From an uncultured Candidatus Bathyarchaeia archaeon (GTDB lineage Archaea; Thermoproteota; Bathyarchaeia; Bathyarchaeales; Bathyarchaeaceae): a stretch of 64,000 nucleotides of DNA. The translations under genes were made by a program, and so were the position numbers. The notes under the pieces were generated by a model. It had not been told where the DNA came from, did not search any database, and was given only the letters and a program-made list of their open reading frames with translations. The stretch spans positions 239,682 through 303,681 of the forward strand of contig CAZZLD010000001.1 in assembly GCA_964655075.1 (NCBI GenBank), written 5' to 3'. Positions 1 through 64,000 of the stretch are shown one piece after another. Positions within the stretch are counted from its first letter, which is position 1. Each line of letters begins with the position of its first letter.

Positions 1-359
1 TTCTCCACTTCGATGAATTCTGGTGGCGTAAGCACACTCAGCTCGAAGACTATGTGGTCGAGTTCCTTAGGGGAGACAGTGGGGAAGCGGGGGTCCTGCG
101 TGGCGGAGCTGACGGCGGCTTGAATCACGGCTTGCGCCAGAGGAGTGTCAGGATAAGGAAGACCAATGCAGCCCCTCAACCCCTTTTTTCCACCCCTGAT
201 CCTGTTTAACGTGACGAAGACGCCGCAGCGTTCCATAAGCTTCGCCGGAACATCTTCGGGCACTTTAACAACGGTTCCTTGTTCAAGATACTCTTCTACG
301 GCTTGCCGGGCAAGCTTAACGAGAAAACCTCCCTCCTCGAGGGTTAATTGAAATGTCAT
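1..359 (-). CDS. AMMECR1-domain protein (C-terminal part cut by window edge)
   Basis: Absent from the ORF track because it runs off the edge. My translation from the ATG at 359..357 gives MTFQLTLEEGGFLVKLARQAVEEYL...CGVFVTLNRIRGGKKGLRGCIGLPYPDTPLAQAV...; LRGCIG is the AMMECR1 hallmark. Confidence 0.8.
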   Translation of the reverse strand, partial: MTFQLTLEEGGFLVKLARQAVEEYLEQGTVVKVPEDVPAKLMERCGVFVTLNRIRGGKKGLRGCIGLPYPDTPLAQAVIQAAVSSATQDPRFPTVSPKELDHIVFELSVLTPPEFIEVE

Positions 360-424
360 GAACATGTGCCTCTAATGTAGGAATTTAGACCGACGGTATT
401 AAGCTTCTCGATTGACCTGCTTTA

Positions 425-838
425 TTATTCTATTTTCCTCTTGAAATAATCTTTTAGCATCTCTGAGTGTCTAAAGGCTAGTTCTTTCGGTATGGCTTTT
501 GGATGAAACAGCTTAATTGTTTCTACTTCTTCTTTTTGCGGTTTTGTTTCGCCTTCCACCGGACTGACGTGAAAGCATGTTGCATGGTAGTCGTACTCTA
601 TTCCATCCTGCACGCCCTTCTCGTCGTACTCCCCGATCTTCGCAACAACTTCAACGGTTAAGCCAGTTTCTTCCTTTACCTCCCGAACAACCGCCTCCTC
701 AGCAGTCTCCCCCTCATCAATTCTCCCGCCGGGCAGAGCCCAATAACCCTTAAACACCGGAGTTTTACGCTTTATGAACAATATTTTTCCGCTTGGGAAA
801 ACGACAATGGCTGCAGCCGTGTTTCCGCTAAACTTCAC
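425..838 (-). CDS. Nudix hydrolase
   Basis: Nudix box GGRIDEGETAEEAVVREVKEETGL (GX5EX7REUXEEXGU). Confidence 0.85.
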   Translation of the reverse strand: MKFSGNTAAAIVVFPSGKILFIKRKTPVFKGYWALPGGRIDEGETAEEAVVREVKEETGLTVEVVAKIGEYDEKGVQDGIEYDYHATCFHVSPVEGETKPQKEEVETIKLFHPKAIPKELAFRHSEMLKDYFKRKIE

Positions 839-918
839 CGAAAGTCAAGTCTCCTACGCCAACTTTTATTTTATACCTTATATTCCTTCATTTAATATTA
901 ACTTGGAGGGGTAGAAGC

Positions 919-1527
919 TTGATTCAGGTTTACAGTCAGAAAATCGGAGACACGTGGTATGCAACCGCCATAGAGGATGAGCGAATATTTGCAACTGCTT
1001 TTTCCCTGCTTGAGAGGGATGTTTTGCAGATTCTTTTGAAGCTTCTGCCGTATAACAGGCCCTTCACGGTGATGGAGAAAACGGATGGTTTCGCCGCGAA
1101 CGTTTTAGAGACCTTGAACATGGTTTTTGAAGGGAAGGGGTCTCCCCGCAGGTTTGAATTAGCCTTTGAGCGGCTTTCAGATTATGCTCGAAAGGTGCTT
1201 CAGTGTGTTTCTTTGGTTCCTGTCGGCTACTTTACCACGTATAAGGCGGTATTCGAGGCTGTTGGTGGAGGCGCTAGGGCTGTTGGACGTGTTATGGCTT
1301 CGAATCCTCTTAGTTTGCTGGTGCCATGCCACAGGGTTGTCCGTTCAGATTTCAGCCTTGGCGGCTATGGAGCCGGCGAAAAAACCAAGTTGGAGCTTCT
1401 TTTAAGGGAAGATCGTGGACACGAGAAACCAACAGAGCTGGGAGTGGAGGGCAAAAAACTAGCTCTGTTTCCCATCAAATACCTTAAGAGTGGTGATATC
1501 TCACGTAAAACTCCCTTTTTTCATTGA
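919..1527 (+). CDS. ogt: Methylated-DNA--protein-cysteine methyltransferase (O6-alkylguanine alkyltransferase)
   Basis: C-terminal acceptor motif LVPCHRVVRSDFSLGGY. The start is a TTG and is uncertain. Confidence 0.8.
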   Translation: MIQVYSQKIGDTWYATAIEDERIFATAFSLLERDVLQILLKLLPYNRPFTVMEKTDGFAANVLETLNMVFEGKGSPRRFELAFERLSDYARKVLQCVSLVPVGYFTTYKAVFEAVGGGARAVGRVMASNPLSLLVPCHRVVRSDFSLGGYGAGEKTKLELLLREDRGHEKPTELGVEGKKLALFPIKYLKSGDISRKTPFFH

Positions 1528-1639
1528 ATCTAAGACCAAAATGCCGCACGCAGAAATTACACTTTCTGAACGTCAGAACCTTTTTTAACCATTCACAAAC
1601 CGACAAACAGATATAGAAAGAGGATAATACGCTAAAGAT

Positions 1640-1939
1640 ATGGAGATCCCAAAAGTAGTTGTCGGAAAATTCCCATTGTGGGCTTTGTTTTTTATCTTGT
1701 CTTCAGGTTTGGTTGTGGTCGTTTCTTTTCCTTTCGATATTTTTCAGTTTGCGAATTTTGAGAATGGGCTGACGCTGCAGAATATTTCCACTACTCCACA
1801 CACCATTATCAACAATTTCACCCCTTTTATCAACCTTAAGTATCTTGATGATTTTCCCATTGGCTTCACTAAAATAACAATAACAGCCTTTGTACCTGGG
1901 TGGTTGTCTATTTCCTTAAAGATGTTTATAGTAATTTGA
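1640..1939 (+). CDS. Hypothetical small membrane protein (orphan)
   Basis: ORF with a hydrophobic N-terminus in an AT-richer stretch. No recognisable motif. Confidence 0.25.
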   Translation: MEIPKVVVGKFPLWALFFILSSGLVVVVSFPFDIFQFANFENGLTLQNISTTPHTIINNFTPFINLKYLDDFPIGFTKITITAFVPGWLSISLKMFIVI

Positions 1940-2478
1940 ATGGCCGAATTTTTAAAGGTAGAGTGCGAAATTGGCAAAGGAAAAAAAGAAAACCATCCAA
2001 AATAACTAAAGCCGGCAAAATTGAGAAAATAGATTTTGCAGAATGGTTAAGAAATGAAAAAATGGAAGGCCATATAGTTCATTTAAATTCGATGCGACAT
2101 ATTGCTTTAGGATTGCTATACGGTGCACAAACTTTCTTTGTTATTAATCTGTTTCGATTTCTCGTCGTTTCTTTTGTTTTTATTTTTGTTCAATCATTGT
2201 CCAGAAATTTTTCTAGTCATTTTCTCCATTCGTTATTTTGGCTTTGTCTCTCAGTCGCATTTGCAGGTATTTGTGGTGTTGTTTTCGTTCTTTATCGGCA
2301 AAGTTTCGAAGCTCAACAGGAATCTCTTTGGGAGCTATATCTCAAGACAAAGGCAGCGGTTGATAGTTTCCACGTTAAAGTCGCCTCAAATCTTGAAGAA
2401 GCATGCAGGCTAATAGAGGCTGGATATGAGCATGTTTCAACAATAGGAGGAAAGCGGATTTATCAGAAACGGAAATAG
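1900..2478 (+). CDS. Hypothetical membrane protein (orphan)
   Basis: 192-aa ORF with a basic N-terminus, 2-3 hydrophobic helices and a soluble tail ...NLEEACRLIEAGYEHVSTIGGKRIYQKRK. Start uncertain. Confidence 0.35.
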   Translation: MVVYFLKDVYSNLNGRIFKGRVRNWQRKKRKPSKITKAGKIEKIDFAEWLRNEKMEGHIVHLNSMRHIALGLLYGAQTFFVINLFRFLVVSFVFIFVQSLSRNFSSHFLHSLFWLCLSVAFAGICGVVFVLYRQSFEAQQESLWELYLKTKAAVDSFHVKVASNLEEACRLIEAGYEHVSTIGGKRIYQKRK

Positions 2479-2589
2479 CTAAAAAGCATAGTTTACACTG
2501 AAAAACATTGGTTTCCATCAAATGCCTTAAGGGAGAAAGCCAAGTTTAAATTATGTGGTGTGCGCAAGGTTTACAAGCGTGGGTTTGGA

Positions 2590-3114
2590 ATGTCAAGGGC
2601 TTTGTATGTGGGTCGGTTTCAGCCTTTTCATCTCGGTCACCTCTACGCTATTCAGTACGTAGCTGAAAGGTCATCCGAGTTTATAGTTATGATCGGAAGC
2701 GCGCAGTACAGTCACACGTTGGATGATCCCTTCACGGCTGGAGAAAGAGTGACCATGATCCGATTGGCGCTCGACGAGGCTGGGATAAACGCGGCGAGAT
2801 ACCACATTATTCCTGTTACGGACTTGAACCTTCACGAAATCTGGGTGGCCCACGTGGTTTCTCATGTTCCGAAGTTTGACGTGGTTTACACGAATGAGCC
2901 TCTGACGCGGCGGCTGTTCCTCGAAGACAAGCGGTTCCCAGTTGAGCCCATTCCCCTCCACAAACGCAAATCTTATTCAGCCACGGAAGTGCGGAGACGC
3001 ATGTTAAACGGAGAAAACTGGAAGGAACTCCTCCCGAAAAGCGTGGCAAAATTCATCGAAGAAATAAACGGTGTAGAAAGGCTGAGGGACCTAAACAAAG
3101 ACGACAGGGCTTAA
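2590..3114 (+). CDS. nadM: Nicotinamide-nucleotide adenylyltransferase (archaeal type)
   Basis: MSRALYVGRFQPFHLGH, the (T/H)xGH nucleotidyltransferase motif as in archaeal NMNAT. I prefer the ATG at 2590 to the GTG at 2560. Confidence 0.85.
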   Translation: MSRALYVGRFQPFHLGHLYAIQYVAERSSEFIVMIGSAQYSHTLDDPFTAGERVTMIRLALDEAGINAARYHIIPVTDLNLHEIWVAHVVSHVPKFDVVYTNEPLTRRLFLEDKRFPVEPIPLHKRKSYSATEVRRRMLNGENWKELLPKSVAKFIEEINGVERLRDLNKDDRA

Positions 3115-3932
3115 CACTCTGACTCTGAAACAGGCGAAACCTGAACAACGGCACCCACCTGAACTTTAAACCGCTTCGCGGCGCTTCTCTGATTCACAGA
3201 CAACTCGAGAAAGTCGCTGCCGCCGACTACTGCAAGAGGCGAACCGACAGGAACCTCGCCGTAGGCTGAACAAAACCTTAGTTTAATGGTCTTATCGCCT
3301 ATTTTCACTTGAAGAAGCTGCCCTTCGTGTATGCCCGACTTTTCAAGGTCTCCAGCGGAGACATTGGTGATAGCGTTGCCGAAGCCGTCAATGTAGAGGA
3401 TTTCGCCGAATAGTTTGCCGGCCTTCAGTTGCGGCTTAGCAAATTCAGGCACAGAATAATCTTGTATTTCTGGTCCAAACTCGGAAGGGGAAACGCCTTT
3501 CGCCAGATAGGCAGCAGCACAACTGAAAACGTCGCGTCCGTGGAAGGCCCGCGAGATTTTCGGAAGCATATACCTCCGATTAGTTATGTGGTAAGCGCGG
3601 CGCATTCCTTCCTTCTGGGCGGACAGCACGAGGAGACCGTTGTCGGGTCCAACGTAGAATGAGCGTTTGGTTTCGATGATTATGGGCCGTCGGCTGGTTC
3701 CAACCCCGGGATCCACAACCGCAACGTGAACTGAACCTGAGGGAAAGTGTGGAGCGGCTGAAGCGAGAACAAAAGCCCCCATGCGCACGTTAAACTTCTC
3801 GATCTCATGGCTTATGTCTACCAGGGTTGCTTCTGGACAAACGGAGAGTACCACAGCCTTCATTTCCGCCACGTACGGGTCCTTCAAGCCGAAGTCTGAG
3901 AGCAAAGTTACAACTGGCACTTCTAACAGCAC
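3111..3932 (-). CDS. SAM hydroxide adenosyltransferase / SAM hydrolase family (DUF62)
   Basis: N-terminal LLSDFGLKDPYVAEMKAV and overall DUF62-like organisation. The stop overlaps the nadM stop by 4 nt in convergent orientation. Confidence 0.75.
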   Translation of the reverse strand: MLLEVPVVTLLSDFGLKDPYVAEMKAVVLSVCPEATLVDISHEIEKFNVRMGAFVLASAAPHFPSGSVHVAVVDPGVGTSRRPIIIETKRSFYVGPDNGLLVLSAQKEGMRRAYHITNRRYMLPKISRAFHGRDVFSCAAAYLAKGVSPSEFGPEIQDYSVPEFAKPQLKAGKLFGEILYIDGFGNAITNVSAGDLEKSGIHEGQLLQVKIGDKTIKLRFCSAYGEVPVGSPLAVVGGSDFLELSVNQRSAAKRFKVQVGAVVQVSPVSESEC

Positions 3933-4051
3933 ACCTTAAACTAGTTCAAACTTTGAGGAATACACCTTAATACTTTTATCAGAAGTCCTCTCTGAAAAGT
4001 GAGGTTAAGATTAGGTTTATGAAGGGGAACTGCGCATAGTGTCGGCGAAAG

Positions 4052-5224
4052 GTGGGCTTAAAGTTGGTGTATGATGAAGAGACTACTTTGCTTATGACGC
4101 CTGGACCCGTTGCTTTCCATCCGAGGGTTTACCGGGCCATGTCGAGAGTGGGGTGGCATCACCGAACCCCCGAGTTCAGAAAAACCACGGCTGAATGCAT
4201 ATCCATGATGAAGGAAGTTATGCAGACCAAGAATGACGTTTACATCATAATGGGTTCGGGAACCGCAGCCATGGAGGCAGCCGTCGCAAACCTTGTGTCG
4301 CCCGGAGACGCTGTGTTAAACCTCATTAACGGAAAATTCGGTGAACGTTACGGAGAACTCACAGAAACTTTCGGCGGAAAATCGGTTTCGCTGAAGGTTG
4401 AAATGGGCAAGGCAGTCAAGCCTGAAATGGTTGATGATGCTTTAGAGAAGAATCCTGACGTCAAATTTGTGACCCTTGTCCACAACGAAACTTCTACGGG
4501 CGTGCTTAATCCAGCGGCAGAGATCGCGAAAGTGGTCAAAGACCACGGTAAGGTCTTGATTGTTGACGGCATAACCTCGGTTGGCGGAGACTACGTTTAC
4601 CCGGATAAATGGGGCTTCGACGTTCTGGTCACGGGAACCCAGAAATGTTTGGGATGCCCAGTAGGGCTCTCCGCGATAATGGTCAGCCCGAAGGCTTGGG
4701 AGATCATCGAAAAAAGAGAGAAAATACCTTCATACTATCTGAGCCTTAAAGCCTACAAGAAATCATTGACTAAAGGCGGAGATACGCCTTACACGGCTTC
4801 AGTGTCGCTTGTTTACGCCCTCCACGAAGCGCTTAAAATGATACTGGAGGAAGGATACGAGAATCGAGTGCAGCGTCACAGGCTCATGGCGAAAGCCACT
4901 AGGAACGGAATGAAAGCCTTAGGGCTTCAGCTCTTCGCTGAGAAAAGTTACGAGTCGAATACGCTGACGGCGGTTAAGTATCCCGAGGGCGTGGAGGACG
5001 GCGACTTCAGGAAGACTATGCAGAAACACGGAGTGCTGGTTGCGGGAGGACAAGCCGAACTTAAAGGGAAAATCTTCAGAGTTGCGCACATGAACATAAC
5101 GGGAGAGAAGGAAATCCTGCTCACGTTGGCTTTAACGGAGTTGACGCTGAAGGAATTGGGCTTTAGCTGCGAGGGCGGCGCCGCGGTTTCCGCTGCGGAA
5201 CAGGTTTTCCTGAAAGCGAAGTGA
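4052..5224 (+). CDS. Class V PLP aminotransferase (serine-pyruvate/alanine-glyoxylate type)
   Basis: LLMTPGP N-terminus, HNETSTGV, and GTQKCLGCPVGLS containing the PLP lysine. Confidence 0.8.
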   Translation: MGLKLVYDEETTLLMTPGPVAFHPRVYRAMSRVGWHHRTPEFRKTTAECISMMKEVMQTKNDVYIIMGSGTAAMEAAVANLVSPGDAVLNLINGKFGERYGELTETFGGKSVSLKVEMGKAVKPEMVDDALEKNPDVKFVTLVHNETSTGVLNPAAEIAKVVKDHGKVLIVDGITSVGGDYVYPDKWGFDVLVTGTQKCLGCPVGLSAIMVSPKAWEIIEKREKIPSYYLSLKAYKKSLTKGGDTPYTASVSLVYALHEALKMILEEGYENRVQRHRLMAKATRNGMKALGLQLFAEKSYESNTLTAVKYPEGVEDGDFRKTMQKHGVLVAGGQAELKGKIFRVAHMNITGEKEILLTLALTELTLKELGFSCEGGAAVSAAEQVFLKAK

Positions 5225-5279
5225 AAAACGCACAGTAAAGTCTATATTCTGTTCGTGTATACTGCAATGTTAAGGTGTA

Positions 5280-5438
5280 ATGTTGATGAAGCTCGTAACA
5301 GTTTTGCTTCCTGAAGCTTATCTTGAAGGACTCGACGAACTCGTGAGAGCCAGCATGTACCCGAGCCGAAGCGCAGCCATCAGAGCGTCAGTCAGAGACC
5401 TACTGAAACGAGAACTCTGGGCTAGAAGAGAAGAATAA
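5280..5438 (+). CDS. Ribbon-helix-helix (CopG/NikR-like) small DNA-binding protein
   Basis: 52-aa ORF, below the track cutoff: MLMKLVTVLLPEAYLEGLDELVRASMYPSRSAAIRASVRDLLKRELWARREE. It shows the beta-strand plus two-helix RHH pattern. Confidence 0.55.
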   Translation: MLMKLVTVLLPEAYLEGLDELVRASMYPSRSAAIRASVRDLLKRELWARREE

Positions 5439-5448
5439 GCTATAATTG

Positions 5449-6222
5449 TCATTTCGTGCTCTGCTTGGCAGCGTCCCTAACAAATTTTGCAGCTTCAACA
5501 GGCTTCTCAGACGAAGTTATGCTCCTGCCGACAATAAGATAACGCGCCCCAGCGTCAACAGCCGCTGTAACCTCTCCGCCTTGAGCGCCGATGCCTGGCG
5601 AGTAAATGGGAACCCGATCTCCTAAGATGTTGTGAACTTGCCTTATTTTCTCAGGGTAAGTAGCGCCCACCACCGCACCATCAGCACCCCAAGACAAAGC
5701 CCGCTCAGCGAAAACAACGAACTGAGGAACTAGCTTGCCGGTTTCGGGGTCCCGCACCATCTGACCGTAGCCTTCTTCGGCGCCCTTGTGACTCATGTAA
5801 ACCAGCAGAATGACGCCGCGGTTCATTTTCTCGGCAACCTCAAACACCGGCTGCATGCCCTCAGCCCATCCTACGAAAGGATTAGCGATCAAAGCGTCAA
5901 AACCAGCTGTATAATAGTATTCGGCGATCACGCGGTTTGTGTGTCCCACATCGTTAATTTTGCAGTCCATAATAGCAAGGAGCCCAAGATCGTGGATACA
6001 GTTCACAAGTTTCTGCACGCCGTCAAACAAACCTAGCGGAAGAACCAGCTGCCGGTTTATCTTCACCGCACAAAGATACGGATGCACCCTCTCCAGCAGA
6101 TCGAGACTCTTAGACATGAGGCTTCGAGGATTTTCAGGAGAAGGGTCTAGAGCTAGGACTATGTTTGAACCCGCCTTTTCCGCAGAACGCTTCATTTTCT
6201 GTTTGAAGGACAAAGTTAGCAC
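5449..6222 (-). CDS. pyrF: Orotidine-5'-phosphate decarboxylase family protein
   Basis: LALD...VKINRQL...DCKINDVGHTN...IVGRSITSSEKP resembles the OMPdecase DxKxxD and C-terminal GR motifs. At 257 aa it is longer than typical archaeal PyrF. Confidence 0.6.
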   Translation of the reverse strand: MLTLSFKQKMKRSAEKAGSNIVLALDPSPENPRSLMSKSLDLLERVHPYLCAVKINRQLVLPLGLFDGVQKLVNCIHDLGLLAIMDCKINDVGHTNRVIAEYYYTAGFDALIANPFVGWAEGMQPVFEVAEKMNRGVILLVYMSHKGAEEGYGQMVRDPETGKLVPQFVVFAERALSWGADGAVVGATYPEKIRQVHNILGDRVPIYSPGIGAQGGEVTAAVDAGARYLIVGRSITSSEKPVEAAKFVRDAAKQSTK

Positions 6223-6292
6223 CCTTAAATACGCTTATTTCTTTTCTCAGTTTGAAGTTAATAATATTAACCGCCGAATTAAATGAAAAATT

Positions 6293-6964
6293 ATGATGCT
6301 GAAGATTGATAGTAAGCTTGAGTCGACTTTTCCAGAGCTGAGGACTCTGACCTGCGAAATTAGGGATGTAAAAGTCGTTAAGCGGAGCAGTGAACTGGAA
6401 AGCTTTGCGGCTGAGCTAATGAAACAAGTTAAGAAGCAGTACAGCCTAGAAGCTTTGAAAGACCTTCCGACGGTGAGAGCTTATCGGGACTTTTTCTGGC
6501 GAGTTGGAGTGGACCCGACTAAAAACCGACCAGCTGCCGAAGCCCTAATTAGAAGAATCTTGAGGGGCGGAAACATACCGAACATAAACACGCTTGTTGA
6601 TGCCTACAATCTTGCGTCAATAAAAACCGAAATCGCCTTAGCAGCCTTCGACTTGGATAGGTTGAGGGGCGATCTTCTGATGCGGTTCGCTGAAGAAGGA
6701 GAGAAGTTCATGGGGATCGGAATGCAGAAACCCATGGTTTTTCAAGGAGGGGAAATCGTGGTCTCCGACAGCGAAAAGCTGGTCGCTGTTTATCCGCACC
6801 GAGACGCAGACAACACAAAGGTAACTGAGAAAACGAAGAACATTGTTTTGATGGTTTGTGGGGTTCCGGGCATCCGAGAAGAAAACCTGAGAAACGCGAA
6901 GCAGGTGACATTAGAGTACATAACGCGTTTTTGCGGCGGGCAAGCTGGACAGAGGAGCCGCTGA
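6293..6964 (+). CDS. B3/B4 (PheRS-beta-like tRNA-binding) domain protein
   Basis: VRAYRDFFWRVGVDPTKNRPAAEALIRRILRGGNIPNINTLVDAYNLASI matches the stand-alone B3/4 domain family pattern. Confidence 0.65.
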   Translation: MMLKIDSKLESTFPELRTLTCEIRDVKVVKRSSELESFAAELMKQVKKQYSLEALKDLPTVRAYRDFFWRVGVDPTKNRPAAEALIRRILRGGNIPNINTLVDAYNLASIKTEIALAAFDLDRLRGDLLMRFAEEGEKFMGIGMQKPMVFQGGEIVVSDSEKLVAVYPHRDADNTKVTEKTKNIVLMVCGVPGIREENLRNAKQVTLEYITRFCGGQAGQRSR

Positions 6965-7713
6965 TGATTAAGGTCGGGTGCTGCGGGTTTCCGGGCGGAA
7001 TAAAAAAATACTTCGAAAAATTTAGGCTGGTCGAAGTTCAAAGCACCTTCTATAAGCTTCCAAGAGTTGAAACCGCGGAAAAATGGAGAAAAAACGCGCC
7101 GAAGGAATTCGAATTCACCGTGAAAGCTTGGCAGGCTATAACCCATCCAACGACAAGTCCCACGTGGAGAAGGACAAAAATCCAATTTAGTACTGAAGAC
7201 ACGGATAGATACGGGTTTTTGAGACCAACCCGACAGGTTTTCGAAGCTTGGGAAAAAACCATGGAGATTTGCAAAGTTCTTGAAGCCAAGGTCTGCGTGA
7301 TTCAGTGTCCCGCCAGCTTCACAGCCAACGAACAGAATATCCGAAATGCAAAGAAGTTTTTCTCCGAAATCGAAAGAGAAGAGTTAACCATCGCGTGGGA
7401 GCCTAGGGGAAAAAGCTGGACCGCTGAGAAAGTAGAGAGCCTCTGCGAAGAGTTGGAGTTAACTCATTGTGTCGATCCTTTCGCCGCTGAACCCGCACAT
7501 TTCGCAGGGAAAACTGCCTATTTTAGGCTTCACGGCAAACCGCCAGGCACCCGAATGTACTACTACGAATACAGCGACGAAGACTTGAAGTGGCTCTCGG
7601 AACGAGTTAGGCGCTTAGAAGCTGAAGGACTGATGGTTTATTGCCTTTTCAACAACGTTTACATGGAGCAGGACGCCGAAAAGTTCAGCCACTTAATTCA
7701 AGTTCACGTTTAA
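6964..7713 (+). CDS. DUF72 (UPF0759) family protein
   Basis: MIKVGCCGF...FYKLPRVETAEKWRKNAPKEFEFTVKAWQAITH. The ATG at 6964 overlaps the upstream TGA (ATGA-type coupling). The track ORF from 6856 is an in-frame upstream extension. Confidence 0.75.
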   Translation: MIKVGCCGFPGGIKKYFEKFRLVEVQSTFYKLPRVETAEKWRKNAPKEFEFTVKAWQAITHPTTSPTWRRTKIQFSTEDTDRYGFLRPTRQVFEAWEKTMEICKVLEAKVCVIQCPASFTANEQNIRNAKKFFSEIEREELTIAWEPRGKSWTAEKVESLCEELELTHCVDPFAAEPAHFAGKTAYFRLHGKPPGTRMYYYEYSDEDLKWLSERVRRLEAEGLMVYCLFNNVYMEQDAEKFSHLIQVHV

Positions 7714-8272
7714 CTTTCTGGAAGTCCTCTTCAAGCACCCCTTTATATTGGGGGTTATACAGTGCAGCGGCAGGGTGAAATGTCGGAAATACGCGGACCT
7801 TAAGACCGAAAAGTTGTCCATCATACACTTTCCCGCGAATCGCAGTTATGCCTCCGGTTTCAAAGCCCATTTTCTGTAGGATGTGGGAAGTTGAGTGCCT
7901 GCCGAGAGTCACGATGAGCTTCGGCTTAATCAACACGATTTGCCTTTCCAGATAAGGAGTACATGTTTGGATTTCGATTGGTCGGGGGTCACGGTTCTCC
8001 GGCGGTCTACACTTAACAACGTTAGTGATGTAAACCTCAGTTCGAGAAAGACCTGCTTTTGAGAGCAACTTATCTAGAAGCTTGCCCGCTGCTCCGACAA
8101 AAGGACGACCCTTCACGTCTTCCCAGTAACCAGGCGCCTCCCCGATGAACAAGACAACGGCGTCAAGACTGCCCTCGCCTGGAACTGCGTTTCGGCGTCG
8201 CTTCCACAACTCGCACCTTTGACAAGCATGAACCTCAACCGCAATCCTTTCCATAACGTCTTGTTTAGACAT
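7685..8272 (-). CDS. udg: Uracil-DNA glycosylase, family 4 (Fe-S type)
   Basis: CQRCELW...GEAPGYWEDVKGRPFVGAAGKLL...HPAAALY motifs. Confidence 0.85.
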   Translation of the reverse strand: MSKQDVMERIAVEVHACQRCELWKRRRNAVPGEGSLDAVVLFIGEAPGYWEDVKGRPFVGAAGKLLDKLLSKAGLSRTEVYITNVVKCRPPENRDPRPIEIQTCTPYLERQIVLIKPKLIVTLGRHSTSHILQKMGFETGGITAIRGKVYDGQLFGLKVRVFPTFHPAAALYNPQYKGVLEEDFQKVKRELELSG

Positions 8273-8278
8273 TAGACT

Positions 8279-9493
8279 TCACTTGGCTAAGCCTTGGGCG
8301 ATTTCCTTCACCGCTGAGATCAGCTTGTCTATCTCCTCCCGCGTGTTGTAGAAGTAGGTTGAAGCCCGGACGCTTCCCTGTCTTTGAACTATGTTTTTCA
8401 TCAATGGCAAGGCGCAGTGGTGCCCTGAGCGGACCATGATGTCGGCTGAAACATCTAAGGCTAAGGCTACATCGTGTGGATTCAAATCGGCCACGTTGAA
8501 GGCCATGATGCCGACCTTACGCTTAGGTTCGGGACCGTAAAGTTCCACGTTCGGAATCGCGCTTAATCCCTCATACATTTGCTCCGTTAACTTCCTCTCG
8601 TGGTTTTCGATGTTTTCCATGCCGATTCCGCGCAGATAGTCAGTTGCAGCTCCAAGTCCAATGGCTTCCCCTATAGCCGGTGTTCCAGCTTCAAACCTCA
8701 TAGGACTTTTCTCCAGTGTGTAAGAGCCGAGGCTCACATCGGTTATGGTGCCCCCGCCAATGCAGAGAGGTTCAATCTCTTCGGTTAACTCTTGTCGGAT
8801 GTACAAGGCGCCAGAACCAGTCGGAGCACACATTTTATGTCCCGAAAAGGCGAGGAAGTCGCAACCTATTTTTTGCACGTCAACCTTCATGTGGGGAACA
8901 GACTGGGCGCCGTCGATGAGCACGTAAGCGCCGTGTTCGTGAGCTATTTCGGTTATCTCCTTAATCGGCGTTATTACGCCTAGAACATTTGAAACATGGG
9001 TTACGGCCACTAACCGCGTCTTGTCGTCAACAGCCTTTTCGAAGTCGGCGGGATCCAGAATCCCTTCGCGTACAGGCTCCTTCGGCTTTATGACCTCAAC
9101 ATTTAGGTTGTGCCGTTTTTTCTCGCGGAGCCAAACAATAAAATTGGAGTGGTGCTCAATCATGGAGGTTACGATTTTGTCGCCTCGATTCCAGCTTAAG
9201 CCGCTCGCAACGAGGTTTATTCCCTCGGTTGTGTTTCGAACCATTACGATTTCAGAATCAGACCGAGCGTTGATAAAATCGGCAACTTTCGCGTGGGTGC
9301 GCTCATACTCCCTGCTCGCCTGTTGAGAAAGCCTGTGGACACCCCGCTCCACGTTCGCCCGATACTCGTGATAGAACTCTAGGGTTTTTTGAAGCACGGG
9401 TTCAGGGGTGAGACTGCTTGCAGTGTTATCTAAGTAAATTACGCCTGTTGCTAGAATCGGAAAATCCCTTCTTACCTCTTGTACGTTAAGCAA
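8279..9493 (-). CDS. Cysteine desulfurase (SufS/CsdA-like class V aminotransferase)
   Basis: RRDFPIL...IYLDNTASS...SGHKMCAPTGSGALY...RSGHHCA. The homology begins at LNVQEVRRDF, so I start it at the TTG at 9493. The track ORF continues to 9814 across the divergent macro-domain gene. Confidence 0.8.
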   Translation of the reverse strand: MLNVQEVRRDFPILATGVIYLDNTASSLTPEPVLQKTLEFYHEYRANVERGVHRLSQQASREYERTHAKVADFINARSDSEIVMVRNTTEGINLVASGLSWNRGDKIVTSMIEHHSNFIVWLREKKRHNLNVEVIKPKEPVREGILDPADFEKAVDDKTRLVAVTHVSNVLGVITPIKEITEIAHEHGAYVLIDGAQSVPHMKVDVQKIGCDFLAFSGHKMCAPTGSGALYIRQELTEEIEPLCIGGGTITDVSLGSYTLEKSPMRFEAGTPAIGEAIGLGAATDYLRGIGMENIENHERKLTEQMYEGLSAIPNVELYGPEPKRKVGIMAFNVADLNPHDVALALDVSADIMVRSGHHCALPLMKNIVQRQGSVRASTYFYNTREEIDKLISAVKEIAQGLAK

Positions 9494-9511
9494 GGCTTGT
9501 TCCTCGAAGAT

Positions 9512-9530
9512 ATTTATTGAATAGAATTTT
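9512..9530. promoter_or_regulatory. Candidate shared bidirectional TATA region
   Basis: AT-rich tagaattttatagcttc lies about 26 nt from both the 9493 (-) and 9551 (+) start codons. This fits archaeal TATA spacing for leaderless transcripts. Confidence 0.3.
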
Positions 9531-9550
9531 ATAGCTTCTAAGTAATATAA

Positions 9551-10105
9551 ATGGTGAACAGCATGTCGGGTCTTAAACGAGACTACAAAGGCGTTGAAAT
9601 CATCGCAGTAACAGGCGACATCACCAAACAAGAAACAGAAGCTATTGTGAACCCAGCTAACACTTGGATGATCATGGGAGGCGGAGCCGCAGGCGCCATA
9701 AAAAGAGCTGGCGGACAGGAAATTGAAGATGAGGCTGTTAAACACGCGCCGGTGCCGGTTGGAAAAGCCATCGTCACGAGCGGGGGAAAACTTGAGGCGA
9801 AATACGTGATTCACGCGCCCACCATGAAACGCCCCGCAATGCGCATCAACATAGAAAACGTTAGACTGGCAGTTAAGGCGGCGTTGGAACTCGCAGACAG
9901 AAAAGGGATTAGAAGCCTAGCGTTTCCGGGAATGGGCACAGGTGTCGGAGGCGTCGGTTTAGAAGAAGCCGCTGAAGCCATGGTAGAGAAAACCAAGAAA
10001 CACGTGGATAAAGGCACAAGCCTAAAGAAAATAGCTTTCGTGGGCTTCAGAGACGACCTCACTCAAGCTTTTTCAGTGGCAATCAGTAAAAGCCTTGCCT
10101 TGTAA
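9551..10105 (+). CDS. Macro-domain protein (ADP-ribose binding / O-acetyl-ADP-ribose deacetylase-like)
   Basis: DITKQETEAIVNPANTWMIMGGGAAGAIKRAGG...FPGMGTGVGG. Confidence 0.85.
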   Translation: MVNSMSGLKRDYKGVEIIAVTGDITKQETEAIVNPANTWMIMGGGAAGAIKRAGGQEIEDEAVKHAPVPVGKAIVTSGGKLEAKYVIHAPTMKRPAMRINIENVRLAVKAALELADRKGIRSLAFPGMGTGVGGVGLEEAAEAMVEKTKKHVDKGTSLKKIAFVGFRDDLTQAFSVAISKSLAL

Positions 10106-10259
10106 CTTCAAAAAGATGATACGATGTAGGCGTCGGAGTGGCGCCTCGACGCACCTGTGAATGTTCTTGTCGGATAACAAGTTTTTAAGAGAGGTTTTAG
10201 GACGATAATGTGTCGTTTTTAAAATAAATAAGACAGTTGAGCGGAAATAATCCGACAAC

Positions 10260-10267
10260 TTTATATA
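10260..10267 (+). promoter_or_regulatory. Candidate TATA box for the HTH-fae-hps gene
   Basis: tttatata lies about 40 nt upstream of the ATG at 10304. No comparable AT-rich element lies upstream of the internal Met at 10583. Confidence 0.35.
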
Positions 10268-10303
10268 GCCCTTCGACTTCTTAGTTGATTTGTTGGATTG
10301 ACA

Positions 10304-11770
10304 ATGTCGGAATTTGATATCATAAAACCGGAAAGGAAGGAAGAATTCGTCAACTTGCTGTTAGCAGCGAAGATGGAAGAAGTGAGAATCAGAAAGGATA
10401 AGGGATTAAAATCGACAAAACCGACAGTCAGCGGAACCGCGCGGGTGATGAACATCCACCGGGATACTCTTTACCAGTGGATGAAGGAGTTCGGCGTGAA
10501 GTTTGAGGATGTTGGCGGAGAAGAGGTTGAAAAAGTTCCGAAAGCTGGGAAAAAATGGGGTGCTCTTGTTCACCCGAGCTATATGATAGGTGAAGCTTTA
10601 ACGGGTGATGGAGCGGAGGTCGCCCACATCGATCTGATTATCGGTGACAAAGAGGGCCCTGTGGGTGACGCTTTCGCTCAAGGTTTGTCAAATTTATCCG
10701 CCGGGCATACCCCGGTTCTCGCGGTTATAAGGCCTAACCTGCCGCCTAAGCCATATACACTATTGGTTCCTAAGGTTACAATGAAGGGTATGGAGCAGGT
10801 TTCGCGGGTTTTCGGTCCTGTTCAAGCTGCTGTAGCAAAGGCTGTGGCTGACGCGGTTGAGGAGAACATTGTTCCTAAGGACAAGATTGAGGATTGGGTG
10901 ATAATATGCAGCGCGTTTTTGCATCCGGATGCTAAGGATTACAGGAAGATTTATCAGTACAACTACGGTGCGATGAAGTTGGCTCTCAAACGGGCTTTAA
11001 CTAACTATCCATCCCTCAGCAAAATCATGTATGACAAAGACAGAGCGAAACATCCGATCATGGGTTTCACTGTTCCTAGACTGTGGAGACCGCCTTACCT
11101 TCAAATAGCATTCGACATCACAAGTTTAGAGGCGGTGAAGCGAATCATACAGCAGACACCACGAAGCGACAGAATAATCCTTGAGGTCGGCACACCCCTG
11201 CTTAAGAAATACGGCTTAAGGGTCATTCGGGAGATAAGGGAAGCATCAGCCAAGGACATCTTCATCGTCGCTGATCTGAAAACGCTAGATGTCGGGAAAG
11301 TGGAAGTTGACTTGGCGTTCGAGGAAACCGCGGATGCAGTTGTGGCTTCTGGGTTGGCTGCAACGGAAATGCTGGACAAGTTTATCTACGAGGCAAAAAG
11401 ATTTGGGATTTACTCTTTTGTGGACATGATGTACGTTGACGATCCCATTCAGAAACTTCAGTCGCTTCAAGAGTTACCTGAAGTCGTCATCTTGCACCGA
11501 GGCATCGACGTGGAGGCGATGGGTAAAACACGTTGGGACCTCATAAAGGAAATACGGGAGAAATTTAAACCTCAAAAGCTGTTGTTCGCTGTTGCTGGGG
11601 GATTAACTCCGGATAAGGCACCAGAAGCTTTGGCAAGGGGATCGGACATAATCATAGTCGGCAGGTACATAACCCAATCGAAAGATCCAGAACGGGCGGT
11701 GAGAGAGTTCCTAGAAAGCACTCGTGAGATGGTGACAGACATAGACCTAGAGAGGGTCCACGTGGAGTAA
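10304..11770 (+). CDS. fae-hps: Formaldehyde-activating enzyme / 3-hexulose-6-phosphate synthase fusion (Fae-Hps) with an N-terminal Fis-like HTH extension
   Basis: Fae core: GEALTGDGAEVAHIDLIIGDKEGPVG...LAVIRPNLPPKP. Hps/OMPdecase-fold C-terminus: LQIAFD...VADLKTLDVG...IIVGRYITQSKDP. The preceding ~93 aa contain TVSGTARVMNIHRDTLYQWMKEFGV. Confidence 0.8.
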   Translation: MSEFDIIKPERKEEFVNLLLAAKMEEVRIRKDKGLKSTKPTVSGTARVMNIHRDTLYQWMKEFGVKFEDVGGEEVEKVPKAGKKWGALVHPSYMIGEALTGDGAEVAHIDLIIGDKEGPVGDAFAQGLSNLSAGHTPVLAVIRPNLPPKPYTLLVPKVTMKGMEQVSRVFGPVQAAVAKAVADAVEENIVPKDKIEDWVIICSAFLHPDAKDYRKIYQYNYGAMKLALKRALTNYPSLSKIMYDKDRAKHPIMGFTVPRLWRPPYLQIAFDITSLEAVKRIIQQTPRSDRIILEVGTPLLKKYGLRVIREIREASAKDIFIVADLKTLDVGKVEVDLAFEETADAVVASGLAATEMLDKFIYEAKRFGIYSFVDMMYVDDPIQKLQSLQELPEVVILHRGIDVEAMGKTRWDLIKEIREKFKPQKLLFAVAGGLTPDKAPEALARGSDIIIVGRYITQSKDPERAVREFLESTREMVTDIDLERVHVE

Positions 11771-11874
11771 ACCCTCCGCCTTTTCTCTTTTTTATTCTAC
11801 GAAGAGGAATTACGGAAACCTTGTCAAAACTTTACAACTTGGATAGCTTATGTTTTAAGAGAACCAGTGGTAGC

Positions 11875-12345
11875 TTAATGAGTTTCGCAATTAAAAAGCA
11901 TGGGTTGACCTATTTTCTTATAGATTTCTAGAATGCCTTTCTCCGTTGTTTTCTTTCCTAGATATAAAAGATGGCTTCCACATTTTTCGGAGCAATCTGA
12001 GGATCCGAAATTTGGATTTAACACTTTTCCTATCTGTTTTATGCATTCGTTAACTTCACATTCTAAGTTTTTCTCTGTTTGCCCTGTTATTACGTGGGTT
12101 ATCGTAACGTTTTTTTGGATTAGCAGATAGTCGATGTGCCAGAAGGGAGTTTTATTCGAAGATTGGTGGCGTGAAATTCTTCCTTTCAGGCTTGAAGCGC
12201 CCTTCCCTAGGGCGGATCCGGTATATGCATAATATCCTCTCTTGAACCTTTGAACGCCCAACTTTCCTATTTTCAAAGAGGTTTCTTTCGGAACATGTAA
12301 AATAAGCGTGTAGACTCCTCCTTTTTCTGGGATCGGGAGAGCCAT
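11875..12345 (-). CDS. GIY-YIG superfamily protein (DUF123-like)
   Basis: GGVYTLILHV...GYYAYTGSALG...LKGRISRH...FWHIDYL matches the archaeal DUF123 pattern. Confidence 0.65.
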   Translation of the reverse strand: MALPIPEKGGVYTLILHVPKETSLKIGKLGVQRFKRGYYAYTGSALGKGASSLKGRISRHQSSNKTPFWHIDYLLIQKNVTITHVITGQTEKNLECEVNECIKQIGKVLNPNFGSSDCSEKCGSHLLYLGKKTTEKGILEIYKKIGQPMLFNCETH

Positions 12346-12531
12346 TCAAAGTCCCTTTTTATCATTAACTGTTAGGTTTGTTCATTAGTTTTTCGCGCAC
12401 AAAAACGAGGTTTTGCTGTTAGTGAGCATACTTTTATCTGTTTGTCCTTGCAGTGTTATGTTTGATGGTTGGTAATGTGGAACTGTACAGGCGACCTTCG
12501 GAGTTGATGGCGCATAAACAGGGGAGATGCA

Positions 12532-13719
12532 ATGGTGAGAAAACCGATAGCCGCTGTATCTATCGTGTTCCTATTATTAACCACCGCCGTGTTTTCAGTT
12601 CCCATCTTAGCAGAGAATGAAAACCAAGAGTTAAGCTTCACAATTCGAAGCTCGGTCACCTATTCTAACAATGGAACAAGCACTTGGAACTTAACCGAAG
12701 AAGACCGAGCCGTTGGTCTGTTTATGAACAACAGCTGGCAGACGGTTCGTTTAGTAAATTATTCGCTGCCGCTGAATAAAACAGAAATCGACGAGGACGG
12801 AAACCCGATGGCTGTTTTACAGTTTCCGAAATTAAGACTTGAATCAGGAGAGAGCATAAGTTTTAACGTTTCCTACGAAGCCGTTTCAAAGCCTCGCCCA
12901 TCCATAGACTTAACTGAACAGGAATCAGGAACCTTGGCGGATATCCCCGCGAATTTAAGCGAGTACCTAAGCTCAGGAGGACCATGGCTCATCAACGATA
13001 CGGACCTTAGAAACTTAGCGAACAATCTGACGCAAGGTGAAACACAGGTTCTCGCGATGGTGGAGAACTTCGTCTCTTGGATCGCAGGACACATCAAATA
13101 CGCCTCGCAACAGGAGGTGCCACACTATCCTAACGAAACATACCTAAAGGGAGAAGGAGACTGTGACGACCAAGCCATTCTGTTGATCACGCTTTGCCGA
13201 ATCTCAAAAATCCCAGCGTACCTACAAATCGGATGTATATATGATTCTGCCTTTTTTGATGACGAAACTTACTGGAATGGCCACGTGAGAAACGTGCAGG
13301 ATAAGATCGGTTGGCACGGCTGGGCGATGGTTTATGTTCCACCTTGGGGTTGGCTTCCCGTTGACCTAACTTACTGTGGTGCACTCCCAAGCCAACTTGT
13401 AAAGCAGCCCTTTAGAGCAATAGAGAACGCGGCGGTAACTTTGCAAAATGTGATTCAGTACATGAACGTCTCGGAAACAAAGTATGTCGCTTCATACCTA
13501 GAATTCAGGAAATTTCTCCAAGACAACGGTTTCTATGTTTATGCGCTGGATGAAATGGTTCAGAACGTAGATCACGATGGAAATTGGAGCATTTTTTGGT
13601 GGAACATCCTAAAAGGAGCTCTTGTAGCAGCGGGCATAACCATCGTCATCGTCTTATTTGCGGCCTACAGCCGCAGGAGAAGAACGCTGGGTCCACCTAA
13701 AGAACAAAAGGTTCACTAA
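12532..13719 (+). CDS. Secreted, membrane-anchored transglutaminase-like cysteine protease-fold protein
   Basis: N-terminal signal/TM segment; core GEGDCDDQAILLITLCRISKIPA (Cys), GWHGWAMVYV (His), WLPVD (Asp); C-terminal TM followed by RRRR; many N-x-S/T sequons. Confidence 0.8.
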   Translation: MVRKPIAAVSIVFLLLTTAVFSVPILAENENQELSFTIRSSVTYSNNGTSTWNLTEEDRAVGLFMNNSWQTVRLVNYSLPLNKTEIDEDGNPMAVLQFPKLRLESGESISFNVSYEAVSKPRPSIDLTEQESGTLADIPANLSEYLSSGGPWLINDTDLRNLANNLTQGETQVLAMVENFVSWIAGHIKYASQQEVPHYPNETYLKGEGDCDDQAILLITLCRISKIPAYLQIGCIYDSAFFDDETYWNGHVRNVQDKIGWHGWAMVYVPPWGWLPVDLTYCGALPSQLVKQPFRAIENAAVTLQNVIQYMNVSETKYVASYLEFRKFLQDNGFYVYALDEMVQNVDHDGNWSIFWWNILKGALVAAGITIVIVLFAAYSRRRRTLGPPKEQKVH

Positions 13720-13772
13720 CCACAGCGCTCACGTAAAAACTAAAACCTGATTTGCCAATTAATACTTTGGAG

Positions 13773-14309
13773 ATGGAGTTCTTGGACGTGTTTGATGCGA
13801 TTAGAAATCGCAGAAGCATTAGAGCCTACACTGGAGAGAACGTTTCCGAGGAGGAGATTGATAGGCTTATAGACGCTGCGAGGTGGGCGCCTTCAGCGGG
13901 AAACATTCAACCGTGGGAATTCATTGTCGTACGAGACAAAGAAACAAAGCGCAGGTTATCCATCGCTGCGCAAGATCAAACCTTCATTGAAGAGGCGCCC
14001 GTGGTCATAATTGTTTGCGCCAACCAGATGCGCTCAGCACGGGGATACGGCAGTCGAGGCACAGCGCTTTATTGCCTACAGGACACAGCTGCAGCTGTTC
14101 AAAACTTGCTTTTAGCTGCTTACGCATTAGGGCTGGGAACATGTTGGATTGGAGCTTTCCGTGAGGAGGAGGTAAAAAAGGTATTAAACGTAGTTGGGGG
14201 CGTGAGACCTGTTGCCATTATCACGGTTGGGCACGCCGCTGAAGAACCTGAAGCTCGATGGAGGAGACCGAAAATAGAAGTCGTCCATTATGAAAGGTTT
14301 CAGCGTTAG
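13773..14309 (+). CDS. Nitroreductase family protein
   Basis: RRSIRAYT...ARWAPSAGNIQPWEFIVV...GLGTCWIG. The ATG at 13773 is preferred to the TTG at 13752. Confidence 0.8.
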   Translation: MEFLDVFDAIRNRRSIRAYTGENVSEEEIDRLIDAARWAPSAGNIQPWEFIVVRDKETKRRLSIAAQDQTFIEEAPVVIIVCANQMRSARGYGSRGTALYCLQDTAAAVQNLLLAAYALGLGTCWIGAFREEEVKKVLNVVGGVRPVAIITVGHAAEEPEARWRRPKIEVVHYERFQR

Positions 14310-14376
14310 AGAGAAGACAGGAGGATTAATGATAAATATACTTTCGGGGCTTCTGATAACTGCTGGAGTGTAAGAA

Positions 14377-14598
14377 TTGACTGCGGGCTTAGGTAAGTTC
14401 AGCAGATTTTCTTCAGCTTTAGGTGGACTCCTAATTTTCGTCGGGATCCTGCTCATAGGCATATTCGCCTTGGCCCTTTTTGGCTTAATTGACCTTGCGA
14501 TTTTTAAAAGCCAAGATTACCGAGGATTGCTTATGCTGGTTTTGCTAATCATCAGCATCCTTGACTTAATAGCAGGAATCATACTTGCGTTTAGGTGA
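14377..14598 (+). CDS. Hypothetical small membrane protein
   Basis: 73-aa ORF with two predicted TM helices. It overlaps the next ORF. Confidence 0.35.
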   Translation: MTAGLGKFSRFSSALGGLLIFVGILLIGIFALALFGLIDLAIFKSQDYRGLLMLVLLIISILDLIAGIILAFR

Positions 14599-14854
14599 TC
14601 TGCCAATGAGGATTAGGGTAATCTTAGCGGCGGTTGTCGGTGTGATCCAGAGTGGGATAGGCGTGTTAGCAATCGCTTTTGCCTACGTCCTCAACTACAA
14701 CGGTGATGTTCAAACCTTCGTTCAAACCGTGTTAGGTATTGAAACGCCCATGGAGAAAATTCTGCCCATGTTCCTGCTGCTCATCAGCACCTTCGGTTTT
14801 TTCTCAATAATCAGTGGGTTGCTCCTAATCCACGAATGGCGGAAAACACGATGA
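14585..14854 (+). CDS. Hypothetical small membrane protein
   Basis: 89-aa ORF with two to three hydrophobic helices. It overlaps both neighbours, an operon-like arrangement with the permease. Confidence 0.35.
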   Translation: MRLGDLPMRIRVILAAVVGVIQSGIGVLAIAFAYVLNYNGDVQTFVQTVLGIETPMEKILPMFLLLISTFGFFSIISGLLLIHEWRKTR

Positions 14855-16299
14855 TGAAGCAGGAAACGAAAAGGGAACTTGGACTTTTCTATGCAACGAT
14901 GATAGCGCTAAACGGGGCCGTGGGCATAGAAATTTTCGTGCTGTTAAACTACGCGGTGTACTTGGCTGGACCCGCCGTGGTGTTATCCCTCCTCCTCTCT
15001 GGAGTAATAAACATACTAACCATGCTAAGTTTCTGCGAACTTGGCGCAGCCATCCCAGAGGTTGGCAGCGACTACACCTATGCCAAAGTAGCATATGGAG
15101 GATTCATCGCTTTTTTAATCGGATGGATCAGGTGGATCAGCAGCACCTTTGGAGCCACGTTAGCCGCCATAGGCTTCGCCTCCATGCTTTCATATCTCAT
15201 TCCGGTCAATATACCGCTAATTGCTGTAGCCATAGTCATTGTATTCACCCTGATAAGCGTGCGGGGAATAAAGGAAGCTGACGCTGCGACAGTTCTTATA
15301 GCTTTGGCTATATTAGCGGTATTCGTAATATTCGGTTTAGGACGCGGCTTCCAACCCGGAGCCCTCCAACCCTTCACACCAAGAGGCTTACCCTGGATTC
15401 TTGCTGCAACAGCCTACAGCTTTCCCATGTTTATAGGAGCAAGGGCGACTGTAGCAGCAGGATCTAAGATAAAAGAGCCAAGCAAGAATATTCCAAGAGC
15501 CATATTGTTTTCATCCATAGTGGTAATGATTCTTTACTGCGGAATGGCGTATGTAACCGTCGGGCTCACGCCGCAGGAGGCTTTAGGTAATCCAAATTAT
15601 CCTTTTTTGACTAATGCAGCCAAGATAGTTATGGGTGATGTAGGAGTGGCGTTAATTACGATTGCCGGAATGTTCGCGGCTATCACCTCCTTAACCACAT
15701 CAATGATGGTGCAATCGAGCATTGCGCAAGGATTAAGCAGAGACGGCTATTTTCCAAAAATTCTCTTGAGAGAGCACAGGCGTTTTGGAACGCCTTATGT
15801 GGCAATTATCTTAAATTCAGCTTTTCTAGTGCTGTTTGCCGCCACCGGAATCATACAATTTATAGGTTACGTTGCGGGTTTTGCCGCTCTAACAGGATTT
15901 GCCCTAGTCAATTTAACACTCATAAAGCTCCGGAAGGAAAAGCCTCTACTAAAGAGACCCTTCAAAACTCCTTTGTATCCATTTGCTCCAATTCTTGGAA
16001 TCATAATATCAATCGCACTCCTCGTTTTCATTGAGGCGAGCGCGTCCATACTTATGTTTGAGTTCATAGTTTTGGCTATAATCGTATATTACCTTAGGAT
16101 GACGGGGTATCATCGCCTCCGCGTCGCTGTGGGGGGAATAAACCTCGGCTTAGTAGGTTTCATGGCGTTGTTGCTCTACCTGACGGAAATAGGGTTTGTG
16201 CCTCTTGCTATACCCTCATCGATTTTATACGCCTTAATTTTCATTTTCTTAGTTTATGCTGCTGCAGGGATCTTAAACCTCATCACTAAAGTAAGGTAG
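14836..16299 (+). CDS. Amino acid/polyamine/organocation (APC) family permease
   Basis: 487 aa with about 12 TM helices. N-terminal pattern LGLFYATMIALNGAVG...CELGAAIPEVGSDYTY is typical of APC transporters. Confidence 0.85.
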   Translation: MAENTMMKQETKRELGLFYATMIALNGAVGIEIFVLLNYAVYLAGPAVVLSLLLSGVINILTMLSFCELGAAIPEVGSDYTYAKVAYGGFIAFLIGWIRWISSTFGATLAAIGFASMLSYLIPVNIPLIAVAIVIVFTLISVRGIKEADAATVLIALAILAVFVIFGLGRGFQPGALQPFTPRGLPWILAATAYSFPMFIGARATVAAGSKIKEPSKNIPRAILFSSIVVMILYCGMAYVTVGLTPQEALGNPNYPFLTNAAKIVMGDVGVALITIAGMFAAITSLTTSMMVQSSIAQGLSRDGYFPKILLREHRRFGTPYVAIILNSAFLVLFAATGIIQFIGYVAGFAALTGFALVNLTLIKLRKEKPLLKRPFKTPLYPFAPILGIIISIALLVFIEASASILMFEFIVLAIIVYYLRMTGYHRLRVAVGGINLGLVGFMALLLYLTEIGFVPLAIPSSILYALIFIFLVYAAAGILNLITKVR

Positions 16300-16354
16300 C
16301 TCACGCTGGAAACTTGAGGGATCCTCGCATGTCAGAGCGAAATCAAGCGAAAAG

Positions 16355-16573
16355 CTCGGGATTAAGAAGGAAATTAGGCCTTTTACAGGCAACCTTGTGG
16401 GCATAGGAAGTTTCACGTTGTTGCTGTTATTCCTAATTCGAGTAGGGTTGACGCCAATCACGATACCTCAGGAATTAGCTACATCCGTTTTTTGTGACCT
16501 AATTTTCCTCAGCGTTACAGTTTCTGGCGGCAGCCTTGAACATAACCAACGAATCTTAAGTGCAGGAGGATAA
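16355..16573 (+). pseudogene. Possible duplicated remnant of the permease 3' end
   Basis: A start-less reading frame translates to ...NLVGIGSFTLLLLFLIRVGLTPITIPQELATSVF.... This resembles the permease tail ...NLGLVGFMALLLYLTEIGFVPLAIPSSILYALIF.... Tentative. Confidence 0.3.
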
Positions 16574-16618
16574 GGCTTTTAAACTGCTTGCAATTTGAAC
16601 AAAATGGTTATGAGTTAA

Positions 16619-16996
16619 ATGCCTAGAAGGAAGAAGAAAGATAGGCATGTTTCTACGGATTCTTTCCACCTTAAACGTGACGAGGGGAAACTTCTTGAAG
16701 ACACGACTGTGACAGAGAAAGTTGCACTTTACAGGTTTTGCAGACGAATAGGTCGAATCTTAAGCGGTTTTGTGATTGTAACCGGCTTTACACTTTTCTC
16801 CTTCTCATTACATGTTATGGTTACCACTACGCAGTTTTCTCTTCCTTGGCTTAGATCATTTTTCAGCACCGCATTAGGCTTCATTAACTTTGACGACTTA
16901 TTCACGCTTCAGATGAAACCGCTCTTGCTGGCGGGCATATTTTTTCTCGGAGTGATAAACGCCCTCTGCGGATTTATCCTTTTGACCAAAGAATAG
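16619..16996 (+). CDS. Hypothetical membrane protein
   Basis: 125-aa ORF with a basic N-terminus (MPRRKKKDRH) and three hydrophobic segments. No motif recognised. Confidence 0.35.
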   Translation: MPRRKKKDRHVSTDSFHLKRDEGKLLEDTTVTEKVALYRFCRRIGRILSGFVIVTGFTLFSFSLHVMVTTTQFSLPWLRSFFSTALGFINFDDLFTLQMKPLLLAGIFFLGVINALCGFILLTKE

Positions 16997-17065
16997 CTTC
17001 GCGTCAAATTTGCGCTTAATTTTAATAGTTCCCGCTCATTTGGTAACTTGGGGAGAAACCTTAGC

Positions 17066-18820
17066 GTGAAGTATGCTCTTATCGCGGACATCTACGAAAA
17101 AATTGAGGCTACCACTAAGCGATTGGAAATGACTGATCTTCTCGTCGAACTTTTCAAGCAGACCTCAAGAGGCATAATTGACAAAGTTGTTTACCTCACG
17201 CAGGGCAAGTTGTACCCAGATTTTATAGGAGTTGAGATCGGAATAGCTGAGAAACTTGCCATTCGCGCCATCGCAATTGCGGCAGGCTATTCCACTAGAG
17301 AAATTGAGGAGAATTATAAGAAGACTGGAGACCTTGGAGATACCGCGCAGAGGTTTATTGAAAAAAAGGCTCAAGTTGCTTTGTTCCGTGCACCGTTAAC
17401 CGTTGAGCACGTCTATGAAACCCTTGATAAGATGGCGAAGACGACTGGACAAGGGTCAATGGACCAAAAATTGAACCTCCTAGCAGGGCTCCTCACTAGC
17501 GCCACCGCAGTAGAAGCAAAGCATCTTATTCGGACGGTTACTGGCAAGCTGAGACTGGGAATAGGTGACATGACAGTTCTCGACGCGCTGGCGATAGCCT
17601 ATACTGAAGACAAAGAGAACCGACCTACGCTGGAACGCGCCTACAACTTATCTAGCGACCTGGGAGCCGTGGCGAAAACCATAGCGGAAAAGGGAATTGA
17701 CGGAGTGAAAAAGTTCAAGATAACCGTTGGTAAGCCTGTTCGTCCTATGCTTGCTGAAAGGTTGCCGACAGCTAAGGAAATCGTGGAGAAACTCGGCGGG
17801 AAGGGCGCGGCTGAGTATAAGCTCGACGGAGAACGCCTACAAATCCATAAACAAGGTAAACAGGTGACCCTTTTCTCCCGACGATCGGAAAACATCTCCA
17901 GCCACTACCCGGATGCCATCGGGTTAGCCCGCACCCACATCAAGGTTGATGAAGCCATTGTTGAATGCGAATGTGTAGCTGTGAACCCTAACACTGGCGA
18001 TTTGATGCCCTTTCAGGAGCTTATGCACCGCCGCAGAAAATACGGCATTAAAGAAGCCATGGAGGAATACCCGGTTTCGCTTTTCATGTTTGATGTCCTT
18101 TACGCGGGCGGAAAGGATTACACGCTTCAACCATATACGGAGCGCAGAGAGAAGCTTGAACAAATTATACTTCAAGACGACGAAGTGAAGGTTGTTCCAA
18201 ACCTCGTAACCGGCGATCTGGAAAAGCTGGAGGTCTTCTTTGAACAAGCCATCCAAGACGGATGTGAAGGGCTTCTCATAAAGGACCTAAACTCTGCATA
18301 TCGGGCGGGAAGCCGCGAGTTCAGCTGGATTAAGTGGAAGCGGGAGTACCAAAGCGAGTTAACGGATACTATAGACTTGGTCATTGTTGGGGCGTTCTAC
18401 GGTAGAGGAAGGCGAGCTGGGAAGTACGGAGCGTTCCTGTTGGCGGCTTACGATAAAGAAGCGGACATGTTTAGGACAGCATGTAAATGCGGAACCGGCT
18501 TCACAGATGAGGACTTGGAGCGTTTCCCGAAGCTCCTTGAACCCCAGAAAATATCGCATGCCCACGGCAGAGTGGACTCGAAGATCGAGGCGAATGTTTG
18601 GTTTGTGCCCAAGCTAGTCATCGAGACCATAGCGGCTGAAATAACTCTGTCGCCTATTCACACATGCGGAATGGATGCTGTAAGGGAGGGAAGCGGGTTG
18701 GCTTTAAGGTTCCCGAAGTACACGGGAAAGCTTCGGGATGATAAGGGTCCGGAGGACGCTACAACAGTTAAGGAAATTATTGAAATATACCAGAATCAGC
18801 TTAAGCACATCCAAACGTGA
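17066..18820 (+). CDS. lig: ATP-dependent DNA ligase
   Basis: Adenylation motif AEYKLDGERLQIH (KxDG); later motifs EGLLIKD and WIKWKREY. The N-terminus KYALIADIYEKIE aligns with archaeal Lig N-termini, so I prefer the GTG at 17066 to the TTG at 17048. Confidence 0.9.
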   Translation: MKYALIADIYEKIEATTKRLEMTDLLVELFKQTSRGIIDKVVYLTQGKLYPDFIGVEIGIAEKLAIRAIAIAAGYSTREIEENYKKTGDLGDTAQRFIEKKAQVALFRAPLTVEHVYETLDKMAKTTGQGSMDQKLNLLAGLLTSATAVEAKHLIRTVTGKLRLGIGDMTVLDALAIAYTEDKENRPTLERAYNLSSDLGAVAKTIAEKGIDGVKKFKITVGKPVRPMLAERLPTAKEIVEKLGGKGAAEYKLDGERLQIHKQGKQVTLFSRRSENISSHYPDAIGLARTHIKVDEAIVECECVAVNPNTGDLMPFQELMHRRRKYGIKEAMEEYPVSLFMFDVLYAGGKDYTLQPYTERREKLEQIILQDDEVKVVPNLVTGDLEKLEVFFEQAIQDGCEGLLIKDLNSAYRAGSREFSWIKWKREYQSELTDTIDLVIVGAFYGRGRRAGKYGAFLLAAYDKEADMFRTACKCGTGFTDEDLERFPKLLEPQKISHAHGRVDSKIEANVWFVPKLVIETIAAEITLSPIHTCGMDAVREGSGLALRFPKYTGKLRDDKGPEDATTVKEIIEIYQNQLKHIQT

Positions 18821-18832
18821 ATTCAGTTACCG

Positions 18833-18869
18833 TTTTTTCTTGGCAAACGTTAAGCGCTAACATTTTTTT
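18833..18869 (+). terminator. Oligo-T terminator candidates downstream of lig
   Basis: A T6 run at 18833-18838 and a T7 run at 18863-18869 follow the lig stop. Archaeal termination uses oligo-T tracts. Confidence 0.4.
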
Positions 18870-18927
18870 GGAACATGCCTGATTTTAGAGAACACCTAAC
18901 AATAGATGCTTTGGATAGTAAAGCTTA

Positions 18928-18946
18928 TATAACGCCGTTATAATAT
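18928..18946. repeat. Palindromic 15-mer TATAACGCCGTTATA (+ATAT), copy 1
   Basis: Read directly: tataacgccgttataatat. Copy 2 at 19321-19339 differs only at the central base, which makes the two cores exact reverse complements. Confidence 0.9.
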
Positions 18947-18953
18947 TGTATTT

Positions 18954-19100
18954 GGCGCATGCTGTCAAGGAATACGACCAATTCTCTGTTTTGTAGGGCC
19001 TTTCGATCTTTTCAAGGCGGAAGGCATGCGCCCTCCGACCGCTAGTGTTGTTTTAGTTTAACTGTCTCATAGATAAGCCGAAAGCAGACATAATGTTTTT
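18954..19100 (+). ncRNA. Candidate small structured RNA 1
   Basis: The TATA-like ttatataa at 18925-18932 is centred about 26 nt upstream of G18954. GGCGCAUGC (18954-18962) pairs perfectly with GCAUGCGCC (19024-19032). A T5 run lies at 19096-19100. No known family recognised. Confidence 0.25.
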
Positions 19101-19125
19101 AAACTGTTAAACACATTCTTATGCT

Positions 19126-19320
19126 CGCATGTGGGTGGGCGAGCAGTTCTCGGTCCCTTATAGCCTTTCTCCTTCCCGGTCCCCAGGCTCGCTCACTTAC
19201 GCCCCCTAAAATACGACTCTCATACATAATTTCAGTGTGGGAACAGCGCTTGAGGAGAAAGGAGAAGGGCTTTGGGAGATTGTTATGGGTTCTTCAACAG
19301 CGCAAGTTCCCAACGCTTTC
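19126..19320 (+). ncRNA. Candidate structured RNA 2 (two hairpins with loop-to-stem complementarity)
   Basis: A 14-bp helix 19131-19144/19187-19200 contains three G.U pairs. A second helix is 19238-19250/19299-19312, with an inner helix 19264-19272/19287-19295 that contains four G.U pairs. The pyrimidine loop 19164-19174 is complementary to 19252-19262 (11 bp). The G.U pairs work only for a plus-strand transcript. Confidence 0.3.
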
Positions 19321-19339
19321 TATAACGGCGTTATAATAT
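19321..19339. repeat. Palindromic 15-mer TATAACGGCGTTATA (+ATAT), copy 2
   Basis: Read directly: tataacggcgttataatat. Confidence 0.9.
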
Positions 19340-19409
19340 AAACCTTTCTGCCTTAAACCTCTGAACGGAGGTTCATATGTGAAAAGGAAAAATAGCGCGT
19401 TTAAATGGT

Positions 19410-19673
19410 TTAGTGGCGGTAATTGTGAATGAAGGGGAGATCCTTGGCGTTGTTTAAGGAGCGTTTGTCGGTGGGTTTTATGGAGAGGACTTTGCCGCAG
19501 AGCCTGCACATGGAAACTAAAACGGGTTCTTTGCTTCGAACGTCGAAAACCTCAAACTGAACAACATCATGCAGGCACATAGTAATAGATTGTTTGCTGA
19601 AATAGAAAACCATTATGAACTCCGAATATAGATTGAAAATCCAACGGCTAAATGAAGTATGCCTGTGGGTCAC
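19410..19673 (-). CDS. Hypothetical small protein (orphan; start uncertain)
   Basis: Its GTG start overlaps the upstream stop (GTGA). An internal Met gives MCLHDVVQFEVFDVRSKEPVLVSMCRLCGK..., with C-x-H ... C-x2-C as possible zinc ligands. Confidence 0.25.
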   Translation of the reverse strand: MTHRHTSFSRWIFNLYSEFIMVFYFSKQSITMCLHDVVQFEVFDVRSKEPVLVSMCRLCGKVLSIKPTDKRSLNNAKDLPFIHNYRH

Positions 19674-19975
19674 ACCTGGATTAAAGGATAGTAATTCTCT
19701 AGACTTTTTCTAACCTTTCTTTTTTTGTAGCGCCCCGACTTTACGTTTTCTTTTTCTGGTGGAAGCGCAAAATCCTTTTCAAGAATTTCGTCAGCGTCAA
19801 AACCAACACTGTCAATTATGAATTTCGGTTGGGGAATCATGGATGGACTGTACCAAAATTGAAGCTGCACGCCGTGTTTTTTGCAGAGGGCCTCCACGTC
19901 CCCCTCGAAACTACTGTAAAGTTTGATAAGCTCTTCTTGAAATGCCAGAAAATTGTCCCTGTGAACGCGAGCCAT
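19670..19975 (-). CDS. Hypothetical protein (orphan)
   Basis: 101-aa ORF with protein-like composition and a basic tail (GRYKKRKVRK). No motif recognised. Confidence 0.4.
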   Translation of the reverse strand: MARVHRDNFLAFQEELIKLYSSFEGDVEALCKKHGVQLQFWYSPSMIPQPKFIIDSVGFDADEILEKDFALPPEKENVKSGRYKKRKVRKSLENYYPLIQV

Positions 19976-20235
19976 AACCTTGTGGAGACCCAGGTGTAAA
20001 ACTCGCTAGCGATAATATGAACCTTGTTAAGACCCGAAGATACTCTGGAATAATATGTCGCAGGTAATAGGGAGAATTGCGAAATTGCGGAAAGTGACTG
20101 AACCGAGGAAATTTTAACCTAACAAAAATCGCAGATTGACAATAACATGTAAAATTTGGACAGTTGGGCTACCATGTGGGTATTCTCATGCAGCTAACCG
20201 ACTATGATCATTCCAAAATAGTTTTAACTATTTAA

Positions 20236-20949
<714 letters not shown>

Positions 20950-20968
20950 CAGCGCTAGAGGCTTTGAA

Positions 20969-21862
20969 TTGAAGGTTGAGGTTGAATGCGGGGCTTGTTT
21001 GTTCCACCGCGGATGGATGGAAATCCAGAAGGCGACAGATGATCCTCTCCTTCGCTTCAAGGCGCTTTCCGCTTTGCTCAGTCTCTTAGCTGAAGGGTTT
21101 AATCCAGAAGCGGTTCCAGCCTACCTCGGCACGAAGAGGGACAGACTAATCAGAGAGATCACCGGCAACCATGACCCTTATGCTGAAAAGAAGAGAATCA
21201 GCAATCAGAAAGCCTTAGAAGTTCTTCCTCTGGCAGAAAACTTGGTTTCGCATGGAACATCTGCAAAGACGCGTTTCAGAAGGGCTTGTTTAAGCGCCAT
21301 GGTTGGAAACATCATGGAATTTGACATGCTAGGCTACAGTTTCAAGTTTGAAGACATAGAAAAACTGATTGCGCAGGCCGAGCAGGACTTAGCCATCGAC
21401 GACATCCCAGAAATCTTCAGTAGAGCCAAAGAAGCAAAGAATATTCTGTATCTGACAGATAACGCCGGAGAAGTAGCCTTCGACACTCTGCTGGTTCAAG
21501 AGCTAGAAAAACTTGGAGCCCAAGTCGCAGTGGCAGTTAAGGAAAAGCCCATATTCAACGATGCAACTATGGCTGACGCAAAAACCGTGGGGATGCACGA
21601 AGTTGCAAGCGACGTCATAACGCTTGGAACAGACACCATCGGACTGATTCTCGACGAGGTTTCTGACGAGTTCTTAAGCTATTATAACTCAGCTGATTTA
21701 GTTGTAGCGAAGGGCATGGGTTACGCCGAAACCCTGACGGAGCTCGAGTTGACTACGCCACATGCTTTGATGCTGCGAACGAAATGTCAGCCAGTGGCTA
21801 ATTTATTTGGAGTGAGCAGAAACAGGAATGTTGCCAAATTGATGCTTCAGCCAAGGAAGTGA
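20969..21862 (+). CDS. DUF89 / ARMT1-like damage-control phosphatase family protein
   Basis: N-terminal C-x2-C, DPY..KK, LYLTDNAGEVAFDTLL, and AKGMGYAETL near the C-terminus. Confidence 0.75.
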   Translation: MKVEVECGACLFHRGWMEIQKATDDPLLRFKALSALLSLLAEGFNPEAVPAYLGTKRDRLIREITGNHDPYAEKKRISNQKALEVLPLAENLVSHGTSAKTRFRRACLSAMVGNIMEFDMLGYSFKFEDIEKLIAQAEQDLAIDDIPEIFSRAKEAKNILYLTDNAGEVAFDTLLVQELEKLGAQVAVAVKEKPIFNDATMADAKTVGMHEVASDVITLGTDTIGLILDEVSDEFLSYYNSADLVVAKGMGYAETLTELELTTPHALMLRTKCQPVANLFGVSRNRNVAKLMLQPRK

Positions 21863-21868
21863 GGGAAA

Positions 21869-23977
21869 ATGGTTGCCGCCTTACCTGAAGTTCACGTTGG
21901 ATCAGAGGCTCTTTCAGATTTTGACAAAGCCATTCAAAAGGAGTGGCTCATAACCAACGGGCTCGGCGGATTCGCCTCCTCAACGGTTTTAGGCATAAAC
22001 ACGCGGAAATACCACGCCTTGCTGATTGCAGCTTTCAACCCGCCTGTTGACCGAAGAGTTCTCCTCACAAGGCTTGACGAAGAAATCGTTATCGACAACG
22101 AGACTTACTCGACTGAGGCAAACGAGTTTAAATGGGGCATCAAACCCCAAGGCTACCGGTCTTTAATCGACTTTGGGCTTAGCCCTTTTCCAGTCTATAA
22201 ATACGATTTGAAAGGAGTTAAACTCCAGAAAACCCTTTTTATGCCGCATATGAAAAACGCAACAGTTGTCAGTTACGAGATTGTCAATCCCCACCAAACT
22301 GAGGTTTCCGTCCGCGTGACGCCGACAGTCAATTCTAGACATTTCCACTCCCTCACAAACAAGGATTATTTAGATTGGAGCTTCGTTCAGAAGCCGCTTG
22401 ACCGCGGATTTATCGTTCAACCCTCAGTTCCTCTGTCAACTTTAATCCTCTCCTCCACTGAGGGCCGCTATTTATCGGGTGAAGGCGAGTGGATTAGGGA
22501 AATGTATTTTCGAGTGGATGCCTCTCGAGGGGACAGCTGTCTTGATGACGGATATAAGCCCGGGTTTTTCGAGGTTAAGCTTGCCCCTGCTGAGACAAAG
22601 AAATTCTACATCATTGCGGCTACGGGTAAAACTGAAAGTGAAGCGCAAACTCTTTTATCATCAGTTTACGGCGGAAAAACCAGTGATGCTGAAAACTCTT
22701 ATACGTTGGAGCTGAAGCGGCTGGAGGGCTTGCTCGACAGGTTTCAGAAGAGACACGTCGATGTGAAGATGGAAGACTGGTTGAAGTGGGTTCTGTTTGC
22801 AGCTGACTCTTTCATTGTGGATCGGGAGTCAACTGGCGCAAAGTCGGTGATCGCCGGTTATCATTGGTTCAGCGATTGGGGCAGAGATTCTCTGATTTCG
22901 CTGCCTGGCTTAACCCTCGTAACGGGGAGATTCGGAGGCGCGAGGAACATTTTGCTGACGTTTAAACAGTACTGTAAAGAGGGCCTCATCCCTAACGTGT
23001 TTCCAGATTTTGCTGGAGGAAATCCGATGTATAACACGGTGGACGGAACCCTCTGGTACGTCAACGCGGTTCTTCAGTATGTCAAATACACCGGCGACTT
23101 CGAGTTTGTTCAAAAGGAACTGTGGACCACGCTGAAATCAATCATTGAAAACCACGTTCGAGGCACCCTTTTTGATATACACATGGAAAACGACGGCTTA
23201 ATCGCTCACGGTCCCCAACTCACTTGGATGGATGTCATGGTAGGAGGCAGAATAATCACGCCCAGAGAGGGTAAAGCCGTGGAAATTCAAGCCTTATGGT
23301 ATAGCGCCTTAAAAATCATGGAGACGCTTGCGAAACGTTTTGCTCAACAGGAAGATGCGGAAAGATATTCGGTTATGGCTGAAACGGCGAGAAAAAGCTT
23401 CGTGGAAAAGTTTTGGAACCCGCAGAACGGATACCTGTTTGACGTGGTCTCAGAACAGCAGAGAGACACTTCGTTGCGGCCCAACCAAGTGATAGCGGTT
23501 TCATTAGATTTTTCGATGGTCGACAAGGCGATTGGCGAGAAGGTTGTTGAAGCCGTTTGGAAGAAGCTGTGGGGCGTCTGCGGGTTAAAAACCCTTGCGC
23601 CGAATGACCCGCGTTATGTTAAAGTTTATCTTGGAGACAGAAATCACCGCGACACGGCGTACCACAACGGAACAATTTGGGCTTGGCCTCTCGGACCTTT
23701 TGTAACCGCCTTCTTGAAGGCTAAGGGTTACGAGAAGCATTGGCGGAATTTTGCTTTTGAGAATTTTTTGAAACCGCTGTTTCAGGAGAAGCTCTTCGAA
23801 GCTGGATTTGGAACCTTAAGCGAAGTTTTTGAGCCTGAGCCGCCTCATCAGTCTCGTGGATGTATATCGCAGGCTTGGAGCGTCGCAGAGCCTTTAAGGG
23901 CTTATGTTGAGGATGTTTTGTTGCAGAGACCGCCTTATGAAAGAGAGATTAAGGTTTATGACGTCGCTGGAAGATAA
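21869..23977 (+). CDS. Glycogen debranching enzyme (archaeal amylo-alpha-1,6-glucosidase type)
   Basis: N-terminal domain EWLITNGLGGFASSTVLGINTRKYHALL. C-terminal (alpha/alpha)6 region AGYHWFSDWGRDSLISLPGL...AYHNGTIWAWPLGPF. Confidence 0.85.
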   Translation: MVAALPEVHVGSEALSDFDKAIQKEWLITNGLGGFASSTVLGINTRKYHALLIAAFNPPVDRRVLLTRLDEEIVIDNETYSTEANEFKWGIKPQGYRSLIDFGLSPFPVYKYDLKGVKLQKTLFMPHMKNATVVSYEIVNPHQTEVSVRVTPTVNSRHFHSLTNKDYLDWSFVQKPLDRGFIVQPSVPLSTLILSSTEGRYLSGEGEWIREMYFRVDASRGDSCLDDGYKPGFFEVKLAPAETKKFYIIAATGKTESEAQTLLSSVYGGKTSDAENSYTLELKRLEGLLDRFQKRHVDVKMEDWLKWVLFAADSFIVDRESTGAKSVIAGYHWFSDWGRDSLISLPGLTLVTGRFGGARNILLTFKQYCKEGLIPNVFPDFAGGNPMYNTVDGTLWYVNAVLQYVKYTGDFEFVQKELWTTLKSIIENHVRGTLFDIHMENDGLIAHGPQLTWMDVMVGGRIITPREGKAVEIQALWYSALKIMETLAKRFAQQEDAERYSVMAETARKSFVEKFWNPQNGYLFDVVSEQQRDTSLRPNQVIAVSLDFSMVDKAIGEKVVEAVWKKLWGVCGLKTLAPNDPRYVKVYLGDRNHRDTAYHNGTIWAWPLGPFVTAFLKAKGYEKHWRNFAFENFLKPLFQEKLFEAGFGTLSEVFEPEPPHQSRGCISQAWSVAEPLRAYVEDVLLQRPPYEREIKVYDVAGR

Positions 23978-24049
23978 CGAGCAGGATTACATGCCCCGTG
24001 TTTTCGGCATTGCACATCACACATAAATCTTAGTTCATAGAAATTAAGT

Positions 24050-26551
24050 ATGGAGACTAACATGCAGGCTGTTGTCATGGCGGGCGGGGCGGGAACTAGG
24101 CTTCGTCCCTTAACGACCAATCGTCCTAAACCGATGGTTCCCATAGTGAACCGACCAATTCTAGAGCACGTAATTGATCTTCTAAAGAAACACAAAGTTA
24201 AGGACATCACCGCCACTCTTCACTACTTCTCAGGCGTCATCACAAACCAGTTTCAAGACGGAACGAATTTCGGCGTAAAAATGAACTATTTAGTGGAGGA
24301 AAAACCTCTCGGAACGGCTGGAGGCGTAAAGAAAGCGGAGCAATACCTTAACGAAACCTTCATCGTGATGAGCGGCGACGTGCTGACGGACATTGACCTC
24401 TCTGAGGCGATCAAGTTTCACCGAAATAAAGGGGCTGTTGCCACAATCGTGTTGACGAGAGTTCCGAACCCTGTTGAGTACGGCGTTGTTATCGTCAACG
24501 AAGATGGCGGGATTAAGCGGTTTCTCGAGAAGCCCGGCTGGGGAGAAGTTTTCAGCGACACCATTAACAGTGGGATCTACATTTTAGAACCGGAAGTCCT
24601 CAAGTATGTGAAAACCGAAACCGAGTTTGATTTCAGCAAAAACCTGTTCCCGCTACTTCTGGAAAATAAGGAGCCGATGTTCGGATACATCGCCGACGGA
24701 TACTGGTGCGACATCGGAAACTCCATTCAATACCTTCAGGCAAACCAAGATGTTCTACAGGGCATCGTAAAGGTGAACATCCCAGGAACCGCGGACGACG
24801 ATGTGTGGGTTGGTGAGAACACGGAAATTGAGGAAGGCGTTGAAATTAGGCCGCCAGTTCTTATCGGAAAGAACTGCCGAGTTCGAAAAGGAGCCATAAT
24901 AGGAGACTTCACCTCACTTGGAGACGGCGTGATAGTCGATGGAGAAGCCGCTGTGAAACGCTCCGCTGTCTGGAACAACACGTTCATTGGACCCAGAGCC
25001 TATCTTGCCAGATGCGTGGTCTGCGAAAAATGTAACGTTCACGAATCAGCTGCTCTCCTCGAAGGGGCGGTGGTGGGAGACGAATGCGTGATTAGGCGTG
25101 GCGCCACGGTTAAGTCAGGGATACGAATTTGGCCGGGAAAGATGATTGAAGCAGGCGCGGTTGTCCACATGGATTTGCGGTGGGGGATGAGGTGGATGTC
25201 GAATCTCTTCGGCACCAACGGCATAACCGGCCTAGCAAACATTGAAATCATCCCTGAGTTCGCCTCAAAACTCGGTGTGGCTTTCGGCTCTTTTCTTGGA
25301 AGAGGCGCAAAGGTGGTGGTCGGCCGCGACACTCACAGGGCTTCAAGAGTGATAAAGAGGGCTTTGATAGCGGGTTTAACCTCAGCAGGCGTTACGGTTT
25401 ATAACTTGAGGATTTGCCCTGCGCCGGTTACGAGATATATGGTTCGCTGTTTTGGTGCTGACGCAGGCGTCGAGGTTAGGGTACATGAAATCGATCCTAG
25501 GTCCGTGAATATCCAATTCTTTGACTCAAACGGAATGGAACTGGACCGATCATCAGAAAAAAGGATAGAAGGAATCTTCTTTAAGGAAGAATTTCGGAGG
25601 GTGCTCACCGACGAGGTTGGAGACATTGTTTACCCTGCTAGAATATTCGACCTTTACCGAGAGGACATCTTGAAATTCTTAGACTTGGGGAACATGCGGA
25701 AAGCCAGTTTAAACGTGGTCATTGACTGCGCTAACGGCGCTGGATCCCTCGTAGCGCCAACTATATTCGGCGAACTCGGATGTCAAGTTACTACGCTTAA
25801 TGCCAGACTGGACGAATTCATTGGACCCAGAACCTTTGAACAAACCCCGCCTTCCATTTCCAACTTGGCTAGAGTGGTGAAAGCCTTGGATGCTGACTTA
25901 GGAATCGCTTTAGATGGAGATGCTGACCGAGTTATATTCATTGACGAAAAAGGAACCGTTATTTCCGGTGACAATTCGCTTGCCATGATTTCTCAGGAAG
26001 TAGTTAAGGAAAGAGGCGGTGGCAAAGTTGTTGTTCCGATAAGTACCTCTCGCATGATAAACCAAGTCATTGAGCCCCTTGGTGGAGAAGTGATTCGGTG
26101 TAGATTAGGAGCGAGACCGCTTCTTGACGCTGTAACTACTCATCAGGCAGCTTTCGGAGGGGAGGAGAGCGGAAGCTTTGTTCTTCCCGATTTTCAGAAG
26201 GGATACGACGGGATAGTTGCCGCGGCGAAGACAACCGAGATCTTAGCGAGGAATAATGTTAAATTGTCCAGCCTTCACATCGGTTTGCCGAACTTCTACA
26301 TGGCTAAACAATCTGTTCCTTGTCCTTGGGAATACCGCGGCAAGATCATGCGGAGCATTATAGAGGAAGTTCGAGACCGCCAGATTGACACTATTGACGG
26401 CATCAAAGTTTTCTACGATAGCAACTGGATTCTTATGCATCCGAGCTCTGAAGAACCAGTCATCGACCTTTACGCTGAAGCGCCGAGTAAGAAAGCTGCA
26501 GACCGCCTTATCGAGGAGTACGATGAAAAAATTCGCGGTTTAATTACGTGA
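24050..26551 (+). CDS. Sugar-1-phosphate nucleotidylyltransferase + left-handed beta-helix + phosphogluco/phosphomannomutase-like domain fusion
   Basis: MAGGAGTRLRPLT...PLGTAGG (NTP transferase), then hexapeptide repeats, then a PGM/PMM-like region with LDGDADRVIF and GGEESGSF. RVHEIDP replaces the expected T-A-S-H-N-P phosphoserine loop. Confidence 0.8.
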   Translation: METNMQAVVMAGGAGTRLRPLTTNRPKPMVPIVNRPILEHVIDLLKKHKVKDITATLHYFSGVITNQFQDGTNFGVKMNYLVEEKPLGTAGGVKKAEQYLNETFIVMSGDVLTDIDLSEAIKFHRNKGAVATIVLTRVPNPVEYGVVIVNEDGGIKRFLEKPGWGEVFSDTINSGIYILEPEVLKYVKTETEFDFSKNLFPLLLENKEPMFGYIADGYWCDIGNSIQYLQANQDVLQGIVKVNIPGTADDDVWVGENTEIEEGVEIRPPVLIGKNCRVRKGAIIGDFTSLGDGVIVDGEAAVKRSAVWNNTFIGPRAYLARCVVCEKCNVHESAALLEGAVVGDECVIRRGATVKSGIRIWPGKMIEAGAVVHMDLRWGMRWMSNLFGTNGITGLANIEIIPEFASKLGVAFGSFLGRGAKVVVGRDTHRASRVIKRALIAGLTSAGVTVYNLRICPAPVTRYMVRCFGADAGVEVRVHEIDPRSVNIQFFDSNGMELDRSSEKRIEGIFFKEEFRRVLTDEVGDIVYPARIFDLYREDILKFLDLGNMRKASLNVVIDCANGAGSLVAPTIFGELGCQVTTLNARLDEFIGPRTFEQTPPSISNLARVVKALDADLGIALDGDADRVIFIDEKGTVISGDNSLAMISQEVVKERGGGKVVVPISTSRMINQVIEPLGGEVIRCRLGARPLLDAVTTHQAAFGGEESGSFVLPDFQKGYDGIVAAAKTTEILARNNVKLSSLHIGLPNFYMAKQSVPCPWEYRGKIMRSIIEEVRDRQIDTIDGIKVFYDSNWILMHPSSEEPVIDLYAEAPSKKAADRLIEEYDEKIRGLIT

Positions 26552-26632
26552 CCCCTTGAACCGGCTTCAATCTCCTGAGTGGCCAAATGGTTAAAAGAGG
26601 TTTAATGTGTCTCTATTAAAGGTGGATTCGGT

Positions 26633-28174
26633 ATGACAGATTTGGTTTTCGCCTTTGAGGTTCATCAGCCGTTTAGGATAAAGAAGACTTACTTTTGGCA
26701 GCGCGAGATGTTTCAGCGGGTTCGAAAGGACGAGTTGTTTGACTATTATTTTGACAGGGATAAGGACCTAGAAATTTTTGAGAGGGTAAGCCGGAAATGT
26801 TACTTGCCGACCAATCGCCTGCTTCTCAACCTAATAGACAAATTCAAACATGAAAAGAGAAAGGTGAAGGTTGCTTTCAGTATTTCCGGCGTGTTTCTTG
26901 AGCAGTGTGAAAGATTTAACAAGGATGTTTTGGAATCCTTCAAACAGCTGGCTGAAACAGGCTGCGTGGAATTCCTCGAACAAACCTATTATCACTCGTT
27001 AAGCGGGCTGTACCCCGTCAGAGACGAATTCGAAGAACAGGTGAAAATGCACAGGCAAATTATTTGGGACCTTCTGCACTTTAGACCAGCGGTTTTTGAG
27101 AACACGGAACTTCTATACAATAATGCTATTGCAAAAGTTGTGGAAAACATGGGATACACCGGAATATACATGGAGGGCGTTGAAAGAGTCCTGAAGGATA
27201 GGCTGCCGAACCATGTTTACACCGCGAAAGGCTGCAAAAACCTTAGGGTTCTCCTGCGTAACTACAAGCTCACAGACGACATAGGATTCAGATTCTCAGC
27301 CAAGTGGTGGGACGGATGGCCCTTAACAGCGGGCAAGTACGCTTCTTGGCTGGATGTTACACCCGGAAACGTAATCAGCATTTTTCCGGATTACGAAACT
27401 TTTGGCGAACATCACTGGCCTGAAACGGGAATCCACGATTTCTTATCTCAGTTGCTGGTTGAAATTCTCGTTCACAAGAATTTGGACATGGTGACGCCTT
27501 CTGAGGCGATAAAGAGACACAGTCCAGTGGGGGAGGTTGATGTTCCTGAACTCAGCGCGGTTTCGTGGGCAGATCAAGAAAGAGACACAAGCTGTTGGTT
27601 GGGAAACACCATGCAGTGGGCGTACTACACGACGATGAGGGACATGGAACAACTCGTCAAAGAATCTGGAGACCCAGACTTCATTAGAAACTGGAGATAC
27701 TTCCAGATCAGCGACCACATGTATTACATGTTCACTGCGGGTGGAGCTCCAGGCGAAGTCCACTCGTACTTCAGTCCCTACGGAAACCCAATCGACGCCT
27801 TCGTGACTTGCCAGAGCGCTTTAACGGATTTCGAAATGAGATTACGGTTATTCACCGTCGCCACGAAGGAACCTTTCAAGTTCTACTCAGGCGTCGGAGA
27901 GAAAAAATACATTGGCGTTAGCGCATTAAGCCTCGAGGGCTTTATTGACGCGGTTTTAAAGGTGGACACTCAGACATTAGAGTTTCACAACGGTAGAGGC
28001 GACTTCGAAAGCTGGGCAAAATTCAGCCTAAGCAACAAGGAGCTAGCGGACGAGTTTCAAAAAATCAGCAAATCTGAACTTGAGGGAGAAGAACTCAGAG
28101 CAGCGATTGCCAAGACTGCTAAGAAACACTTTGTTGAATTACACAAGAAAGCTCAAGACCTCGGATACTACTAG
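26633..28174 (+). CDS. Glycoside hydrolase family 57 alpha-glucan-active enzyme (alpha-amylase-like)
   Basis: FEVHQPFRI N-terminus, ...DYETFGEHHW..., overall GH57 layout plus a C-terminal helical domain. Confidence 0.8.
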   Translation: MTDLVFAFEVHQPFRIKKTYFWQREMFQRVRKDELFDYYFDRDKDLEIFERVSRKCYLPTNRLLLNLIDKFKHEKRKVKVAFSISGVFLEQCERFNKDVLESFKQLAETGCVEFLEQTYYHSLSGLYPVRDEFEEQVKMHRQIIWDLLHFRPAVFENTELLYNNAIAKVVENMGYTGIYMEGVERVLKDRLPNHVYTAKGCKNLRVLLRNYKLTDDIGFRFSAKWWDGWPLTAGKYASWLDVTPGNVISIFPDYETFGEHHWPETGIHDFLSQLLVEILVHKNLDMVTPSEAIKRHSPVGEVDVPELSAVSWADQERDTSCWLGNTMQWAYYTTMRDMEQLVKESGDPDFIRNWRYFQISDHMYYMFTAGGAPGEVHSYFSPYGNPIDAFVTCQSALTDFEMRLRLFTVATKEPFKFYSGVGEKKYIGVSALSLEGFIDAVLKVDTQTLEFHNGRGDFESWAKFSLSNKELADEFQKISKSELEGEELRAAIAKTAKKHFVELHKKAQDLGYY

Positions 28175-28181
28175 GTTAGAT

Positions 28182-29678
28182 CTAAGTGAACACTGAGCAA
28201 GACCTGACTATTCCTGTTTTTGACAGATAATACTTCAGTTTACCAACTGCATCTTGATATTCGATAACAAATCCGTTTTCAATCAGCTTCTTCAGTAGAG
28301 CTAAAATCCTTTTTCTGGAAGCGCCACACAGTTTCGCTATCTCCCTGAGGGTCTTAGATGAATCCTCTGACATGATCCCCAACGCATACAGGACCAAGAG
28401 TAAACCGTGTTCCGTTGAAAGTTGGTTACGCAAGAACATGTTAGATTTTAATCTGGGAACAGCGGAGATCACGAGAGGCTCCTGCGGTTCTTGGGGCAAG
28501 ACCTTCGCGTAAGTTTCAGCGGTTTTCTCCGCGAGGAAATCCCAGTCGTTACGGCTTATGATCACTTCGTGAGCGTTTCTAGCCAGTTTGCTCGCATATT
28601 TAGGATTCATTAGAATTTTTAGGATTCCCCAAGACAGCGAATCCGAGTTATCAGGATAAACCGTCACTCCAGTTTCGTCGTGCTTCACGATTTCTGCTAG
28701 TCCGCCTACGTCGGAAACCACCACTGGGAGCCTAGCAGCCATGGCTTCTAATGCGACGATGCCGAAGGGCTCATAGAGGGAAGGGAAGACCGCCACGTCG
28801 CTTATTTTGTACAGTAACCGCAACGTTTCATCATCAACGAACCCCGCGAATAGAACTTTGTCTGAGACGCCGAGTTCGTAGGCTTCCCTCTGCAGAGACT
28901 CTTTCATGCCTCCCTCGCCTACGATTATGAGCTTTACATTTGGCATTTTGCTCAGAACGTTGGGCATGGCGCCGATGAGAACGTGGACGCCTTTCTCGTG
29001 AACCAGCCGCCCTACGTATAGGATGAGCTTTTCGCCGTTTGGAGCATACTTCTTCTTAGCGCTTTTAACGTTAGTTTTAATGCTGAACTTCAGGGCGTCA
29101 ACCCCATTGTGGATGATGTCCAACTTTGACATTGGAACACCGAAAGTCTGGGAAACCTGCTCAGCCATAAATCGGCTGCAGCAAATCAGCCTATCGCTTT
29201 GATGGACAAGTTGGGACTCCACGTTGTGAATGGTTCTCTGATAGCCGTTGTGAATGCCGTTTCTTCTGCCGACTTCTGTTGAATGAATAGTTGAAACTAG
29301 AGGTTTCCCATACCCGTTCTTCAGTTCCAGAGCGGCGCGGGCGACCAGCCAATCATGGGCATGAAACAAATCGAACGGCTCTTCTTCGAGTGCAATCACG
29401 CCAGTCGCGCGTTTAGCCATGTCGATGTTCATAGAGAAAACCCAGGACAGAAAGTCAAACGCCTGAATTTGATAGGAGTCAAATCTGTGAACGTGAACTC
29501 CCTCGACAACCTCGTACGGTAACGCGTCAGGAAAGCCGCAGGTTACAACGTGAACATCCATGCCCCCTCGAACAAGCGCGCATGAAAGGTCGTACACGTG
29601 GGGCGATATGCCGCCTATGATTCTCGGCGGGAACTCCCACGTAAGCATAAGGACTTTCAACGCGCCCATCGACATCAC
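28182..29678 (-). CDS. GT4-type alpha-glucan/glycogen synthase-like glycosyltransferase with a C-terminal winged-helix domain
   Basis: LTWEFPPRIIGGISPHVYDL...HAHDW...EPFGIVALEAMAARLPVVVSDVGGLAEIV (GT-B, E-x7-E region). It carries an extra ~95 aa ending ...TLREIAKLCGASRKRILALLKKLIENGFVIEYQDAVGKLKYYLSKTGIVRSCSVFT. Confidence 0.8.
   Translation of the reverse strand: MMSMGALKVLMLTWEFPPRIIGGISPHVYDLSCALVRGGMDVHVVTCGFPDALPYEVVEGVHVHRFDSYQIQAFDFLSWVFSMNIDMAKRATGVIALEEEPFDLFHAHDWLVARAALELKNGYGKPLVSTIHSTEVGRRNGIHNGYQRTIHNVESQLVHQSDRLICCSRFMAEQVSQTFGVPMSKLDIIHNGVDALKFSIKTNVKSAKKKYAPNGEKLILYVGRLVHEKGVHVLIGAMPNVLSKMPNVKLIIVGEGGMKESLQREAYELGVSDKVLFAGFVDDETLRLLYKISDVAVFPSLYEPFGIVALEAMAARLPVVVSDVGGLAEIVKHDETGVTVYPDNSDSLSWGILKILMNPKYASKLARNAHEVIISRNDWDFLAEKTAETYAKVLPQEPQEPLVISAVPRLKSNMFLRNQLSTEHGLLLVLYALGIMSEDSSKTLREIAKLCGASRKRILALLKKLIENGFVIEYQDAVGKLKYYLSKTGIVRSCSVFT
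28687..28776. repeat. 90-nt tract identical (inverted) to 32920-33009
   Basis: By direct comparison, the reverse complement of 28687-28776 equals 32920-33009 at every base. It encodes YEPFGIVALEAMAARLPVVVSDVGGLAEIV in both GT4 paralogs. Confidence 0.9.
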
Positions 29679-29680
29679 AC

Positions 29681-30007
29681 GTGAACCCCAAACTTATTTA
29701 CAGACTTTTTAAATATTGGTCTTATGGTATTAATAAGCAAAGGGAAACGAAGTTGACAGAAGAGAACATTCCTCCCGCAGAAAAGATATTGCTTATAATG
29801 CATAATTTATGTGTTATCCGCCCCGAAGCCGCTAAAACCACTAATGAAATAGCCCAGGTCCTACAGAAGGCTGTGGATTTCGTCTTAAACGCCCTGAATA
29901 AGCATGAAGCGGACGGATACGTGAAAAGCTACACTGACGAAAGCGGTTCCAAGCGCTTTTACTTAACAGGACAGGGAATAATTAAAGTCTGTTCAATCTT
30001 CACTTAG
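29681..30007 (+). CDS. Stand-alone winged-helix protein, paralog of the GT4 C-terminal domain (start uncertain)
   Basis: ...TTNEIAQVLQKAVDFVLNALNKHEADGYVKSYTDESGSKRFYLTGQGIIKVCSIFT aligns without gaps to the last 73 aa of the 28182..29678 product. The GTG at 29681 abuts the divergent gene start, so a downstream start (e.g. a TTG near 29753 or an internal Met) is more plausible. Confidence 0.5.
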   Translation: MNPKLIYRLFKYWSYGINKQRETKLTEENIPPAEKILLIMHNLCVIRPEAAKTTNEIAQVLQKAVDFVLNALNKHEADGYVKSYTDESGSKRFYLTGQGIIKVCSIFT

Positions 30008-30018
30008 TACAGTTAAAA

Positions 30019-31299
30019 TTAGTTAAACAACCGCTCGATTTCCTTTGCTTTCTGTATTGCCTTTTCACAGCAGAAACTGCATTTACTCAGCCACTCTTCA
30101 ATGCCCCAATAGAAATAGTCGCTCGACTCAGCGGTCAGCAGCCACTTCCAAGCTTCTCTAAGGCTTTGTTTAACCTTCGGAGAATCAAGATTACTTCGAT
30201 TAATCCTATCCCCGAGGTTTCTGAGGTACTCGTTTGTCCGCGCGATTTGTTCCCAACGTTGTTTCCTCGGCGCATCGCCAATCCACTTTAAGAACCGCCC
30301 ATCGTCTGACATCCCCTGAACGTTCCAGCTTCCGCTTTCAACATTCACAGTGTCTTCAGGCGGGTGGGCTTTCAGGTAGTCTTGAACCGTAGTTAGTTTG
30401 ACGAATCCAAAGCGTGGATCAGAGGCGATCTTCTCCAGAAGCGGCATGAAGAACCAGCCCCAAAAGCCCGCTTTGTCCCCAGAGTGGCGGAACCAGCCGT
30501 TCTCGCCGTCAGTGGCAACAACCAACAGCAAGTCCTCACCACCGGTTTTCAGCATGCCCTTTAGCTTTGACTGAACTTCGTTCATCAGCCATTGAGGGTC
30601 GTAGCCGCTCTGCTGAGCTATGCTTATGCCCCTGTCACGTACAACCACGGTTATTCGACGTCCATCCCGCTCAACGAAATGTGGATAATACAGAAGTTTG
30701 CGCCAGTCCTTGTCTTTATTCGCATTCGTCACGTGTGGCTCATCCACGATAGTCCACTGGAATCCCATGTCAGCGAGTAAAGGAACCAAATCTGAGCTGA
30801 ATGCCACTTCCGGAGGCCAGAAACCCGCAGGTTTACCTCCGAACGTCTCCTCGTAGATTTTCAAGTGCATCTCGATCTGTTTCTTGCGGTCTGTTTCAGG
30901 GATCAGCGGCAAAATTGGGTGGAAGTAGCCGCAACCAGTGAACTCAACCTTCCCAGCGTCTTTAACTCTGAGGTATTTGCTCCAAATTCCCTCAAGCCTG
31001 GGGTCAAAGTCTGCAGCCTCAAGATCGTTTATCTGCTCGATTAAAGTGCCTGTGAAGTTTATGGTGACTCTAGCTCCGTCGTATTTCGCAATAGCCTCAG
31101 GGGGAAACGTGTAGGGGTGCATGGTCTGAACGAACACTTCTCTGGCGATTTCTGAATCTAGGATTTTGCCTGTGAAACTGTAGATTGGCTGGTGCATGTG
31201 CAAGATTATGGCGATGTTCAGGGTTGATTTAACCAAAAGTTTCGCCTCCAAATTGCCTGTTACAAGTTTATGGATCACTTCTACAGTGTGAATGATCAT
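30019..31299 (-). CDS. Glycoside hydrolase family 57 enzyme
   Basis: LHMHQPIY, FTGCGYFHPILPLI, ATDGENGWF. The GH57 catalytic-region patterns are present. Confidence 0.8.
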   Translation of the reverse strand: MIIHTVEVIHKLVTGNLEAKLLVKSTLNIAIILHMHQPIYSFTGKILDSEIAREVFVQTMHPYTFPPEAIAKYDGARVTINFTGTLIEQINDLEAADFDPRLEGIWSKYLRVKDAGKVEFTGCGYFHPILPLIPETDRKKQIEMHLKIYEETFGGKPAGFWPPEVAFSSDLVPLLADMGFQWTIVDEPHVTNANKDKDWRKLLYYPHFVERDGRRITVVVRDRGISIAQQSGYDPQWLMNEVQSKLKGMLKTGGEDLLLVVATDGENGWFRHSGDKAGFWGWFFMPLLEKIASDPRFGFVKLTTVQDYLKAHPPEDTVNVESGSWNVQGMSDDGRFLKWIGDAPRKQRWEQIARTNEYLRNLGDRINRSNLDSPKVKQSLREAWKWLLTAESSDYFYWGIEEWLSKCSFCCEKAIQKAKEIERLFN

Positions 31300-31386
31300 C
31301 GGTCTTCATCAAAAATCCTTTATAAAACTATCCTTAAAGAACGAAAAAGCCCAAAGGAATAAATAAGCTTATTTCTGATCAAAACG

Positions 31387-32031
31387 TTGGAGAGTGCCAC
31401 TACGCGGCTCATAATGCTTACATGGGAGTATCCGCCTAAACGTTTAGGAAACATTTCTGATCATGTCCAAGCCCTCTCCCATGAACTGGTTAAGCGAGGA
31501 CACGAAGTTGAGGTTTTGACGGAGGACGACACTAAAACCGGTGTTGAAGACATCTCCGGAGTTCACGTTCACCGGGTGGCTAATCAGGTGAAAACGCATC
31601 CGAAGGCAAGCATCCTCACCTTCGCGACGACAGCGTCCGTGTCCATAGAGCGGGAAGCAGCAGACATTATTTACTATTACAGACACGTAGGAAAGAAAAT
31701 CGATTTCATCCACGCCCACGAGTGGCTCACGGTTCCAGTGGCCATTTCGCTTAAACACGCATTCAAGCTACCCTTTGTCTTAACTCTGCATTCCGTTGAA
31801 GGACATCGGTGCCACGACGCCTTTGGACCAATAAGTATAGCAATAAGCGAAGTTGAGAGGATGGGAATCAACGAGGCTGCTAGGGTTATAGCCAACACGG
31901 AATGGATGAAAAACGAGATTCTCCGATATTATGGCGGAGAACACGGAAACAAAGTTGATGTGGCTTGGCCTATTGGAGGAGACTGGGTTCAAGGGATCAT
32001 CAAGGTGTACAAAAAAGTTCTGAGTGCGTGA
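31387..32031 (+). CDS. GT4 N-terminal-lobe-only paralog (no C-terminal nucleotide-sugar-binding lobe)
   Basis: LTWEYPPKRLGNISDHVQALSHELVKRGHEVEVL...IHAHEWL...LTLHS parallels the N-lobes of the neighbouring GT4s. The ORF stops after 214 aa. TTG start. Confidence 0.55.
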   Translation: MESATTRLIMLTWEYPPKRLGNISDHVQALSHELVKRGHEVEVLTEDDTKTGVEDISGVHVHRVANQVKTHPKASILTFATTASVSIEREAADIIYYYRHVGKKIDFIHAHEWLTVPVAISLKHAFKLPFVLTLHSVEGHRCHDAFGPISIAISEVERMGINEAARVIANTEWMKNEILRYYGGEHGNKVDVAWPIGGDWVQGIIKVYKKVLSA

Positions 32032-32041
32032 GGCTCAAATC

Positions 32042-33235
32042 ATGCGTGTGCTTCAGCTAACATGGGAGTTCCCGCCGAGAATCATAGGCGGCATATCCCC
32101 CCACGTGTACGATTTATCTCGAGCACTGGTGAGGAAAAAGGCGGAAGTTAACGTAATAACCTGTAACTTCCCCGGCGCTAGAGAATACGAGAACATAGAC
32201 GGTGTGCATGTCCACAGGTTTGAGACTTACGCAGCTGGAGACTCGTTTTTAGGATGGATTCTGCGCATGCAGAAGAACATGGAGAACAAAGCCAGTGACG
32301 TGGTTAACTCTGATGGAGGCGTAGACGTTATTCACGCCCATGACTGGGTTGCAGGCGTGGCAGGCATCGCGTTGAAGCATTTGCTGAGGAAACCCCTGAT
32401 AGCAACCATACACAGCACTGAATACGGGAGAAGAGCAGGATTACATGATGATTTCCAGAGGTGCATCCATGAAATCGAAGGCTGGTTATGCACGGAATCA
32501 TGGCGGGTGATCACATGTTCACACTACATGGAAGAGCATGTGTCATGGTGCTTCGGTGTGCCTAGAGATAAAATCGATGTCGCACCCAACGGTGTAGATG
32601 TAACGAAATGGCAGTTTCCCTTCGACTACTGGGAGACCCGCAACCGCTTTGCTTCAGGAAACGAAAAAATCATTCTTTTCGTGGGAAGAATGGTCATCGA
32701 GAAGGGCTTAGACCTCATCATCAGAGCCCTACCTACAGTGCTTAACCACGGTATAAACGCAAAAATTGTGGCAGTAGGAGAAGGCCCAGAGAAAGGAAAT
32801 TATCAAAGGCTAGCTTGGAACATCGGAGTGGGCCCAAAAGTTCACTTTACGGGACACATCGACAACGGAACCCTGCGAAGACTCTACCGCGTTGCGGATG
32901 TAGCTATTTTTCCGAGCCGCTATGAGCCCTTCGGCATCGTCGCATTAGAAGCCATGGCTGCTAGGCTCCCAGTGGTGGTTTCCGACGTAGGCGGACTAGC
33001 AGAAATCGTAGATCACGGCGGAACGGGATTGAAGGTTCCTTCGAATAATCCTGGCGCGATTGCGTATGCTGTTGAGCGGATTATCAGAGATGAAGCATTT
33101 AGGAAATGGATTGTTGAGAACGCGTACAAGAAGTGCCTCTGGAACTACAATTGGGATCGAATTGCGGAGCAGACCCTTGGCGTGTACAGCAAAGTTTTTT
33201 GCGAATGGGACGCGGGGGACTGGAAGCCAAAATAA
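32042..33235 (+). CDS. GT4-type alpha-glucan/glycogen synthase-like glycosyltransferase
   Basis: MRVLQLTWEFPPRIIGGISPHVYDLSRALVR...EPFGIVALEAMAARLPVVVSDVGGLAEIV. The ATG at 32042 is preferred to the GTG at 32024. Confidence 0.85.
   Translation: MRVLQLTWEFPPRIIGGISPHVYDLSRALVRKKAEVNVITCNFPGAREYENIDGVHVHRFETYAAGDSFLGWILRMQKNMENKASDVVNSDGGVDVIHAHDWVAGVAGIALKHLLRKPLIATIHSTEYGRRAGLHDDFQRCIHEIEGWLCTESWRVITCSHYMEEHVSWCFGVPRDKIDVAPNGVDVTKWQFPFDYWETRNRFASGNEKIILFVGRMVIEKGLDLIIRALPTVLNHGINAKIVAVGEGPEKGNYQRLAWNIGVGPKVHFTGHIDNGTLRRLYRVADVAIFPSRYEPFGIVALEAMAARLPVVVSDVGGLAEIVDHGGTGLKVPSNNPGAIAYAVERIIRDEAFRKWIVENAYKKCLWNYNWDRIAEQTLGVYSKVFCEWDAGDWKPK
32920..33009. repeat. 90-nt tract identical (inverted) to 28687-28776
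   Basis: See the partner entry. A second tract, 32063-32112, matches the reverse complement of 29590-29639 with one mismatch. Confidence 0.9.
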
Positions 33236-33247
33236 GCCGACGCGAGA

Positions 33248-34300
33248 TCAAAGACTTTTTTCTTCTGCTCGGAAGGTTTCCTTCAAACTTTCAGCAGCGT
33301 CCTCTGGAGACATGGTGTTTATGAACATGCCGTTGCTCTTCTCGAATCCCGCCCATATCGCTAATCTAGGGTAGACCTCGATGTGCCAATGATAATAGTC
33401 CCGCGCAGCGGCTTCGTCCTTCGGCGCTATGTGAAAACCGAAGTTATACGGCGGATCGTTCAACAGCGAACTTAACCCGCCGAGGGAAACTTTCAAACAT
33501 GCAGCCAAAGCGCGGGTTTCATTCTTGCTTATTTCCAGCAGAGTTGACTGGTGTTCTTTGGGGAAGACCCAGAATTCGAAGGGATGGACGCTCGCCCAAG
33601 GCGCGAAAACCCCGAAGCTTTCGTTTTCCCAAATAAATCGTGGACCAGCTTTTTCCTTTTCTAGGATATTACAGAAAACGCATTCTTTGTTTTTACTCCA
33701 GAATTCTTTGCTCGCCGTCAGTTCCTCGATAGGAATTCGTGGAACTCTCGGCGTCGCGATTATTTGGCTGTGGGCGTGAGAAAGGGATGCTCCTGCCTCC
33801 CGCTGATGGTTTCTGAAGATTGAAACATACTTTACGTAGGGTTTGGCGGAAAGTTCGCTGAGGCGGTCACGGTACGCGTTGATCACGTGGACGAGTTGGG
33901 AAACCCGCGCTACACTGGGATGCTCATCATGCCTAGGGGACTCCGCGAGGATTTCATGGTGCCCAAAAGCCAAGGTGGGTATATGCCGCGCTCCCGCTTC
34001 TGCTTCTTCCGCGTTTTTAGGGGGTGTAAATGCAGGATATAAGTTCGGAAAGCATCTTATCAGCCAGTTTTTGTGGCGATAACCGTTTTTATCCTTGTCC
34101 TTTCTTATTTCGCCGTTTGATGGAAGATAAACGAGGATGGCTGGCGGGGTCTCAATCTCGTGGTCTGGACAGAAGGGACAGGCCCCCGTTGCTTCTTCCT
34201 TGATTTTTTTCACAAAGTCGGTGGGACGACGCTTACGCTCTGTTGCAATGACTACCCAACGATTTAGCAAGTAGTCCTTTCGCAATTCGTTAGCGGGCAT
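33248..34300 (-). CDS. galT: Galactose-1-phosphate uridylyltransferase family (HIT-type hexose-1-P nucleotidyltransferase)
   Basis: Zinc motif CPFCP and the active-site HIT variant SLSHAHSQIIA (H-x-H-x-Q). Confidence 0.85.
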   Translation of the reverse strand: MPANELRKDYLLNRWVVIATERKRRPTDFVKKIKEEATGACPFCPDHEIETPPAILVYLPSNGEIRKDKDKNGYRHKNWLIRCFPNLYPAFTPPKNAEEAEAGARHIPTLAFGHHEILAESPRHDEHPSVARVSQLVHVINAYRDRLSELSAKPYVKYVSIFRNHQREAGASLSHAHSQIIATPRVPRIPIEELTASKEFWSKNKECVFCNILEKEKAGPRFIWENESFGVFAPWASVHPFEFWVFPKEHQSTLLEISKNETRALAACLKVSLGGLSSLLNDPPYNFGFHIAPKDEAAARDYYHWHIEVYPRLAIWAGFEKSNGMFINTMSPEDAAESLKETFRAEEKSL

Positions 34301-34338
34301 AAGTATCTCTTCCGAGAGGAAACTGTTATGCTCATTAT

Positions 34339-35598
34339 TTAGGATTTTCTGGTCGCCAACAGCTCCTCGTAGATTTCAGCGGTCTTTCTAGCGATTACGT
34401 CCCAAGTGAATTCTTTGAGGACCCTCTTCCGCGCGTTTTGACCAAGCTGTAGCGTTCTTTCATGATTCTGCAGTGCGTTAATGATTCCCCAAGCAATGTC
34501 CTCTTCTTTATCTGGGTTAACGTGGAAGCCACATTGGTCTTCACCTTGTGCAACGACGGATTCACGCATGCCGCTGACGCCTGAGGCTCCTACAACCACG
34601 GGTTTCTCCATGCTCATAGCCTCTAACGCAACGATGCCGAAGGGTTCGTAGCGGCTCGGAAAAACAGCCACGTCGCATGCCGCGTAATGGGCGATTCTGT
34701 CCTCTTCTGGGATGAATTCGAAACAGAACTTTACTTTGTCTTGTAGATTTAAGTCCTGAACGAGTTTTTGTAGGGCGTGTTGCATATCACCGAGACCCAC
34801 GACAACGAGTTTGGCGTTTGGGATTTTCTTTAGAACTTGGGGCATAGCTAAGATTAGTTTATCCACGCCCTTAATCCAGACAAGTCTCCCTACGAAGAGA
34901 ATCATTAAATCGTCGTCTTTAATCCCGTATCTTCGCCTCAACTCGCCGATCTTTTTGGCGCTCACCTGGTTCATGGAGTATTTCTGGGGATCAACGCCGT
35001 TATAAGAAACCCGAATTTTTTCAGCTGGGAAGCCCAACCCAACTAATTCGTCTTTCATCGCGTAAGAAACAGTGACAACACGATCTGCCATCTGTCCACC
35101 TCGAAGTTCGAGGTTATTTACCACTTCGGAGCCGTTGCCTAAGGTTCGCCCTTTTTCCGTGGAGTGAACGTGAAAAACTAGGGGCATGCCTAGTTCCCTT
35201 TTGACGGCGATGCCTCCCATTGTTGAGAGCCAGTCGTGAGCGAGGACCACGTCGTATTCAAATCCTTCTTTCCGAATCAGTTCGTTAACCAGCTTTGAGG
35301 CGCTAAGATAATTGTACACGAGAAGTTTAGAGAATAAGTGAATTCCTCTACCCCACTTTTTAATATCCTCCGCGATAACGTCAGGCAGGGAATCTGAGAC
35401 ATCGATATGAAGCGGTCGGTGAATTTCAATGCCTCGCCAGAGTTCCCGTGTAGGAAGTTTACCTGCGTCGTCGTTCATGGTGAACACAGACACGTCGTGA
35501 CCTAGTAGAACAAACTTTCGCGTAATTTCAGCAGCATAAGTTCCTAATCCGCCTACGATTTTGGGAGGATACTCGTAAACCAACACCGCCATCTTCAT
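34339..35598 (-). CDS. GT4/GT5-type glycogen synthase-like glycosyltransferase
   Basis: YEYPPKIVGGLGTYAAEI...AHDWL...EPFGIVALEAMSMEKPVVV. Confidence 0.8.
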   Translation of the reverse strand: MKMAVLVYEYPPKIVGGLGTYAAEITRKFVLLGHDVSVFTMNDDAGKLPTRELWRGIEIHRPLHIDVSDSLPDVIAEDIKKWGRGIHLFSKLLVYNYLSASKLVNELIRKEGFEYDVVLAHDWLSTMGGIAVKRELGMPLVFHVHSTEKGRTLGNGSEVVNNLELRGGQMADRVVTVSYAMKDELVGLGFPAEKIRVSYNGVDPQKYSMNQVSAKKIGELRRRYGIKDDDLMILFVGRLVWIKGVDKLILAMPQVLKKIPNAKLVVVGLGDMQHALQKLVQDLNLQDKVKFCFEFIPEEDRIAHYAACDVAVFPSRYEPFGIVALEAMSMEKPVVVGASGVSGMRESVVAQGEDQCGFHVNPDKEEDIAWGIINALQNHERTLQLGQNARKRVLKEFTWDVIARKTAEIYEELLATRKS

Positions 35599-35830
35599 TC
35601 ATCTTCACTCCGAAGAACTTTCCACTTGAAACCCCTTTTAGTCGTTTGGCTCTATTTAGAGGGTATCCCATATAAATTTATTGAAAGACCTCTTCTTCAG
35701 CGGTCTTAACTCTGATGTGATCGAGTGGAGAATAACCTAGCAACCCAAGTTTTTCGGCAGCTTTCCTCACTTTGGATATGCGCACTAAGTTTATATGATC
35801 AGCTTCAGAGTATAATGTTCCCAATAGGTG

Positions 35831-36649
35831 ATGATAGATTTGTCTTTTAGACCCGGAAAGGTCCTTCGTCTAAGCGAGTTTATTAATCCGGAGGATGGAA
35901 AATCGGTCATTTTGGAGGCAGATCAAGGATTAATGCTGGGACCGGTAACTGGCCTTGTGGAATTAGATGAAACAGTTAAAAACTCGAAGAGTGAAGTTGA
36001 CGCTATTGTTTTAAGCCCAGGACAGGCTGGAAGGCTGATCCAGCATTTTCGGGGCAGAAAGGCTCCTGCACTGATAGTGAGAGCGGACTGGGCGAACGTG
36101 TTCCGAGACGAGACCTTTGTCTTGCCCGCCGAAAAAGTGAGGCACGTCACCGTTGTGTCAGCATCAGAAGCCCTTGCTTTTGGCGCCTCGGGCATAATGG
36201 CTTTTTTCATTGTTGGTTATGAAGACGATGAAGACGAGGCTCAGAACATGAATACGCTCGCGTCGCTGGCCAGAGAAAGCGATCGTTTAGGTGTGCCGTT
36301 GCTGGTGGAAGCCCTACCTTTTGGTGCGAGAGTGACTAAAACAAATTATACTGATTGTGTCGATTTAGCGATGAGAATGTCCATTGAGGCTGGAGCGGAC
36401 GCCGTAGCTGTTCCCTACACGGGAGACATCGGCTCTTTTCGGAAAATTGTGGATGCGGCGAAGGTGCCAGTGTTCACTCTTGATGTGGGAAATACGACTA
36501 AAGGTCCCGTTGAGATCGCCACAGAAGCCCTAAAGGCAGGGGCTTCAGGAATAGTAACTGGGACAAAAATTTTCCAAACAGCTGAGCCGTTCAAGATTTT
36601 AAAAACCATAAATGGCATAGTTCACGAGAGGACGAAAAAAAGTTCATAG
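35831..36649 (+). CDS. DhnA/DeoC-family class I aldolase homolog lacking the Schiff-base lysine
   Basis: The family pattern is present (EADQGLMLG...VEALPFG...). At the position where its neighbour has GADAIKTSYTG and the FbaB homolog has GADIIKTKF, it reads GADAVAVPYTG, with an Ala codon at 36407-36409. Confidence 0.7.
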   Translation: MIDLSFRPGKVLRLSEFINPEDGKSVILEADQGLMLGPVTGLVELDETVKNSKSEVDAIVLSPGQAGRLIQHFRGRKAPALIVRADWANVFRDETFVLPAEKVRHVTVVSASEALAFGASGIMAFFIVGYEDDEDEAQNMNTLASLARESDRLGVPLLVEALPFGARVTKTNYTDCVDLAMRMSIEAGADAVAVPYTGDIGSFRKIVDAAKVPVFTLDVGNTTKGPVEIATEALKAGASGIVTGTKIFQTAEPFKILKTINGIVHERTKKSS

Positions 36650-36666
36650 CAAGGCGAAGGAAACTA

Positions 36667-37971
36667 ATGCTAAGCCCTGGGAAAACACTTCGATTAAGCA
36701 AGATCCTAGATCCCGACGACGGCAGAGGCGTTGTGGTTGCAGCCGACCACGGCTTCATGCTGGGCTCAATAAAAGGCATTTTCGACCTTGAAAAAACTTT
36801 GAGACGTGTTATCGCGGGAGGACCCGAGGCGGTGTTACTGAGCCCTGGGCAAACTGCGCGCTTGGGTTACCTGTTTCATGGACAAAAAGCTCCAGCTATT
36901 CTCGTTAGGGCTGATTGGACAAACGCATTTAGAACCAAAAAATATGCCCTCCCGACTCGTACCATCGGACGTGCGATGGCAGCCACCGCAAGGGATGCTC
37001 TGTCCCTAGGCGCCTCCGGCATAGTAACCTACTACTTTATCGGGTGCAACGATGAGATCGAAGCGCGGAATTTCGAGTTAATGGCCACGTTCGCAAGGGA
37101 GTGCGACGAGATTGGGCTGCCCTTCATAGTTGAGCCGCTCCCATTTGGTGAACGTGTGACGGGGGCAAACCAAGCTGAGTTGATCTTGACGTCGGTCAGG
37201 ATGGCTGTGGAAGCCGGAGCGGACGCCATCAAAACATCCTACACAGGAGATGTCACAACGTTTAGGAACGTAGTGAAGTCTGCAGGTGCCCCTGTTCTCG
37301 TTCTAGGAGGGGCTAAGGCGAGGACCATGCGGGATGCATTTGAAGTCGTAGCTGAAGCCCTTGAAGCAGGGGCTTCGGGGGTGGTTTACGGTCGACAAGT
37401 TGTTCAAGCCGAGGATCCAGCTGAGTTTGTTAGGTCTGTTAGGGCTGTTGTGCATGAAGGAAAAAGCGTGCGTGCTGTATGCGGTGTACATGCAGAACCG
37501 ATCAGATGGCAGATAGATGTTGAAAAGTGTACGGGATGCCGTATGTGCGAAGTAGCATGTGCTTTTCGTCACGAACAAAACTTCTCATTTTCAAAGGCTA
37601 GGATCCGCGTGGAATCCTCATCTGAAGAGGGTTATCAACCGATCCTATGCTCACTTTTGCTTAAGTGCACGCATTCCATGATTAATTCTCTCTCGCCTTC
37701 CTTAACCTCTTCAGTCCACCATCCGGTGTGCGTAGAAGCATGCGGTAGGGAAGCGCTCACCGTTAACCCTACGACGGGATATCTTCAGCTTAGAGTAGAA
37801 AGGTGTTCTGGTTGTAAAAAATGTGTTAAGGCGTGTCCGTTGCATGTAATTCGATTCGACGAAGAAAGGAAGATACCATTAGTTTGCGATATGTGCGAAG
37901 GATCGCCTGAGTGTGTTGAGTGGTGCCAACCTAAAGCCTTAGTGGTCGTTGAGCCAGAAAGTAAAGGCTAA
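36667..37971 (+). CDS. DhnA-family class I aldolase fused to a 16-Cys (four x [4Fe-4S]-type) ferredoxin module
   Basis: The N-terminal ~265 aa have AADHGFMLG and GADAIKTSYTG (Lys codon 37231-37233). The C-terminus has CTGCRMCEVAC, CSLLLKC...PVCVEAC, CSGCKKCVKACP and CDMCEGSPECVEWC. Confidence 0.75.
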   Translation: MLSPGKTLRLSKILDPDDGRGVVVAADHGFMLGSIKGIFDLEKTLRRVIAGGPEAVLLSPGQTARLGYLFHGQKAPAILVRADWTNAFRTKKYALPTRTIGRAMAATARDALSLGASGIVTYYFIGCNDEIEARNFELMATFARECDEIGLPFIVEPLPFGERVTGANQAELILTSVRMAVEAGADAIKTSYTGDVTTFRNVVKSAGAPVLVLGGAKARTMRDAFEVVAEALEAGASGVVYGRQVVQAEDPAEFVRSVRAVVHEGKSVRAVCGVHAEPIRWQIDVEKCTGCRMCEVACAFRHEQNFSFSKARIRVESSSEEGYQPILCSLLLKCTHSMINSLSPSLTSSVHHPVCVEACGREALTVNPTTGYLQLRVERCSGCKKCVKACPLHVIRFDEERKIPLVCDMCEGSPECVEWCQPKALVVVEPESKG

Positions 37972-38019
37972 ATTGTATGGAGGATGATCGCGGCCGTGGG
38001 TTTAGAAAACAGGGGTTAC

Positions 38020-39834
38020 ATGGACAAGATTCTTCATGTAAACTTAACAGATAAATCCCATAGAGTAGAACAAATCGACGAGAAGATAGTTCGTCTTTTA
38101 TTGGGTGGTAAGGGCCTGGGAACGTGGTTGCTTTACAAATTAACCGAGAAGGGCACTAAGCCCCTTTCTGCCGACAACCCCCTGATATTCGCAACGGGGC
38201 CGCTGACAGGAACCATCGCGCCGACCAGCAGTAAATTCTGCGTCGTAACAAGGAGCCCAGCCACGGGAACAATGGATGATGCGTACTGTGGCGGGTTTTT
38301 TGGTTCAGAATTGAAATTTGCGGGATACGACGTTGTTGTCATAATGGGAAAAGCTGAAGAACCTTCTGTCTTGGTTATTGAGGATAGCGACGTTAGTATT
38401 CAACCTGCTAATGACCTGTGGGGGGCAACGACCTTTGACACATACCGGACTCTTAGGAAACGTCTCGGAAAGAGATACCAAGCTGCTGTGATAGGTCCCG
38501 CTGGTGAGAGGCAGGCTCTCATAGCCAGCATTTTCGTAGACACACGAACAGCGGGGAGGGGGGGTACTGGAGCAGTTATGGGTTCAAAGAATTTGAAGGC
38601 GGTTGCAGTTAGGGGGACCGGGAGCGTTCAAGTGAATGATCTTGAAGAATTCAAGAAAGCCACTTGGATTGCCTATCGAACGTTGAGGATGAACGAGGTC
38701 ACTGTGAGAAGTATGCCCCTTTATGGAACTGCGAATATAGTGGAAACTATAAATGAAACGGGCGCCTTTCCCACCCGAAACTTTCAGACAGGCAGATTTG
38801 AAGATGTAGAAAAGATTTCTGGTGAAAGCTTTCGTGCGGATCCTTGGAAGAAGGACATAGCTTGCAGTTTAGGGTGCACGATTATTTGTAGCAAGATCGC
38901 TTGTTTGAAAGAGCCGTATAGAGGCGTAGAGGTTGATGGCCCAGATTATGAGACTGTCTACAGTCTCGGATCCAACTGCGGGGTTAGCGATAAGGATGCT
39001 ATAACCTATGCCAACCTTCTATGCGATCTCTACGGGATAGATACCATTAGCACGGGCGTCATTATCTCCTTTGTTATGGAACTATATCAGAGAGGGATGA
39101 TTAGCATCGACGATTTAGATGGCATCGAAGCAACATGGGGAAACTCAGATGCATTGGTGAAATTGAGTGAAAAAATCGGGAAGGGCGAAGGAATCGGCGA
39201 ATTACTACAACTTGGAGTTAGAAGAATAAGCGAGAAGTATCCGGGCAGCGAAGGCTTTGCCATGCACGTTAAAGGCTTAGAGATGCCTGGCTATGACCCC
39301 CGCGCAGCTCAGGGCATGGGATTATGCTACGCCATATCGGAACGCGGAGCATGTCATCTGAGGGCTTTCACCGCTGGCAGAGAGTTATGCGGCTATGGAG
39401 GTGGCACCGATCCGCTTTCCTACGATCATGCGAAGGTTCAACTGGCAATAGATCAACAAGATGAAAAGGCGGTGGTGGATTCTTCGGTGCTATGCTTCTT
39501 TAACTTATTCGGCATGACCTTGAAAGAGGTTTATCAGATGCTGACGCCATGCACTGGCTTTGAATACGGTGGATATGCGGGCCTAAAGAGGTTGGGTGCC
39601 CGGGTCATAACACTCACTAGAATATTTAACGCTCGAGAAGGCTTTGGAAAAAAGGACGACACGTTACCTCCAAGATTTCTGAAGGAACCTATGACAGAAG
39701 GCCCAGCTAAGGGCATGGTAGTCCACTTAGAACCCATGTTAACAGCGTATTACGACATCAGAGGATGGGATGAGGACGGGATTCCTACCAAGGAAACGTT
39801 GAAGAAACTCAGCTTAGATCAAATTCTCAGTTGA
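38020..39834 (+). CDS. aor: Aldehyde:ferredoxin oxidoreductase family (tungstopterin) enzyme
   Basis: MDKILHVNLTD...LLGGKGLGTWLL (AOR_N), GTGAVMGSKNLKAV, CYAISERGACHLRAF, EKAVVDSSVLCFF. The ATG at 38020 is preceded by a purine-rich aggggt. Confidence 0.85.
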   Translation: MDKILHVNLTDKSHRVEQIDEKIVRLLLGGKGLGTWLLYKLTEKGTKPLSADNPLIFATGPLTGTIAPTSSKFCVVTRSPATGTMDDAYCGGFFGSELKFAGYDVVVIMGKAEEPSVLVIEDSDVSIQPANDLWGATTFDTYRTLRKRLGKRYQAAVIGPAGERQALIASIFVDTRTAGRGGTGAVMGSKNLKAVAVRGTGSVQVNDLEEFKKATWIAYRTLRMNEVTVRSMPLYGTANIVETINETGAFPTRNFQTGRFEDVEKISGESFRADPWKKDIACSLGCTIICSKIACLKEPYRGVEVDGPDYETVYSLGSNCGVSDKDAITYANLLCDLYGIDTISTGVIISFVMELYQRGMISIDDLDGIEATWGNSDALVKLSEKIGKGEGIGELLQLGVRRISEKYPGSEGFAMHVKGLEMPGYDPRAAQGMGLCYAISERGACHLRAFTAGRELCGYGGGTDPLSYDHAKVQLAIDQQDEKAVVDSSVLCFFNLFGMTLKEVYQMLTPCTGFEYGGYAGLKRLGARVITLTRIFNAREGFGKKDDTLPPRFLKEPMTEGPAKGMVVHLEPMLTAYYDIRGWDEDGIPTKETLKKLSLDQILS

Positions 39835-39922
39835 AGCATTCACATCACATGAACAGATGGCTACGATAGATACATGTCAGATTTACGGAAGATTTTTAAA
39901 TAGCTAGTATTGATTATTAATT

Positions 39923-41269
39923 ATGAATAAGAAATTTGTTCTTATGGTTTTTACGTCAGTGTTTTTGCTATTGGCGACGCTTGGAGCACAATTTATAATG
40001 CCAGCCACAGCACAACCAGCGATAATAAACGTGCCAAAGGATTATCCAACCATACAAGCGGCTATAAATGCGGCAAGTTCAGGAGACATCATTAATGTTT
40101 CTTCAGGAACATACATCGAGCATGTAGTCGTGAACAAGTCTATATCGCTTATCGGAGAAAACAGAAGCACCACCATAATCGACGGCAACATGACTGGCAC
40201 TGTTCTTAGTGTGAGTGCGGATGACGTTGAAATTACTGGGTTCACGATACAAAATGGTAGTCGCCCTTATGGGGACGGTTCTGAGTACGGCATCCTCGTA
40301 TCCTCTTCCAAGAATATCACAATCAGTGGAAACATAATTTTCTATAATGATGCTGCCATTTTCCTAAACTATTCAAGTGGCAACATAATCAATGACAATA
40401 CAATATCAATCTATGGTTGGGGAGGCATTATCTTGGAGTGGTCTTATGACAACGTAATCAAAGACAACAAAATCGACAGCGGAGGCGGCCTTGCTCAAGT
40501 TGGCGTTGGCCTTTACTTTTCCAGTCATAACGTTATTTCTGGCAACTCGATATTGAACAACGGCTATATAGGCATTAGCGTTTCATGGGAAAGCCAGTTA
40601 AACAGGGTCATTGGCAATACCATAACGAAAAGCGGAGTAGCCGGCATCGCTTTTGTTTCTGGAAACACTTTTTACCACAACAATCTCATTAACGATGGGG
40701 CAGGCGGTGATGGACCGAATACTTGGGATAATGGTGCTGAGGGCAACTATTGGAGCGACTACAATGGTACAGACACAAATGGCGATGGCATAGGCGACAC
40801 ACCCTACATAATTAATGAAAACAACCAAGATAATTATCCTTTGATTTTTCCAGTTGTCTGGAACTATTCTAATCCTATTCCAGTCCTTTGGCAGGGAACA
40901 ACCTATCCTGTGGAAATATCTAGCAACTCCACAATCTCGACGTTCAAATTCAACCATCCTCAAATGCAGATAAGCTTTAACGCTACAGGTCCATCTGGCA
41001 CAGTTGGCTTCTGCAATGTTACTATTCCAAAGGCCCTTCTAGGAGCTAATGAGACCCATCCGTGGCAAGCACTTTTAGACGGCGCCCCCATAAACTACAC
41101 CAAAACAGAAAACGAAACCCACACAACCCACCACGTCCAGATAATCGGAACCTCAGTGACGCCGGAATTCCCCACAACCCTGATCTTGCCCCTACTCATG
41201 ATCATCGCCCTAGCCGCAGCCATATTAGGAAAGACTATTCACTCAAACAGAAAACTACATTGCCACTGA
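39923..41269 (+). CDS. Secreted right-handed beta-helix (NosD/PbH1-repeat) surface protein with a PEF-CTERM-like sorting signal
   Basis: N-terminal signal peptide. Repeats: ISGNIIFYN..., IKDNKI..., ISGNSILNN..., VIGNTITKS.... The C-terminus is ...VTPEFPTTLILPLLMIIALAAAILGKTIHSNRK (PEF at 41162-41170, then a TM helix, then a basic tail). Many N-x-S/T sequons. Confidence 0.7.
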   Translation: MNKKFVLMVFTSVFLLLATLGAQFIMPATAQPAIINVPKDYPTIQAAINAASSGDIINVSSGTYIEHVVVNKSISLIGENRSTTIIDGNMTGTVLSVSADDVEITGFTIQNGSRPYGDGSEYGILVSSSKNITISGNIIFYNDAAIFLNYSSGNIINDNTISIYGWGGIILEWSYDNVIKDNKIDSGGGLAQVGVGLYFSSHNVISGNSILNNGYIGISVSWESQLNRVIGNTITKSGVAGIAFVSGNTFYHNNLINDGAGGDGPNTWDNGAEGNYWSDYNGTDTNGDGIGDTPYIINENNQDNYPLIFPVVWNYSNPIPVLWQGTTYPVEISSNSTISTFKFNHPQMQISFNATGPSGTVGFCNVTIPKALLGANETHPWQALLDGAPINYTKTENETHTTHHVQIIGTSVTPEFPTTLILPLLMIIALAAAILGKTIHSNRKLHCH

Positions 41270-41303
41270 AAATCGGTAGTAATGCAGCACAGATAGCGCG
41301 CGC

Positions 41304-42368
41304 TCATGCATACGTTTTGAATGGTCTGCGGTATTGAGGTTCTTTCATAATCTTGGCTACAGCGTTTGCGTATTCTAACCCTTCTTTCACTGGGACCCCC
41401 CAGAAATTCCTTCCTATGATTCTTCCCTCGGCACCAGCGTTCATAACTATTCTTGTCATGGAGGTAAGTTCCTTTTTTGGATCGCCTTTTATCTTTGGAC
41501 CGCCAGAAACAACCACAAAAGACCTTGGTACAGCATCTACAACCAACTTCATTCTATGCGTATGCTGTTTTTCTGTCAATTCTCTGCCTTTTTCTGGCTC
41601 AAGCTTTCGATATTCTTCTGCTTCAGGTGTTGTCTTCGTCAGTTTTTTCAGATAATTAAAATATGCTTCTCTCTTTTCTTCTTTCACAGGCGCGGGAAAT
41701 TTTGTTTTTATGATGTCTGCACCTAAAGACTCGGCGACGACGCAGGCGTAATGCACCCAATATAGGCTATCAGCGCCGATCTCATCTACACCTGGTCCTC
41801 TCGCATACGCCCACACCACTGCAGGCATACCGTACATGTGGGCTTCTCTGATTATGTCGCCTATCCTCGTCATATCCTCTCTCGTCATCTCGGAGCCGGG
41901 GTAGAATGTCATACCAATTGCTGTAGCCCCTAATCTTATCGCATCTTCAACGCTCCCTATTGTTGAAGGTATAGCAGGGTTTTGTGGCATCATCATGTGA
42001 CCATCAAGCTTGTATATTAACGGAATATCTAGCCTCAGAAGATCCTGATATTTATCCACAATTCCAGGATGCAGAACAACCGCAGAAAAATCGCCTCTGT
42101 TAGCCAATTCAATAACTGTTCTAGGGTCAGCAGATCCCTGACCAGTTGTAGCGACTTTTGTAACGTCTTTTTTTGACCACTTAAAAGTGTGTACCGCTCC
42201 ATGCTCCACCAACTGATCGAAGGGTAAGCTCAAAAAAGTTCCTCCACCGGGCCCATTTTCGTAGAGCATTTTATGTAGTCTTTCCATTCTTCCCCTACCC
42301 AAATGAGTTAATTTCTCAAGTCTTGGCCTGCCTGAAATATTAACTGCAACATTTTCTTCTTTACTCAT
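41304..42368 (-). CDS. fbaB: Class I fructose-bisphosphate aldolase, long DhnA/FbaB type
   Basis: LSLPFDQLVEHG, VVWAYARG, GADIIKTKF and IIGRNFWG parallel E. coli FbaB LSILPVDQGVEHS, VLWAYLR, GADIVKQK and ILGRKAFK. The start is set at the ATG at 42368 (MSKEEN). Confidence 0.8.
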   Translation of the reverse strand: MSKEENVAVNISGRPRLEKLTHLGRGRMERLHKMLYENGPGGGTFLSLPFDQLVEHGAVHTFKWSKKDVTKVATTGQGSADPRTVIELANRGDFSAVVLHPGIVDKYQDLLRLDIPLIYKLDGHMMMPQNPAIPSTIGSVEDAIRLGATAIGMTFYPGSEMTREDMTRIGDIIREAHMYGMPAVVWAYARGPGVDEIGADSLYWVHYACVVAESLGADIIKTKFPAPVKEEKREAYFNYLKKLTKTTPEAEEYRKLEPEKGRELTEKQHTHRMKLVVDAVPRSFVVVSGGPKIKGDPKKELTSMTRIVMNAGAEGRIIGRNFWGVPVKEGLEYANAVAKIMKEPQYRRPFKTYA

Positions 42369-42514
42369 GTCCTGATCACCACAGCACTTGATTCTTAAAT
42401 GGCTTAGAGAATATAACACCATAGCATTACATATAAATTTTTTATCGCATTTTCGATGCTTTTGCTTATGCTATGCGTGTGCGCGTTTTCACCAACTTTC
42501 CGCTAGCCAACTCT

Positions 42515-43546
42515 TCAGGTTAGTGAGAAGAATTTCGTTAACTCGAATAGATCTTCTCCCACGGTTTTCAATTTCTTGGTCGTGTCCTCCAGTTTAACCG
42601 CAACAATTTTGGTTCCTTGGAGAGCAGCTACGTGACCGAATTTCCTTTGTTTGACTAGATCGACCGCAAAAAAACCTAAACGGATGCCTAAGATTCTGTC
42701 GAAAGCGTCAGGCGAACCGCCCCTCTGTAAGTGCCCAAGAACCACTGACCTCGTTTCTTTTCCGGTTCTTTTAGCGATTTCCTTCTCTAGAACGTCAGCT
42801 ATGCCGCCTAATCTAACATGCCCAAACTCGTCTGTTTCCTCGCTTACAGTAATTAGGTCGTCCAGATTTTTAGTTTTGGCGCCTTCCGCAACCGCAACGA
42901 TACTGTATCTTTTTCCTTTGGCTTCACGTTTGTTTATGACATTGCAAACTTCTTTAATGTCGAAAGACTGTTCGGGGAGCAAAATCACGTGGGCTCCACC
43001 TGCTAAACCGGCCATCAGAGTCATCCATCCCGCGTGGCGACCCATAACTTCGACGACTATTACCCGATGATGCGATTTGGCTGTTGTGCGAAGTGAGCTG
43101 ATCGCTTCTGCTGCGGTGGATACTGCCGATTCGAACCCTATAGAATAGTCTGTGGCTGAAAGATCGTTGTCGACGGTTTTTGGCACTCCAACCGCTGGAA
43201 CTCCCATTTTGACAAGTTTAGAGGCGGCGCCTAGAGTGTCGTCCCCTCCGATGACGATTAAGGCGTCTATACCGAATTTCTTAATGGTTTCCATTACTTT
43301 TTTCGGGCCGCCCTCTGTTTTGAATGGGTTTGTTCGTGATGTTCCTAAGATGGTTCCTCCAACTTGGAAGATGCCTTCAACATCGTCAAGTGACAGCGGT
43401 TTAATGTCTCCGTTGATTAGACCTGCGTAGCCGTTTAGAATCCCTAAAACTTCGTATCCGTATTCAACAGCTCTAGTGACAACAGCTTGTATTGCGGCGT
43501 TTAATCCTGGACAGTCGCCGCCACCAGTAATAACAGCTATTTTCAT
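42515..43546 (-). CDS. pfp: 6-phosphofructokinase, pyrophosphate-dependent type by signature residues
   Basis: MKIAVITGGGDCPGLNAAI. It has GGDDTLG (Asp at the E. coli PfkA Gly104 position) and VPKTVDNDL (Lys at the Gly124 position), the two residues classically linked to PPi rather than ATP use. Confidence 0.75.
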   Translation of the reverse strand: MKIAVITGGGDCPGLNAAIQAVVTRAVEYGYEVLGILNGYAGLINGDIKPLSLDDVEGIFQVGGTILGTSRTNPFKTEGGPKKVMETIKKFGIDALIVIGGDDTLGAASKLVKMGVPAVGVPKTVDNDLSATDYSIGFESAVSTAAEAISSLRTTAKSHHRVIVVEVMGRHAGWMTLMAGLAGGAHVILLPEQSFDIKEVCNVINKREAKGKRYSIVAVAEGAKTKNLDDLITVSEETDEFGHVRLGGIADVLEKEIAKRTGKETRSVVLGHLQRGGSPDAFDRILGIRLGFFAVDLVKQRKFGHVAALQGTKIVAVKLEDTTKKLKTVGEDLFELTKFFSLT

Positions 43547-43688
43547 TCACCAATTCTCCCTACACTGCAAAGCTTAACCGTAGTTTGGATCTGCGGGTCA
43601 TGAACTCCTTAGCTTTCCATTTATTTACGCTAGCGCCTCTTTAAAAGTTTTATTTCAGTTGAATCAAATTAGAGAGGAGGACGCTGAA

Positions 43689-44195
43689 ATGAGCACGGGT
43701 AAGTTGACGGTTATATCTGCGAAGATACCTGAAGAAGTTTACAAGGAATTTGTTCTTCGCGTGCCGGAAGGGGAAAGAAGCAGTTTCATTCGAGACGCTG
43801 TACTTGAGAAACTGCAGAAGGTCCCTCGCCCCGACAAAATTTTCGAGTTGGAAAATAAAATTAACAAACTTGAAGGTTCATTGGCTGAAGTGAAAAAGTA
43901 CTTGGCTGAACTTGAGATTCTGACTCTTGAACGAGGAAAAACGAACCCCTACTCCTTCTGCATCGACGACATCGACCGCAAGATCATGGACTTCCTTCTT
44001 CAACATAGAGGCGCCACAACCAGTGAGCTGGCTGAAACTCTGGGAACAAACCGCTGGTTGATCTTGAACCGCCTGAAAAAAATTGAAAAACGATCTCGGA
44101 AGCAGCTCGGAAAGTCTATTGTTGAATACGACGCGGGGATGAGGTCTAGGAAGAGAAAGGCGTGGTGGATAGACGTAGAAGTTGTAGAAACCTAG
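43689..44195 (+). CDS. Putative transcriptional regulator (N-terminal RHH + C-terminal winged helix)
   Basis: KLTVISAKIPEEVYKEFVLRVPEGERSSFIRDAVLEKL is RHH-like. DRKIMDFLLQHRGATTSELAETLGTNRWLILNRLKKIEK is wHTH-like. The ATG at 43689 follows gagaggagg. Confidence 0.5.
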   Translation: MSTGKLTVISAKIPEEVYKEFVLRVPEGERSSFIRDAVLEKLQKVPRPDKIFELENKINKLEGSLAEVKKYLAELEILTLERGKTNPYSFCIDDIDRKIMDFLLQHRGATTSELAETLGTNRWLILNRLKKIEKRSRKQLGKSIVEYDAGMRSRKRKAWWIDVEVVET

Positions 44196-44250
44196 ACCAG
44201 AAGAGATTTAAGCACTTTAACTATGCTAGTGAAAGAGGGTAAAAAAAAAA

Positions 44251-44490
44251 GTGTCTAAGAGCCCTTTGAAAGCGTATGTTTTAGCTAGTGTAAAACGTGG
44301 AAGCGAACATGACGCTGTTATGAGGATTCGAGGAATTAAGGGCGTCACAGAAGCCCTCATCACCTATGGAATGTGGGACCTCATCGCGCGTATCGAAACA
44401 GAAAGCCTGAAAAAACTCGACAACATCATCAACAGCATAAGGCAACTCCCAGAAATTGAACAAACAAACACACTTATCGGCGCTACATAA
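44251..44490 (+). CDS. Stand-alone Lrp/AsnC-type ligand-binding (RAM) domain protein
   Basis: 79 aa: AYVLASVKRGSEHDAVMRIRGIKGVTEALITYGMWDLIARIETESLKKLDNII...TNTLIG. Confidence 0.6.
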   Translation: MSKSPLKAYVLASVKRGSEHDAVMRIRGIKGVTEALITYGMWDLIARIETESLKKLDNIINSIRQLPEIEQTNTLIGAT

Positions 44491-44574
44491 ACCAAAAATT
44501 CTCCGCCAACCCATTACTTCTGAGCTTAAACAACAGATTAATTACTTTGTTTTCGGTACGTAATCCATTATCAG

Positions 44575-44685
44575 GGGCCCGTAGCCCAGTACGGATTAAG
44601 GCGCCGAACCGCTGGAATGAAACAGGAGCGGTGCGTAAGCCTCCGGAGCCGGAAACCCGGGGTTCAAATCCCCGCGGGCCCGCCA
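44575..44685 (+). tRNA. tRNA-Arg (anticodon CCG) with a predicted 32-nt intron at non-canonical position 29/30; CCA encoded
   Basis: Hand-folded. Acceptor GGGCCCG/CGGGCCC; D arm GCCC-AGUACGGAUUA-AGGC; T arm CGGGG-UUCAAAU-CCCCG; discriminator G; CCA. Removing 44607-44638 gives the anticodon arm CCGGC-CUCCGGA-GCCGG (U33, CCG, G37), 76 nt plus CCA. The same CCGGC 5' anticodon stem occurs in the second tRNA-Arg. Confidence 0.75.
44607..44638 (+). other. Predicted tRNA intron (position 29/30)
   Basis: This is the only excision I found that restores a canonical cloverleaf. Exon bases 44601-44604 can pair with 44631-44634 next to a bulge at the 5' splice site. The 3' side is only a relaxed bulge-helix-bulge. 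Confidence 0.55.
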
Positions 44686-44793
44686 CAGCGTATCTTCTTT
44701 TCGCAGGAGCACAACCGAAGTTCTTTCGAAGCGCTTTAAAGGTAACGGAAGTATTAAATTGTCTTAGCCCCTAAAGAATGAAGCGGATCTGAC

Positions 44794-45525
44794 ATGAGCA
44801 CTCACGCGGAAGATTTGAAGTTTAGGTTGATGACCATCGAGCTTCTTAAGGCGGCTAAGAGGCGTTACACTTACCGTGAACTCTCATCGCAGACAGACTT
44901 ACCAGTAACGGTCTTAAGCAGATATGCTAAGGGTCATGTTCTGCCAAATGCGGAAAGAGCTCGGCAACTCTGGAGAGTTCTGCGAAAACTCGTGGGCTTA
45001 GAAGCTGAGTTGCGTAGAAAAATCCAGTTCAACGACGAGGGATACTTTGACAACACCGAAATCGTAGGCGACTATAACATATTGAAACAAGCTGCGAACC
45101 ATGCCCTTGCGAAGTTCGCCGGAAAAAGAGTTACCAAAATTCTCACTGCCGCCGTAGATGGTATTCCCCTTGCAACCATGGTCGCCAACGCGCTGGGCAT
45201 CAACTTGATAGTGGCTAAAAGGAACAAAGAGGTGGGCGTTCCAGCTTTTTTGGATGAAACTTACGTGTTAAAGGACTCCGGCGTAACTGTGACGTTATAC
45301 GTGCCTAAAGGCGCCCTCAAGCGGAGGGATAGCGTGCTCATAGTGGACGACATGATTAAAAGCGGGGAAACTCAAGCCGCGCTTATTAACATCGTCAACA
45401 AAGCGAAGGCCGGAGTTTCAGGGGTTTACTCCCTAATAGCTGTCGGGGATGAATGGGAGAAAAAGTTGAACCTGCCGAAAAAGGAACTCGTTGAAGTCGT
45501 TATCAAGCTTACACCGAAGCAATAG
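44794..45525 (+). CDS. HTH + phosphoribosyltransferase-domain protein (PurR/GfcR-like regulator candidate)
   Basis: N-terminal YRELSSQTDLPVTVLSRYAKGHVLPN (HTH) and C-terminal type-I PRTase loop VLIVDDMIKSGET. Confidence 0.6.
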   Translation: MSTHAEDLKFRLMTIELLKAAKRRYTYRELSSQTDLPVTVLSRYAKGHVLPNAERARQLWRVLRKLVGLEAELRRKIQFNDEGYFDNTEIVGDYNILKQAANHALAKFAGKRVTKILTAAVDGIPLATMVANALGINLIVAKRNKEVGVPAFLDETYVLKDSGVTVTLYVPKGALKRRDSVLIVDDMIKSGETQAALINIVNKAKAGVSGVYSLIAVGDEWEKKLNLPKKELVEVVIKLTPKQ

Positions 45526-46216
45526 CCAAACAAGCTTGTTTAACCAAACACTGGTCGCATTTCCCTTTTCTGCAGAAGTCTTTACCGATTCGTAGGAGAG
45601 CCGTTTCAAAATTAACAAACGTCTTACCGGAAACCTTGTTTTTCCTCCAGAAACCTTTCAGCTCCTTTAAAGCGTCTTCCTGGTTTTCCCTCTTAATTAT
45701 TCCCAAGTTTTTTGCAGCTAGAATAACTAGAGGTGTAGGTTTAGGCACTGCCTTTTCCCAAATGCCCCTTAAGTCCCGGAGAAAAATGCTTACGGTCACG
45801 GGTCCTATGCCCTTTCCGAGCTTCTTGAGGCACATCTCCAAATCTGAAGGACCAGAGGCAACCTCGTGGAGACGGTTCAGGTCGCCACCATATTTTTCTA
45901 TCAGGTTACTCATGACCTCTAAGAGTTTGTCAGCGGTTTTGAAGTCGTACCGCGTGTATGATCCTTCGTCAAGTATGTCAACTAGTCCTTGCCACCCGGT
46001 TTCTAAGATTTTCTTAGGCGTAGTCACCCCGCGCCTTTCGAAACACCTGTAAGTTTTTACAACGGCTTTTTCGGTTATTGGAGCACCGAAGAGCACCACG
46101 GCTAAGAACCACTTGAAAACCTCTTGGGGGTCTCCGTCTTCAAGCTTCACGCCTAGAGAATCTGAGTATTTCTGCCCAAAGTTGTCTATTAACAGGCGTA
46201 AAGTTTCCCGCTTCAT
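45509..46216 (-). CDS. Endonuclease III-like HhH protein with a C-terminal Cys cluster (putative DNA glycosylase)
   Basis: The hairpin-like LGKGIGPVTVSIFLRDL and the terminal C-x4-C-x2-C-x5-C (CRKGKCDQCLVKQAC) resemble the EndoIII [4Fe-4S] loop. Confidence 0.45.
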   Translation of the reverse strand: MKRETLRLLIDNFGQKYSDSLGVKLEDGDPQEVFKWFLAVVLFGAPITEKAVVKTYRCFERRGVTTPKKILETGWQGLVDILDEGSYTRYDFKTADKLLEVMSNLIEKYGGDLNRLHEVASGPSDLEMCLKKLGKGIGPVTVSIFLRDLRGIWEKAVPKPTPLVILAAKNLGIIKRENQEDALKELKGFWRKNKVSGKTFVNFETALLRIGKDFCRKGKCDQCLVKQACLAIASV

Positions 46217-46342
46217 GTCAACACTCTTACTTCTTTCCAGCGCACTTAACCGTTTCCTTATCGCAAAACTTGAAACGTAAAAGGCAGCAATGACACAGCT
46301 TATAGCTGGAATAACCCAATTTAGAAGAACGGTGTGCAGAAG

Positions 46343-47359
46343 ATGAGGACGATAGAATGGAAGAACGGCGTCGTCATCACCATAGACCAGACAGAACTGC
46401 CGACAAAAACAGTCCTTCTAAAAATGAAGAAATGTAGCGAGGTGGCTTCTGCCATTAAGAAGATGCAGATGCGGGGAGCACCCCTCATAGGCGTAGCAGT
46501 AGCCTACGGCTTAGCCCTCACCGCCCACCACTCTAAAGCAGAAAACAGAGAGCAACTGATAAAGGAACTTGAGGCTTCAGCTGAGGAGTTAAGGAGGACT
46601 AGGCCCACGGCGGTGAACCTCTTTTGGGCGGTTGACAGAGTTATGAAGAGGGCGCGGGAGACCGTTGGAGGCGTGAAGGCAGTTGCTGGGGCTGTGGTTA
46701 AGGAGGCGAAGAGGATGGCTGACGAAGATGTTGAGGTGAACCGCAGAATCGGCGAGAACGGAGCCGCTCTGATCAAGGGCGAAGACGTCGTTCTTACGCA
46801 CTGCAACGCGGGGGCTTTGGCAACCGTTGATTACGGCACGGCCTTAGGCGTCATACGAGCCGCGTGGAACCAAGGGAAAAAAATTGAAGTAATCGCTACC
46901 GAGACTAGGCCTAAGCTGCAGGGTGCGAGGTTAACCGCCTACGAGCTTATGCGCGACGGGATTCCGGTGACGCTTATAACGGATAGCATGGTGGGTTTCG
47001 TCATGGCAAAAAAACAGGTGAACCTTGTTGTTGTGGGCGCTGATCGCATTGTTAAGGACGCGGTTATCAACAAAATCGGAACTTACTCCGTCGCCGTTTT
47101 AGCTAAAGAGCACGATGTTCCCTTTTATGTTGCCGCTCCTAAATCAACCATGGACCTGAAGCACACTTCAAGGGACGTTATCATTGAGGAGAGGGACCCA
47201 GAGGAGGTTACTGGCTTTCGATCTGAAAGAACTGCGCCGAAGGGAATAAAGGTGATGAATCCAGCCTTTGACGTAACTCCGATGAAGTACGTACGTGCGA
47301 TCATAACCGAGGTAGGAGTGTTCTCTCCAGAAAATCTAAAAGAACTTGGTGGGAATTAG
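46343..47359 (+). CDS. mtnA: Methylthioribose-1-phosphate isomerase / eIF-2B-related sugar-phosphate isomerase
   Basis: MRTIEWKNGVVITIDQTELP...MQMRGAPLIGVAVAYGLAL...THCNAGALATVDYGTALG...VGADRI. Confidence 0.8.
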   Translation: MRTIEWKNGVVITIDQTELPTKTVLLKMKKCSEVASAIKKMQMRGAPLIGVAVAYGLALTAHHSKAENREQLIKELEASAEELRRTRPTAVNLFWAVDRVMKRARETVGGVKAVAGAVVKEAKRMADEDVEVNRRIGENGAALIKGEDVVLTHCNAGALATVDYGTALGVIRAAWNQGKKIEVIATETRPKLQGARLTAYELMRDGIPVTLITDSMVGFVMAKKQVNLVVVGADRIVKDAVINKIGTYSVAVLAKEHDVPFYVAAPKSTMDLKHTSRDVIIEERDPEEVTGFRSERTAPKGIKVMNPAFDVTPMKYVRAIITEVGVFSPENLKELGGN

Positions 47360-47389
47360 CTAGGTATCTGCGATAGGGAAGTATGGTTT

Positions 47390-47926
47390 GTGGCGGCGGC
47401 TCAACCGGAAGTCAAGGCATCACTTAAGGAGGATAAAATCCTAGTTTCCTCACCAGAAGACATTGAGGGACTCGCATCCCGCGGTTATGGCGTGCTTGAA
47501 GACGAAAAGTTGACGCTCACTTTTTATGAGGCTCTTTATCTGCTCGGGAAGAATGTCCTCAAGGTTCGAGATGGAAAAACAAGGAAGAAGGTTGACTTTC
47601 AGGAGTTGCTGAAGCGGTTTAAGTCTTTGGATGAGAACGCTTGGGTTCGCTATCTGATTTACCGCGATCTGAGGAGCCGAGGTTACGTTGTGCGGGAGGG
47701 CTTTGGGCTTGGAATCGACTTTCGGGTCTATGAGCGTGGGGAGTACGGAAAAGAAACGGCGAGGTACCTGATTTTTGGGATTCAGGAGGGGCAACCAGTT
47801 TCTATGGAAGAGTTGAACAGGGCTTTAAAGTACGTTCAGAGCTTAAAGAAAAAGCTGGTGTTGGCGGTTATAAACCGCAGAGGAGAAGTTGTCTACTATT
47901 CTCTGTCGCAGCTAACCCTGAAGTGA
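47390..47926 (+). CDS. endA: tRNA-splicing endonuclease (catalytic-type subunit)
   Basis: GYGVLEDEKLTLTFYEALYLL...YLIYRDLRSRGYVVREGFGLGIDFRVYERG...YLIFGIQEG. Confidence 0.85.
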   Translation: MAAAQPEVKASLKEDKILVSSPEDIEGLASRGYGVLEDEKLTLTFYEALYLLGKNVLKVRDGKTRKKVDFQELLKRFKSLDENAWVRYLIYRDLRSRGYVVREGFGLGIDFRVYERGEYGKETARYLIFGIQEGQPVSMEELNRALKYVQSLKKKLVLAVINRRGEVVYYSLSQLTLK

Positions 47927-47932
47927 AAAGCT

Positions 47933-48799
47933 ATGGGAAAAACAGAGGGCATAATGCGGCTCATCCGCCCCGTCAACTGCACGGTAATGGGCTTCGCGGT
48001 CATCGTGGGAATAATGGTGGCTGTTCCGGATTTTTCCCTAGAGGGAAAGGCGGCAATCAACGCTGTTTTAGGATTCACCACTGGTTTCACGTTTCTAGCC
48101 ACGGCCAACGTCATCAACGACTACTACGACAGGGAAATAGACGCCGTAAACGAACCGAACCGCCCGATTCCAAGCGGAGTCATCCGCCCGAAGGAAGCTC
48201 TGGTTTACGCCTCGATCCTAAGTATCGTAGGCTACGTCACCGCGTTCCTAACCAACATAGAATGTTTAGTCATAGCAACCAGCTCCTGGGTACTGCTCAT
48301 GTACTACAGCACGAAAGGCAAACGCACTGGGCTTCTCGGCAACATCGTTGTCAGCGCCTGCATCGCGCTTCCCTTCATCTACGGCGGGTTTGCTGCTGAG
48401 ACAGGGGTAAGCCTGATCCTCGGATTGTTTTCAGCCATGGCTTTCCTCTCAAACACGGGGAGGGAAATCACAAAGGGAATCGTGGACATTGAAGGAGACA
48501 AGCTTCAGGGAATCAAAACAATCGCTGTCCGGTCTGGACCGCGAACCGCCGCAGTTGCTTCAGTTTGCTTTTACGCCGCCGCCGTCACCTTAAGCCTTCT
48601 TCCGCTGGTTTTAGAGAGTATTTCTTTTTGGTATCTTCCCTTTGTTGCCTTAGCCGACTTGGGTTTCGTTTCATCCTCCATTTCGCTTCTCCGCAACTTT
48701 TCGCGTGAAAACGCACGAAGAATTAAAAATCTCGTGCGCCTTTGGATGGTTATAGGTTTACTGGCGTTTGTTATGGGAAAGTTCAGTTGGAAGTGGTGA
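47933..48799 (+). CDS. UbiA-family prenyltransferase, digeranylgeranylglyceryl phosphate synthase-like
   Basis: NVINDYYDREIDAVNEPNRPIPSG (first Asp-rich motif), ~8 TM helices, and a second motif region KGIVDIEGD. Confidence 0.8.
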   Translation: MGKTEGIMRLIRPVNCTVMGFAVIVGIMVAVPDFSLEGKAAINAVLGFTTGFTFLATANVINDYYDREIDAVNEPNRPIPSGVIRPKEALVYASILSIVGYVTAFLTNIECLVIATSSWVLLMYYSTKGKRTGLLGNIVVSACIALPFIYGGFAAETGVSLILGLFSAMAFLSNTGREITKGIVDIEGDKLQGIKTIAVRSGPRTAAVASVCFYAAAVTLSLLPLVLESISFWYLPFVALADLGFVSSSISLLRNFSRENARRIKNLVRLWMVIGLLAFVMGKFSWKW

Positions 48800-48800
48800 G

Positions 48801-50099
48801 ATGTCATCTTTCAGAACGGTTCGCGGAATGAGGGATTTCCTGCCTGAAGACGCGGAAAAAATGAGATATGTGCAACGGATCGCTAGGGAAATCGCCATGC
48901 TTTACGGCTACCGAGAAGTTATAACCCCGGTTATGGAACATCACGATCTTTTAGCGGCGAAAACCGGCGAAGAAATTCGAGAGCGCATGTACGCCTTCAA
49001 GGATTTAAGCGGCAGAAAAGTGGCTCTGAGACCAGAGTTCACTGCCTCCATAGCGCGGATGGTAGCAACCAAAATGATGACTCAGCCTAAGCCGCTTAAG
49101 CTGTTTTGTGAAGGAAGCCTCTACCGTTATGATGAGCCGCAGTACGGTCGCTACAGGGAGTTTTGGCAAGCCAACTACGAGCTGATGGGCTCAGACAGAC
49201 CGGAAGCCGACGCAGAAATCCTCACGCTCACATACGACTTGACGGAAAAACTGGGACTCCGCGACTACCACTTCAAAATCGGGCACATGGGAATCCTGAG
49301 AGGAATTCTGAAGCAAGAACACGTGAAGGAAGAACAGCAGAACATGCTCATGCAGTTGCTAGACAAAAAACGAGGGGACGAAGCCCTAAAAACAGCAAAG
49401 GGACTAGGCGTCTCAAATCGCTGCCTAACCGTCTTAAAGAACATTTTTGAAACTAGAGGCAAAGATGCGACTAAAGTTCTCCGAAAGGCGAAAATCGTTG
49501 TTAAGGGCTACAAAAACGCTGTTGCCGCCATCGAAAACCTGCAGGAAATCCTAGAGTTAACACAGGCAAGCGGCGCCAAGTTTGAGACGCTTGTGGAAGC
49601 GGGTTTCGCAAGAGGCTTAGAGTATTATACAGGCATGATTTTCGAGGTGTACGTTCCGCGAATAGACATAGCTTTGGGTGGCGGAGGGCGCTACGATAAG
49701 CTCATCGAACTGTTCGGAGGCGAACCGACGCCGGCGGTGGGCGTCGCCCCAGGCATAGACCGTATCGTGCTCGCTATGAAGAAGCAGAAGATTTTCTCTG
49801 AGGCTCAGAAGGCGAAGCGGGTGCTGATTATCCCGATCAAGGAAGAGTTGAGGGTGAAAGCCATGGAAGTTTCCTCTGTGTTAAGGCAAGCGGGCATACC
49901 CGCCGAGCTGGAGGTCATGGGGCGCAAGGTTTCTAGGGCTTTGGCTGACGCTGACAGAAGGGGAGTTACCCACGTGGTTGTTGTTGGTCCGAAAGAAATC
50001 GAGGAAGGCAAGGTTGTTTTGCGGAACATGCAGAAAAGGGAACAGAAAACGGTTGAAATAGCAGATGTTGCAAAGGAAATTCTGGGAGAGAACTCCTAA
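48801..50099 (+). CDS. hisS: Histidyl-tRNA synthetase
   Basis: MSSFRTVRGMRDFLPED...RYDEPQYGRYREFWQ...GGGGRYD. The ATG at 48801 follows the upstream stop by 1 nt. Confidence 0.9.
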   Translation: MSSFRTVRGMRDFLPEDAEKMRYVQRIAREIAMLYGYREVITPVMEHHDLLAAKTGEEIRERMYAFKDLSGRKVALRPEFTASIARMVATKMMTQPKPLKLFCEGSLYRYDEPQYGRYREFWQANYELMGSDRPEADAEILTLTYDLTEKLGLRDYHFKIGHMGILRGILKQEHVKEEQQNMLMQLLDKKRGDEALKTAKGLGVSNRCLTVLKNIFETRGKDATKVLRKAKIVVKGYKNAVAAIENLQEILELTQASGAKFETLVEAGFARGLEYYTGMIFEVYVPRIDIALGGGGRYDKLIELFGGEPTPAVGVAPGIDRIVLAMKKQKIFSEAQKAKRVLIIPIKEELRVKAMEVSSVLRQAGIPAELEVMGRKVSRALADADRRGVTHVVVVGPKEIEEGKVVLRNMQKREQKTVEIADVAKEILGENS

Positions 50100-51196
50100 G
50101 AACTCTCGTTAAAGTCTAACGTGGACAAAACAGGTTCTTCTTGTGGACGTTCTGGACGTCTCCGTAGACGAAGTATACCGACTATTAACATTATCCATCC
50201 GAGGGCGCCTAGGGCGAGGGTCACTAAACCGAAGACGCCGACCAGAAGCAGCGTGGCTGGATAGAAGTCTAAGGCCGTCAAGTAGACGTAACTGTAGTAG
50301 TTGAAGTACCAGTGAATGAGAATTGGAGCTTGGACGCCATAGAGGAGATATGCCAAACCCATAGCGAACCCCTGAATAAACGCTAGGGTGATTTTACCAA
50401 TTCCCCAACCGCCACCAAAATAGTAATGCGCCCACCCGAAAACTGCCGATGTTAAGATAACTGCCGCCCACTCAGGTACGCTTATTCCTCTTAAGATGCC
50501 TAAGTCGCTCACGTTTTTCAAGCCCAACATTTTCTTAGCTTTCTCTGGATACAACCAAGACAAAAAGAAAGTTTTTAGACGCTGTCCCCCGGACATTGTA
50601 GCAGCCCTTTCCGCTCCAGCCAAGAAAAAGTAGACGATTAGAAATATGCCGATAGGGCTTATACGAAAGCCAATTTCCTCAACCACAGGAGCATAAGACA
50701 ACTCTAAAAATGCTGCGAAAGGATTTTCAGGCAGGGACGGTTCACCAGTTGGAATGCCTTGGCTTTCTTGAAGAAAGTTTAGGATCAAAACTGCGATAAG
50801 CACCATGCTGGTTATCACGGGCGTAGCGAAGAGATTGTTTCTTAGAGTGTAGCCTAGAGGACGCGAAAGGCTGTTCTTTATCACTTTATGGAGGCTTTCT
50901 CTGAGTCTCCAAGCGGCAACAAAGCAGAGGAGGTACACGCTCCAAAGAAACAGGAAGAAGGGTCCGATGTTAGGGTTAACGGGAATGAAGATGACAATTA
51001 AAGTAAACAAGAAGACGTAAGGCCCCCCAGAAAAAACTTCACTTAATGAGTGCTTGCTGAAAGCTAAGCCTTCTGGAGTTAAGAAAAACAACGTAGGTCC
51101 TAGAGCCATTGCAACGAAATACGCTGCGAGGAGAACGAAAACAAAAGTGACCAGAATAATTACAATGGCTTTCTCCAAATCGTTAGATGATTCCAT
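50096..51196 (-). CDS. CPBP (CAAX/Abi) family intramembrane metalloprotease
   Basis: Polytopic membrane protein with VVEEIGFR (EExxxR) and FGWAHYY (FxxxH) motifs. Confidence 0.7.
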   Translation of the reverse strand: MESSNDLEKAIVIILVTFVFVLLAAYFVAMALGPTLFFLTPEGLAFSKHSLSEVFSGGPYVFLFTLIVIFIPVNPNIGPFFLFLWSVYLLCFVAAWRLRESLHKVIKNSLSRPLGYTLRNNLFATPVITSMVLIAVLILNFLQESQGIPTGEPSLPENPFAAFLELSYAPVVEEIGFRISPIGIFLIVYFFLAGAERAATMSGGQRLKTFFLSWLYPEKAKKMLGLKNVSDLGILRGISVPEWAAVILTSAVFGWAHYYFGGGWGIGKITLAFIQGFAMGLAYLLYGVQAPILIHWYFNYYSYVYLTALDFYPATLLLVGVFGLVTLALGALGWIMLIVGILRLRRRPERPQEEPVLSTLDFNESS

Positions 51197-51230
51197 AGTC
51201 CACCTCTCCTTCTGAACATGCTTTTAAACT

Positions 51231-51323
51231 TGGCGGGCCCGCGGGGATTTGAACCCCGGATCTCCGACTTTCTTCGCGTCTCCGTAGAAGGCCGGTGCCT
51301 TGTCCTAACTTGGCCACGGGCCC
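51231..51323 (-). tRNA. tRNA-Arg (anticodon UCU) with a 15-nt canonical 37/38 intron; CCA encoded
   Basis: The reverse complement is GGGCCCG UG GCCA AGUUAGGACA AGGC A CCGGC CUUCUA[cggagacgcgaagaa]A GUCGG AGAUC CGGGG UUCAAAU CCCCG CGGGCCC G CCA. CUUC pairs with GAAG of the intron, flanked by two 3-nt bulges that carry the splice sites (bulge-helix-bulge). Confidence 0.85.
51270..51284 (-). other. tRNA intron (canonical position 37/38)
   Basis: See the tRNA-Arg(UCU) fold. A 4-bp central helix lies between 3-nt bulges UAC and AAA. Confidence 0.7.
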
Positions 51324-51389
51324 CTTGTCTCTGATAGACCTTTTGGGCACTTGAATATAATTTATTTTCCTATTTTGTTTGTTGGCGAA

Positions 51390-54317
51390 TTATTCTATGA
51401 AGATGGCTGGTCGTCGGGGTTTGGCAAGTTGTGCTCGGTTCTTCGGATCATGTCTACGCACATCGTCTTCACCGTAAACCTCAACCTTCGCGTTGAATTC
51501 CTTTTCGAAGAAACCCTCAGACGCGTTTAGGATTTTCTTCTCATCCATAATTCCGACCTGTAGTATGCGCTGTTTTTGGTCGGTGGGCATCCGGTTAACC
51601 TCGTCCAACACCTCGCGAGCAAACTTCGAAACCTTTCCCGCTATCGCTTTAAGCTCGGAGTCCGCCATCAGTTCCTTCATAAAGTCGCTGAAGACGATTT
51701 TAGCTGACGCTGAACCTTTCACTGCCTTGAGAAAGACCCGCCACTTCCAGTCCGCGGCGGCATAATAGCAAATTCGCTTGGGTGCTACTTTGATCGCCCG
51801 AAGTATACTTGAGGTGTCCTCCACAGCGCCCTTGATTACGCTTTCAGTTTCCTCCGCCTGCACATCCACCTTCTTCTCGTCGCAGGTTGGCCACTCAGCC
51901 ACGGAAACGAAACCCGTTTTCCCCAGCTTAGCCCAGATTTCTTCGCATATGTGCGGAGTCGCGGGAGCAAGCATTCTGACTTGGGCATCCAGAACCTCGC
52001 GGTATACTTTGGCAACGGCCCCTTTCCTCGCTGGAAGATCCTTTTCTCCGGAGATTCTACGCAGATACCACTGGAAATCCTGATCCAGCAGGTACAACGC
52101 GCTGTGAATGGCTTTCCTGACCATCAGTTTATCCATGGCTTCCGTTGCGGTTCTCTTGTGGTCCTCGAGGCGGCTGAACATCCAACGGTCTATCAACGCT
52201 AAAGGCGCGTCCTTAGATTCTTTCTTTGTCTGTTTTATTTCAACGGCGAATCGGTAAAGGCGCTCCAGCCTGTCGCCCATCGACCTCGCCAAGGAGGTGC
52301 TGAAATCTGCGTCCTGCAACAGCTCAGCAGCAGCCAAAACCGCGATCCGCAACGGGTCCGCCCCGAACATTTTGATGGCTTCCCTGAGGGGAATTATGTT
52401 GACGAAGGATTTGCTCATCTTTTGGCCTTCCATGAGGACGCTTCCGTTCACGGCGATTTGGCGGGGCCAGAGGTTTTCTGGGAAGATGGCGGTGTGGTTG
52501 AAAACCATGAAAGTCAGGTGGTTGGGCACTAAGTCGCGTCCTGAGTGGCGGCTGTCAAGGGGATAAAAGTAAGAGAACTCCTCGTGAAATTGCTTTAAGA
52601 CCTGAGCGTCTAAACCAGTGTTTTCCGCCACTTTCTTCAGGTTTCCAGCTCCGAGGAAAACGTAATCGAATAAGGCTTCGGTTAGTTGACTCGGCTGGAT
52701 TCTGTGCTCCTTGATAAGCTTACTTATCGTGTAGTAAGCCATGTAAATCACGGAGTCCGAAAGCGATTCTATGATCCATTCGTGGTCCCAAGGCAGTTTT
52801 GTTCCAAGCCCAGATTTCCGCGCGCATGCTTTTTCTCGAAGCCAACCGATAACGTAGTTGAATTCTGCGCGCAGTTCTTCTGGGAGAATCTCCATTTGGT
52901 CGAAGCATTTTTGCGCTAGGGCCTTCCACTTCGGGTTCCCATAGTCGATGAACCACTGGTCCTCGAAGATTTTGACGACACATTCGGTTCCACACCGGCA
53001 AATAACAGGTCTGTTGACAATCTCATACATGGTTCCAGCCTTTCCCTCCCGCACGAGGTCCTCCTTGACCCTCTCTTTCGCTTCAGCCACAGGAAGCCCC
53101 GCGTACTTGCCTGTGTTCTCCTTCATCACGCCGCCGTGAAACTCATGCCTGTAAACCTCCTTCGTCGCTCCCTCAAGCCGAGGATCCGTCTGATCGGTTA
53201 TGCCCATTTTCTTAACCACGTCAACCGCGGGACACGCTGAGTAGCTGGGAACTTTGATTATGGAGATAGGTTTAAGATCATCCACATCCTCCGGTTTCAA
53301 ACCGTATTTTGCAAGTTGAGAAGCTGGTGTACTCTTCAGGTTCTCTAAGGCTGCGTAATCGTAGGGCGCATGCCCAGGAACCGACATAACCACGCCTGTT
53401 GCGTTTTTGGGATCAACGAACTCGCCTGCAAAAATCGGGATTTTTTCTCCGGTTAACGGGTTCACGGCTTCTTGCCCAACGAGGGTTTCTCCAGAGAAGG
53501 TTGCGGTGACTTCGACTTTGCGGTTTAAGAACCGCAGTTTGTCAACTGCCTCTTCGCTTACAATCCACTGCGCGCCGTCCACCTTAGCCTTTACGTACTC
53601 TGCTTTTGGGTTCAGCCAAATGTTTGTGACGCCGAAGACTGTTTCAGGTCGGAAGGTTGCGGCTGGCAGAACAAAATCGCCATATTCAAACTCGATGAGC
53701 GTGAACTCCTCAATTTCTGGTTCAACATCGCCTTGAGTGTCGTGCTGACCCACCGGGTTTCCATCGTTTGGACACCAACCAACAGGGTGGCTTCCACGCG
53801 AGATGAACCCCGCTTCACGCAGTTTTTGGAATTGCCATTCAATGAACTTGCTGTATTGCGGATCAATGGTGGTGAACTCGCGTCTCCAATCGATTGAATA
53901 CCCGATTTTCTTCATGCCCGACTTGATTTCCTCGTGAAAATAGCTCGCCATCTTAAGCGGGGCAGCAAGGTCCTTCAGCTTCGCCTTCGGCACCTTATAG
54001 ATCTGAAGAAAAGTATCGATTAATTCTTGGTCGCCCTCAGCCAGCCTTTGAGACATGGCGAGAACCGGCGTTCCCGTGTAGTGGAAAGCCATTGGAAACA
54101 GAACGTTGTAGCCGCGCATGCGCATGTACCGCGCGTGGGCATCCGCCAGAGTGTAGGTCCTGCCGTGTCCGATGTGCTGAGGAGAGTTCGGATAAGGATA
54201 CGCCACGGTGACAAAGTACTTGGGCTTACGCGGCTCAGGATCAGCCTCGAAGACTCTGGCTTTTTCCCAAGCTCTTTGCCACTTTTCCTCAATTTGTTCC
54301 CAGTCTAGGGGCGTCAC
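51390..54317 (-). CDS. leuS: Leucyl-tRNA synthetase (archaeal type)
   Basis: PYPNSPQHIGHGRTY (HIGH) and QKMSKSFVN (KMSKS). 975 aa. Confidence 0.95.
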   Translation of the reverse strand: MTPLDWEQIEEKWQRAWEKARVFEADPEPRKPKYFVTVAYPYPNSPQHIGHGRTYTLADAHARYMRMRGYNVLFPMAFHYTGTPVLAMSQRLAEGDQELIDTFLQIYKVPKAKLKDLAAPLKMASYFHEEIKSGMKKIGYSIDWRREFTTIDPQYSKFIEWQFQKLREAGFISRGSHPVGWCPNDGNPVGQHDTQGDVEPEIEEFTLIEFEYGDFVLPAATFRPETVFGVTNIWLNPKAEYVKAKVDGAQWIVSEEAVDKLRFLNRKVEVTATFSGETLVGQEAVNPLTGEKIPIFAGEFVDPKNATGVVMSVPGHAPYDYAALENLKSTPASQLAKYGLKPEDVDDLKPISIIKVPSYSACPAVDVVKKMGITDQTDPRLEGATKEVYRHEFHGGVMKENTGKYAGLPVAEAKERVKEDLVREGKAGTMYEIVNRPVICRCGTECVVKIFEDQWFIDYGNPKWKALAQKCFDQMEILPEELRAEFNYVIGWLREKACARKSGLGTKLPWDHEWIIESLSDSVIYMAYYTISKLIKEHRIQPSQLTEALFDYVFLGAGNLKKVAENTGLDAQVLKQFHEEFSYFYPLDSRHSGRDLVPNHLTFMVFNHTAIFPENLWPRQIAVNGSVLMEGQKMSKSFVNIIPLREAIKMFGADPLRIAVLAAAELLQDADFSTSLARSMGDRLERLYRFAVEIKQTKKESKDAPLALIDRWMFSRLEDHKRTATEAMDKLMVRKAIHSALYLLDQDFQWYLRRISGEKDLPARKGAVAKVYREVLDAQVRMLAPATPHICEEIWAKLGKTGFVSVAEWPTCDEKKVDVQAEETESVIKGAVEDTSSILRAIKVAPKRICYYAAADWKWRVFLKAVKGSASAKIVFSDFMKELMADSELKAIAGKVSKFAREVLDEVNRMPTDQKQRILQVGIMDEKKILNASEGFFEKEFNAKVEVYGEDDVRRHDPKNRAQLAKPRRPAIFIE

Positions 54318-57088
54318 TTCTTTCCCTCCGTCTGCTGCTTCACCATTTCGCCTATCCTTTTCAGTGCTTCCGGCACCTTTTTGATTAATGTCCCGCCACC
54401 TTGGGCGAAGTCTGGTCTGCCGCTTCCCCCGCCGCCAAGTACGGATGCTGCTTTTTTGGCGATTTCGCTCGCGTCTACGCCCTGTTTAATCGCCTTTTTT
54501 CCAGCCATTATCACGATTCTAGCGGTCTTGTCCACGTGACATAATGCAACGACTGCTTCCGGCTCTGTTTTCACCAATTCGCTAGCTATTTTAATCAGGC
54601 GGTCAACTTTAACATCTTTGAACGCTTGAGCTACAACCTTTAACCCCGAAATCTCCTTAGCGTTTATTAGATATTCCTTAGCTGACAGTTCGGCGAGCTC
54701 CTCAGTTAGGCGTTCCTGTTCACGGCGCGCTTCCTTCCACTCCTCAACGAACCGCTCAGCAGTTTTCCCAACCTTTTCAAGTGGCACGTTCAAGGCTTCA
54801 GAAACTTTCCAGAGCAAACCTTCGTTTCGTTGCACGGCTTTTAGAGCTGGAAGACCAGCGCTGAAGACCAGCCGTTCGACGCCGTCTTGGATTCTCTCGG
54901 TGTGGACAATTTTGATTAATCCTATTTCTCCTGTTGTTTTGCAGTGGGTTCCACCGCAGGCTTCAACTTCCCAACCCGCGGTTTTTACAACGCGGATTTC
55001 ACGTCCGGGTACAACTCCGCCCTGATACAGCCTAAACCCGTAGCGTTTCTCAGCCTCTTCCCGTGGGACCCAAGAGGTCTCGACCTTCAGATTTCGCATA
55101 ACCACCTCGTTAGCCAACCGCTCAATCTCGTGGACTTCATCCAACGTTAACCGCTTGTAATGCGAGATGTCGAGCCTAGTCGCTTCCACGCCTTTCTGGG
55201 CACCTGACTGCCAAACGTGCTCTCCGAGAACCCGCCGCGCCGCGCCCATGAGAACGTGAGTCGCCGTATGATGCCTCATGAGACTGATTCGCCGCTTCCA
55301 ATCGATAACGCCCTTTATCTTGGCTCCTTTGCGTGGAACCGCGCCTTTAACAACATGAAAGATAACGTTTCCGATTTTCTGAACATCAACAACCTCCGAG
55401 CGGTTTCCGCCAAATTCTAAATGCCCATGGTCTGCAGGTTGCCCTCCACCCTCTGGGTAAAAGGCGGTTTTATCCAAAACCACCCGCTTACCAGCTAAAA
55501 CCTTGAGAACCTCAGCTTCAAATTCAGAGACATACGCATCCTCATAATACAACCTACGCGTCTCAGGAAGCCCAGAAACAGCTTCGTCTAACTCCTCCGA
55601 TGTCTCAGTCTCCTGCGAAGGCGAAGCCTGAACGTGTTTTTCCGCAACCCGCATGTAAAAATCATCAGGCACATCCGTCTGAATCTGCTTCGCCTCAACT
55701 GTTTCTCGGACAATTTCCGGCGGAAGACCATGAGAATCATAAAGCTCAATCAACGTTGCCTCAGGAATTTTAGAGACGCCTTTAGCCTTTAACTCCTCAG
55801 CTATCCGCGTGACAAGCGTCCTTCCCCGCTGGATGGTCTCCTTGAACTTGTCGCGCTCCGCAGAGAGAATCTCCAGTATCTCTCCCCGCATTTCTTTTAA
55901 ATGCGGAAAATCACGCGACCAAAAACCGATCTGCTCATCTACAATGTCAAGCAGCTTCGCTTCTATCCCGAGGGTTCTAAGGGCCCTGTAGGTTCGGCGG
56001 AGCATCAACCTAGTCAGGTAGCCCTCACGCACGTTGGACGGCACAACCCCTTCGGAAAGCATAAAAACCAAGCATTTAGTATGATCCGCCACAGCGAAGG
56101 CGTTCTCAACAGGCAGCAACGCCTTGCCCAGTTCCTCTACGCTCATGCCTAAAGATTCAGCCACTTGTCTCTGAGTTTCCTGCCGCCTAGCCTTTCTTTC
56201 CAAGCTCATTATGCCGGAAAGTTCAGCCACCTTCTTCAGAAGTTCATTGTCTAGTTTTCCGACGTCCGCCATTTTCAAAATTTCACCTAGAATGTGATCG
56301 TAAACTGCGTGGAAGCCGCTGACGGTTCCCTGCGATATCCAAGTGAATCTTTCCATTCCATAGCCGGTGTCCACTGTTCGTATGGGCAGTTCTACGAATT
56401 TGTCGCCGACAACCTTAAACTTCATGAAAACCAGCGTGGCTACTTCCAACCCTTGAACAATGCTTTCAACGTCAGGTCCAGCGTTTCCGCCGCCTATCCA
56501 TACGCCCTCCTTGTAGACAACTTCCTCAGAGTTTATGCCCAGCTCCTTCGTAACGAACTCGTGGTGATACCGAACTGTTTCGTCCTTCCAATAAACTTCC
56601 TTGCGCTTACTGTTAAACGCATGATGCCCTCCCATTTCAAAAATGGTTAGGTGCCGACCGAAAGTAGGCCCAACGTTGTCTACGTCCACAAACCTGATGC
56701 AGGGCTGACTTATCACAAGAGGATTAGCCGGAGGAGGAGTTATGCCCTCTGTGACGTAAGGCTGAAAATCAATGATGCTGGCGTGGGTGAAGTAGAGGTC
56801 GTCACGCCACCTAGCCACAACCGGATATGGCTTAATTCGCTTATGCCCATGCCTCTCGAAGAAGGATAAGAATGCCTCCCGCATCTCTCGGAGGCTGTAC
56901 TGTTTCCGTGTCGGCGGATTACCGATGAAAGTGTAGGGTGAGCACCCTTCAGGGGTTGACTCGCCGCAAAGCTTCTGATCCGGGTTCTGCGTCCAAAAAT
57001 ATTCCTTGCATTTGGGACAGAGCCGTCTGACGTAACCGTTTTCGCTAAAGAAAGGAAGGTGGTACTCCTCCTCTGGAAAACGCTTCAA
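54314..57088 (-). CDS. alaS: Alanyl-tRNA synthetase (archaeal type)
   Basis: RFVDVDNVGPTFGRHLTIFEMGGHHAF and the editing-domain HHTATHVL...CGGTHC. 924 aa. The stop overlaps the leuS start by 4 nt. Confidence 0.95.
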   Translation of the reverse strand: MKRFPEEEYHLPFFSENGYVRRLCPKCKEYFWTQNPDQKLCGESTPEGCSPYTFIGNPPTRKQYSLREMREAFLSFFERHGHKRIKPYPVVARWRDDLYFTHASIIDFQPYVTEGITPPPANPLVISQPCIRFVDVDNVGPTFGRHLTIFEMGGHHAFNSKRKEVYWKDETVRYHHEFVTKELGINSEEVVYKEGVWIGGGNAGPDVESIVQGLEVATLVFMKFKVVGDKFVELPIRTVDTGYGMERFTWISQGTVSGFHAVYDHILGEILKMADVGKLDNELLKKVAELSGIMSLERKARRQETQRQVAESLGMSVEELGKALLPVENAFAVADHTKCLVFMLSEGVVPSNVREGYLTRLMLRRTYRALRTLGIEAKLLDIVDEQIGFWSRDFPHLKEMRGEILEILSAERDKFKETIQRGRTLVTRIAEELKAKGVSKIPEATLIELYDSHGLPPEIVRETVEAKQIQTDVPDDFYMRVAEKHVQASPSQETETSEELDEAVSGLPETRRLYYEDAYVSEFEAEVLKVLAGKRVVLDKTAFYPEGGGQPADHGHLEFGGNRSEVVDVQKIGNVIFHVVKGAVPRKGAKIKGVIDWKRRISLMRHHTATHVLMGAARRVLGEHVWQSGAQKGVEATRLDISHYKRLTLDEVHEIERLANEVVMRNLKVETSWVPREEAEKRYGFRLYQGGVVPGREIRVVKTAGWEVEACGGTHCKTTGEIGLIKIVHTERIQDGVERLVFSAGLPALKAVQRNEGLLWKVSEALNVPLEKVGKTAERFVEEWKEARREQERLTEELAELSAKEYLINAKEISGLKVVAQAFKDVKVDRLIKIASELVKTEPEAVVALCHVDKTARIVIMAGKKAIKQGVDASEIAKKAASVLGGGGSGRPDFAQGGGTLIKKVPEALKRIGEMVKQQTEGKK

Positions 57089-57201
57089 TCTGCATCCTCC
57101 ACAAAGGAAAATCTAACGGTTACAGAAGTTAAGTCTTAAGGAAGATTTAACTATTTTATAAATTTAGCAGGCACACAAGAGAGGAAAAAGAGGCTAGCGA
57201 A

Positions 57202-57510
57202 CTAACCGAATAATGCGCCAAGCCCTTCTAGGGCCTTCTCTTCTTCTTTCTCTTCCTTTTCCTTCTTTTTCTTTTCCGCTGGCTTCTCTTCTGTCTTTGG
57301 CGCAGGCGCAGTTGGGGCTGCCGCTGACATCACCATAGGCTGAGACTTTAGGGCCTCGTCGATGTTGACTTCAGCAAGGGAAGCCACGAGGGCCTTCACT
57401 CTAACGGCGTCGGCGTTAACGCCCGCAGCCTTAAGCACACTCGTTAAACTGTTCTCATCGATCGGTTTTCCCGCCTTGTGCAACAATAACGCGGCGTAGA
57501 CATATTCCAT
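57202..57510 (-). CDS. rpl12: Acidic ribosomal stalk protein P1 (aL12)
   Basis: MEYVYAALLLH...; Ala/Pro hinge; KKKKEKEEKEEE; C-terminal GLGALFG. Confidence 0.9.
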   Translation of the reverse strand: MEYVYAALLLHKAGKPIDENSLTSVLKAAGVNADAVRVKALVASLAEVNIDEALKSQPMVMSAAAPTAPAPKTEEKPAEKKKKEKEEKEEEKALEGLGALFG

Positions 57511-57707
57511 TAGTTTTCACCACATATCTTTTCCACTCATCTTCCTTTTCAACTTTTCTGATCGGAACCCTAAATTATGTTTTAGGTGACTTTACGATCG
57601 AACATCAGGTTAAAAAAGGTAACGGTCATGTCAACTAAGTTTTAGCGATCAGCAATCAATTTCATAATCTTCAGGGCTTGTAGTAATGGTTATATCAAAC
57701 ATTAGAA

Positions 57708-58802
57708 ATGAGGAATGTAGGTAGCCAACAAATGTCCAGCGGTATAACCAACATTACACAAGTATTCAAGAAAAACACTGACAATCTAATAAAACTCTTA
57801 ACTCTCCTCTCGTTCATCATACCATTTCTCGTGTTATATTTTCTATATCCATACTCCTTTGAGGCAACATGGAAAGGCAGAACCTACTACCTTTTTTTTC
57901 TATGGCTCTTTTTTCTAGAGATGATATTGAGTTGGGAACAGCTACAAACAAAAAAATGGAAACTAAAATCCATAAGAACTGTGGCTCTCATCATAGCCCT
58001 CCTGCTTCCTTCAATCTATGTGGTTGCTGCCAACTATTTCGGATTGAACACGATGATTGTGAACTTGGCTGTTCAATACAATGTGCCCCTTGCAGACTGG
58101 ATGCCCCTCGCAACAGAATATCTGGTTTTTACAGCGCTTTTTGCATCGATAATTCTGCTGGCATATGGAATCCACGGCTTAATTGATTTCGCGATCTCTG
58201 CATTCTTTTTGGGCATTATCGGAGTGATATACACGATAGACAATTTATATCCAGAGGGAAGCTTCACCCCATTCCAGTTTCTCGTTCCAACCACGGCGAG
58301 GCTCGCAGCAACCGTTCTAAATCTACTGGGATACCAAACACATTGGTTTGGCATATACGGCGGCATGCCCACTTTTATTGCTTGGGATTCCCAGGGAAGA
58401 TATTCTCTTCCTTTTTCAATAGCTTGGCCGTGTTCAGGCATTGAGAGCCTTGTAATCTATACTGTCATAATGCTGTTGTTTTTGAAGAAATCCAATATTT
58501 CTTGGATACGAAGGATAATCTATTTTGTAATTGGCGCTATAGTCACCTATTTCATTAACATTCTGAGAATTGTTACCATTTATGTGATTTCAATAAACGC
58601 TGGAAACATCTGGCGTTTTCATGACTATTACGGCCAATTGTACTCCATCGCATGGATAATATCTTACCCACTGTTGATAACGTTTCTTCATTCACGGACG
58701 TTTTCGCGTTTACCCCGCTTCCATAAGTGTTTCATATTATTTGCTTTATCCGTTTCCATAATGTTTGTGGTTTTAGCTGTTGTTGGCGGTCTATCGGCTT
58801 AA
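57708..58802 (+). CDS. Archaeosortase/exosortase family transpeptidase
   Basis: Polytopic membrane protein with AWPCSGIESL (catalytic Cys motif) and NILRIVTIY (conserved Arg). The start may be a downstream Met. Confidence 0.75.
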   Translation: MRNVGSQQMSSGITNITQVFKKNTDNLIKLLTLLSFIIPFLVLYFLYPYSFEATWKGRTYYLFFLWLFFLEMILSWEQLQTKKWKLKSIRTVALIIALLLPSIYVVAANYFGLNTMIVNLAVQYNVPLADWMPLATEYLVFTALFASIILLAYGIHGLIDFAISAFFLGIIGVIYTIDNLYPEGSFTPFQFLVPTTARLAATVLNLLGYQTHWFGIYGGMPTFIAWDSQGRYSLPFSIAWPCSGIESLVIYTVIMLLFLKKSNISWIRRIIYFVIGAIVTYFINILRIVTIYVISINAGNIWRFHDYYGQLYSIAWIISYPLLITFLHSRTFSRLPRFHKCFILFALSVSIMFVVLAVVGGLSA

Positions 58803-58865
58803 CGGTTGCCTCTTTTTAAGAGCCTGATTGATAAAATAACAGCTAATCTTTACACGTCATATTTC

Positions 58866-59720
58866 TTAATGATGAGAAAACAGGCTCATGAGTAGACCCG
58901 CTATCATGAGGCATGCTTTTAAACATAAAAGAAAAGTACATCCAACAATTATGGAAGGTGATTTCTTAAAGTCTCTAAAAACTTCTCTAATAGTATACAG
59001 GGAAGAATTGAAAAGCGAGGGAAGAACACGTTTTCTGGAACGCTGCATAAAAATGGGCACGGACTTTCCATAATGAAGATTTTTCAGTGAGATTTTTTTG
59101 ATTGAGTCTGGTTCATAATGGTAAAGCTTGGATTTGCATGAAGCTTCTCTTGTGTCTATTTCCTTTAATCGTTTGTAAAGATTGTAGTCTTCACCCCACA
59201 ACAGGTTAGCATCAAGCAGTCCTACCTGATTTATTCGTTCCTTAACAAAAAAGCGAGGTTCACCGGGTATGAGGTTTTCACGAGCAGCATACCGTTGCCC
59301 CACCTGCTCATAACAGTTTTTCCAAGTGGCTGAACAAAGACTCCAGAAGCCTTTTCCAATGAAAACTTCGGGAATCATAATCATTTCAACATTTTCATTT
59401 TTGCATTTTCTAACGCATTCCTCAATAGCTGATGGAGATAAAACTTGATCCGAGTCCAGAAAAAGTATGTATTTCCCCGTTGAATTAACCACGCCGACAT
59501 TTCTAGCTAGGGCTGGATTGGATTTTTGCTTTATTATTTTGGCGCCGAATTCGGTTGCTATTTTTACGGTGTTATCACTGCTAAAATTGTCAACAACTAT
59601 GACTTCACAAAGAGGGTAGCTTTGCATACGTATACTTTTGAGGCATTCTGTAAGAGTTTCACCTGAATTATAAGTAGGGATAATTATTGATACCTTTGGA
59701 TTTTCTGAATTTCTGTCCAT
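58866..59720 (-). CDS. Family 2 glycosyltransferase
   Basis: VSIIIPTYNSGETL...VIVVDNFSSDNT...LFLDSDQ (DxD). Confidence 0.8.
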   Translation of the reverse strand: MDRNSENPKVSIIIPTYNSGETLTECLKSIRMQSYPLCEVIVVDNFSSDNTVKIATEFGAKIIKQKSNPALARNVGVVNSTGKYILFLDSDQVLSPSAIEECVRKCKNENVEMIMIPEVFIGKGFWSLCSATWKNCYEQVGQRYAARENLIPGEPRFFVKERINQVGLLDANLLWGEDYNLYKRLKEIDTREASCKSKLYHYEPDSIKKISLKNLHYGKSVPIFMQRSRKRVLPSLFNSSLYTIREVFRDFKKSPSIIVGCTFLLCLKACLMIAGLLMSLFSHH

Positions 59721-59746
59721 TGATTTACCTCGGTTTGTTTGAGGAA

Positions 59747-62263
59747 TTAATCAGTTGGTGTAGATGTAATTTTAATATCATCAATATAAGCGACATTTTT
59801 GATACCATCAAAATCGTAATTTGCAAGCTCCAAAATAAAAGGATTGGGCAGAGACGAATTAAATGCTTGATACCATAAGGTGCTTAAATTAATGGACTCT
59901 AGCAACCCTTCAGATCCATTCAACGAGAGGGTATGAGCGTAATTCTCAAAAACTCCGTTTGGAGTTGCAATAGCTATGGTTTGGTTATGGTAAAAGTTAG
60001 AAAATACAATTGCAAAGGTATCTGCACCGTGAAAACCTTCAGTTGCATTGAAATAGAACGAAAAGGTAACATCCGAATTGTTTTGTACGAAGATCTCTCT
60101 AGAAACCCAATAACAATACTTCCATTCCCACACTGTATATACGGCCTGAGCTGTCAGTCTCAAAGATCTCTGTGAATTGTATCCTGACTCGGTCGCTATC
60201 GTCACGTTTCCTAGACCATTACCACTAGAGTATGCTTGCCATCCATTCTCATTCCAAGGTGAGTATTCAAAGTCGTCCATAAAAACGATGTTCGGATCTA
60301 CATAATCGAATTTAAACAAATAGGCGTTACGAAAGTTTTTCACTAACTTGAAGTTTGGGTTACCAAGGAACAGTTCAGGATTCCACTTGAAATCTCCTAG
60401 CCAATGATAAATAGCTTTTGAGCCTACAAAAACGTATGACACGTTGTAACCTAACATCAATTCATACGCGGTTTTATCCAGCGAGCAATTCCATAACGAG
60501 GCTACCAGTGTTTGATAAGAACGAGTAAAAGAGCTTCCTGAGTAAGGGAAAACTATTTTATGATGCGAAAATGATGGAATGAATAAACCCGCCTCATAAG
60601 GGTTAACGAGAATTACGGCATTTGATGTCAAATTTTCTTTCATCCAAAGCATCAAATCGTAGTCGGCCTGAGTGGCACCTGCAAATAGATTATACGAACC
60701 GCTTAAAGTTCCCGGGTCTACCACAACTCTGTAATACAAGAAAGGACTGAGTATTAACGAAAAAACTGTAATTTTTAACAGCAGATTTGAATAAGATTTT
60801 TTCGAAAAAATCTTTGATAGCCATTCAAGCTTGCAACCATCGCAGAACTTAGCAAGCTCCACAAAGAAAATGAGTATAAAAATATTTAGGGGGACCGTGA
60901 GGAGTATGCCTTGATGCCCCCAAGATATGATGTTAAAACCTGATGGAAGAAAGAACGAGACAAACGACAACAAAACCGCGGCTGCGGAAATAGCTAATGC
61001 GAAGCCAGCGCTGGATCTAATATTTTTGTGGTCTCTGGTTTTCCAGAGCAATAAGGCCAAGCCTATGAGGAGAGAAATCGTGATTACACGGAGTGGAAAA
61101 TGTGGTGACAAATTTTCAAAGGTCCAAGTTAATGTTCCGAATATGAAAAATTGTTGTTTAGGATATCCCGAAAAATCAGAAGGGATACCGATATTATGTC
61201 CTGGGTACTGATAAAAAGCGAAGAACCTGAACAAGAAAGGACTTAGAGGAATCAAACTGACTAAGAAAACTGTGAAAAACTCAAGTAAACTCCAATGCAA
61301 ATCGCGACATTTTTTGATAAAACAATAAATAAGAATTAAAACAGCAATCGCAAGTAGAATTTGGAGATAAGAAACAATAATAGCGCCAGCATAACCAAAA
61401 AGCAAACCAAGAATCACAAGTTCAAAGCCGGTCTTCTTACGAGAATGAAGTACAGAAAAAAATAGTCCAAGAACCACGAGGAAAAGAGGAAAACCCGTGA
61501 CAAAGGGATTCGCACCCCAGGTGATGTATAAAGGCCAACTGGAAACAAAAGCAAAAATAAAACTTAAACCTAAATAAAAGGGTCTATAGGACCACATTTT
61601 TTTGCCCAAAAAGTAAGCACCGAAAACAGAAAGTGCTATGAAAAGTGGGGTTACGTAAAGAACGGCTTTAGGCGCAACGTAATTTAACACGTAACAAGCA
61701 AAAGCAAAAATAACATGCGACGCTTGTGGATATACGATGCCTTCTGGCAGATAAGGTTGCAAAGTTAAAGGTATATGATTATTCTCTAGTAAGACCTCGA
61801 CCATAAGCGAATGTATAGACGTATCATGCGTACTTCCAAAAACAAGGTTTTGTATAGGAATAAGTTGAATGCCGAGGAGAAAAATGAAAATTCCAAACAG
61901 AAAAACGCAGTCAAAAACAGTCGTTTTATTCTTTAATAAAGTAATTCTAATTTTGCCACGATTAACATGTTTGAAGACTTTAAAGTGAATTAGAACTGAG
62001 AGAAGGGCGTTTAAAACGGTAAGCCCGATAATAACGGATTTACTGAAAAGGTTGAGGGGTAAAATGGCAATTACGTAAAGAATTAAGCCGCCGAGGTAAA
62101 CATCAAGTATGAAAATTTGCGGTAAATCTAGATCCGAAAATAATTTCAGACGTCTAATGACGAGAGCCCTGAAAGGTTCGCCGTTCAACGCCAAAAGAAA
62201 AGCACAGAAAATTAGTTGTAACATTAACAACAACATAGTTTTTTCCCTTTGTAGTCTTACCAA
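59747..62263 (-). CDS. Large polytopic membrane protein with an extracytoplasmic C-terminal domain (possible GT-C-like glycosyltransferase; function unproven)
   Basis: 838 aa. About 13 or more hydrophobic helices span the first ~500 aa, followed by a sequon-rich soluble domain. No WWDYG-type AglB motif found. Confidence 0.4.
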   Translation of the reverse strand: MVRLQREKTMLLLMLQLIFCAFLLALNGEPFRALVIRRLKLFSDLDLPQIFILDVYLGGLILYVIAILPLNLFSKSVIIGLTVLNALLSVLIHFKVFKHVNRGKIRITLLKNKTTVFDCVFLFGIFIFLLGIQLIPIQNLVFGSTHDTSIHSLMVEVLLENNHIPLTLQPYLPEGIVYPQASHVIFAFACYVLNYVAPKAVLYVTPLFIALSVFGAYFLGKKMWSYRPFYLGLSFIFAFVSSWPLYITWGANPFVTGFPLFLVVLGLFFSVLHSRKKTGFELVILGLLFGYAGAIIVSYLQILLAIAVLILIYCFIKKCRDLHWSLLEFFTVFLVSLIPLSPFLFRFFAFYQYPGHNIGIPSDFSGYPKQQFFIFGTLTWTFENLSPHFPLRVITISLLIGLALLLWKTRDHKNIRSSAGFALAISAAAVLLSFVSFFLPSGFNIISWGHQGILLTVPLNIFILIFFVELAKFCDGCKLEWLSKIFSKKSYSNLLLKITVFSLILSPFLYYRVVVDPGTLSGSYNLFAGATQADYDLMLWMKENLTSNAVILVNPYEAGLFIPSFSHHKIVFPYSGSSFTRSYQTLVASLWNCSLDKTAYELMLGYNVSYVFVGSKAIYHWLGDFKWNPELFLGNPNFKLVKNFRNAYLFKFDYVDPNIVFMDDFEYSPWNENGWQAYSSGNGLGNVTIATESGYNSQRSLRLTAQAVYTVWEWKYCYWVSREIFVQNNSDVTFSFYFNATEGFHGADTFAIVFSNFYHNQTIAIATPNGVFENYAHTLSLNGSEGLLESINLSTLWYQAFNSSLPNPFILELANYDFDGIKNVAYIDDIKITSTPTD

Positions 62264-62291
62264 GGCACACCTCTTAAAAAGTTAACGGCTA

Positions 62292-63434
62292 TCACCTTTC
62301 TAATAGTCTATTATAAATACCAATTATTTTGCTTGAATACTCTTTCCAGTTAAGGAAAGTGTTGGTACCCTCTGTAACTTTGGGGTAGGTTTTTCTTGTG
62401 GCCTTTAGAAGCGCACCTGCAATTTCTTCGGGGTTAAGAGAGTTAACTCCTTCCGCCAACCCAGCCTTAACTAGATGCGCTGTGGCACCGAAGTTTAAAA
62501 CAACCGCGGGAATCCTCATCAACAACGCTTCATAAACAACCCTGCTAAAACTTTCTAAAGGTGAAAGCATAATGAAAACGCTTGCTTTTGCAAACTCATT
62601 TAAAAGTTGCTGTCTGGATAAGCCGTGCTTCCACTCTATAGAGCTGTCCACACCTGAATCATAAGCTAGATTAGTTAAAGATTTGTATTCTGAACCTTCG
62701 CCCACTATTACAAGCCTGAAATGTGTGTATCCCTTTCCAATAAGGCATGCAAAACCCTTAATGACCTTGTCAACGTTTTTGTAACGTCTTAAAGCCCCAA
62801 CGTAGAGAATTCTTTTAGGTTCCACAGGATCGTGTTTCACATCCCTGATTTCATCAACATCTATACCTTCAGGAACCAAAAGAACATTACGACAACGAGG
62901 AAAATCTTGGCAAAGGATCTTTTTCTCATACGTTGAATTAGCTATTATGAGAGCTGCACGGGAGAAAACTACATTGTTGAGGGCATATTTGTAAAGTTTA
63001 AATACAGAATTCCTAAGAGGGGATTGCCCAAAACGATGATAATGCGGTTGTAGCAGTAAGCTTTGTTTTCTACGTTTAAACAACGCTACAAGAAAAGGTA
63101 GAAAAGTGTGAATACTGTGCACATGAACAATCTCTGCTTTCTCACGTCGTAAAGCTGCAACAAGTTTCGGTTCTGTAATATAAAACGGATCAGCTAGCAA
63201 GGAGATAAACCTTCGAACTAAGACACCGTTGATTTCTTGCTGTCGTACCATGCTATTAATTAGATCAGCTGAATAGACGGTTACTCGGACTCCGTCTGCA
63301 GCCAGAGTTTCACTTATCTTCTGTACAATTATTTCTACGCCGCCAATGTTAGGTAAATATTGTGGAGTAACTTGCAGAACATTCATGAGGCGGTCCTCTA
63401 ACGTTATATCTTTGTGCTTTTTATCGGCTCCCAA
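62292..63434 (-). CDS. Family 4 (GT-B) glycosyltransferase
   Basis: Q..PNIGGVE N-terminus, HVHS, and ESFSRVVYEALLMRIPAVV (E-x7-E region). Confidence 0.8.
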   Translation of the reverse strand: MGADKKHKDITLEDRLMNVLQVTPQYLPNIGGVEIIVQKISETLAADGVRVTVYSADLINSMVRQQEINGVLVRRFISLLADPFYITEPKLVAALRREKAEIVHVHSIHTFLPFLVALFKRRKQSLLLQPHYHRFGQSPLRNSVFKLYKYALNNVVFSRAALIIANSTYEKKILCQDFPRCRNVLLVPEGIDVDEIRDVKHDPVEPKRILYVGALRRYKNVDKVIKGFACLIGKGYTHFRLVIVGEGSEYKSLTNLAYDSGVDSSIEWKHGLSRQQLLNEFAKASVFIMLSPLESFSRVVYEALLMRIPAVVLNFGATAHLVKAGLAEGVNSLNPEEIAGALLKATRKTYPKVTEGTNTFLNWKEYSSKIIGIYNRLLER

Positions 63435-64000
63435 ATATACGGAACTTTACCTTTACTTAAGGCGGTGCTGGCCTGAAAATAAGCAATAATTTCTAAAAAT
63501 CCTCCCAGTAACGCGTAGAAAATTTCAGTGGGTCTTAGAGCAGAAATAGCTTGTAGAACATTCTTAAAACTCGAAGTGGAAACTTTGATGCCTGTTTCAT
63601 TCCGCAATTGTATATGCCCAATTCGTATTCTTTTGCGCTGTTTCAGTAGATCATTAATGTTTGTTGGGCATTTTATGTATACTAAAGCATCGGGGACATA
63701 AAGTATGTCATAACCTTTCTTGCGAATAGCCAAGTCGATATATGGTTCATCCGTAGCCACATTTTCAGGAATCGCTTGGAGACAAAACGTGCGTATCGCA
63801 CAAAGTTCCCCTGAGAATTTAGGTTTAAGAAGAGAGATGATATGATGTAAACGCCATATCACATGCACGATTTCATAGCAGATACCACGAGATTTTTTGA
63901 TAGGGACTGGCCGCGCGAAAACTGCGCCAGCGTTACTGTTTTCAAGTCTAGAAATTAGTTTTGTTATGCTTCCACGCTCGGGCAAAGTATCCGCGTTAAC
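63404..64000 (-). CDS. Family 2 glycosyltransferase, N-terminus outside the window
   Basis: The reading frame stays open to the window edge (…VNADTLPERGSITKL…, DADT = DxD region). The TTG 'start' at 63985 in the track is probably internal. Confidence 0.6.
   Translation of the reverse strand, partial: VNADTLPERGSITKLISRLENSNAGAVFARPVPIKKSRGICYEIVHVIWRLHHIISLLKPKFSGELCAIRTFCLQAIPENVATDEPYIDLAIRKKGYDILYVPDALVYIKCPTNINDLLKQRKRIRIGHIQLRNETGIKVSTSSFKNVLQAISALRPTEIFYALLGGFLEIIAYFQASTALSKGKVPYIWEPIKSTKI

Follow-up and report, generated by a model that had tools for sequence, protein, structure and literature searches.

A conserved non-coding intergenic element beside the DNA ligase gene in a narrow group of uncultured Bathyarchaeia

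Positions 19126-19320 of the window, by which we mean the whole 64-kb stretch of DNA that was analyzed, form the right-hand (3′) half of a single-copy, non-coding intergenic element of about 400 bases that spans 18925-19339 and is selectively conserved. The element resides beside a DNA ligase gene and is confined to a narrow clade of uncultured Bathyarchaeia. Judged by comparison of related sequences, it probably encodes one or two small structured RNAs. An earlier reading of the window, made from its sequence only, had proposed 19126-19320 as a candidate plus-strand double-hairpin RNA that might form a pseudoknot. In support of this proposal, the region is non-coding and conserved, its helices persist among relatives, and it belongs to no Rfam family. 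The proposed fold itself was less fortunate: none of its 46 listed base pairs exhibits a compensatory change, and a pair of the pseudoknot is lost.

Extent and distribution of the conserved unit

The window derives from a Bathyarchaeia archaeon. Its ATP-dependent DNA ligase (17048-18820) is at most 68% identical to the ligases of species representatives, all of which are Bathyarchaeia or Thermoproteota MAGs. Neighboring genes code for housekeeping and carbohydrate functions, including an amino-acid permease, triosephosphate isomerase (TIM), an ARMT1-like phosphatase, a glycogen debranching enzyme, and a sugar nucleotidyltransferase/phosphomutase. The stretch originally described is located inside an 850-nt gap between the ligase stop codon (18820, plus strand) and an ORF of 101 aa (19670-19975, minus strand).

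Relatives, designated here by L numbers, were gathered by using as queries the ligase and the MFS transporter encoded next to the element in relatives. A full-length element is found at the same locus in four lineages, namely the window, L052 (whose sequence is identical to those of L051, L099, and L100), L098, and L110. The ligases of L052, L098, and L110 are ∼90%-92% identical to that of the window. The 101-aa ORF to the right of the gap is conserved and unannotated. A smaller minus-strand ORF (19410-19580, core MCLHDVVQFEVFDVRSKEPVLVSMCRLCGKVLSIKPTDKRSLNNAKDLPF) is conserved at the amino acid level in L052 and is called as a gene of 56-71 aa in L098 and L099, with no Pfam match.

Alignment of the four lineages reveals that the conserved unit starts at 18925, rather than at 19126, and ends at 19339. 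Between the ligase and the element (18851-18924), only 0%-15% of the columns are invariant and indels are numerous, whereas from 18925 on the invariant fraction is 60%-95%, with 95% in the left of two 22-nt repeats that bound the unit. This left repeat is 95%-100% identical across six lineages, and conservation begins abruptly there. Invariant columns fall to 25%-30% in two internal spacers, one of them at about 19202-19240, and pairwise identity across the spacers at 19114-19130 and 19202-19240 is 47%-69%. The block at 19131-19205 retains 89%-93% identity between lineages, compared with 75%-81% at the four-fold degenerate sites of the ligase gene. Because the element overall evolves at 0.4-1.0 times the third-codon-position rate, only some of its blocks can be strongly constrained. 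The features of the locus are as follows.

18925-18946, plus strand: first of the two 22-nt repeats, TTATATAACGCCGTTATAATAT, recorded as repeat family D2 and as inverted repeat I1, with dyad core TATAACG-N-CGTTATA and two TATA-like boxes
18954-19032, plus strand: hairpin 1, a 10-bp stem of GGCGCAUGCU (18954-18963) with GGCAUGCGCC (19023-19032) around a variable interior of ∼59 nt
18961-18973, plus strand: 5′ arm of a 13-bp long-range helix with 19289-19301; a perfect 13 bp (one G.U) in L098
19056-19061, plus strand: 5′ arm of a short A/U helix, GUUUAA with UUAAAC at 19099-19104; in L110, U19059-A19101 becomes A-U, a compensatory change
19096-19113, plus strand: conserved A/T-rich block that includes “tttttaaac”, 89%-94% identity
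19114-19130, plus strand: variable spacer between the A/T-rich block and the next conserved block, 47%-65% identity, 3-nt indel
19131-19200, plus strand: hairpin A, with arms invariant in three lineages and a loop that holds two TTCYCGGTCCC copies and the tract CCUUUCUCCUUCCC
19149-19175, plus strand: 5′ strand of a pyrimidine/purine helix with 19257-19283; core 19162-19174/19259-19271, 13 bp
19206-19237, plus strand: variable spacer with indels, 52%-69% identity, 25%-30% invariant columns
19238-19312, plus strand: hairpin B, outer helix 19238-19250/19299-19312 and inner helix 19264-19272/19287-19295, both kept; contains the purine tract GAGGAGAAAGGAGAAGGGC
19318-19339, plus strand: right copy of the 22-nt repeat, ∼180 nt upstream of the MFS transporter gene in relatives
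19366-19385, no strand: deletion junction, where ∼1.43 kb including the MFS transporter gene is missing by comparison with L052

A shorter form of the element occurs in L056/L055 and in L103-L105, whose ligases are 82% identical to that of the window. These lineages carry the left end only, comprising the repeat and a hairpin, beyond which lie T-runs and a KaiC-like gene in convergent orientation; hairpin 1 and the left repeat are thus the sole parts of the element that they have as well. The short elements are located just 3′ of the ligase gene (716-870 in L056, 4791-4940 in L103), where the 22-nt repeat is joined to a GGCGCAUGCC...GGCAUGCGCC hairpin. They also keep the 5′ loop segment GCCAGCGAAGGAC, though its long-range partner is absent nearby.

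The full element is absent from the ligase locus of the other relatives with 75%-85% ligase identity (L101, L102, L053, L054, and L106-L109), as well as from the vicinity of MFS homologs of 60%-63% identity. Neither the window nor ∼765 kb of related DNA contains a second copy, and a covariance model of hairpin 1 applied to 674 kb recovered the six known lineages and no new members. A weak match to this model in L003 was rejected as an unrelated long palindrome. In that distant Bathyarchaeia MAG, whose ligase is 65% identical, a very long and near-perfect inverted repeat (3350-3490) lies directly 3′ of the ligase gene. Viral contigs scanned by exact pattern for three conserved motifs and for ligase relatives yielded nothing relevant; the single exact-pattern match, in L097, was dismissed as a chance occurrence in an AT-rich phage.

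The earlier claim that no convincing ORF covers 19126-19320 needs amendment, because an ATG-started ORF of 71 aa (19121-19336, plus strand) spans the stretch, but the region is non-coding nonetheless. The reading frame is broken by shifts or stops in all three relatives, so the ORF is not coding, and L052, L098, and L110 instead have ORFs in other frames and of other lengths. Moreover, 1-nt indels sit inside conserved blocks of the element, and the 71-aa product has no Pfam match. On these grounds a protein-coding gene or small ORF was rejected.

The element also lacks a counterpart among known RNA families. At gathering thresholds, an Rfam 15 scan of the whole window identified only a tRNA at 51234-51323. 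When matches with E values up to 10 were accepted for 18800-19720, only a chance match to mir-2238 was obtained (16 bits vs. 52), and the homologous regions of L052, L098, L110, L056, and L103 gave nothing at E values up to 5. Together with a search for box motifs, these scans bear out the initial failure to match the stretch to RNase P, SRP, C/D, or H/ACA RNAs. The tRNA gene itself (51231-51323, minus strand) is 90-93 nt long, encodes its CCA, and scores 54 bits in Rfam. ARAGORN gives it a four-base “anticodon” (ctac) and no identity, and it probably carries an intron or other non-canonical feature.

RNase P RNA and SRP (7S) RNA resemble the element in size (∼360 nt) and in the possible helix that joins its ends. 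However, both are universal, whereas the element is limited to a few close lineages and is absent at this locus in relatives whose ligase is 82%-83% identical. The corresponding models (RF00373, RF02357, and RF01857) produced no match at E values up to 10, and the element is lacking 3′ of the ligase gene in the eight relatives named above. Resemblances to RNase P CR-I/CR-V and, on the minus strand, to SRP helix 8 were noted by eye and rejected, given that they receive no covariance-model score and that the element is not universal.

C/D box sRNAs have a C box (RUGAUGA) near their 5′ end and a D box (CUGA) near their 3′ end. This class was rejected because, within 18940-19345, neither strand contains RTGATGA or TGATG and the plus strand contains no CTGA. 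In H/ACA sRNAs, ACA comes after a hairpin that has a K-turn in its upper stem and an internal pseudouridylation pocket. What comes after the lower stem of hairpin B is instead ACG (window) or AUA (relatives), there is no match to an Rfam snoRNA model, and this assignment was likewise rejected. The internal loop of hairpin B is very asymmetric, with 13 nt facing 3 nt. A survey of the literature on Bathyarchaeota non-coding RNA found nothing relevant.

Helices, competing pairings and strand

Every helix listed in the sequence-only reading is present in the sequence. Hairpin A pairs 19131-19144 with 19187-19200 through 14 bp, three of them G.U, and can be extended to 15 bp by U19130.G19201. Its loop of 42 nt is pyrimidine-rich as described (31 of 42). 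Hairpin B consists of 19238-19244/19306-19312 and 19246-19250/19299-19303, surmounted by an inner helix (19264-19272/19287-19295) with four G.U pairs. When 19126-19320 was shuffled 300 times with dinucleotides preserved, helices of 13 bp or more without interruption arose in 14 cases and of 15 bp or more in only one, which means that hairpin A is longer than expected by chance. The 11-bp match between the loop of A and the base of B (19164-19174/19252-19262) is equally real but unremarkable, since helices of at least 11 bp appear in 95 of 300 shuffles. The pseudoknot, or loop-to-stem pairing, that this match was thought to permit is not supported, as its pair C19171-G19255 is C.A in all three relatives.

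Nor does the plus strand fold strikingly well, as had been claimed. Its minimum free energy (MFE) is −61.4 kcal/mol, compared with a shuffle mean of −58.6 ± 4.4 (z = −0.64), and the minus strand reaches −58.1 kcal/mol, compared with −56.5 (z = −0.40). The purine and pyrimidine tracts explain why shuffled versions fold nearly as well as the natural sequence.

Alignment of homologous regions, suggested at the outset as a check, gave a divided answer. The segment is syntenic in three further lineages and its substitutions and indels avoid the helix arms, but compensatory changes are missing from all of the listed pairs. The two-hairpin model keeps 96.7% of its pair cells in the four lineages, and the changes that do occur are one-sided. 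In L110, hairpin A gains a C.A mismatch (U19136 to C) while one of its G.U pairs becomes G-C, and hairpin B has one mismatch in each of its helices (outer, A.C; inner, C.A).

Two internal repetitions were also observed. The TTCYCGGTCCC copies in the loop of hairpin A (19147-19157 and 19173-19183) are 26 nt apart and both are conserved in relatives; they could represent a repeated protein-binding or pairing motif. In addition, the interior of hairpin 1 (18975-19004) and the start of the hairpin A loop (19140-19169) share a direct similarity of 70% over 30 nt, which hints at a tandem duplication. A tandem-paralog relation between the two hairpins was rejected because the similarity is weaker, and not kept, in L110.

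Alternative pairings that are mutually exclusive are conserved at least as well as the two-hairpin model, and they hold the only compensatory changes seen. The long-range helix between 18961-18973 and 19289-19301 includes two compensatory pairs (18963/19299, U-A vs. C-G; 18965/19297, U-A, U.G, or C-G), four one-sided wobble changes, and a tandem C.A/A.C mismatch in the window and L110. The pyrimidine/purine helix appears in the window's MFE fold as well as in both consensus folds, shows one compensatory change in L110 (A-U to C-G), and is incompatible with the inner helix of hairpin B. In all, segment 19289-19301 has three competing candidate partners. The stem of hairpin 1 has experienced two substitutions, both of which create G.U pairs on the plus strand (U18963 in the window and G at 19026 in L098). 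Hairpin 1 was also considered as a K-turn (stem, 3-nt bulge, GA), but this was rejected, since L103 alone conforms to the pattern and the window and L056 do not.

Two consensus folds were scored for covariation. A rod-like fold of 19127-19307 pairs 19127-19144 with 19289-19307, 19150-19174 with 19259-19283, and 19184-19196 with 19237-19252, and it turns the U19136-to-C change of L110 into a C-G pair. With four sequences whose full-length lineages fall within about 90% ligase identity, and with mutually exclusive consensus structures derived from the same alignment that was used for scoring, such scores have little power. In the rod model, three of 50 pairs are compensatory and the covariation score is 0.117, against 0.083 for shuffled versions, 15 of 500 of which attain the model's value. 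A global consensus of 18951-19316 has five compensatory pairs among 93, with a score reached by six of 500 shuffles and 0-3 compensatory pairs in slid controls; such changes are few, yet more numerous than in the controls.

Consensus energies were compared with a null in which the reference was shuffled with dinucleotides preserved and the observed substitutions were re-applied at the same positions. For 19126-19320, z is −3.3 on the plus strand and −2.7 on the minus strand, and for 18951-19316 it is −4.0 on both. Values below this null imply that substitutions avoid helices more than chance allows, and variable positions cluster in predicted loops. For the left portion (18951-19055), the alifold z is −3.3 on the minus strand versus −0.5 on the plus strand. 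No sequence that the pyrimidine or purine tract might target in trans was found in the window.

The choice of strand had been argued from G.U pairs, which become mismatches in the opposite strand. An unbiased search for helices tolerating either G.U or A.C gave plus-strand G.U:A.C counts of 22:10 in the window (composition-expected ratio 1.22), 29:11 in L052 (1.20), and 20:9 in L098 (1.30). G.U thus exceeds A.C by ∼2-2.6 to 1 in three lineages, compared with 1.2-1.3 expected, but the preference that the argument relies on is reversed in L110 (12:20, expected 0.79). The long-range helix forms equally well from either strand. Overall, these pair counts weakly favor the plus strand.

Flanking repeats and the transporter gene

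Each copy of the 22-nt repeat carries the dyad TATAACG-N-CGTTATA and then ATAT, and there are just two copies in 64 kb, compared with 0.08 expected. In the right repeat, the seventh dyad pair around the single central base is G/C in the window and A/T in L052, L098, and L110. An RNA hairpin cannot have a loop of 1 nt, so this co-variation indicates a DNA dyad, suitable as a site for a dimeric protein that overlaps the TATA-like boxes, rather than an RNA hairpin. From its sequence the left repeat would be a promoter plus operator, and the right repeat a putative promoter and operator of the MFS transporter gene. The two copies share a direct, not just palindromic, extension (...GTTATAATAT) that points rightward.

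Putative transcription starts were placed ∼32 nt from the first base of a TATA-like box, a spacing rule checked on the window's TIM gene and tRNA 5′ leader. The box of the TIM gene starts 32 nt before the start codon, and a similar box precedes the 5′ end of the tRNA by a few bases more than the rule specifies. The left-repeat box, which in relatives reads TTTATATA and starts at 18923, predicts a start near 18955, the first base of the invariant GGCGCAUGC.

The “tttttaaac” at 19096-19104, singled out in the sequence-only reading as TATA-like, is indeed present and conserved as part of the A/T-rich block. Here the rule predicts a start near 19128, and the box is followed by a variable spacer of ∼17 nt and then by an invariant block from 19131, the arrangement one would expect where a promoter precedes a transcript start. 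The block at 19096-19113 is a candidate internal TATA box on this evidence. It could also act as a terminator for an upstream unit, because it holds the element's sole plus-strand run of five or more T residues. Past 19316 there is no consistent T-run that might serve as a terminator, and runs of at least four T residues are absent from the plus strand at 19101-19345. T4-T5 runs are present in the 5′ part of the element on the plus strand, and its minus strand has one T4 run only.

In L052, L098, and L110, the MFS gene is located directly downstream from the element in the same orientation, and the interval from the right repeat to the MFS start is conserved (55%-90% invariant columns). The window has lost this gene through a clean deletion. 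Its positions 19300-19365 correspond to 4236-4302 of L052 and its positions 19386-19700 to 5735-6050, such that L052 4303-5734 is missing. The last ∼10 nt of the MFS gene, GGAAAAATAG, are left behind.

Lineage-specific substitutions in the element number 18 in the window, nine in L052, 13 in L098, and 40 in L110; the respective figures for third positions of the ligase gene are 57, 35, 25, and 67. In the window lineage the element therefore shows no faster substitution or relaxation despite the loss of the MFS gene. Hairpin 1 is likewise present in L056 and L103 with no MFS gene beside it. These two observations favor an independent function over that of a pure leader, with the proviso that the deletion could be recent.

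Possible identities of the element

As a tentative best explanation, the element may produce one or two small RNAs from the plus strand, driven by archaeal-type promoters whose operator is common to the MFS gene that is deleted here. Transcription would proceed from promoters of the BRE/TATA type. In one layout, a single RNA of ∼360 nt would be closed by a helix between its ends. Two units are the likelier arrangement, of which the first would contain hairpin 1 and run from ∼18955 to a T-run at 19051 or 19096 (∼100-145 nt), and the second would be the RNA originally described, from ∼19128 to ∼19316 (∼190 nt). The flanking repeats would be two copies of one promoter-plus-operator, each with a dyad site for a dimeric regulator, which would place the non-coding unit and the neighboring MFS gene under common control. 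The RNA might act via two invariant single-stranded tracts, one of pyrimidines (CCUUUCUCCUUCCC) and one of purines (GGAGAAGGG), which could pair either mutually or with further blocks, each such pairing excluding the others.

Four competing explanations were considered. The entire region from the left repeat to the MFS start could be one long structured 5′ region, resembling a riboswitch or attenuator, that serves as a cis-regulatory leader or upstream control region of the MFS gene and was orphaned by a recent deletion in the window. The co-oriented gene directly downstream in three relatives, conservation that continues from the right repeat to its start, several mutually exclusive pairings of the same blocks, and the lack of T4 or longer runs on the plus strand between 19101 and 19345 all fit this arrangement. 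We nevertheless consider it rather unlikely, given that a second promoter-like repeat separates element from gene, T4-T5 runs in the 5′ part would terminate a long leader, and no riboswitch family in Rfam matches. In addition, MFS homologs (60%-63% identity) exist in another context without the element, the window has lost the gene without acceleration of the element, and hairpin 1 and its promoter exist without any MFS gene in L056 and L103. Riboswitch-like leaders resemble the element as conserved structured sequences upstream of a transporter with alternative pairings, but they differ in that the element has no family match, is separated from the gene by a promoter-like repeat, and persists when the gene is gone.

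Improbable to a greater degree is a region that functions only as DNA, in which transcription-factor sites and promoters of the flanking genes, with inverted repeats as dyad operators, would account for conservation and no functional RNA would be made. The flanking repeat does appear to be a DNA dyad, as its seventh pair co-varies around a 1-nt center, and neither the long-range helix nor the alignment fold scores distinguish the two strands; the plus-strand A.C mismatches of L110 also agree. Yet archaeal promoters and operators usually occupy far less than ∼300 nt, and the conserved sequence here extends over about that length and includes a 75-nt block at 89%-93% identity. Furthermore, variable positions concentrate in predicted loops, and the three G.U pairs of hairpin A would be mismatches in DNA. 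We regard as still more doubtful a functional transcript of the minus strand that would start at the right repeat, where the dyad also offers a leftward TATA-like box, and run antisense to the RNA originally described. It gains from the alifold z for 18951-19055 (about equal on the two strands for the whole element), from the A.C mismatches of L110, which would become G.U, and from the single T4 run on that strand. It would burden hairpin A with three A.C mismatches in three lineages, however, and it conflicts with the G.U excess on the plus strand in three of four lineages and with the rightward direction of the extension shared by the repeats.

Very improbable, finally, is a functionless relic of a small MITE-like mobile element or of a local duplication. 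MITEs are comparable in their length of ∼400 bp, their repeated ends, and their internal inverted complementarity, and here the terminal 15-nt motifs are perfectly complementary, complementarity is also found in inverted subterminal sequences, and genes have been gained and lost at the locus. The element differs in being single-copy (none elsewhere in the 64-kb window or the ∼765 kb of related DNA), in holding the same position in four lineages, in being under purifying selection and clearly more conserved than adjacent intergenic DNA, and in having ends that are direct repeats of a palindrome rather than true terminal inverted repeats. On these grounds a transposon origin was rejected. Moreover, the short-element lineages keep the left end and hairpin 1, and hence do not represent an empty site.

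One or two small plus-strand RNAs, our preferred explanation, would have precedents in Archaea. Intergenic small non-coding RNAs have been cataloged by RNA-seq in Sulfolobus, Haloferax, Methanosarcina, and Thermococcus. The element is like them in being intergenic, non-coding, and within 100-400 nt, in carrying a BRE/TATA-like box at the usual distance, in its conservation among close relatives only, and in its stem-loops with conserved single-stranded tracts. It differs from those RNAs in that it comes to us as sequence and has no named family.

A parallel for the putative operator is provided by the Thermococcales glycolytic motif TATCAC-N5-GTGATA, a dyad operator-promoter bound by regulators of the TrmB family. 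Like these sugar-regulon operators, the 22-nt repeat is an A/T-rich palindrome over TATA-like boxes, is present in two copies of which one is upstream of a transporter gene, and lies in a neighborhood with carbohydrate genes (TIM, glycogen debranching enzyme, and sugar-nucleotide enzymes). The repeat reads TATAAC-N3-GTTATA, however, which is another sequence with another spacing, and has only two copies in 64 kb; the likeness is a lead only.

A bolder version of the RNA proposal, which we rate as unlikely, posits a new clade-specific structured RNA of ∼360 nt that would share its operator-promoter with the transporter gene. Its conserved blocks, some G-rich and others rich in pyrimidines, would alternate among mutually exclusive folds, namely the two hairpins, the rod, and a form closed by pairing of its ends. 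If true, an uncultured archaeal phylum would possess a new family of RNA switch or regulatory RNA.

At present the element is a narrow-range candidate, and its value is that of a lead, not a discovery. Bathyarchaeia are abundant, uncultured archaea of sediments, and to our knowledge almost nothing has been established about their regulatory RNAs. A conserved, promoter-equipped non-coding element whose operator is shared with a transporter gene would be an entry point to regulation in Bathyarchaeia and the seed of a new RNA family.

Follow-up and report, generated by a model that had tools for sequence, protein, structure and literature searches.

A GT4 glycosyltransferase with a C-terminal winged-helix domain and its divergently encoded free paralogue in a bathyarchaeial alpha-glucan cluster

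The GT4-wHTH fusion gene and its neighbours

The 64,000-nt stretch of DNA from an uncultured Candidatus Bathyarchaeia archaeon that was analysed here (the window) carries an alpha-glucan island, in which a gene on the minus strand (28182..29678, stop codon at 28182-28184) encodes a GT4 enzyme fused to a C-terminal winged-helix (wHTH) domain. The open reading frame list opens this gene at GTG 29678, giving 498 aa; by comparison with the database homologue P0001 of 497 aa, the start is probably ATG 29675. Full-length homologues of the fusion, 482-497 aa long, were found in ~95 clusters. The protein matched the Pfam models Glycos_transf_1 (E 3e-53) and Glyco_transf_4 (E 9e-33), and the glycogen-synthase-like motifs RIIGG, HAHDW, GRLVHEKG and E-x7-E, the last one reading EPFGIVALE, were read from the sequence of its catalytic part (residues 1-395; 28494..29678, minus strand). 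Across an alignment of 91 homologues RIIGG, HAHDW, R-x4-K and E-x7-E were invariant, and the nearest solved structures were those of the GT4 enzymes Tll1590, GlgM and BshA. From these matches and motifs, the fusion protein is predicted to be a retaining GT4 glycosyltransferase with a GT-B fold. Membership of the GlgM family (TIGR02149, 'glgA_Coryne') or of GT5 GlgA (TIGR02095) was rejected, as the protein scored 173.6 bits against a curated cut-off of 302.4 and 95.5 bits against 328, respectively; TIGR02149 was the best match for all four GT4 genes of the island, at 174-185 bits against the cut-off of 302.

The AF2 model of the whole fusion protein (pLDDT 89) comprised a GT-B fold at residues 1-393, mostly with pLDDT >90 over the catalytic part, followed by disorder at residues 398-416 (pLDDT <50) and then the wHTH domain. 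The disordered stretch falls in a Pro-rich flexible linker of about residues 396-416 (28431..28493, minus strand) that is poorly conserved in the alignment consensus. The winged-helix domain (residues 417-498; 28185..28430, minus strand) was assigned from its match to HTH_24, its AF2 elements and its charge, the tail being basic with a net charge of +6 and a pI of 9.6. Helices were modelled in the tail at residues 413-420, 423-432, 444-451, 455-467 and 487-497, and strands at 471-475 and 481-485.

Next to the fusion gene lies a gene for a GH57 glycoside hydrolase with a C-terminal DUF5752 (26633..28174, plus strand; identified by Pfam and synteny), which adjoins the fusion gene in most relatives. 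Beyond the small wHTH gene described below, a second GH57 gene (30019..31299, minus strand) is followed by a half glycosyltransferase (half-GT) of 214 aa with the GT4 N-terminal domain only (31387..32031, plus strand; Pfam) and by a tail-less GT4 of 403 aa (32024..33235, plus strand), whose gene overlaps the half-GT gene by 8 nt. In relatives the half-GT/GT4 pair directly follows the small gene, with the half-GT directly 3′ of it in 16 loci, whereas in the window the second GH57 gene separates them. DUF5752 likewise occurs in the cluster both as an enzyme-fused and as a free copy. A wHTH-DUF5752 protein found in relatives of the island is a more conventional, putative candidate regulator; compared with the profile of the wHTH family, its N-terminus was not significant as a single sequence and reached 91-95% probability as a profile of 21 homologues, so that by profile comparison the likeness is at the superfamily level only. 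In the literature searched, no mention was found of DUF5752, nor of a wHTH linked to an archaeal glycogen synthase.

The free copy and the GT4-linked wHTH family

The free-standing copy is encoded on the plus strand at 29753..30007 as a protein of 84 aa with a TTG start, an assignment based on homologues, AF2, Foldseek and purifying selection. The sequence-only reading had placed this frame at 29681-30007; the corresponding 108-aa product was rejected, since it crosses the promoter and the homologues, which fall into 17 clusters mostly of 84 aa, begin with Met at the position of TTG 29753. Against the most distant of the close relatives, identity at the three codon positions was 0.89/0.89/0.60, which argues that the small gene is under purifying selection. 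The small gene is thereby confirmed as real, and its extent had to be corrected. The protein, near neutral with a net charge of +1, had no Pfam or NCBIfam match.

The gapless similarity between the tail and the small protein, which had been counted by eye at about one third identity, survived scored alignment: BLASTP gave 24/73 identical and 45/73 positive residues with no gaps (E 3e-15), and both proteins terminate at the aligned position. A hidden Markov model (HMM) was built from distant fused tails only, with the window clade excluded, and 380 shuffled sequences served as the control; small proteins scored 62-85 bits and the best shuffle 6.2 bits. The predicted wHTH-like fold was also recovered, both in the AF2 models of the two proteins and in the match of the tail to HTH_24 (25.9 bits, cut-off 21.9). 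The small protein was modelled with the same fold as the tail (pLDDT 91), and the pLDDT of the domain was 85-96 in the two models. The modelled topology of H1, strand, H2, turn, H3 and a beta-hairpin wing places the domain in the winged-helix superfamily. Foldseek returned a probability of 1.0 to MarR, TubR and AspA, with the top matches being MepR/MarR (E 1e-4, TM 0.75), TubR (TM 0.71-0.77 over the whole chain) and AspA; the sequence profile found TubR 6tey (E 1e-5, a full-length match) as well as MarR proteins (E 4e-5 to 3e-4). Two other Pfam models stayed below their cut-offs on the tail, TrmB at 17.5-18.7 bits against 25.6 and MarR_2 at 14-17 bits against 27. By these sequence comparisons, the small gene is a true paralogue of the fusion tail; both the statistics of the homology and the conservation of the gene refute chance similarity or a small frame that is no gene at all, an explanation that had nothing in its favour after testing and is now extremely improbable. 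As had been noted, the remaining GT4 genes of the island (214, 403 and 419 aa) lack the domain, and the window holds just two family copies.

Both copies belong to one unnamed family of ~350 sequences that is largely confined to one class, the Bathyarchaeia. Neither Pfam nor NCBIfam has a model for this GT4-linked wHTH family; some relatives carry precomputed HTH_5 or HTH_27 matches, and annotation pipelines label its members as MarR-, IclR- or ArsR-type regulators. Family members share the C-terminal motif [L/C/M]-[ST]-x-[FY]-[ST]-COOH and end at exactly the same residue in 348/349 cases, the last residue being Ser, Thr or Cys in 347/348 and never Ala or Gly. In the window the motif takes the local forms CSVFT at the end of the fusion (28185..28199, minus strand) and CSIFT at the end of the small protein (29990..30004, plus strand). 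The terminal Cys-Ser-[VI]-Phe-Thr had been called invariant; the Cys proved invariant only locally, as this position is C59 / L29 / N2 / S1 among 91 fused tails and L155 / C127 / M25 family-wide. A catalytic, metal-binding or redox role of the Cys is unlikely, because Leu or Met stands in its place in over half of the family, at what is a hydrophobic helix position; proteasome docking through an HbYX-like C-terminus was set aside as unsupported. In every subfamily the most conserved segment is not the recognition helix but the C-terminal helix, G-I-x-K-V-hydrophobic-S-x-[FY]-[ST], and in the AF2 models the domain ends inside a packed helix or at its tip. Nearly all members, whatever their subfamily, have a basic residue just ahead of strand 3. 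The fused tails are basic, their net charge being +4.8 and their pI 9.8, and their wing, RD.LRRLRYYLT, is rich in Arg. Free copies range from neutral to slightly acidic, with mean net charges between -0.4 and +0.5; helix 3 of the B-type free copies contains an invariant Asp and an invariant Glu and has a net charge of -1.6.

Gene arrangements and the divergent promoter region

At every sampled locus, the family member and a GT4 gene of that alpha-glucan cluster are either neighbours or a single fused gene, and among the loci sampled the family is linked solely to GT4 genes at identities down to ~25%. Three arrangements were found: the domain is fused to the C-terminus of the GT4, or has a gene of its own that abuts the stop codon of a GT4 lacking the tail, or is encoded by the leading gene of a wHTH / half-GT / GT4 operon. 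The fusion is present in ~100 clusters and in a second, very divergent clade. In the split form, seen in 80 metagenome loci and one MAG, the free wHTH gene lies directly 3′ of the tail-less GT4 with a spacing from an 11-nt overlap to a 5-nt gap. Adjacency was counted for the 38 free genes with enough flanking sequence: 21 lie directly after a GT4 gene (2 of them frameshifted), 16 directly before a half-GT and GT4 pair, and the sole exception is the small gene of the window. B-type free copies always open their operon and have a TATA-like box to themselves. Divergent pairing of a fusion with a free copy, the arrangement first described in the window, recurs in three clades, namely the window clade (L102-L104), L005 and L006/7, the GTs of the latter two being only 51-53% identical to that of the window; it is not universal, as no free copy lies near the fusion in L004 and L105/L106.

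Fusion gene and small gene are separated by a divergent promoter region of 77 bp (29676..29752), which is ~90% identical in an alignment with four relatives (A7). Intergenic identity was 0.84-0.86 against 0.60-0.81 at third codon positions; judged from these values, the promoter is more conserved than synonymous sites. Its central AT-rich element, CTTTTTAAATATTGG (29705..29719), lies 39 nt from the GT start and is invariant in A7; it may be a shared TATA box or a regulator site. The 11-mer TTAAATATTGG is found equally far from the GT start in the intergenic region of L005, a relative with a 53% identical GT. In A7, ACACGTGA (29677..29684) abuts the GT start codon and overlaps the alternative GTG start, and in three relatives it takes the form of a perfect palindrome, TCACGTGA. 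A putative TATA-like box for the fusion gene, TAAATAAG (29693..29700, minus strand), is invariant in A7, and its AATAAG ends 18 nt before the fusion ATG, comparable to the AATAAATAAG box ~20 nt before the half-GT start. A putative counterpart for the small gene, TATTAATAAG (29728..29737, plus strand), has an AATAAG that ends 16 nt before the TTG. An operator search over 29660-29770 found no direct or inverted repeats of at least 8 nt and no clear palindromic operator, and TTAAATATTGG and CAAANTTATTTA were not enriched in the window and were absent from the other promoters of the island. A scan for sigma-70 promoters and terminators was uninformative, the models being bacterial and the host an archaeon.

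Enzyme-coupled regulation and its alternatives

The MarR regulators (MepR 3eco/4lll, MarR and SlyA) share the wHTH topology with this family, including the Y-x-L-T-x-x-G end of the wing; however, the family domain has ~80 residues against ~140 and is without the N- and C-terminal helices from which MarR proteins build their dimer and ligand pocket. It is also tied to an enzyme, by fusion or by gene linkage, it ends in a strict C-terminal motif, and a basic charge is missing from its free copies. Membership of the MarR family proper was rejected because the domain, of 80-84 aa, has a single short helix at its N-terminus and a single helix at its C-terminus, and because MarR_2 scored below threshold. 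The centromere-binding proteins TubR (6tey, 4asn) and AspA (4rs8) are alike in size and in their layout of a wHTH plus a C-terminal helix, and the end-to-end profile alignment with C. botulinum TubR takes in Y-I-T-x-x-G-I-x-K-L-x-S, but in the window no TubZ/ParA partner gene or iteron array lies nearby, the surrounding genes belong to glucan metabolism and the charge is neutral. A partition system of this type was rejected on its glucan-enzyme neighbours and the lack of intergenic repeats. The TrmB sugar-sensing regulators likewise combine an archaeal wHTH, here a weak Pfam match, with alpha-glucan/maltodextrin metabolism, whereas the partner domain in this family is an enzyme; the sub-threshold score and the missing sugar-binding TrmB_C domain led us to reject TrmB membership. 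BirA and PutA are trigger enzymes of the fused type. Trigger enzymes unite a metabolic enzyme, by fusion or in a complex, with a wHTH-type regulator of the pathway it serves, and the fused or abutting wHTH found here may be a parallel; different are the GT-B glycosyltransferase, the C-terminal wHTH on a disordered tether and the free paralogue across a shared promoter. CysK-CymR is a two-protein trigger enzyme system, and partners of CysK dock via a strictly conserved C-terminal residue (PMC12895370). For archaea, uncharacterised GT4 genes nested among GH57/GH133 glycogen genes, of the same enzyme family and cluster type (GDE, GH57, GT4), have been flagged as needing clarification (PMC11046441); that review describes no wHTH partner or tail, the terms 'winged' and 'helix-turn-helix' having 0 occurrences in it.

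The analysis suggests that enzyme and regulator work as one unit. An enzyme-coupled wHTH regulator with trigger-enzyme logic is the best reading, at somewhat less than even confidence. The domain would bind promoter DNA of the cluster as a dimer through its recognition helix and basic wing, and would be joined physically to the synthase, through the tether in the fusion and through binding where the two genes are split; how much regulator reaches the DNA would then depend on the enzyme's state or location. The neutral free paralogue may pair with the tail through the nearly identical C-terminal helix and modulate it, or alternatively may act on the same compact bidirectional promoter. Such a regulator is favoured by the solid paralogy, by the nearest structural matches, all DNA-binding proteins, by the profile matches to TubR and MarR proteins, by HTH_24, by the basic tails, the Arg-rich wing and the basic residue ahead of strand 3, and by the fusion and fission forms, the recurring divergent pairing and the conserved intergenic region; since the modelled linker is disordered, the wHTH domain may act independently. 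It is weakened by the neutral free copies and a C-terminal helix more conserved than the recognition helix, by the lack of an inverted-repeat operator and of the promoter motifs elsewhere in the island, by wHTH-DUF5752 already being a candidate regulator and by fusions with no free copy nearby. The circuit tying alpha-glucan synthesis to transcription that the sequence-only reading had put forward stands in part: its coupling of enzyme and regulator is strengthened by the free gene abutting a tail-less GT4 in split forms, and the neutral free copies oppose a simple transcription factor.

These same neutral copies would suit a wHTH that does not bind DNA and serves as a structural or regulatory subunit of the GT4 (or of the half-GT/GH57), assembling or gating an alpha-glucan synthesis complex, with the C-terminal helix and free carboxyl end as docking element and the free paralogue as the equivalent subunit for the half-GT/GT4 pair. 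Complex subunits typically show such a mix of fusions and translationally coupled adjacent genes, and the link to GT4 genes alone among the loci sampled, the conservation of the C-terminal helix and end residue, the parallel pattern of DUF5752 and the C-terminal docking of CysK partners (PMC12895370) all point the same way. Yet every close structural and sequence relative binds DNA, the basic, Arg-rich wing of the fused tails is left unaccounted for, and a fixed subunit has no need of a long disordered tether. To our knowledge, no GT-B enzyme uses a wHTH subunit. This explanation is a serious alternative, somewhat less probable than the coupled regulator. Less probable still is that these are ordinary small autoregulatory transcription factors inherited vertically with the cluster, the GT4 fusion being a neutral or co-expression accident that lends dimerisation and no sensing. 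The leading position and own TATA-like box of the B-type copy and the pipeline labels agree with this, and in a family mostly from Bathyarchaeia strict synteny could be orthology; however, the fusion has been kept in the diverged clusters and the second clade, the split wHTH genes are coupled to the GT4 stop codon and do not sit at arbitrary places in the operon, and the strict C-terminus and neutral charge are not accounted for.

The C-terminus itself might be the functional element. As a protein acceptor or primer analogous to glycogenin, the domain would have its terminal Ser/Thr (or a conserved Tyr) glucosylated by the GT4 to seed or cap glucan, which would fit the hydroxyl- or thiol-bearing last residue, the aromatic penultimate residue, the strict termination point, the flexible tether and the tie to GT4 genes only. 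The domain has no other resemblance to glycogenin, AF2 packs its end into a helix, and bacterial and archaeal glycogen synthases are generally regarded as working without a primer protein; this is very improbable. By analogy with the CysE/CdiA tails in CysK, the conserved free C-terminus might instead enter the GT4 active-site cleft as a substrate-displaced competitive gate, or as a glucosyl acceptor, a broader proposal to which we also give little credence. If true, the enzyme would be an archaeal alpha-glucan synthase that is gated or primed by a protein, its glycogenin-like partner having a winged-helix scaffold.

Bathyarchaeia are abundant, uncultured sediment archaea, so the control of their carbon storage is approachable only through their genomes. 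A family of ~350 winged-helix modules of ~80 residues with no Pfam or NCBIfam model provides a testable handle on GT4 clusters and a marker for annotating the alpha-glucan cluster. If the module binds DNA, the fusion would be, as far as we know, the first glycosyltransferase trigger enzyme, with a paralogue antagonist built in and a 77-bp bidirectional promoter; if it does not, it would be an accessory subunit of GT-B enzymes of a new kind, recognisable by an unusually strict signature at its C-terminus. Either outcome would help to define alpha-glucan synthesis and its regulation in these archaea.

The glycosyltransferase tail and its free paralogue

The ORF list contained both genes as the sequence-only reading had given them, a GT4 gene at 28182-29678 on the minus strand (498 aa) and a small ORF at 29681-30007 on the plus strand. 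BLASTP reproduced the similarity proposed between them, as the last 106 residues of the GT aligned with the small ORF over 73 residues without gaps (24 identical, 45 positive, E 3e-15), and the alignment ran to the last residue of both, as the common end point had implied. Using an HMM built from distant fused tails only, with the window clade left out, 19 of 19 small proteins scored 62-85 bits, vs a best score of 6.2 bits among 380 shuffled copies. The GT tail and the small protein are the only two family copies in the 64-kb window, and the other GT4 genes of the island (214, 403 and 419 aa) lack the winged-helix (wHTH) domain, as had been noted. The start of the small gene was moved from 29681 to the TTG at 29753, yielding 84 aa, since most homologues are 84 aa long with a Met at that position; 29681-29752 was thus rejected as coding and is promoter DNA. 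The GT start is probably the ATG at 29675, judged from a database homologue of 497 aa.

Pfam assigned GT residues 21-371 to Glyco_transf_4 and Glycos_transf_1, and residues 433-471 to HTH_24, the latter above threshold with the isolated tail as the query. In the AF2 model based on 91 homologues (pLDDT 89), the GT-B fold extends to residue 393 and is followed by a disordered Pro-rich linker (398-416) and a compact tail domain, which comprises helices 413-420, 423-432, 444-451 and 455-467 (the recognition helix), a wing formed by the beta-hairpin 471-475 and 481-485, and a C-terminal helix (487-497). The same elements were found in the model of the small protein (pLDDT 91), and the earlier proposal of a wHTH fold was therefore upheld for both. 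Foldseek against the PDB retrieved MepR/MarR wHTH domains (E 1e-4, TM 0.75) and, for the whole chain, the small DNA-binding proteins TubR and AspA (TM 0.71-0.77). The family profile likewise matched MarR proteins and, from end to end, Clostridium botulinum TubR (E 1e-5); the small protein itself had no match in Pfam or NCBIfam. The enzyme motifs RIIGG, HAHDW, GRLVHEKG and E-x7-E are glycogen-synthase-like and invariant across the 91 homologues, and the nearest solved relatives are the GT4 enzymes Tll1590, GlgM, BshA and MshA. TIGR02149 ('glgA_Coryne') was the best match of the GT and its three paralogues with scores well under the cut-off, and therefore no exact reaction was assigned to these predicted GT4 enzymes.

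The terminal CS[VI]FT proved to be the local form of a family signature, and its Cys, taken as invariant before, is not. In 348 of 349 members the last residue falls at one and the same profile position; it is Ser in 267, Thr in 75, Cys in 5 and Ile in 1. Position -2 is Phe in 181 and Tyr in 156, -4 is Ser or Thr in 320, -5 is Leu in 155, Cys in 127 and Met in 25, and -10 is Gly in 342. The Cys occupies a hydrophobic position of the helix, where other members have Leu or Met, and therefore a catalytic, metal-binding or redox role is unlikely. The C-terminal helix consists of the segment G-I-x-K-V-hydrophobic-S-x-[FY]-[ST], and in all three subfamilies conservation peaks there, above the recognition helix and wing. 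The strict chain end could lie within a dimer interface, dock into a partner, or be modified.

About 95 clusters of 482-497 aa are full-length homologues of the fusion including the tail, and the named ones are Bathyarchaeia; as judged from these homologues, the fusion is not peculiar to the window genome. Searched exhaustively with the profile, a set of 1.8 billion representative proteins gave 236 matches, 51 of them below 1e-10, mostly free 70-92-aa proteins matched as far as the last residue, together with fused forms of 476-502 aa that include a second, very divergent clade. Named members came from Bathyarchaeia and from single MAGs labelled Asgardarchaeia and Thermoproteota, and were annotated as 'hypothetical' or as generic MarR-, IclR-, ArsR- or PadR-type regulators. 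A very divergent fused clade occupies a different gene context (L105 9001-15321 and L106 1224-7544), in the order GT4-wHTH, GH57 (662-674 aa) and two APH-fold kinase genes, possibly maltokinase-like, with no free wHTH close by.

Fused, split and leader forms in alpha-glucan clusters

The main new result of the analysis is the genomic context. In the sampled loci, three family arrangements recur, always within the same alpha-glucan cluster of a GH133-type debranching enzyme, two GH57, an NDP-sugar pyrophosphorylase-phosphomutase, several GT4 and a GalT-like gene; the synteny sample held about 100 loci, and an association only with GT4 means in every locus sampled. The fused form carries the wHTH on the GT4, as in the window. 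In the split form, seen in 80 metagenome loci and one MAG, a free wHTH gene lies directly 3' of a tail-less GT4 on the same strand, with junctions from an 11-nt overlap to a 5-nt gap (GT4 4830-5993 and wHTH 5983-6243 in L020; 4825-5985 and 5989-6252 in L037; 219-1400 and 1406-1666 in L101). This wHTH belongs to a distant subfamily (LCMLHNIGAT...GIRKVLSxYS), and its GT4 is 39-44% identical to the window GT core. In the leader form, a free wHTH gene opens an operon and is followed, with gaps of 3-28 nt, by a half-GT (the GT4 N-terminal domain only, ~200-219 aa) and a full GT4; it was found in the subfamily to which the window copy belongs and also in a third one, which is very distant (P0173, 70 aa). 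Among 38 free genes with enough flank, 21 follow a GT4 (2 frameshifted) and 16 precede a half-GT, the sole exception being the window, in which a GH57 gene (30019-31299) separates the small gene from the half-GT/GT4 pair. In a rough NJ tree of GT4 cores, fused enzymes and operon GT4s grouped together, with the split-form partners as their sister, and thus the fused and split forms concern related enzymes, as would be expected from gene fusion or fission. Tails scored closer to leader-type copies (70 bits) than to split-type ones (57 bits).

Leader-type copies carry invariant or near-invariant His-Asn (helix 1 end), Asp (helix 3 start) and His-Glu (helix 3 end) and two frequent Cys, at residues 17-20, 42, 51-52 and 80 of the small protein; fused tails lack all of these, which could form a ligand, metal or partner site. 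The window half-GT (31387-32031, plus strand, 214 aa) is a GT4 N-terminal Rossmann domain alone with degenerate motifs (KRLGNI for RIIGGI, HAHEW for HAHDW), and overlaps the full GT4 gene (32024-33235) by 8 nt; this pair is kept in all relatives, usually led by a small wHTH or wHTH-DUF5752 gene. DUF5752, a domain that no paper found names, shows the same enzyme-fused and free pattern as the GT4-linked wHTH: it forms the C-terminus (about aa 413-503) of the GH57 at 26633-28174, and relatives encode free 168-230-aa DUF5752 proteins with a canonical N-terminal wHTH (L005 5896-6402; L006 5945-6508; L018-L101), while no free copy was found in the window. This GH57 (513 aa) is 47-73% identical in all related clusters, although a sequence search (phmmer E <= 1e-3) gave no solved relative and NCBIfam has no model for it. 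The 833-aa product of 24050-26551 (plus strand) fuses an NDP-sugar pyrophosphorylase (NTP_transferase and hexapeptide-repeat region) to a phosphogluco/phosphomannomutase, and could make an activated sugar donor from a sugar 6-phosphate on one polypeptide. The most conserved pair of the cluster comprises the GalT-like/DUF4921 gene and the 419-aa GT4 (33248-34300 and 34339-35598, both minus strand), with 60-77% identity in nearly all loci, very distant ones included. ARMT1-like damage-control phosphatase and DeoC/LacD-type aldolase genes (20969-21862 and 35828-36649, both plus strand) flank the island, and also adjoin the cluster in L102 and L005.

The divergent pair and its promoter

The divergent pairing of the fusion with a leader-type copy recurs, in the window, three close relatives (L102-L104), and two relatives with a 51-53% identical GT (L005 and L006/7). 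In the window clade the small gene keeps to the fusion gene and is less tightly linked to the half-GT operon, with a GH57-like, PPIase or creatininase gene in between. Fusions without a free copy nearby (L004, L105/L106) and leader forms without a fusion nearby (L008-L016) also occur; the pairing is common without being obligatory.

Across four relatives the 77 bp between the two genes are ~90% identical, vs 60-81% for third codon positions in the genes on either side. Two inverted TATA-like boxes of the AATAAG type lie in this region, 16-18 nt ahead of the respective start codons; the half-GT and GH57 promoters, which appear to be leaderless, have the same spacing. An invariant block, CTTTTTAAATATTGG, lies between the boxes, and L005 has the core of this block as well, again 39 nt from the GT start. 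A CACGTG palindrome adjoins the GT start. All of these are candidate control sites with putative roles; no repeat-type operator was found in this region. The divergent GH57/half-GT promoter (31300-31386) has TATA-like boxes centred ~24-25 nt before each start codon, suggesting leaderless mRNAs, and a perfect 12-bp palindrome, AATAAGCTTATT, at 31362-31373.

A possible enzyme-coupled regulator or accessory subunit

Predicted DNA binding is favoured by the fold, the nearest relatives and the Pfam match, by the MarR-like wing (D..R/K...Y-L-T..G), where nearly every member has a basic residue ahead of strand 3, by the R/H, Q and K/R that tails and split-type copies conserve on a single face of helix 3, and by the strongly basic fused tails (net +4.8, pI 9.8, wing +2.5). 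Against it, free copies have a mean net charge of -0.4 to +0.5, helix 3 of leader-type copies is net negative with an invariant Asp and His-Glu missing from the tails, and conservation peaks at the C-terminal helix, outside the canonical wHTH DNA contacts (recognition helix H3 and wing). In the main rival, the domain would be an accessory subunit of the GT4 with no DNA binding. Translational coupling, the strict chain end, the neutrality of the free copies and the parallel with DUF5752, likewise both fused and free, argue for this rival, and we consider it unlikely, though a serious contender. That the family is an ordinary co-inherited transcription factor, its fusion incidental, is improbable, and a glycogenin-like protein acceptor is very improbable.

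Our best reading, held tentatively, is an enzyme-coupled wHTH regulator. The GT4 and the wHTH would act together physically, because they occur as fusions and abutting gene pairs and share a tether, and the output would be DNA binding at the cluster's promoters, because of the wHTH fold and the basic tail. The free neutral paralogue, with its C-terminal helix in common with the tail, might pair with the tail or act at the same compact promoter. Such an enzyme-coupled regulator matches the type of the fused trigger enzymes BirA and PutA. It also matches the two-protein case of CysK-CymR, where a wHTH regulator is stabilised on DNA by the enzyme; partners of CysK dock through a conserved C-terminal residue (PMC12895370).

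Some JGI entries label the fusion 'glycosyltransferase / predicted transcriptional regulator', and thus the domain pair had already been seen by annotation pipelines; no study of it was found in the literature. A recent review counts the GT4 genes in archaeal GH57/GH133 clusters among those still to be clarified, and makes no mention of a wHTH partner for them (PMC11046441). Taken singly, the GT4 enzyme, the wHTH and the idea of a trigger enzyme are all of known kinds. Their combination appears undescribed: a GT-B glycosyltransferase tethered to a wHTH, with a paralogue of the latter on the other side of a highly conserved bidirectional promoter, and a dedicated wHTH family that has no model in Pfam or NCBIfam, is locked to GT4 genes in each of its three architectures and bears a strict C-terminal signature.

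Follow-up and report, generated by a model that had tools for sequence, protein, structure and literature searches.

A conserved three-gene cassette of a pseudo-aldolase, an aldolase-polyferredoxin fusion and an AOR-family tungstoenzyme in anaerobic archaea and bacteria

Introduction

The closest described systems to the locus presented here are AorABC of Aromatoleum aromaticum (8c0z) and WOR5/ASOR of Pyrococcus furiosus (6x1o), where the AOR-family catalytic subunit is paired with a small subunit, a polyferredoxin with four clusters. Members of AOR sensu stricto can also work alone, as broad-range aldehyde scavengers. On the aldolase side, the relatives are the M. jannaschii ADH synthase MJ0400 (2qjg), the class IA FBPA of T. 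tenax (1ojx) and LsrF of E. coli (3gkf), which belong to the DhnA/FbaB branch of the DeoC/LacD aldolases and form decamers. In DmpFG and BphIJ the reactive aldehyde goes straight from the aldolase to the enzyme that oxidises it, and in GatZ/KbaZ systems a non-catalytic subunit is encoded beside the catalytic aldolase. Archaeal GAPOR and the GOR of Caldicellulosiruptor are glycolytic members of the AOR family that, like the enzyme proposed here, follow directly on an aldolase reaction in sugar catabolism; a polyferredoxin subunit is present in GOR as well (PMC10413684).

The cassette described here joins these elements in three genes and is conserved across many anaerobic archaea and bacteria. 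It is previously undescribed: a literature search yielded no published description of an aldolase-polyferredoxin/AOR cassette, in line with the preliminary description of this DNA, whose author knew of no characterised fusion of this kind.

Organization of the locus

The window is a stretch of 64,000 nucleotides from an uncultured Candidatus Bathyarchaeia archaeon (contig CAZZLD010000001.1, positions 239,682 to 303,681). ORF calls on the window gave three genes, P1, P2 and P3, all on the + strand, with the following features (window positions):

35790..35795, + strand: TTTATA, TATA-box-like, candidate archaeal operon promoter, 41 nt upstream of the P1 ATG
35831-36649, + strand: P1, 272 aa, Lys-less DhnA-family pseudo-aldolase; alternative starts 35828 (GTG) and 35840
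36667-37971, + strand: P2, 434 aa, aldolase domain fused in frame to a polyferredoxin module
36667..37485, + strand: P2 N-terminal aldolase domain, residues 1-273
37486..37509, + strand: P2 linker, residues 274-281, short and in frame, from the last aldolase helix to the first Fe-S strand
37510..37971, + strand: P2 C-terminal polyferredoxin module of AorA/WOR5-S type, residues 282-434
37657..37722, + strand: replacement of the second Cys of P2 group 2 (L331) and Ser-rich insert (...MINSLSPSLTSSVHH), subclade-specific
37984..39834, + strand: P3, 616 aa, AOR-family tungstopterin enzyme; alternative starts 37996 and 38020
39893..39897, + strand: oligo-T run, candidate archaeal terminator, 59 nt past the AOR stop codon

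The TTTATA element lies inside a 232-nt intergenic gap preceded by a divergent glycosyltransferase gene. P1 and P2 are separated by 17 nt, as first reported, and the distance of about 48 nt given for P2 and P3 is one of three options, the gap being 12, 24 or 48 nt for a P3 start at ATG 37984, GTG 37996 or ATG 38020. The Fe-S gene is located directly upstream of the AOR gene, as in AorABC and WOR5; unlike in those systems, the polyferredoxin carries an N-terminal class I aldolase and a dead paralog is co-encoded. At 1.5 kb from the cassette, beside PFK, there is an FbaB homolog (WAYARG, IIKTKF; Lys site GADIIKTKF) whose motifs, YPRG included, mark it as a genuine FBPA.

The pseudo-aldolase and the fused aldolase domain

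P1 contains a DeoC domain (Pfam, E 6e-22), and in alignments to MJ0400 (2qjg), T. tenax FBPA and LsrF its Ala193 (36407-36409) falls exactly on the Schiff-base Lys, which bears out the Lys to Ala replacement read earlier from the motif GADAVAVPY; the accompanying change of VLGGAK to TLDVGN was likewise found. Since no other conserved Lys occurs in the barrel of 36 P1 orthologs, the residue is absent rather than shifted, the latter being the reservation originally attached to the claim. The Schiff-base Lys is missing in 37/37 P1 orthologs, all of them without equivalents of D27, H28, Y122, R178, K189, Y192, D195, GG and GR, so that the Asp-His motif and both phosphate loops are also gone. The orthologs keep the fold-defining residues and the family loop, and the P1 model (pLDDT 89) is a confident TIM barrel. 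Hence, with its catalytic residues lost and a confident barrel nevertheless predicted, P1 is by sequence and model a conserved pseudo-aldolase; of the scaffold role once suggested for it, the conserved, predicted-folded pseudo-enzyme stands and is consistent with such a function. An adjacent-encoded non-catalytic partner recalls GatZ/KbaZ, although those proteins belong to a different, class II branch of the superfamily, whereas here the dead partner and the catalytic domain are sister paralogs.

The neighbouring domain has a different character. P2 residues 22-247 match DeoC (Pfam, E 1e-34) and retain the lysine, as expected from GADAIKTSY (K189, 37231-37233), together with D27-H28, Y122, E156, Y192, G214-G215 and G242-R243. 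The Schiff-base Lys, Asp-His and the GG and GR loops are common to this domain and the MJ0400/FBPA/LsrF branch, as is the TIM-barrel fold: in the predicted P2 model (pLDDT 88, pTM 0.81) the domain superposes on ADH synthase with TM 0.88, and on 1ojx and 3gkf with 0.87 and 0.80, normalised to the target. Identity to these proteins is only 24-32%, and the best NCBIfam matches, the ADH synthase subfamily followed by archaeal FBPA and LsrF, score well below every cut-off (191/241, 167/299 and 108/297). The cassette further differs from that branch in a family-specific loop, RxDWxNxxR...P (R81-x-D83-W84-x-N86-x-x-R89 in P2), and in the absence of the Lys and both phosphate loops from P1.

Alignment revealed that the YPRG Tyr and Arg of FBP aldolase and ADH synthase are absent from both P1 and P2. 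In P2 they are L158 and F160, and hydrophobic residues replace the Tyr and the distal-phosphate Arg in 72/72 fusions, with a conserved Glu two residues before the Tyr position. This residue, E156, is a proposed stand-in for the catalytic Tyr, judging from its correlated loss with K189. Because the catalytic Tyr and the distal-phosphate Arg are missing in both paralogs, conversion of FBP to GAP is unlikely to be the reaction of P2.

D27, H28, Y122, R178, K189, Y192, D195, GG and GR are kept in 63/72 fusions, down to 35% identity. The other nine form an archaeal subclade with K189E and E156T/C, where P1 is more degenerate still, the cassette and a closely related AOR (67% identical) are kept and the rest of the aldolase pocket is preserved. 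Schiff-base catalysis thus appears dispensable in that subclade, since cassette and AOR persist there. In the family as a whole, retention of the residue set while the paralog of the same operon lost all of it argues for real ligand binding or catalysis by the fused domain. Standalone Lys-containing relatives adjoin glycoside hydrolases, a sugar transporter and a sugar-acid dehydratase, and look like ordinary sugar-catabolic aldolases.

The polyferredoxin module and the tungstoenzyme

Fer4 dicluster families match P2 residues 282-430 (Pfam), and the best PDB matches of the module, AorA (8c0z_C), WOR5-S (6x1o_B), 9mqx_E and BamC, uphold its assignment as a four-cluster ferredoxin of the AOR-partner type. 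The cysteine groups are 288/291/294/298, 328/(L331)/355/359, 380/383/386/390 and 407/410/416/420. The number of 16 Cys and the family description given earlier are right, but one P2 site has three conserved Cys, a difference from AorABC and WOR5. In the family, group 2 normally reads CxxCxxCxxxC; its second Cys was lost in the subclade of P2 at the site of the Ser-rich insert, which is disordered in the model. The sixteenth residue, Cys334, lies off the canonical position, is unique to P2 and is not conserved in its closest relatives; His351 is found at -4 from the third Cys of the group. With only 14 residues after the last Cys, the module has no AorA-like C-terminal filament helix, and no gene for the FAD subunit AorC accompanies the cassette, in both respects unlike AorABC.

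P3 was correctly placed in the AOR family, with AFOR_N and AFOR_C domains (Pfam, E 5e-77 and 4e-129) and matches to PfAOR at E 1.4e-145 and to AorB at E 1.5e-138. It keeps the cofactor ligands of AorABC and WOR5 (equivalents of PfAOR C288, C291, C295, C494, E313, H448 and T243) and the hydrophobic pocket residues F496 and F/Y499; judged by its sequence the enzyme is intact, all cluster, pterin and catalytic residues being present. Its score with the GAPOR model is 43.7 bits against a cut-off of 1300, so that P3 is not GAPOR-like at the sequence level; unlike GAPOR it has the AOR-type pocket, and the cassette aldolase has no distal-phosphate Arg. This AOR-like character and the hydrophobic replacements of the YPRG Tyr and Arg suggest that the substrate aldehyde would be non-phosphorylated. 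Within AOR sensu stricto, P3 falls into a clade of cassette enzymes, from which PfAOR, 9mqx_D and the second AORs that the same loci encode outside the cassette are separate. These second AORs are 40-43% identical to the cassette AORs (mean within the clade, 53%).

Distribution of the cassette

The fusion recurs in independent assemblies, where its sequences make up more than 100 clusters at the 90% identity level. Full-length fusions were aligned for 72 clusters, with about 30 more known from bacteria, and GTDB contains 38 loci. At least 38 GTDB species have the cassette: Bathyarchaeia, Thermoproteales, Hadarchaeota and an Asgard MAG among archaea, and Chloroflexota, Bacteroidota/Ignavibacteriales, KSB1, Zhuqueibacterota and a Bacillota MAG among bacteria. 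A P1-like gene is present at 35/38 fusion loci and an adjacent AOR gene at 34/38; in the 31 fully complete loci the order P1-like, fusion, AOR is constant, on one strand and with tight or overlapping junctions. The search of related genomes proposed at the outset thus showed a conserved, co-inherited unit. Pairwise distances of P1, aldolase domain, Fe-S module and AOR are correlated (Pearson 0.81-0.95), partly through shared phylogeny. No neighbour gene is universal; a sugar and lactate signal limited to a few lineages comprises FGGY and PfkB kinases (at one locus a xylulokinase equivalog), sugar isomerases and epimerases, the glycoside hydrolases GH38, GH2, GH31 and melibiase, a LarA equivalog encoded immediately upstream, and lactate permease and TauE exporters.

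Discussion

The best reading of these data, which we hold with doubt and confidence in about equal parts, is a complex of a ketose-1-phosphate aldolase with an AOR, in which a non-phosphorylated aldehyde would be channelled. P1, P2 and P3 would form one heteromeric enzyme, where the AOR may dock onto the P2 polyferredoxin in the way that AorB binds AorA and WOR5-L binds WOR5-S. Within P2, the polyferredoxin is joined covalently to a class I aldolase domain that would be competent in Schiff-base catalysis and is possibly paired with P1 in a DhnA-type oligomer in which P1 would have an architectural role only. K189 and the two phosphate loops, GG and GR, would bind a ketose 1-phosphate, whose cleavage would yield DHAP and a non-phosphorylated aldehyde, for which lactaldehyde, glyceraldehyde, glycolaldehyde and acetaldehyde are candidates. 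The aldehyde would be transferred directly to the tungsten site and oxidised to the acid, and two electrons would leave via FS0 and then the four clusters of the wire, to be taken up by ferredoxin or some other partner. The sugar and lactate genes around the cassette and the genuine FbaB nearby speak for this reading; the missing catalytic Tyr, the persistence of the cassette in the K189E subclade and the stand-alone scavenging by AOR sensu stricto enzymes speak against it. Such a handover resembles that of DmpFG/BphIJ as an analogy only, the proteins being unrelated. DmpG belongs to the metal-dependent class II aldolases and is HMGL-like, DmpF is an NAD/CoA-dependent acylating dehydrogenase, and tungsten, Fe-S wire, fusion and pseudo-subunit are all absent from that system.

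It is possible, though rather unlikely, that both barrels are non-catalytic and the AOR oxidises free aldehydes, the barrels serving to oligomerise and stabilise a polyferredoxin-AOR pair without AorC and filament helix, or to sense a sugar phosphate allosterically. The clearly non-catalytic sequence of P1, the K189E/E156T subclade that retains the cassette and the missing catalytic Tyr of both paralogs agree with this, another assembly platform is plausible where AorC gene and helix are lacking, and DhnA-family enzymes form large oligomers. However, folding and assembly constraints alone would hardly suffice for residues (Lys, Asp-His, GG and GR) that are invariant in 63/72 fusions from two domains of life and lost in the co-resident paralog; even the K-to-E clade keeps its remaining pocket, and the sugar-catabolic appearance of the standalone relatives points the same way.

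Operation in the reverse direction seems improbable to us. Here the AOR would reduce a carboxylate with low-potential electrons delivered by the wire and the aldolase would trap the aldehyde on DHAP as a ketose 1-phosphate, in reductive acid assimilation or detoxification. The hosts, fermentative or acetogenic anaerobes, have plentiful reduced ferredoxin, and aldol addition would draw the unfavourable reduction onward. According to PMC9295118, no enzymes other than AORs are known to reduce non-activated acids. The neighbourhoods, with glycoside hydrolases, kinases, lactate racemase and exporters, are nevertheless catabolic, and no obvious ketose 1-phosphate sink is encoded near the cassette. 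Equally doubtful is another Schiff-base chemistry, either LsrF-like (acyl transfer, retro-Claisen) or ADH-synthase-like (transaldol), with the AOR supplying or removing the aldehyde partner. The ranking of profile matches, the closest structure (ADH synthase) and the lack of the YPRG Tyr and Arg also in LsrF, a proven thiolase, would fit; against it are the NCBIfam scores far under the cut-offs, the absence of CoA-handling or aromatic-biosynthesis genes linked to the cassette, and the cassette bacteria, which would not use the archaeal DKFP route. There is practically no likelihood that misassembly or a frameshift has joined two genes, or that these are a pair of decaying pseudogenes: nothing in favour of such an artefact was found beyond the low complexity of the insert region, whereas the linker is conserved among fusions, no alternative frame is open across the aldolase-ferredoxin junction, a protein identical to P2 exists in two further assemblies and the fusion recurs as described, all of which rules the artefact out and establishes the fusion as genuine.

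Returning to the ketose-1-phosphate aldolase/AOR complex, the architecture suggests a machine in which cleavage of a sugar phosphate is followed immediately by oxidation of the aldehyde set free. Coupling of the two steps would draw the unfavourable aldol cleavage onward and prevent the escape of the reactive aldehyde.

Organization of the cassette and integrity of the fusion

The cassette consists of three co-directional genes.

35831-36649, plus strand: P1, the DhnA-type aldolase paralog without Schiff-base lysine (272 aa; ORF, Pfam DeoC)
36667-37971, plus strand: P2, the aldolase-polyferredoxin fusion (434 aa; Pfam DeoC and 4Fe-4S dicluster families)
37984-39834, plus strand: P3, the predicted AOR-family tungstoenzyme (616 aa; Pfam AFOR_N and AFOR_C)

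The spacer of 17 nt that the preliminary description placed between P1 and P2 agrees with the ORF coordinates, whereas its distance of about 48 nt between P2 and P3 is obtained only with the P3 start at ATG 38020; starts at ATG 37984 or GTG 37996 leave 12 or 24 nt. Inspection of the sequence revealed a TATA-like TTTATA 41 nt 5' of P1 and an oligo-T run 3' of P3, from which we infer that the three genes would form a single transcription unit. A bacterial promoter and terminator scan, whose counts were close to shuffle expectation, is uninformative for an archaeon. Three-frame translation found no alternative open frame through the aldolase-ferredoxin junction or through the insert of the Fe-S module, the fusion recurs widely in independent assemblies, and the identical P2 protein is present on two further assemblies. 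The in-frame fusion is hence upheld, and neither a frameshift nor misassembly explains the junction or the insert.

The Lys-less paralog

Alignments to MJ0400 (the M. jannaschii ADH synthase), to the FBP aldolase of T. tenax (Tt-FBPA) and to LsrF place Ala193 of P1 on the Schiff-base lysine, confirming the Lys to Ala replacement already read from the sequence. The column is occupied by Ala, Ile, Val, Thr, Ser or Met, never by Lys, in 37/37 P1 orthologs, and the same holds for 38/38 archaeal P1 homologs. The sole Lys conserved among the orthologs is K10, N-terminal and common to P2, so a shifted catalytic Lys is ruled out and the barrel is left without any conserved one. Asp-His is degenerate in P1, Y122, R178, Y192, D195 and GR are gone, and the GG phosphate loop is deleted in most orthologs and replaced in the others. 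The model of P1 is a complete (beta/alpha)8 barrel (pLDDT 89, pTM 0.89). Sequence and model together identify P1 as a predicted conserved pseudo-aldolase. P1 and P2 have in common an R-x-D-W-x-N-x-x-R...P loop that is absent in MJ0400, FBPA and LsrF. After its orthologs, P1 is most closely related to the fused aldolase domains, so P1 and the aldolase domain of P2 are sister paralogs. The best NCBIfam match of both proteins is the ADH-synthase subfamily, followed by archaeal class I FBPA and LsrF; P1 scores 142, 95 and 94 against them, all far below cut-off, and P2 likewise falls short of equivalog membership (TIGR01949, 167 vs 299; NF040816, 142 vs 430; NF006081, 108 vs 297).

The fused aldolase domain

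The N-terminal domain of P2 matches Pfam DeoC with 120 bits (cut-off 23.8), and Foldseek superposed its AF2 model on ADH synthase (2qjg) with a TM score of 0.88 and an rmsd of about 2.5 Å. The Schiff-base lysine is kept in P2, as had been proposed: K189 aligns to K177 of Tt-FBPA, on strand 6, and to the Lys of MJ0400. Two positions of the pocket are referred to repeatedly below.

37132-37134, plus strand: codon of P2 residue 156
37231-37233, plus strand: codon of P2 residue 189

Among the 72 aligned full-length fusion clusters, residue 189 is Lys in 63 and Glu in nine; D27, H28, R81, D83, Y192, D195, GG and GR are invariant (72/72), and Y122 and R178 nearly so. Because the co-resident P1 lost those residues under the same structural constraints, their retention in P2 argues for ligand binding or catalysis and not folding, and the aldolase domain of P2 looks catalytic. 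P2 does not keep the YPRG Tyr and Arg: Y146, the proton shuttle of Tt-FBPA, and R148, its distal-phosphate ligand, correspond in the alignment to L158 and F160, and every one of the 72 fusions has hydrophobic residues at both positions. The same Tyr and Arg are absent from LsrF in the alignment, and LsrF is a proven enzyme. Two residues upstream of L158, E156 is conserved; the nine sequences with K189E, and no others, have Thr or Cys there, a co-occurrence that leads us to read K189 and E156 as a probable functional Lys-Glu pair.

The nine K189E, E156T/C clusters (P0034, P0036, P0037, P0039, P0040, P0041, P0046, P0047 and P0048; loci L003 and L085) constitute an archaeal subclade in which all other pocket residues are kept, and their P1-like partner is shorter (235 aa) and devoid of the RxDW loop. 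This subclade could have lost Schiff-base chemistry or adopted another mechanism. Standalone relatives with the Lys and the same family motifs also exist and adjoin glycoside hydrolases, a sugar transporter and a sugar-acid dehydratase. A wider subfamily of standalone DhnA-type aldolases (P0087, P0082, P0227, P0228 and others; alignment A7), found beside glycoside hydrolases, has in common with the fused domain the loop RADWxNxxR and an active site with Glu in place of Tyr; the substrate of this subfamily would bear on that of the fused domain.

The window has its own genuine FbaB-type class I FBP aldolase, 1.5 kb downstream of the cassette on the opposite strand.

41304-42422, minus strand: FbaB homolog with full WAYARG and IIKTKF motifs
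41304-43546, minus strand: the FbaB homolog together with the adjoining ATP-PFK-family gene

Given this FbaB with full motifs, the cassette is dispensable for glycolytic FBP cleavage. The reading of the cassette aldolases as the host FBP aldolase, with P3 as a GAPOR, is ruled out by the missing YPRG Tyr and Arg, the scores below the FBPA and GAPOR cut-offs and the genuine FbaB beside PFK. P3 itself is no member of the GAPOR family, scoring 43.7 bits against the NF040818 cut-off of 1300 over its N-terminal 120 residues only.

The Fe-S module and the predicted tungstoenzyme

The best PDB matches of the Fe-S module are AorA (8c0z_C), WOR5-S (6x1o_B), 9mqx_E and BamC (4z3w_E); its four Cys groups are present and its adjacency to an AOR gene is conserved. 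The 16-Cys, four-cluster arrangement ascribed earlier to P2 is the norm of the family, with four complete CxxCxxCxxxC-type groups in 62/72 members; P2 of the window has 16 Cys as well, but its group 2 lacks the second Cys and may not form a four-Cys site.

37657-37722: altered group 2 and insert (P2 residues 331-352)

In P2 and nine relatives this Cys is Leu, and 5 or about 21 inserted residues follow. The unusual Ser-rich insert that had been pointed out is thus a subclade trait, whose long form is modelled as disordered and contains the conserved motif SLSPSLT. Cys334 is unique to P2 of the window, and in 8/10 sequences of the insert subclade a His precedes the third Cys of group 2 by four residues. 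In this subclade the group 2 site may bind either [3Fe-4S] or a [4Fe-4S] cluster that has a non-Cys (His) ligand.

In AorAB, FS1 and FS2 connect to the cluster of the catalytic subunit, and filaments form through a C-terminal AorA helix of about 20 residues (PMC10413684). In contrast to AorA of the AOR_Aa subclade, members of the fusion family end a median of 13 aa beyond their last Cys and lack such a helix, and no AorC-like FAD-subunit gene was found in the cassettes; oligomerisation may come from the aldolase barrels instead of an AorA-type helix.

The third gene was rightly assigned to the AOR family of predicted tungstoenzymes, on account of its AFOR_N and AFOR_C domains and its cofactor ligands. 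P3 and all cassette AORs keep the Cys ligands of FS0 together with the catalytic residues Glu and His, the Asp and Arg that bind the pterin, and the aromatic residues that AOR sensu stricto has in its hydrophobic pocket. A neighbour-joining tree groups archaeal and bacterial cassette AORs together, apart from the AOR of P. furiosus (PfAOR) and 9mqx_D, and also apart from second, non-cassette AORs in two of the same loci.

Distribution of the cassette

Clustered at 90% identity, about 70 full-length fusions (401-445 aa, 34-89% identical) were recovered from 5.8 billion proteins, some 30 additional bacterial ones surfaced in the P1 search, and a scan with one genome per species located the fusion in at least 38 GTDB species. 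The archaeal hosts are Bathyarchaeia, Thermoproteales, Hadarchaeota and one Asgard MAG; the bacterial hosts are many Anaerolineales and other Chloroflexota, Bacteroidota, Ignavibacteriales, KSB1, Zhuqueibacterota and one Alkaliphilus MAG. At least ten lineages of both domains bear the cassette, and these lineages dominate anoxic sediments. A profile search of 1.84 billion representatives at 50% identity returned only about five full-length fusions, so the fusions make up a single compact family, compatible with one origin and later transfer between domains.

The proposed linkage of the three genes extends to related genomes. Among the matches listed, 35/38 fusion loci have a P1-like gene and 34/38 a full-length adjacent AOR; contig ends account for the missing members in most cases. 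Gene order and strand are the same in almost all cassettes, with junctions that overlap or nearly abut; the order is fusion, AOR, P1-like in L018, and L025 is without an adjacent P1-like gene. Pairwise distances of P1, aldolase domain, Fe-S module and AOR correlate over 32 cassettes (Pearson 0.81-0.95), in part through shared phylogeny. One cassette fragment (L035, JAABXR010000029.1, labelled Phycisphaerae) lies on a 3.2-kb contig of a Planctomycetota bin, is 69% identical to the archaeal window protein and has its fusion broken into different frames; probably the contig is archaeal, was binned wrongly and carries a frameshift.

Genomic neighbourhood

No universal cassette neighbour was found among 206 flanking ORFs. 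The recurrent ones are FGGY and PfkB sugar kinases, including one xylulokinase equivalog, xylose-isomerase-like and lyxose-isomerase proteins, and glycoside hydrolases. A LarA above the lactate-racemase equivalog cut-off lies directly 5' of the cassette in one Chloroflexota lineage and near one archaeal cassette (L082, L084 and L087), a lactate permease occurs at L089, and TauE-family exporters lie directly 3' of the AOR in six Chloroflexota loci. LarA directly upstream and TauE directly downstream hint at a 2-hydroxy acid such as lactate as product; these sugar, lactate and TauE signals are weak hints only. Sulfoglycolysis, raised by the six TauE loci and by a distant fold match to sulfohexulose-1-phosphate aldolase, received no further support and was set aside.

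Recurrent near the archaeal cassettes L087, L088, L089 and L090 (P0054, P0043) are a DUF6785 protein and several paralogs similar to URO-D (PF01208), and at L087 the second, non-cassette AOR adjoins a ThiS-like gene. Further features of the window are listed here.

32024-35598: two GT4/starch-synthase-like glycosyltransferases and a GalT-like gene, upstream of the cassette
39923-41269: NosD/beta-helix protein downstream of the cassette, beginning with a signal-like segment and ending in a hydrophobic anchor
51231-51323, minus strand: tRNA gene of about 90 nt vs a 71-position model, given a 4-base anticodon by ARAGORN; probably an intron-containing archaeal tRNA
58001-64000: G+C of 0.38-0.40 vs about 0.47 elsewhere in the window; may be an island or foreign DNA

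Proposed reaction and alternatives

We propose, at about even chances, that P1, P2 and P3 assemble into a heteromeric aldolase-AOR enzyme coupling ketose 1-phosphate cleavage to aldehyde oxidation. A ketose 1-phosphate would be split into DHAP and a non-phosphorylated aldehyde, the aldehyde would be oxidised at tungsten, and the electrons would exit via the tethered Fe-S wire, with P1 as architectural partner. The leading aldehyde candidates, on weak contextual grounds, are lactaldehyde, glyceraldehyde and glycolaldehyde.

The main rival, that both barrels are purely structural or regulatory, draws on the K189E subclade; the retention of the pocket in P2 speaks for ligand binding or catalysis, and we regard a purely structural or regulatory role as less likely than the coupled enzyme. 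Operation in the reverse direction, as reductive acid assimilation, seems to us improbable. The complex would then be a C-C bond-forming reductive machine, in which low-potential electrons from the wire would let the W site reduce a free carboxylate (glycolate, lactate, acetate and formate being candidate acids) and the aldolase would at once join the resulting aldehyde to DHAP, yielding a ketose 1-phosphate; if true, this would be a new route from organic acids into sugar phosphates in anaerobes. A variant in which a decameric aldolase core of DhnA type would join several arms of AOR electrically in a single megacomplex is likewise a remote prospect. Chemistry of the LsrF or transaldolase type is an equally slight prospect.

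Significance of the proposed aldolase-AOR coupling

No account of an aldolase-polyferredoxin-AOR system turned up in 8 million full texts, in line with the preliminary description, to which no characterised aldolase-polyferredoxin fusion was known. A 2025 review of tungsten enzymes distinguishes the partner types AorABC, WOR1, AOR_Mt, WOR5 and BamBC and never mentions an aldolase. We rate the system as a polyferredoxin-partnered AOR with an acquired aldolase module and a pseudo-aldolase subunit. To our knowledge, the accessory subunits of the AOR family carry electrons only, being polyferredoxins, FAD subunits or bifurcating modules; here the electron wire also carries a C-C lyase by covalent fusion, and the system has a pseudo-enzyme partner dedicated to it as well as a separate clade of AORs. 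Source annotations of the P1/P2 family read 'fructose-bisphosphate aldolase', 'aldolase' or '4Fe-4S binding protein', labels that would mislead metabolic reconstructions and would be corrected if the coupling is real. A real coupling would also offer a natural aldolase-oxidoreductase channeling scaffold for biocatalysis. The in vivo role of AOR sensu stricto has long been unclear, and the coupling, if real, would provide a physiological substrate source for an enzyme of this type and constitute a ferredoxin-reducing branch of sugar or deoxy-sugar fermentation in Bathyarchaeia and Anaerolineae.
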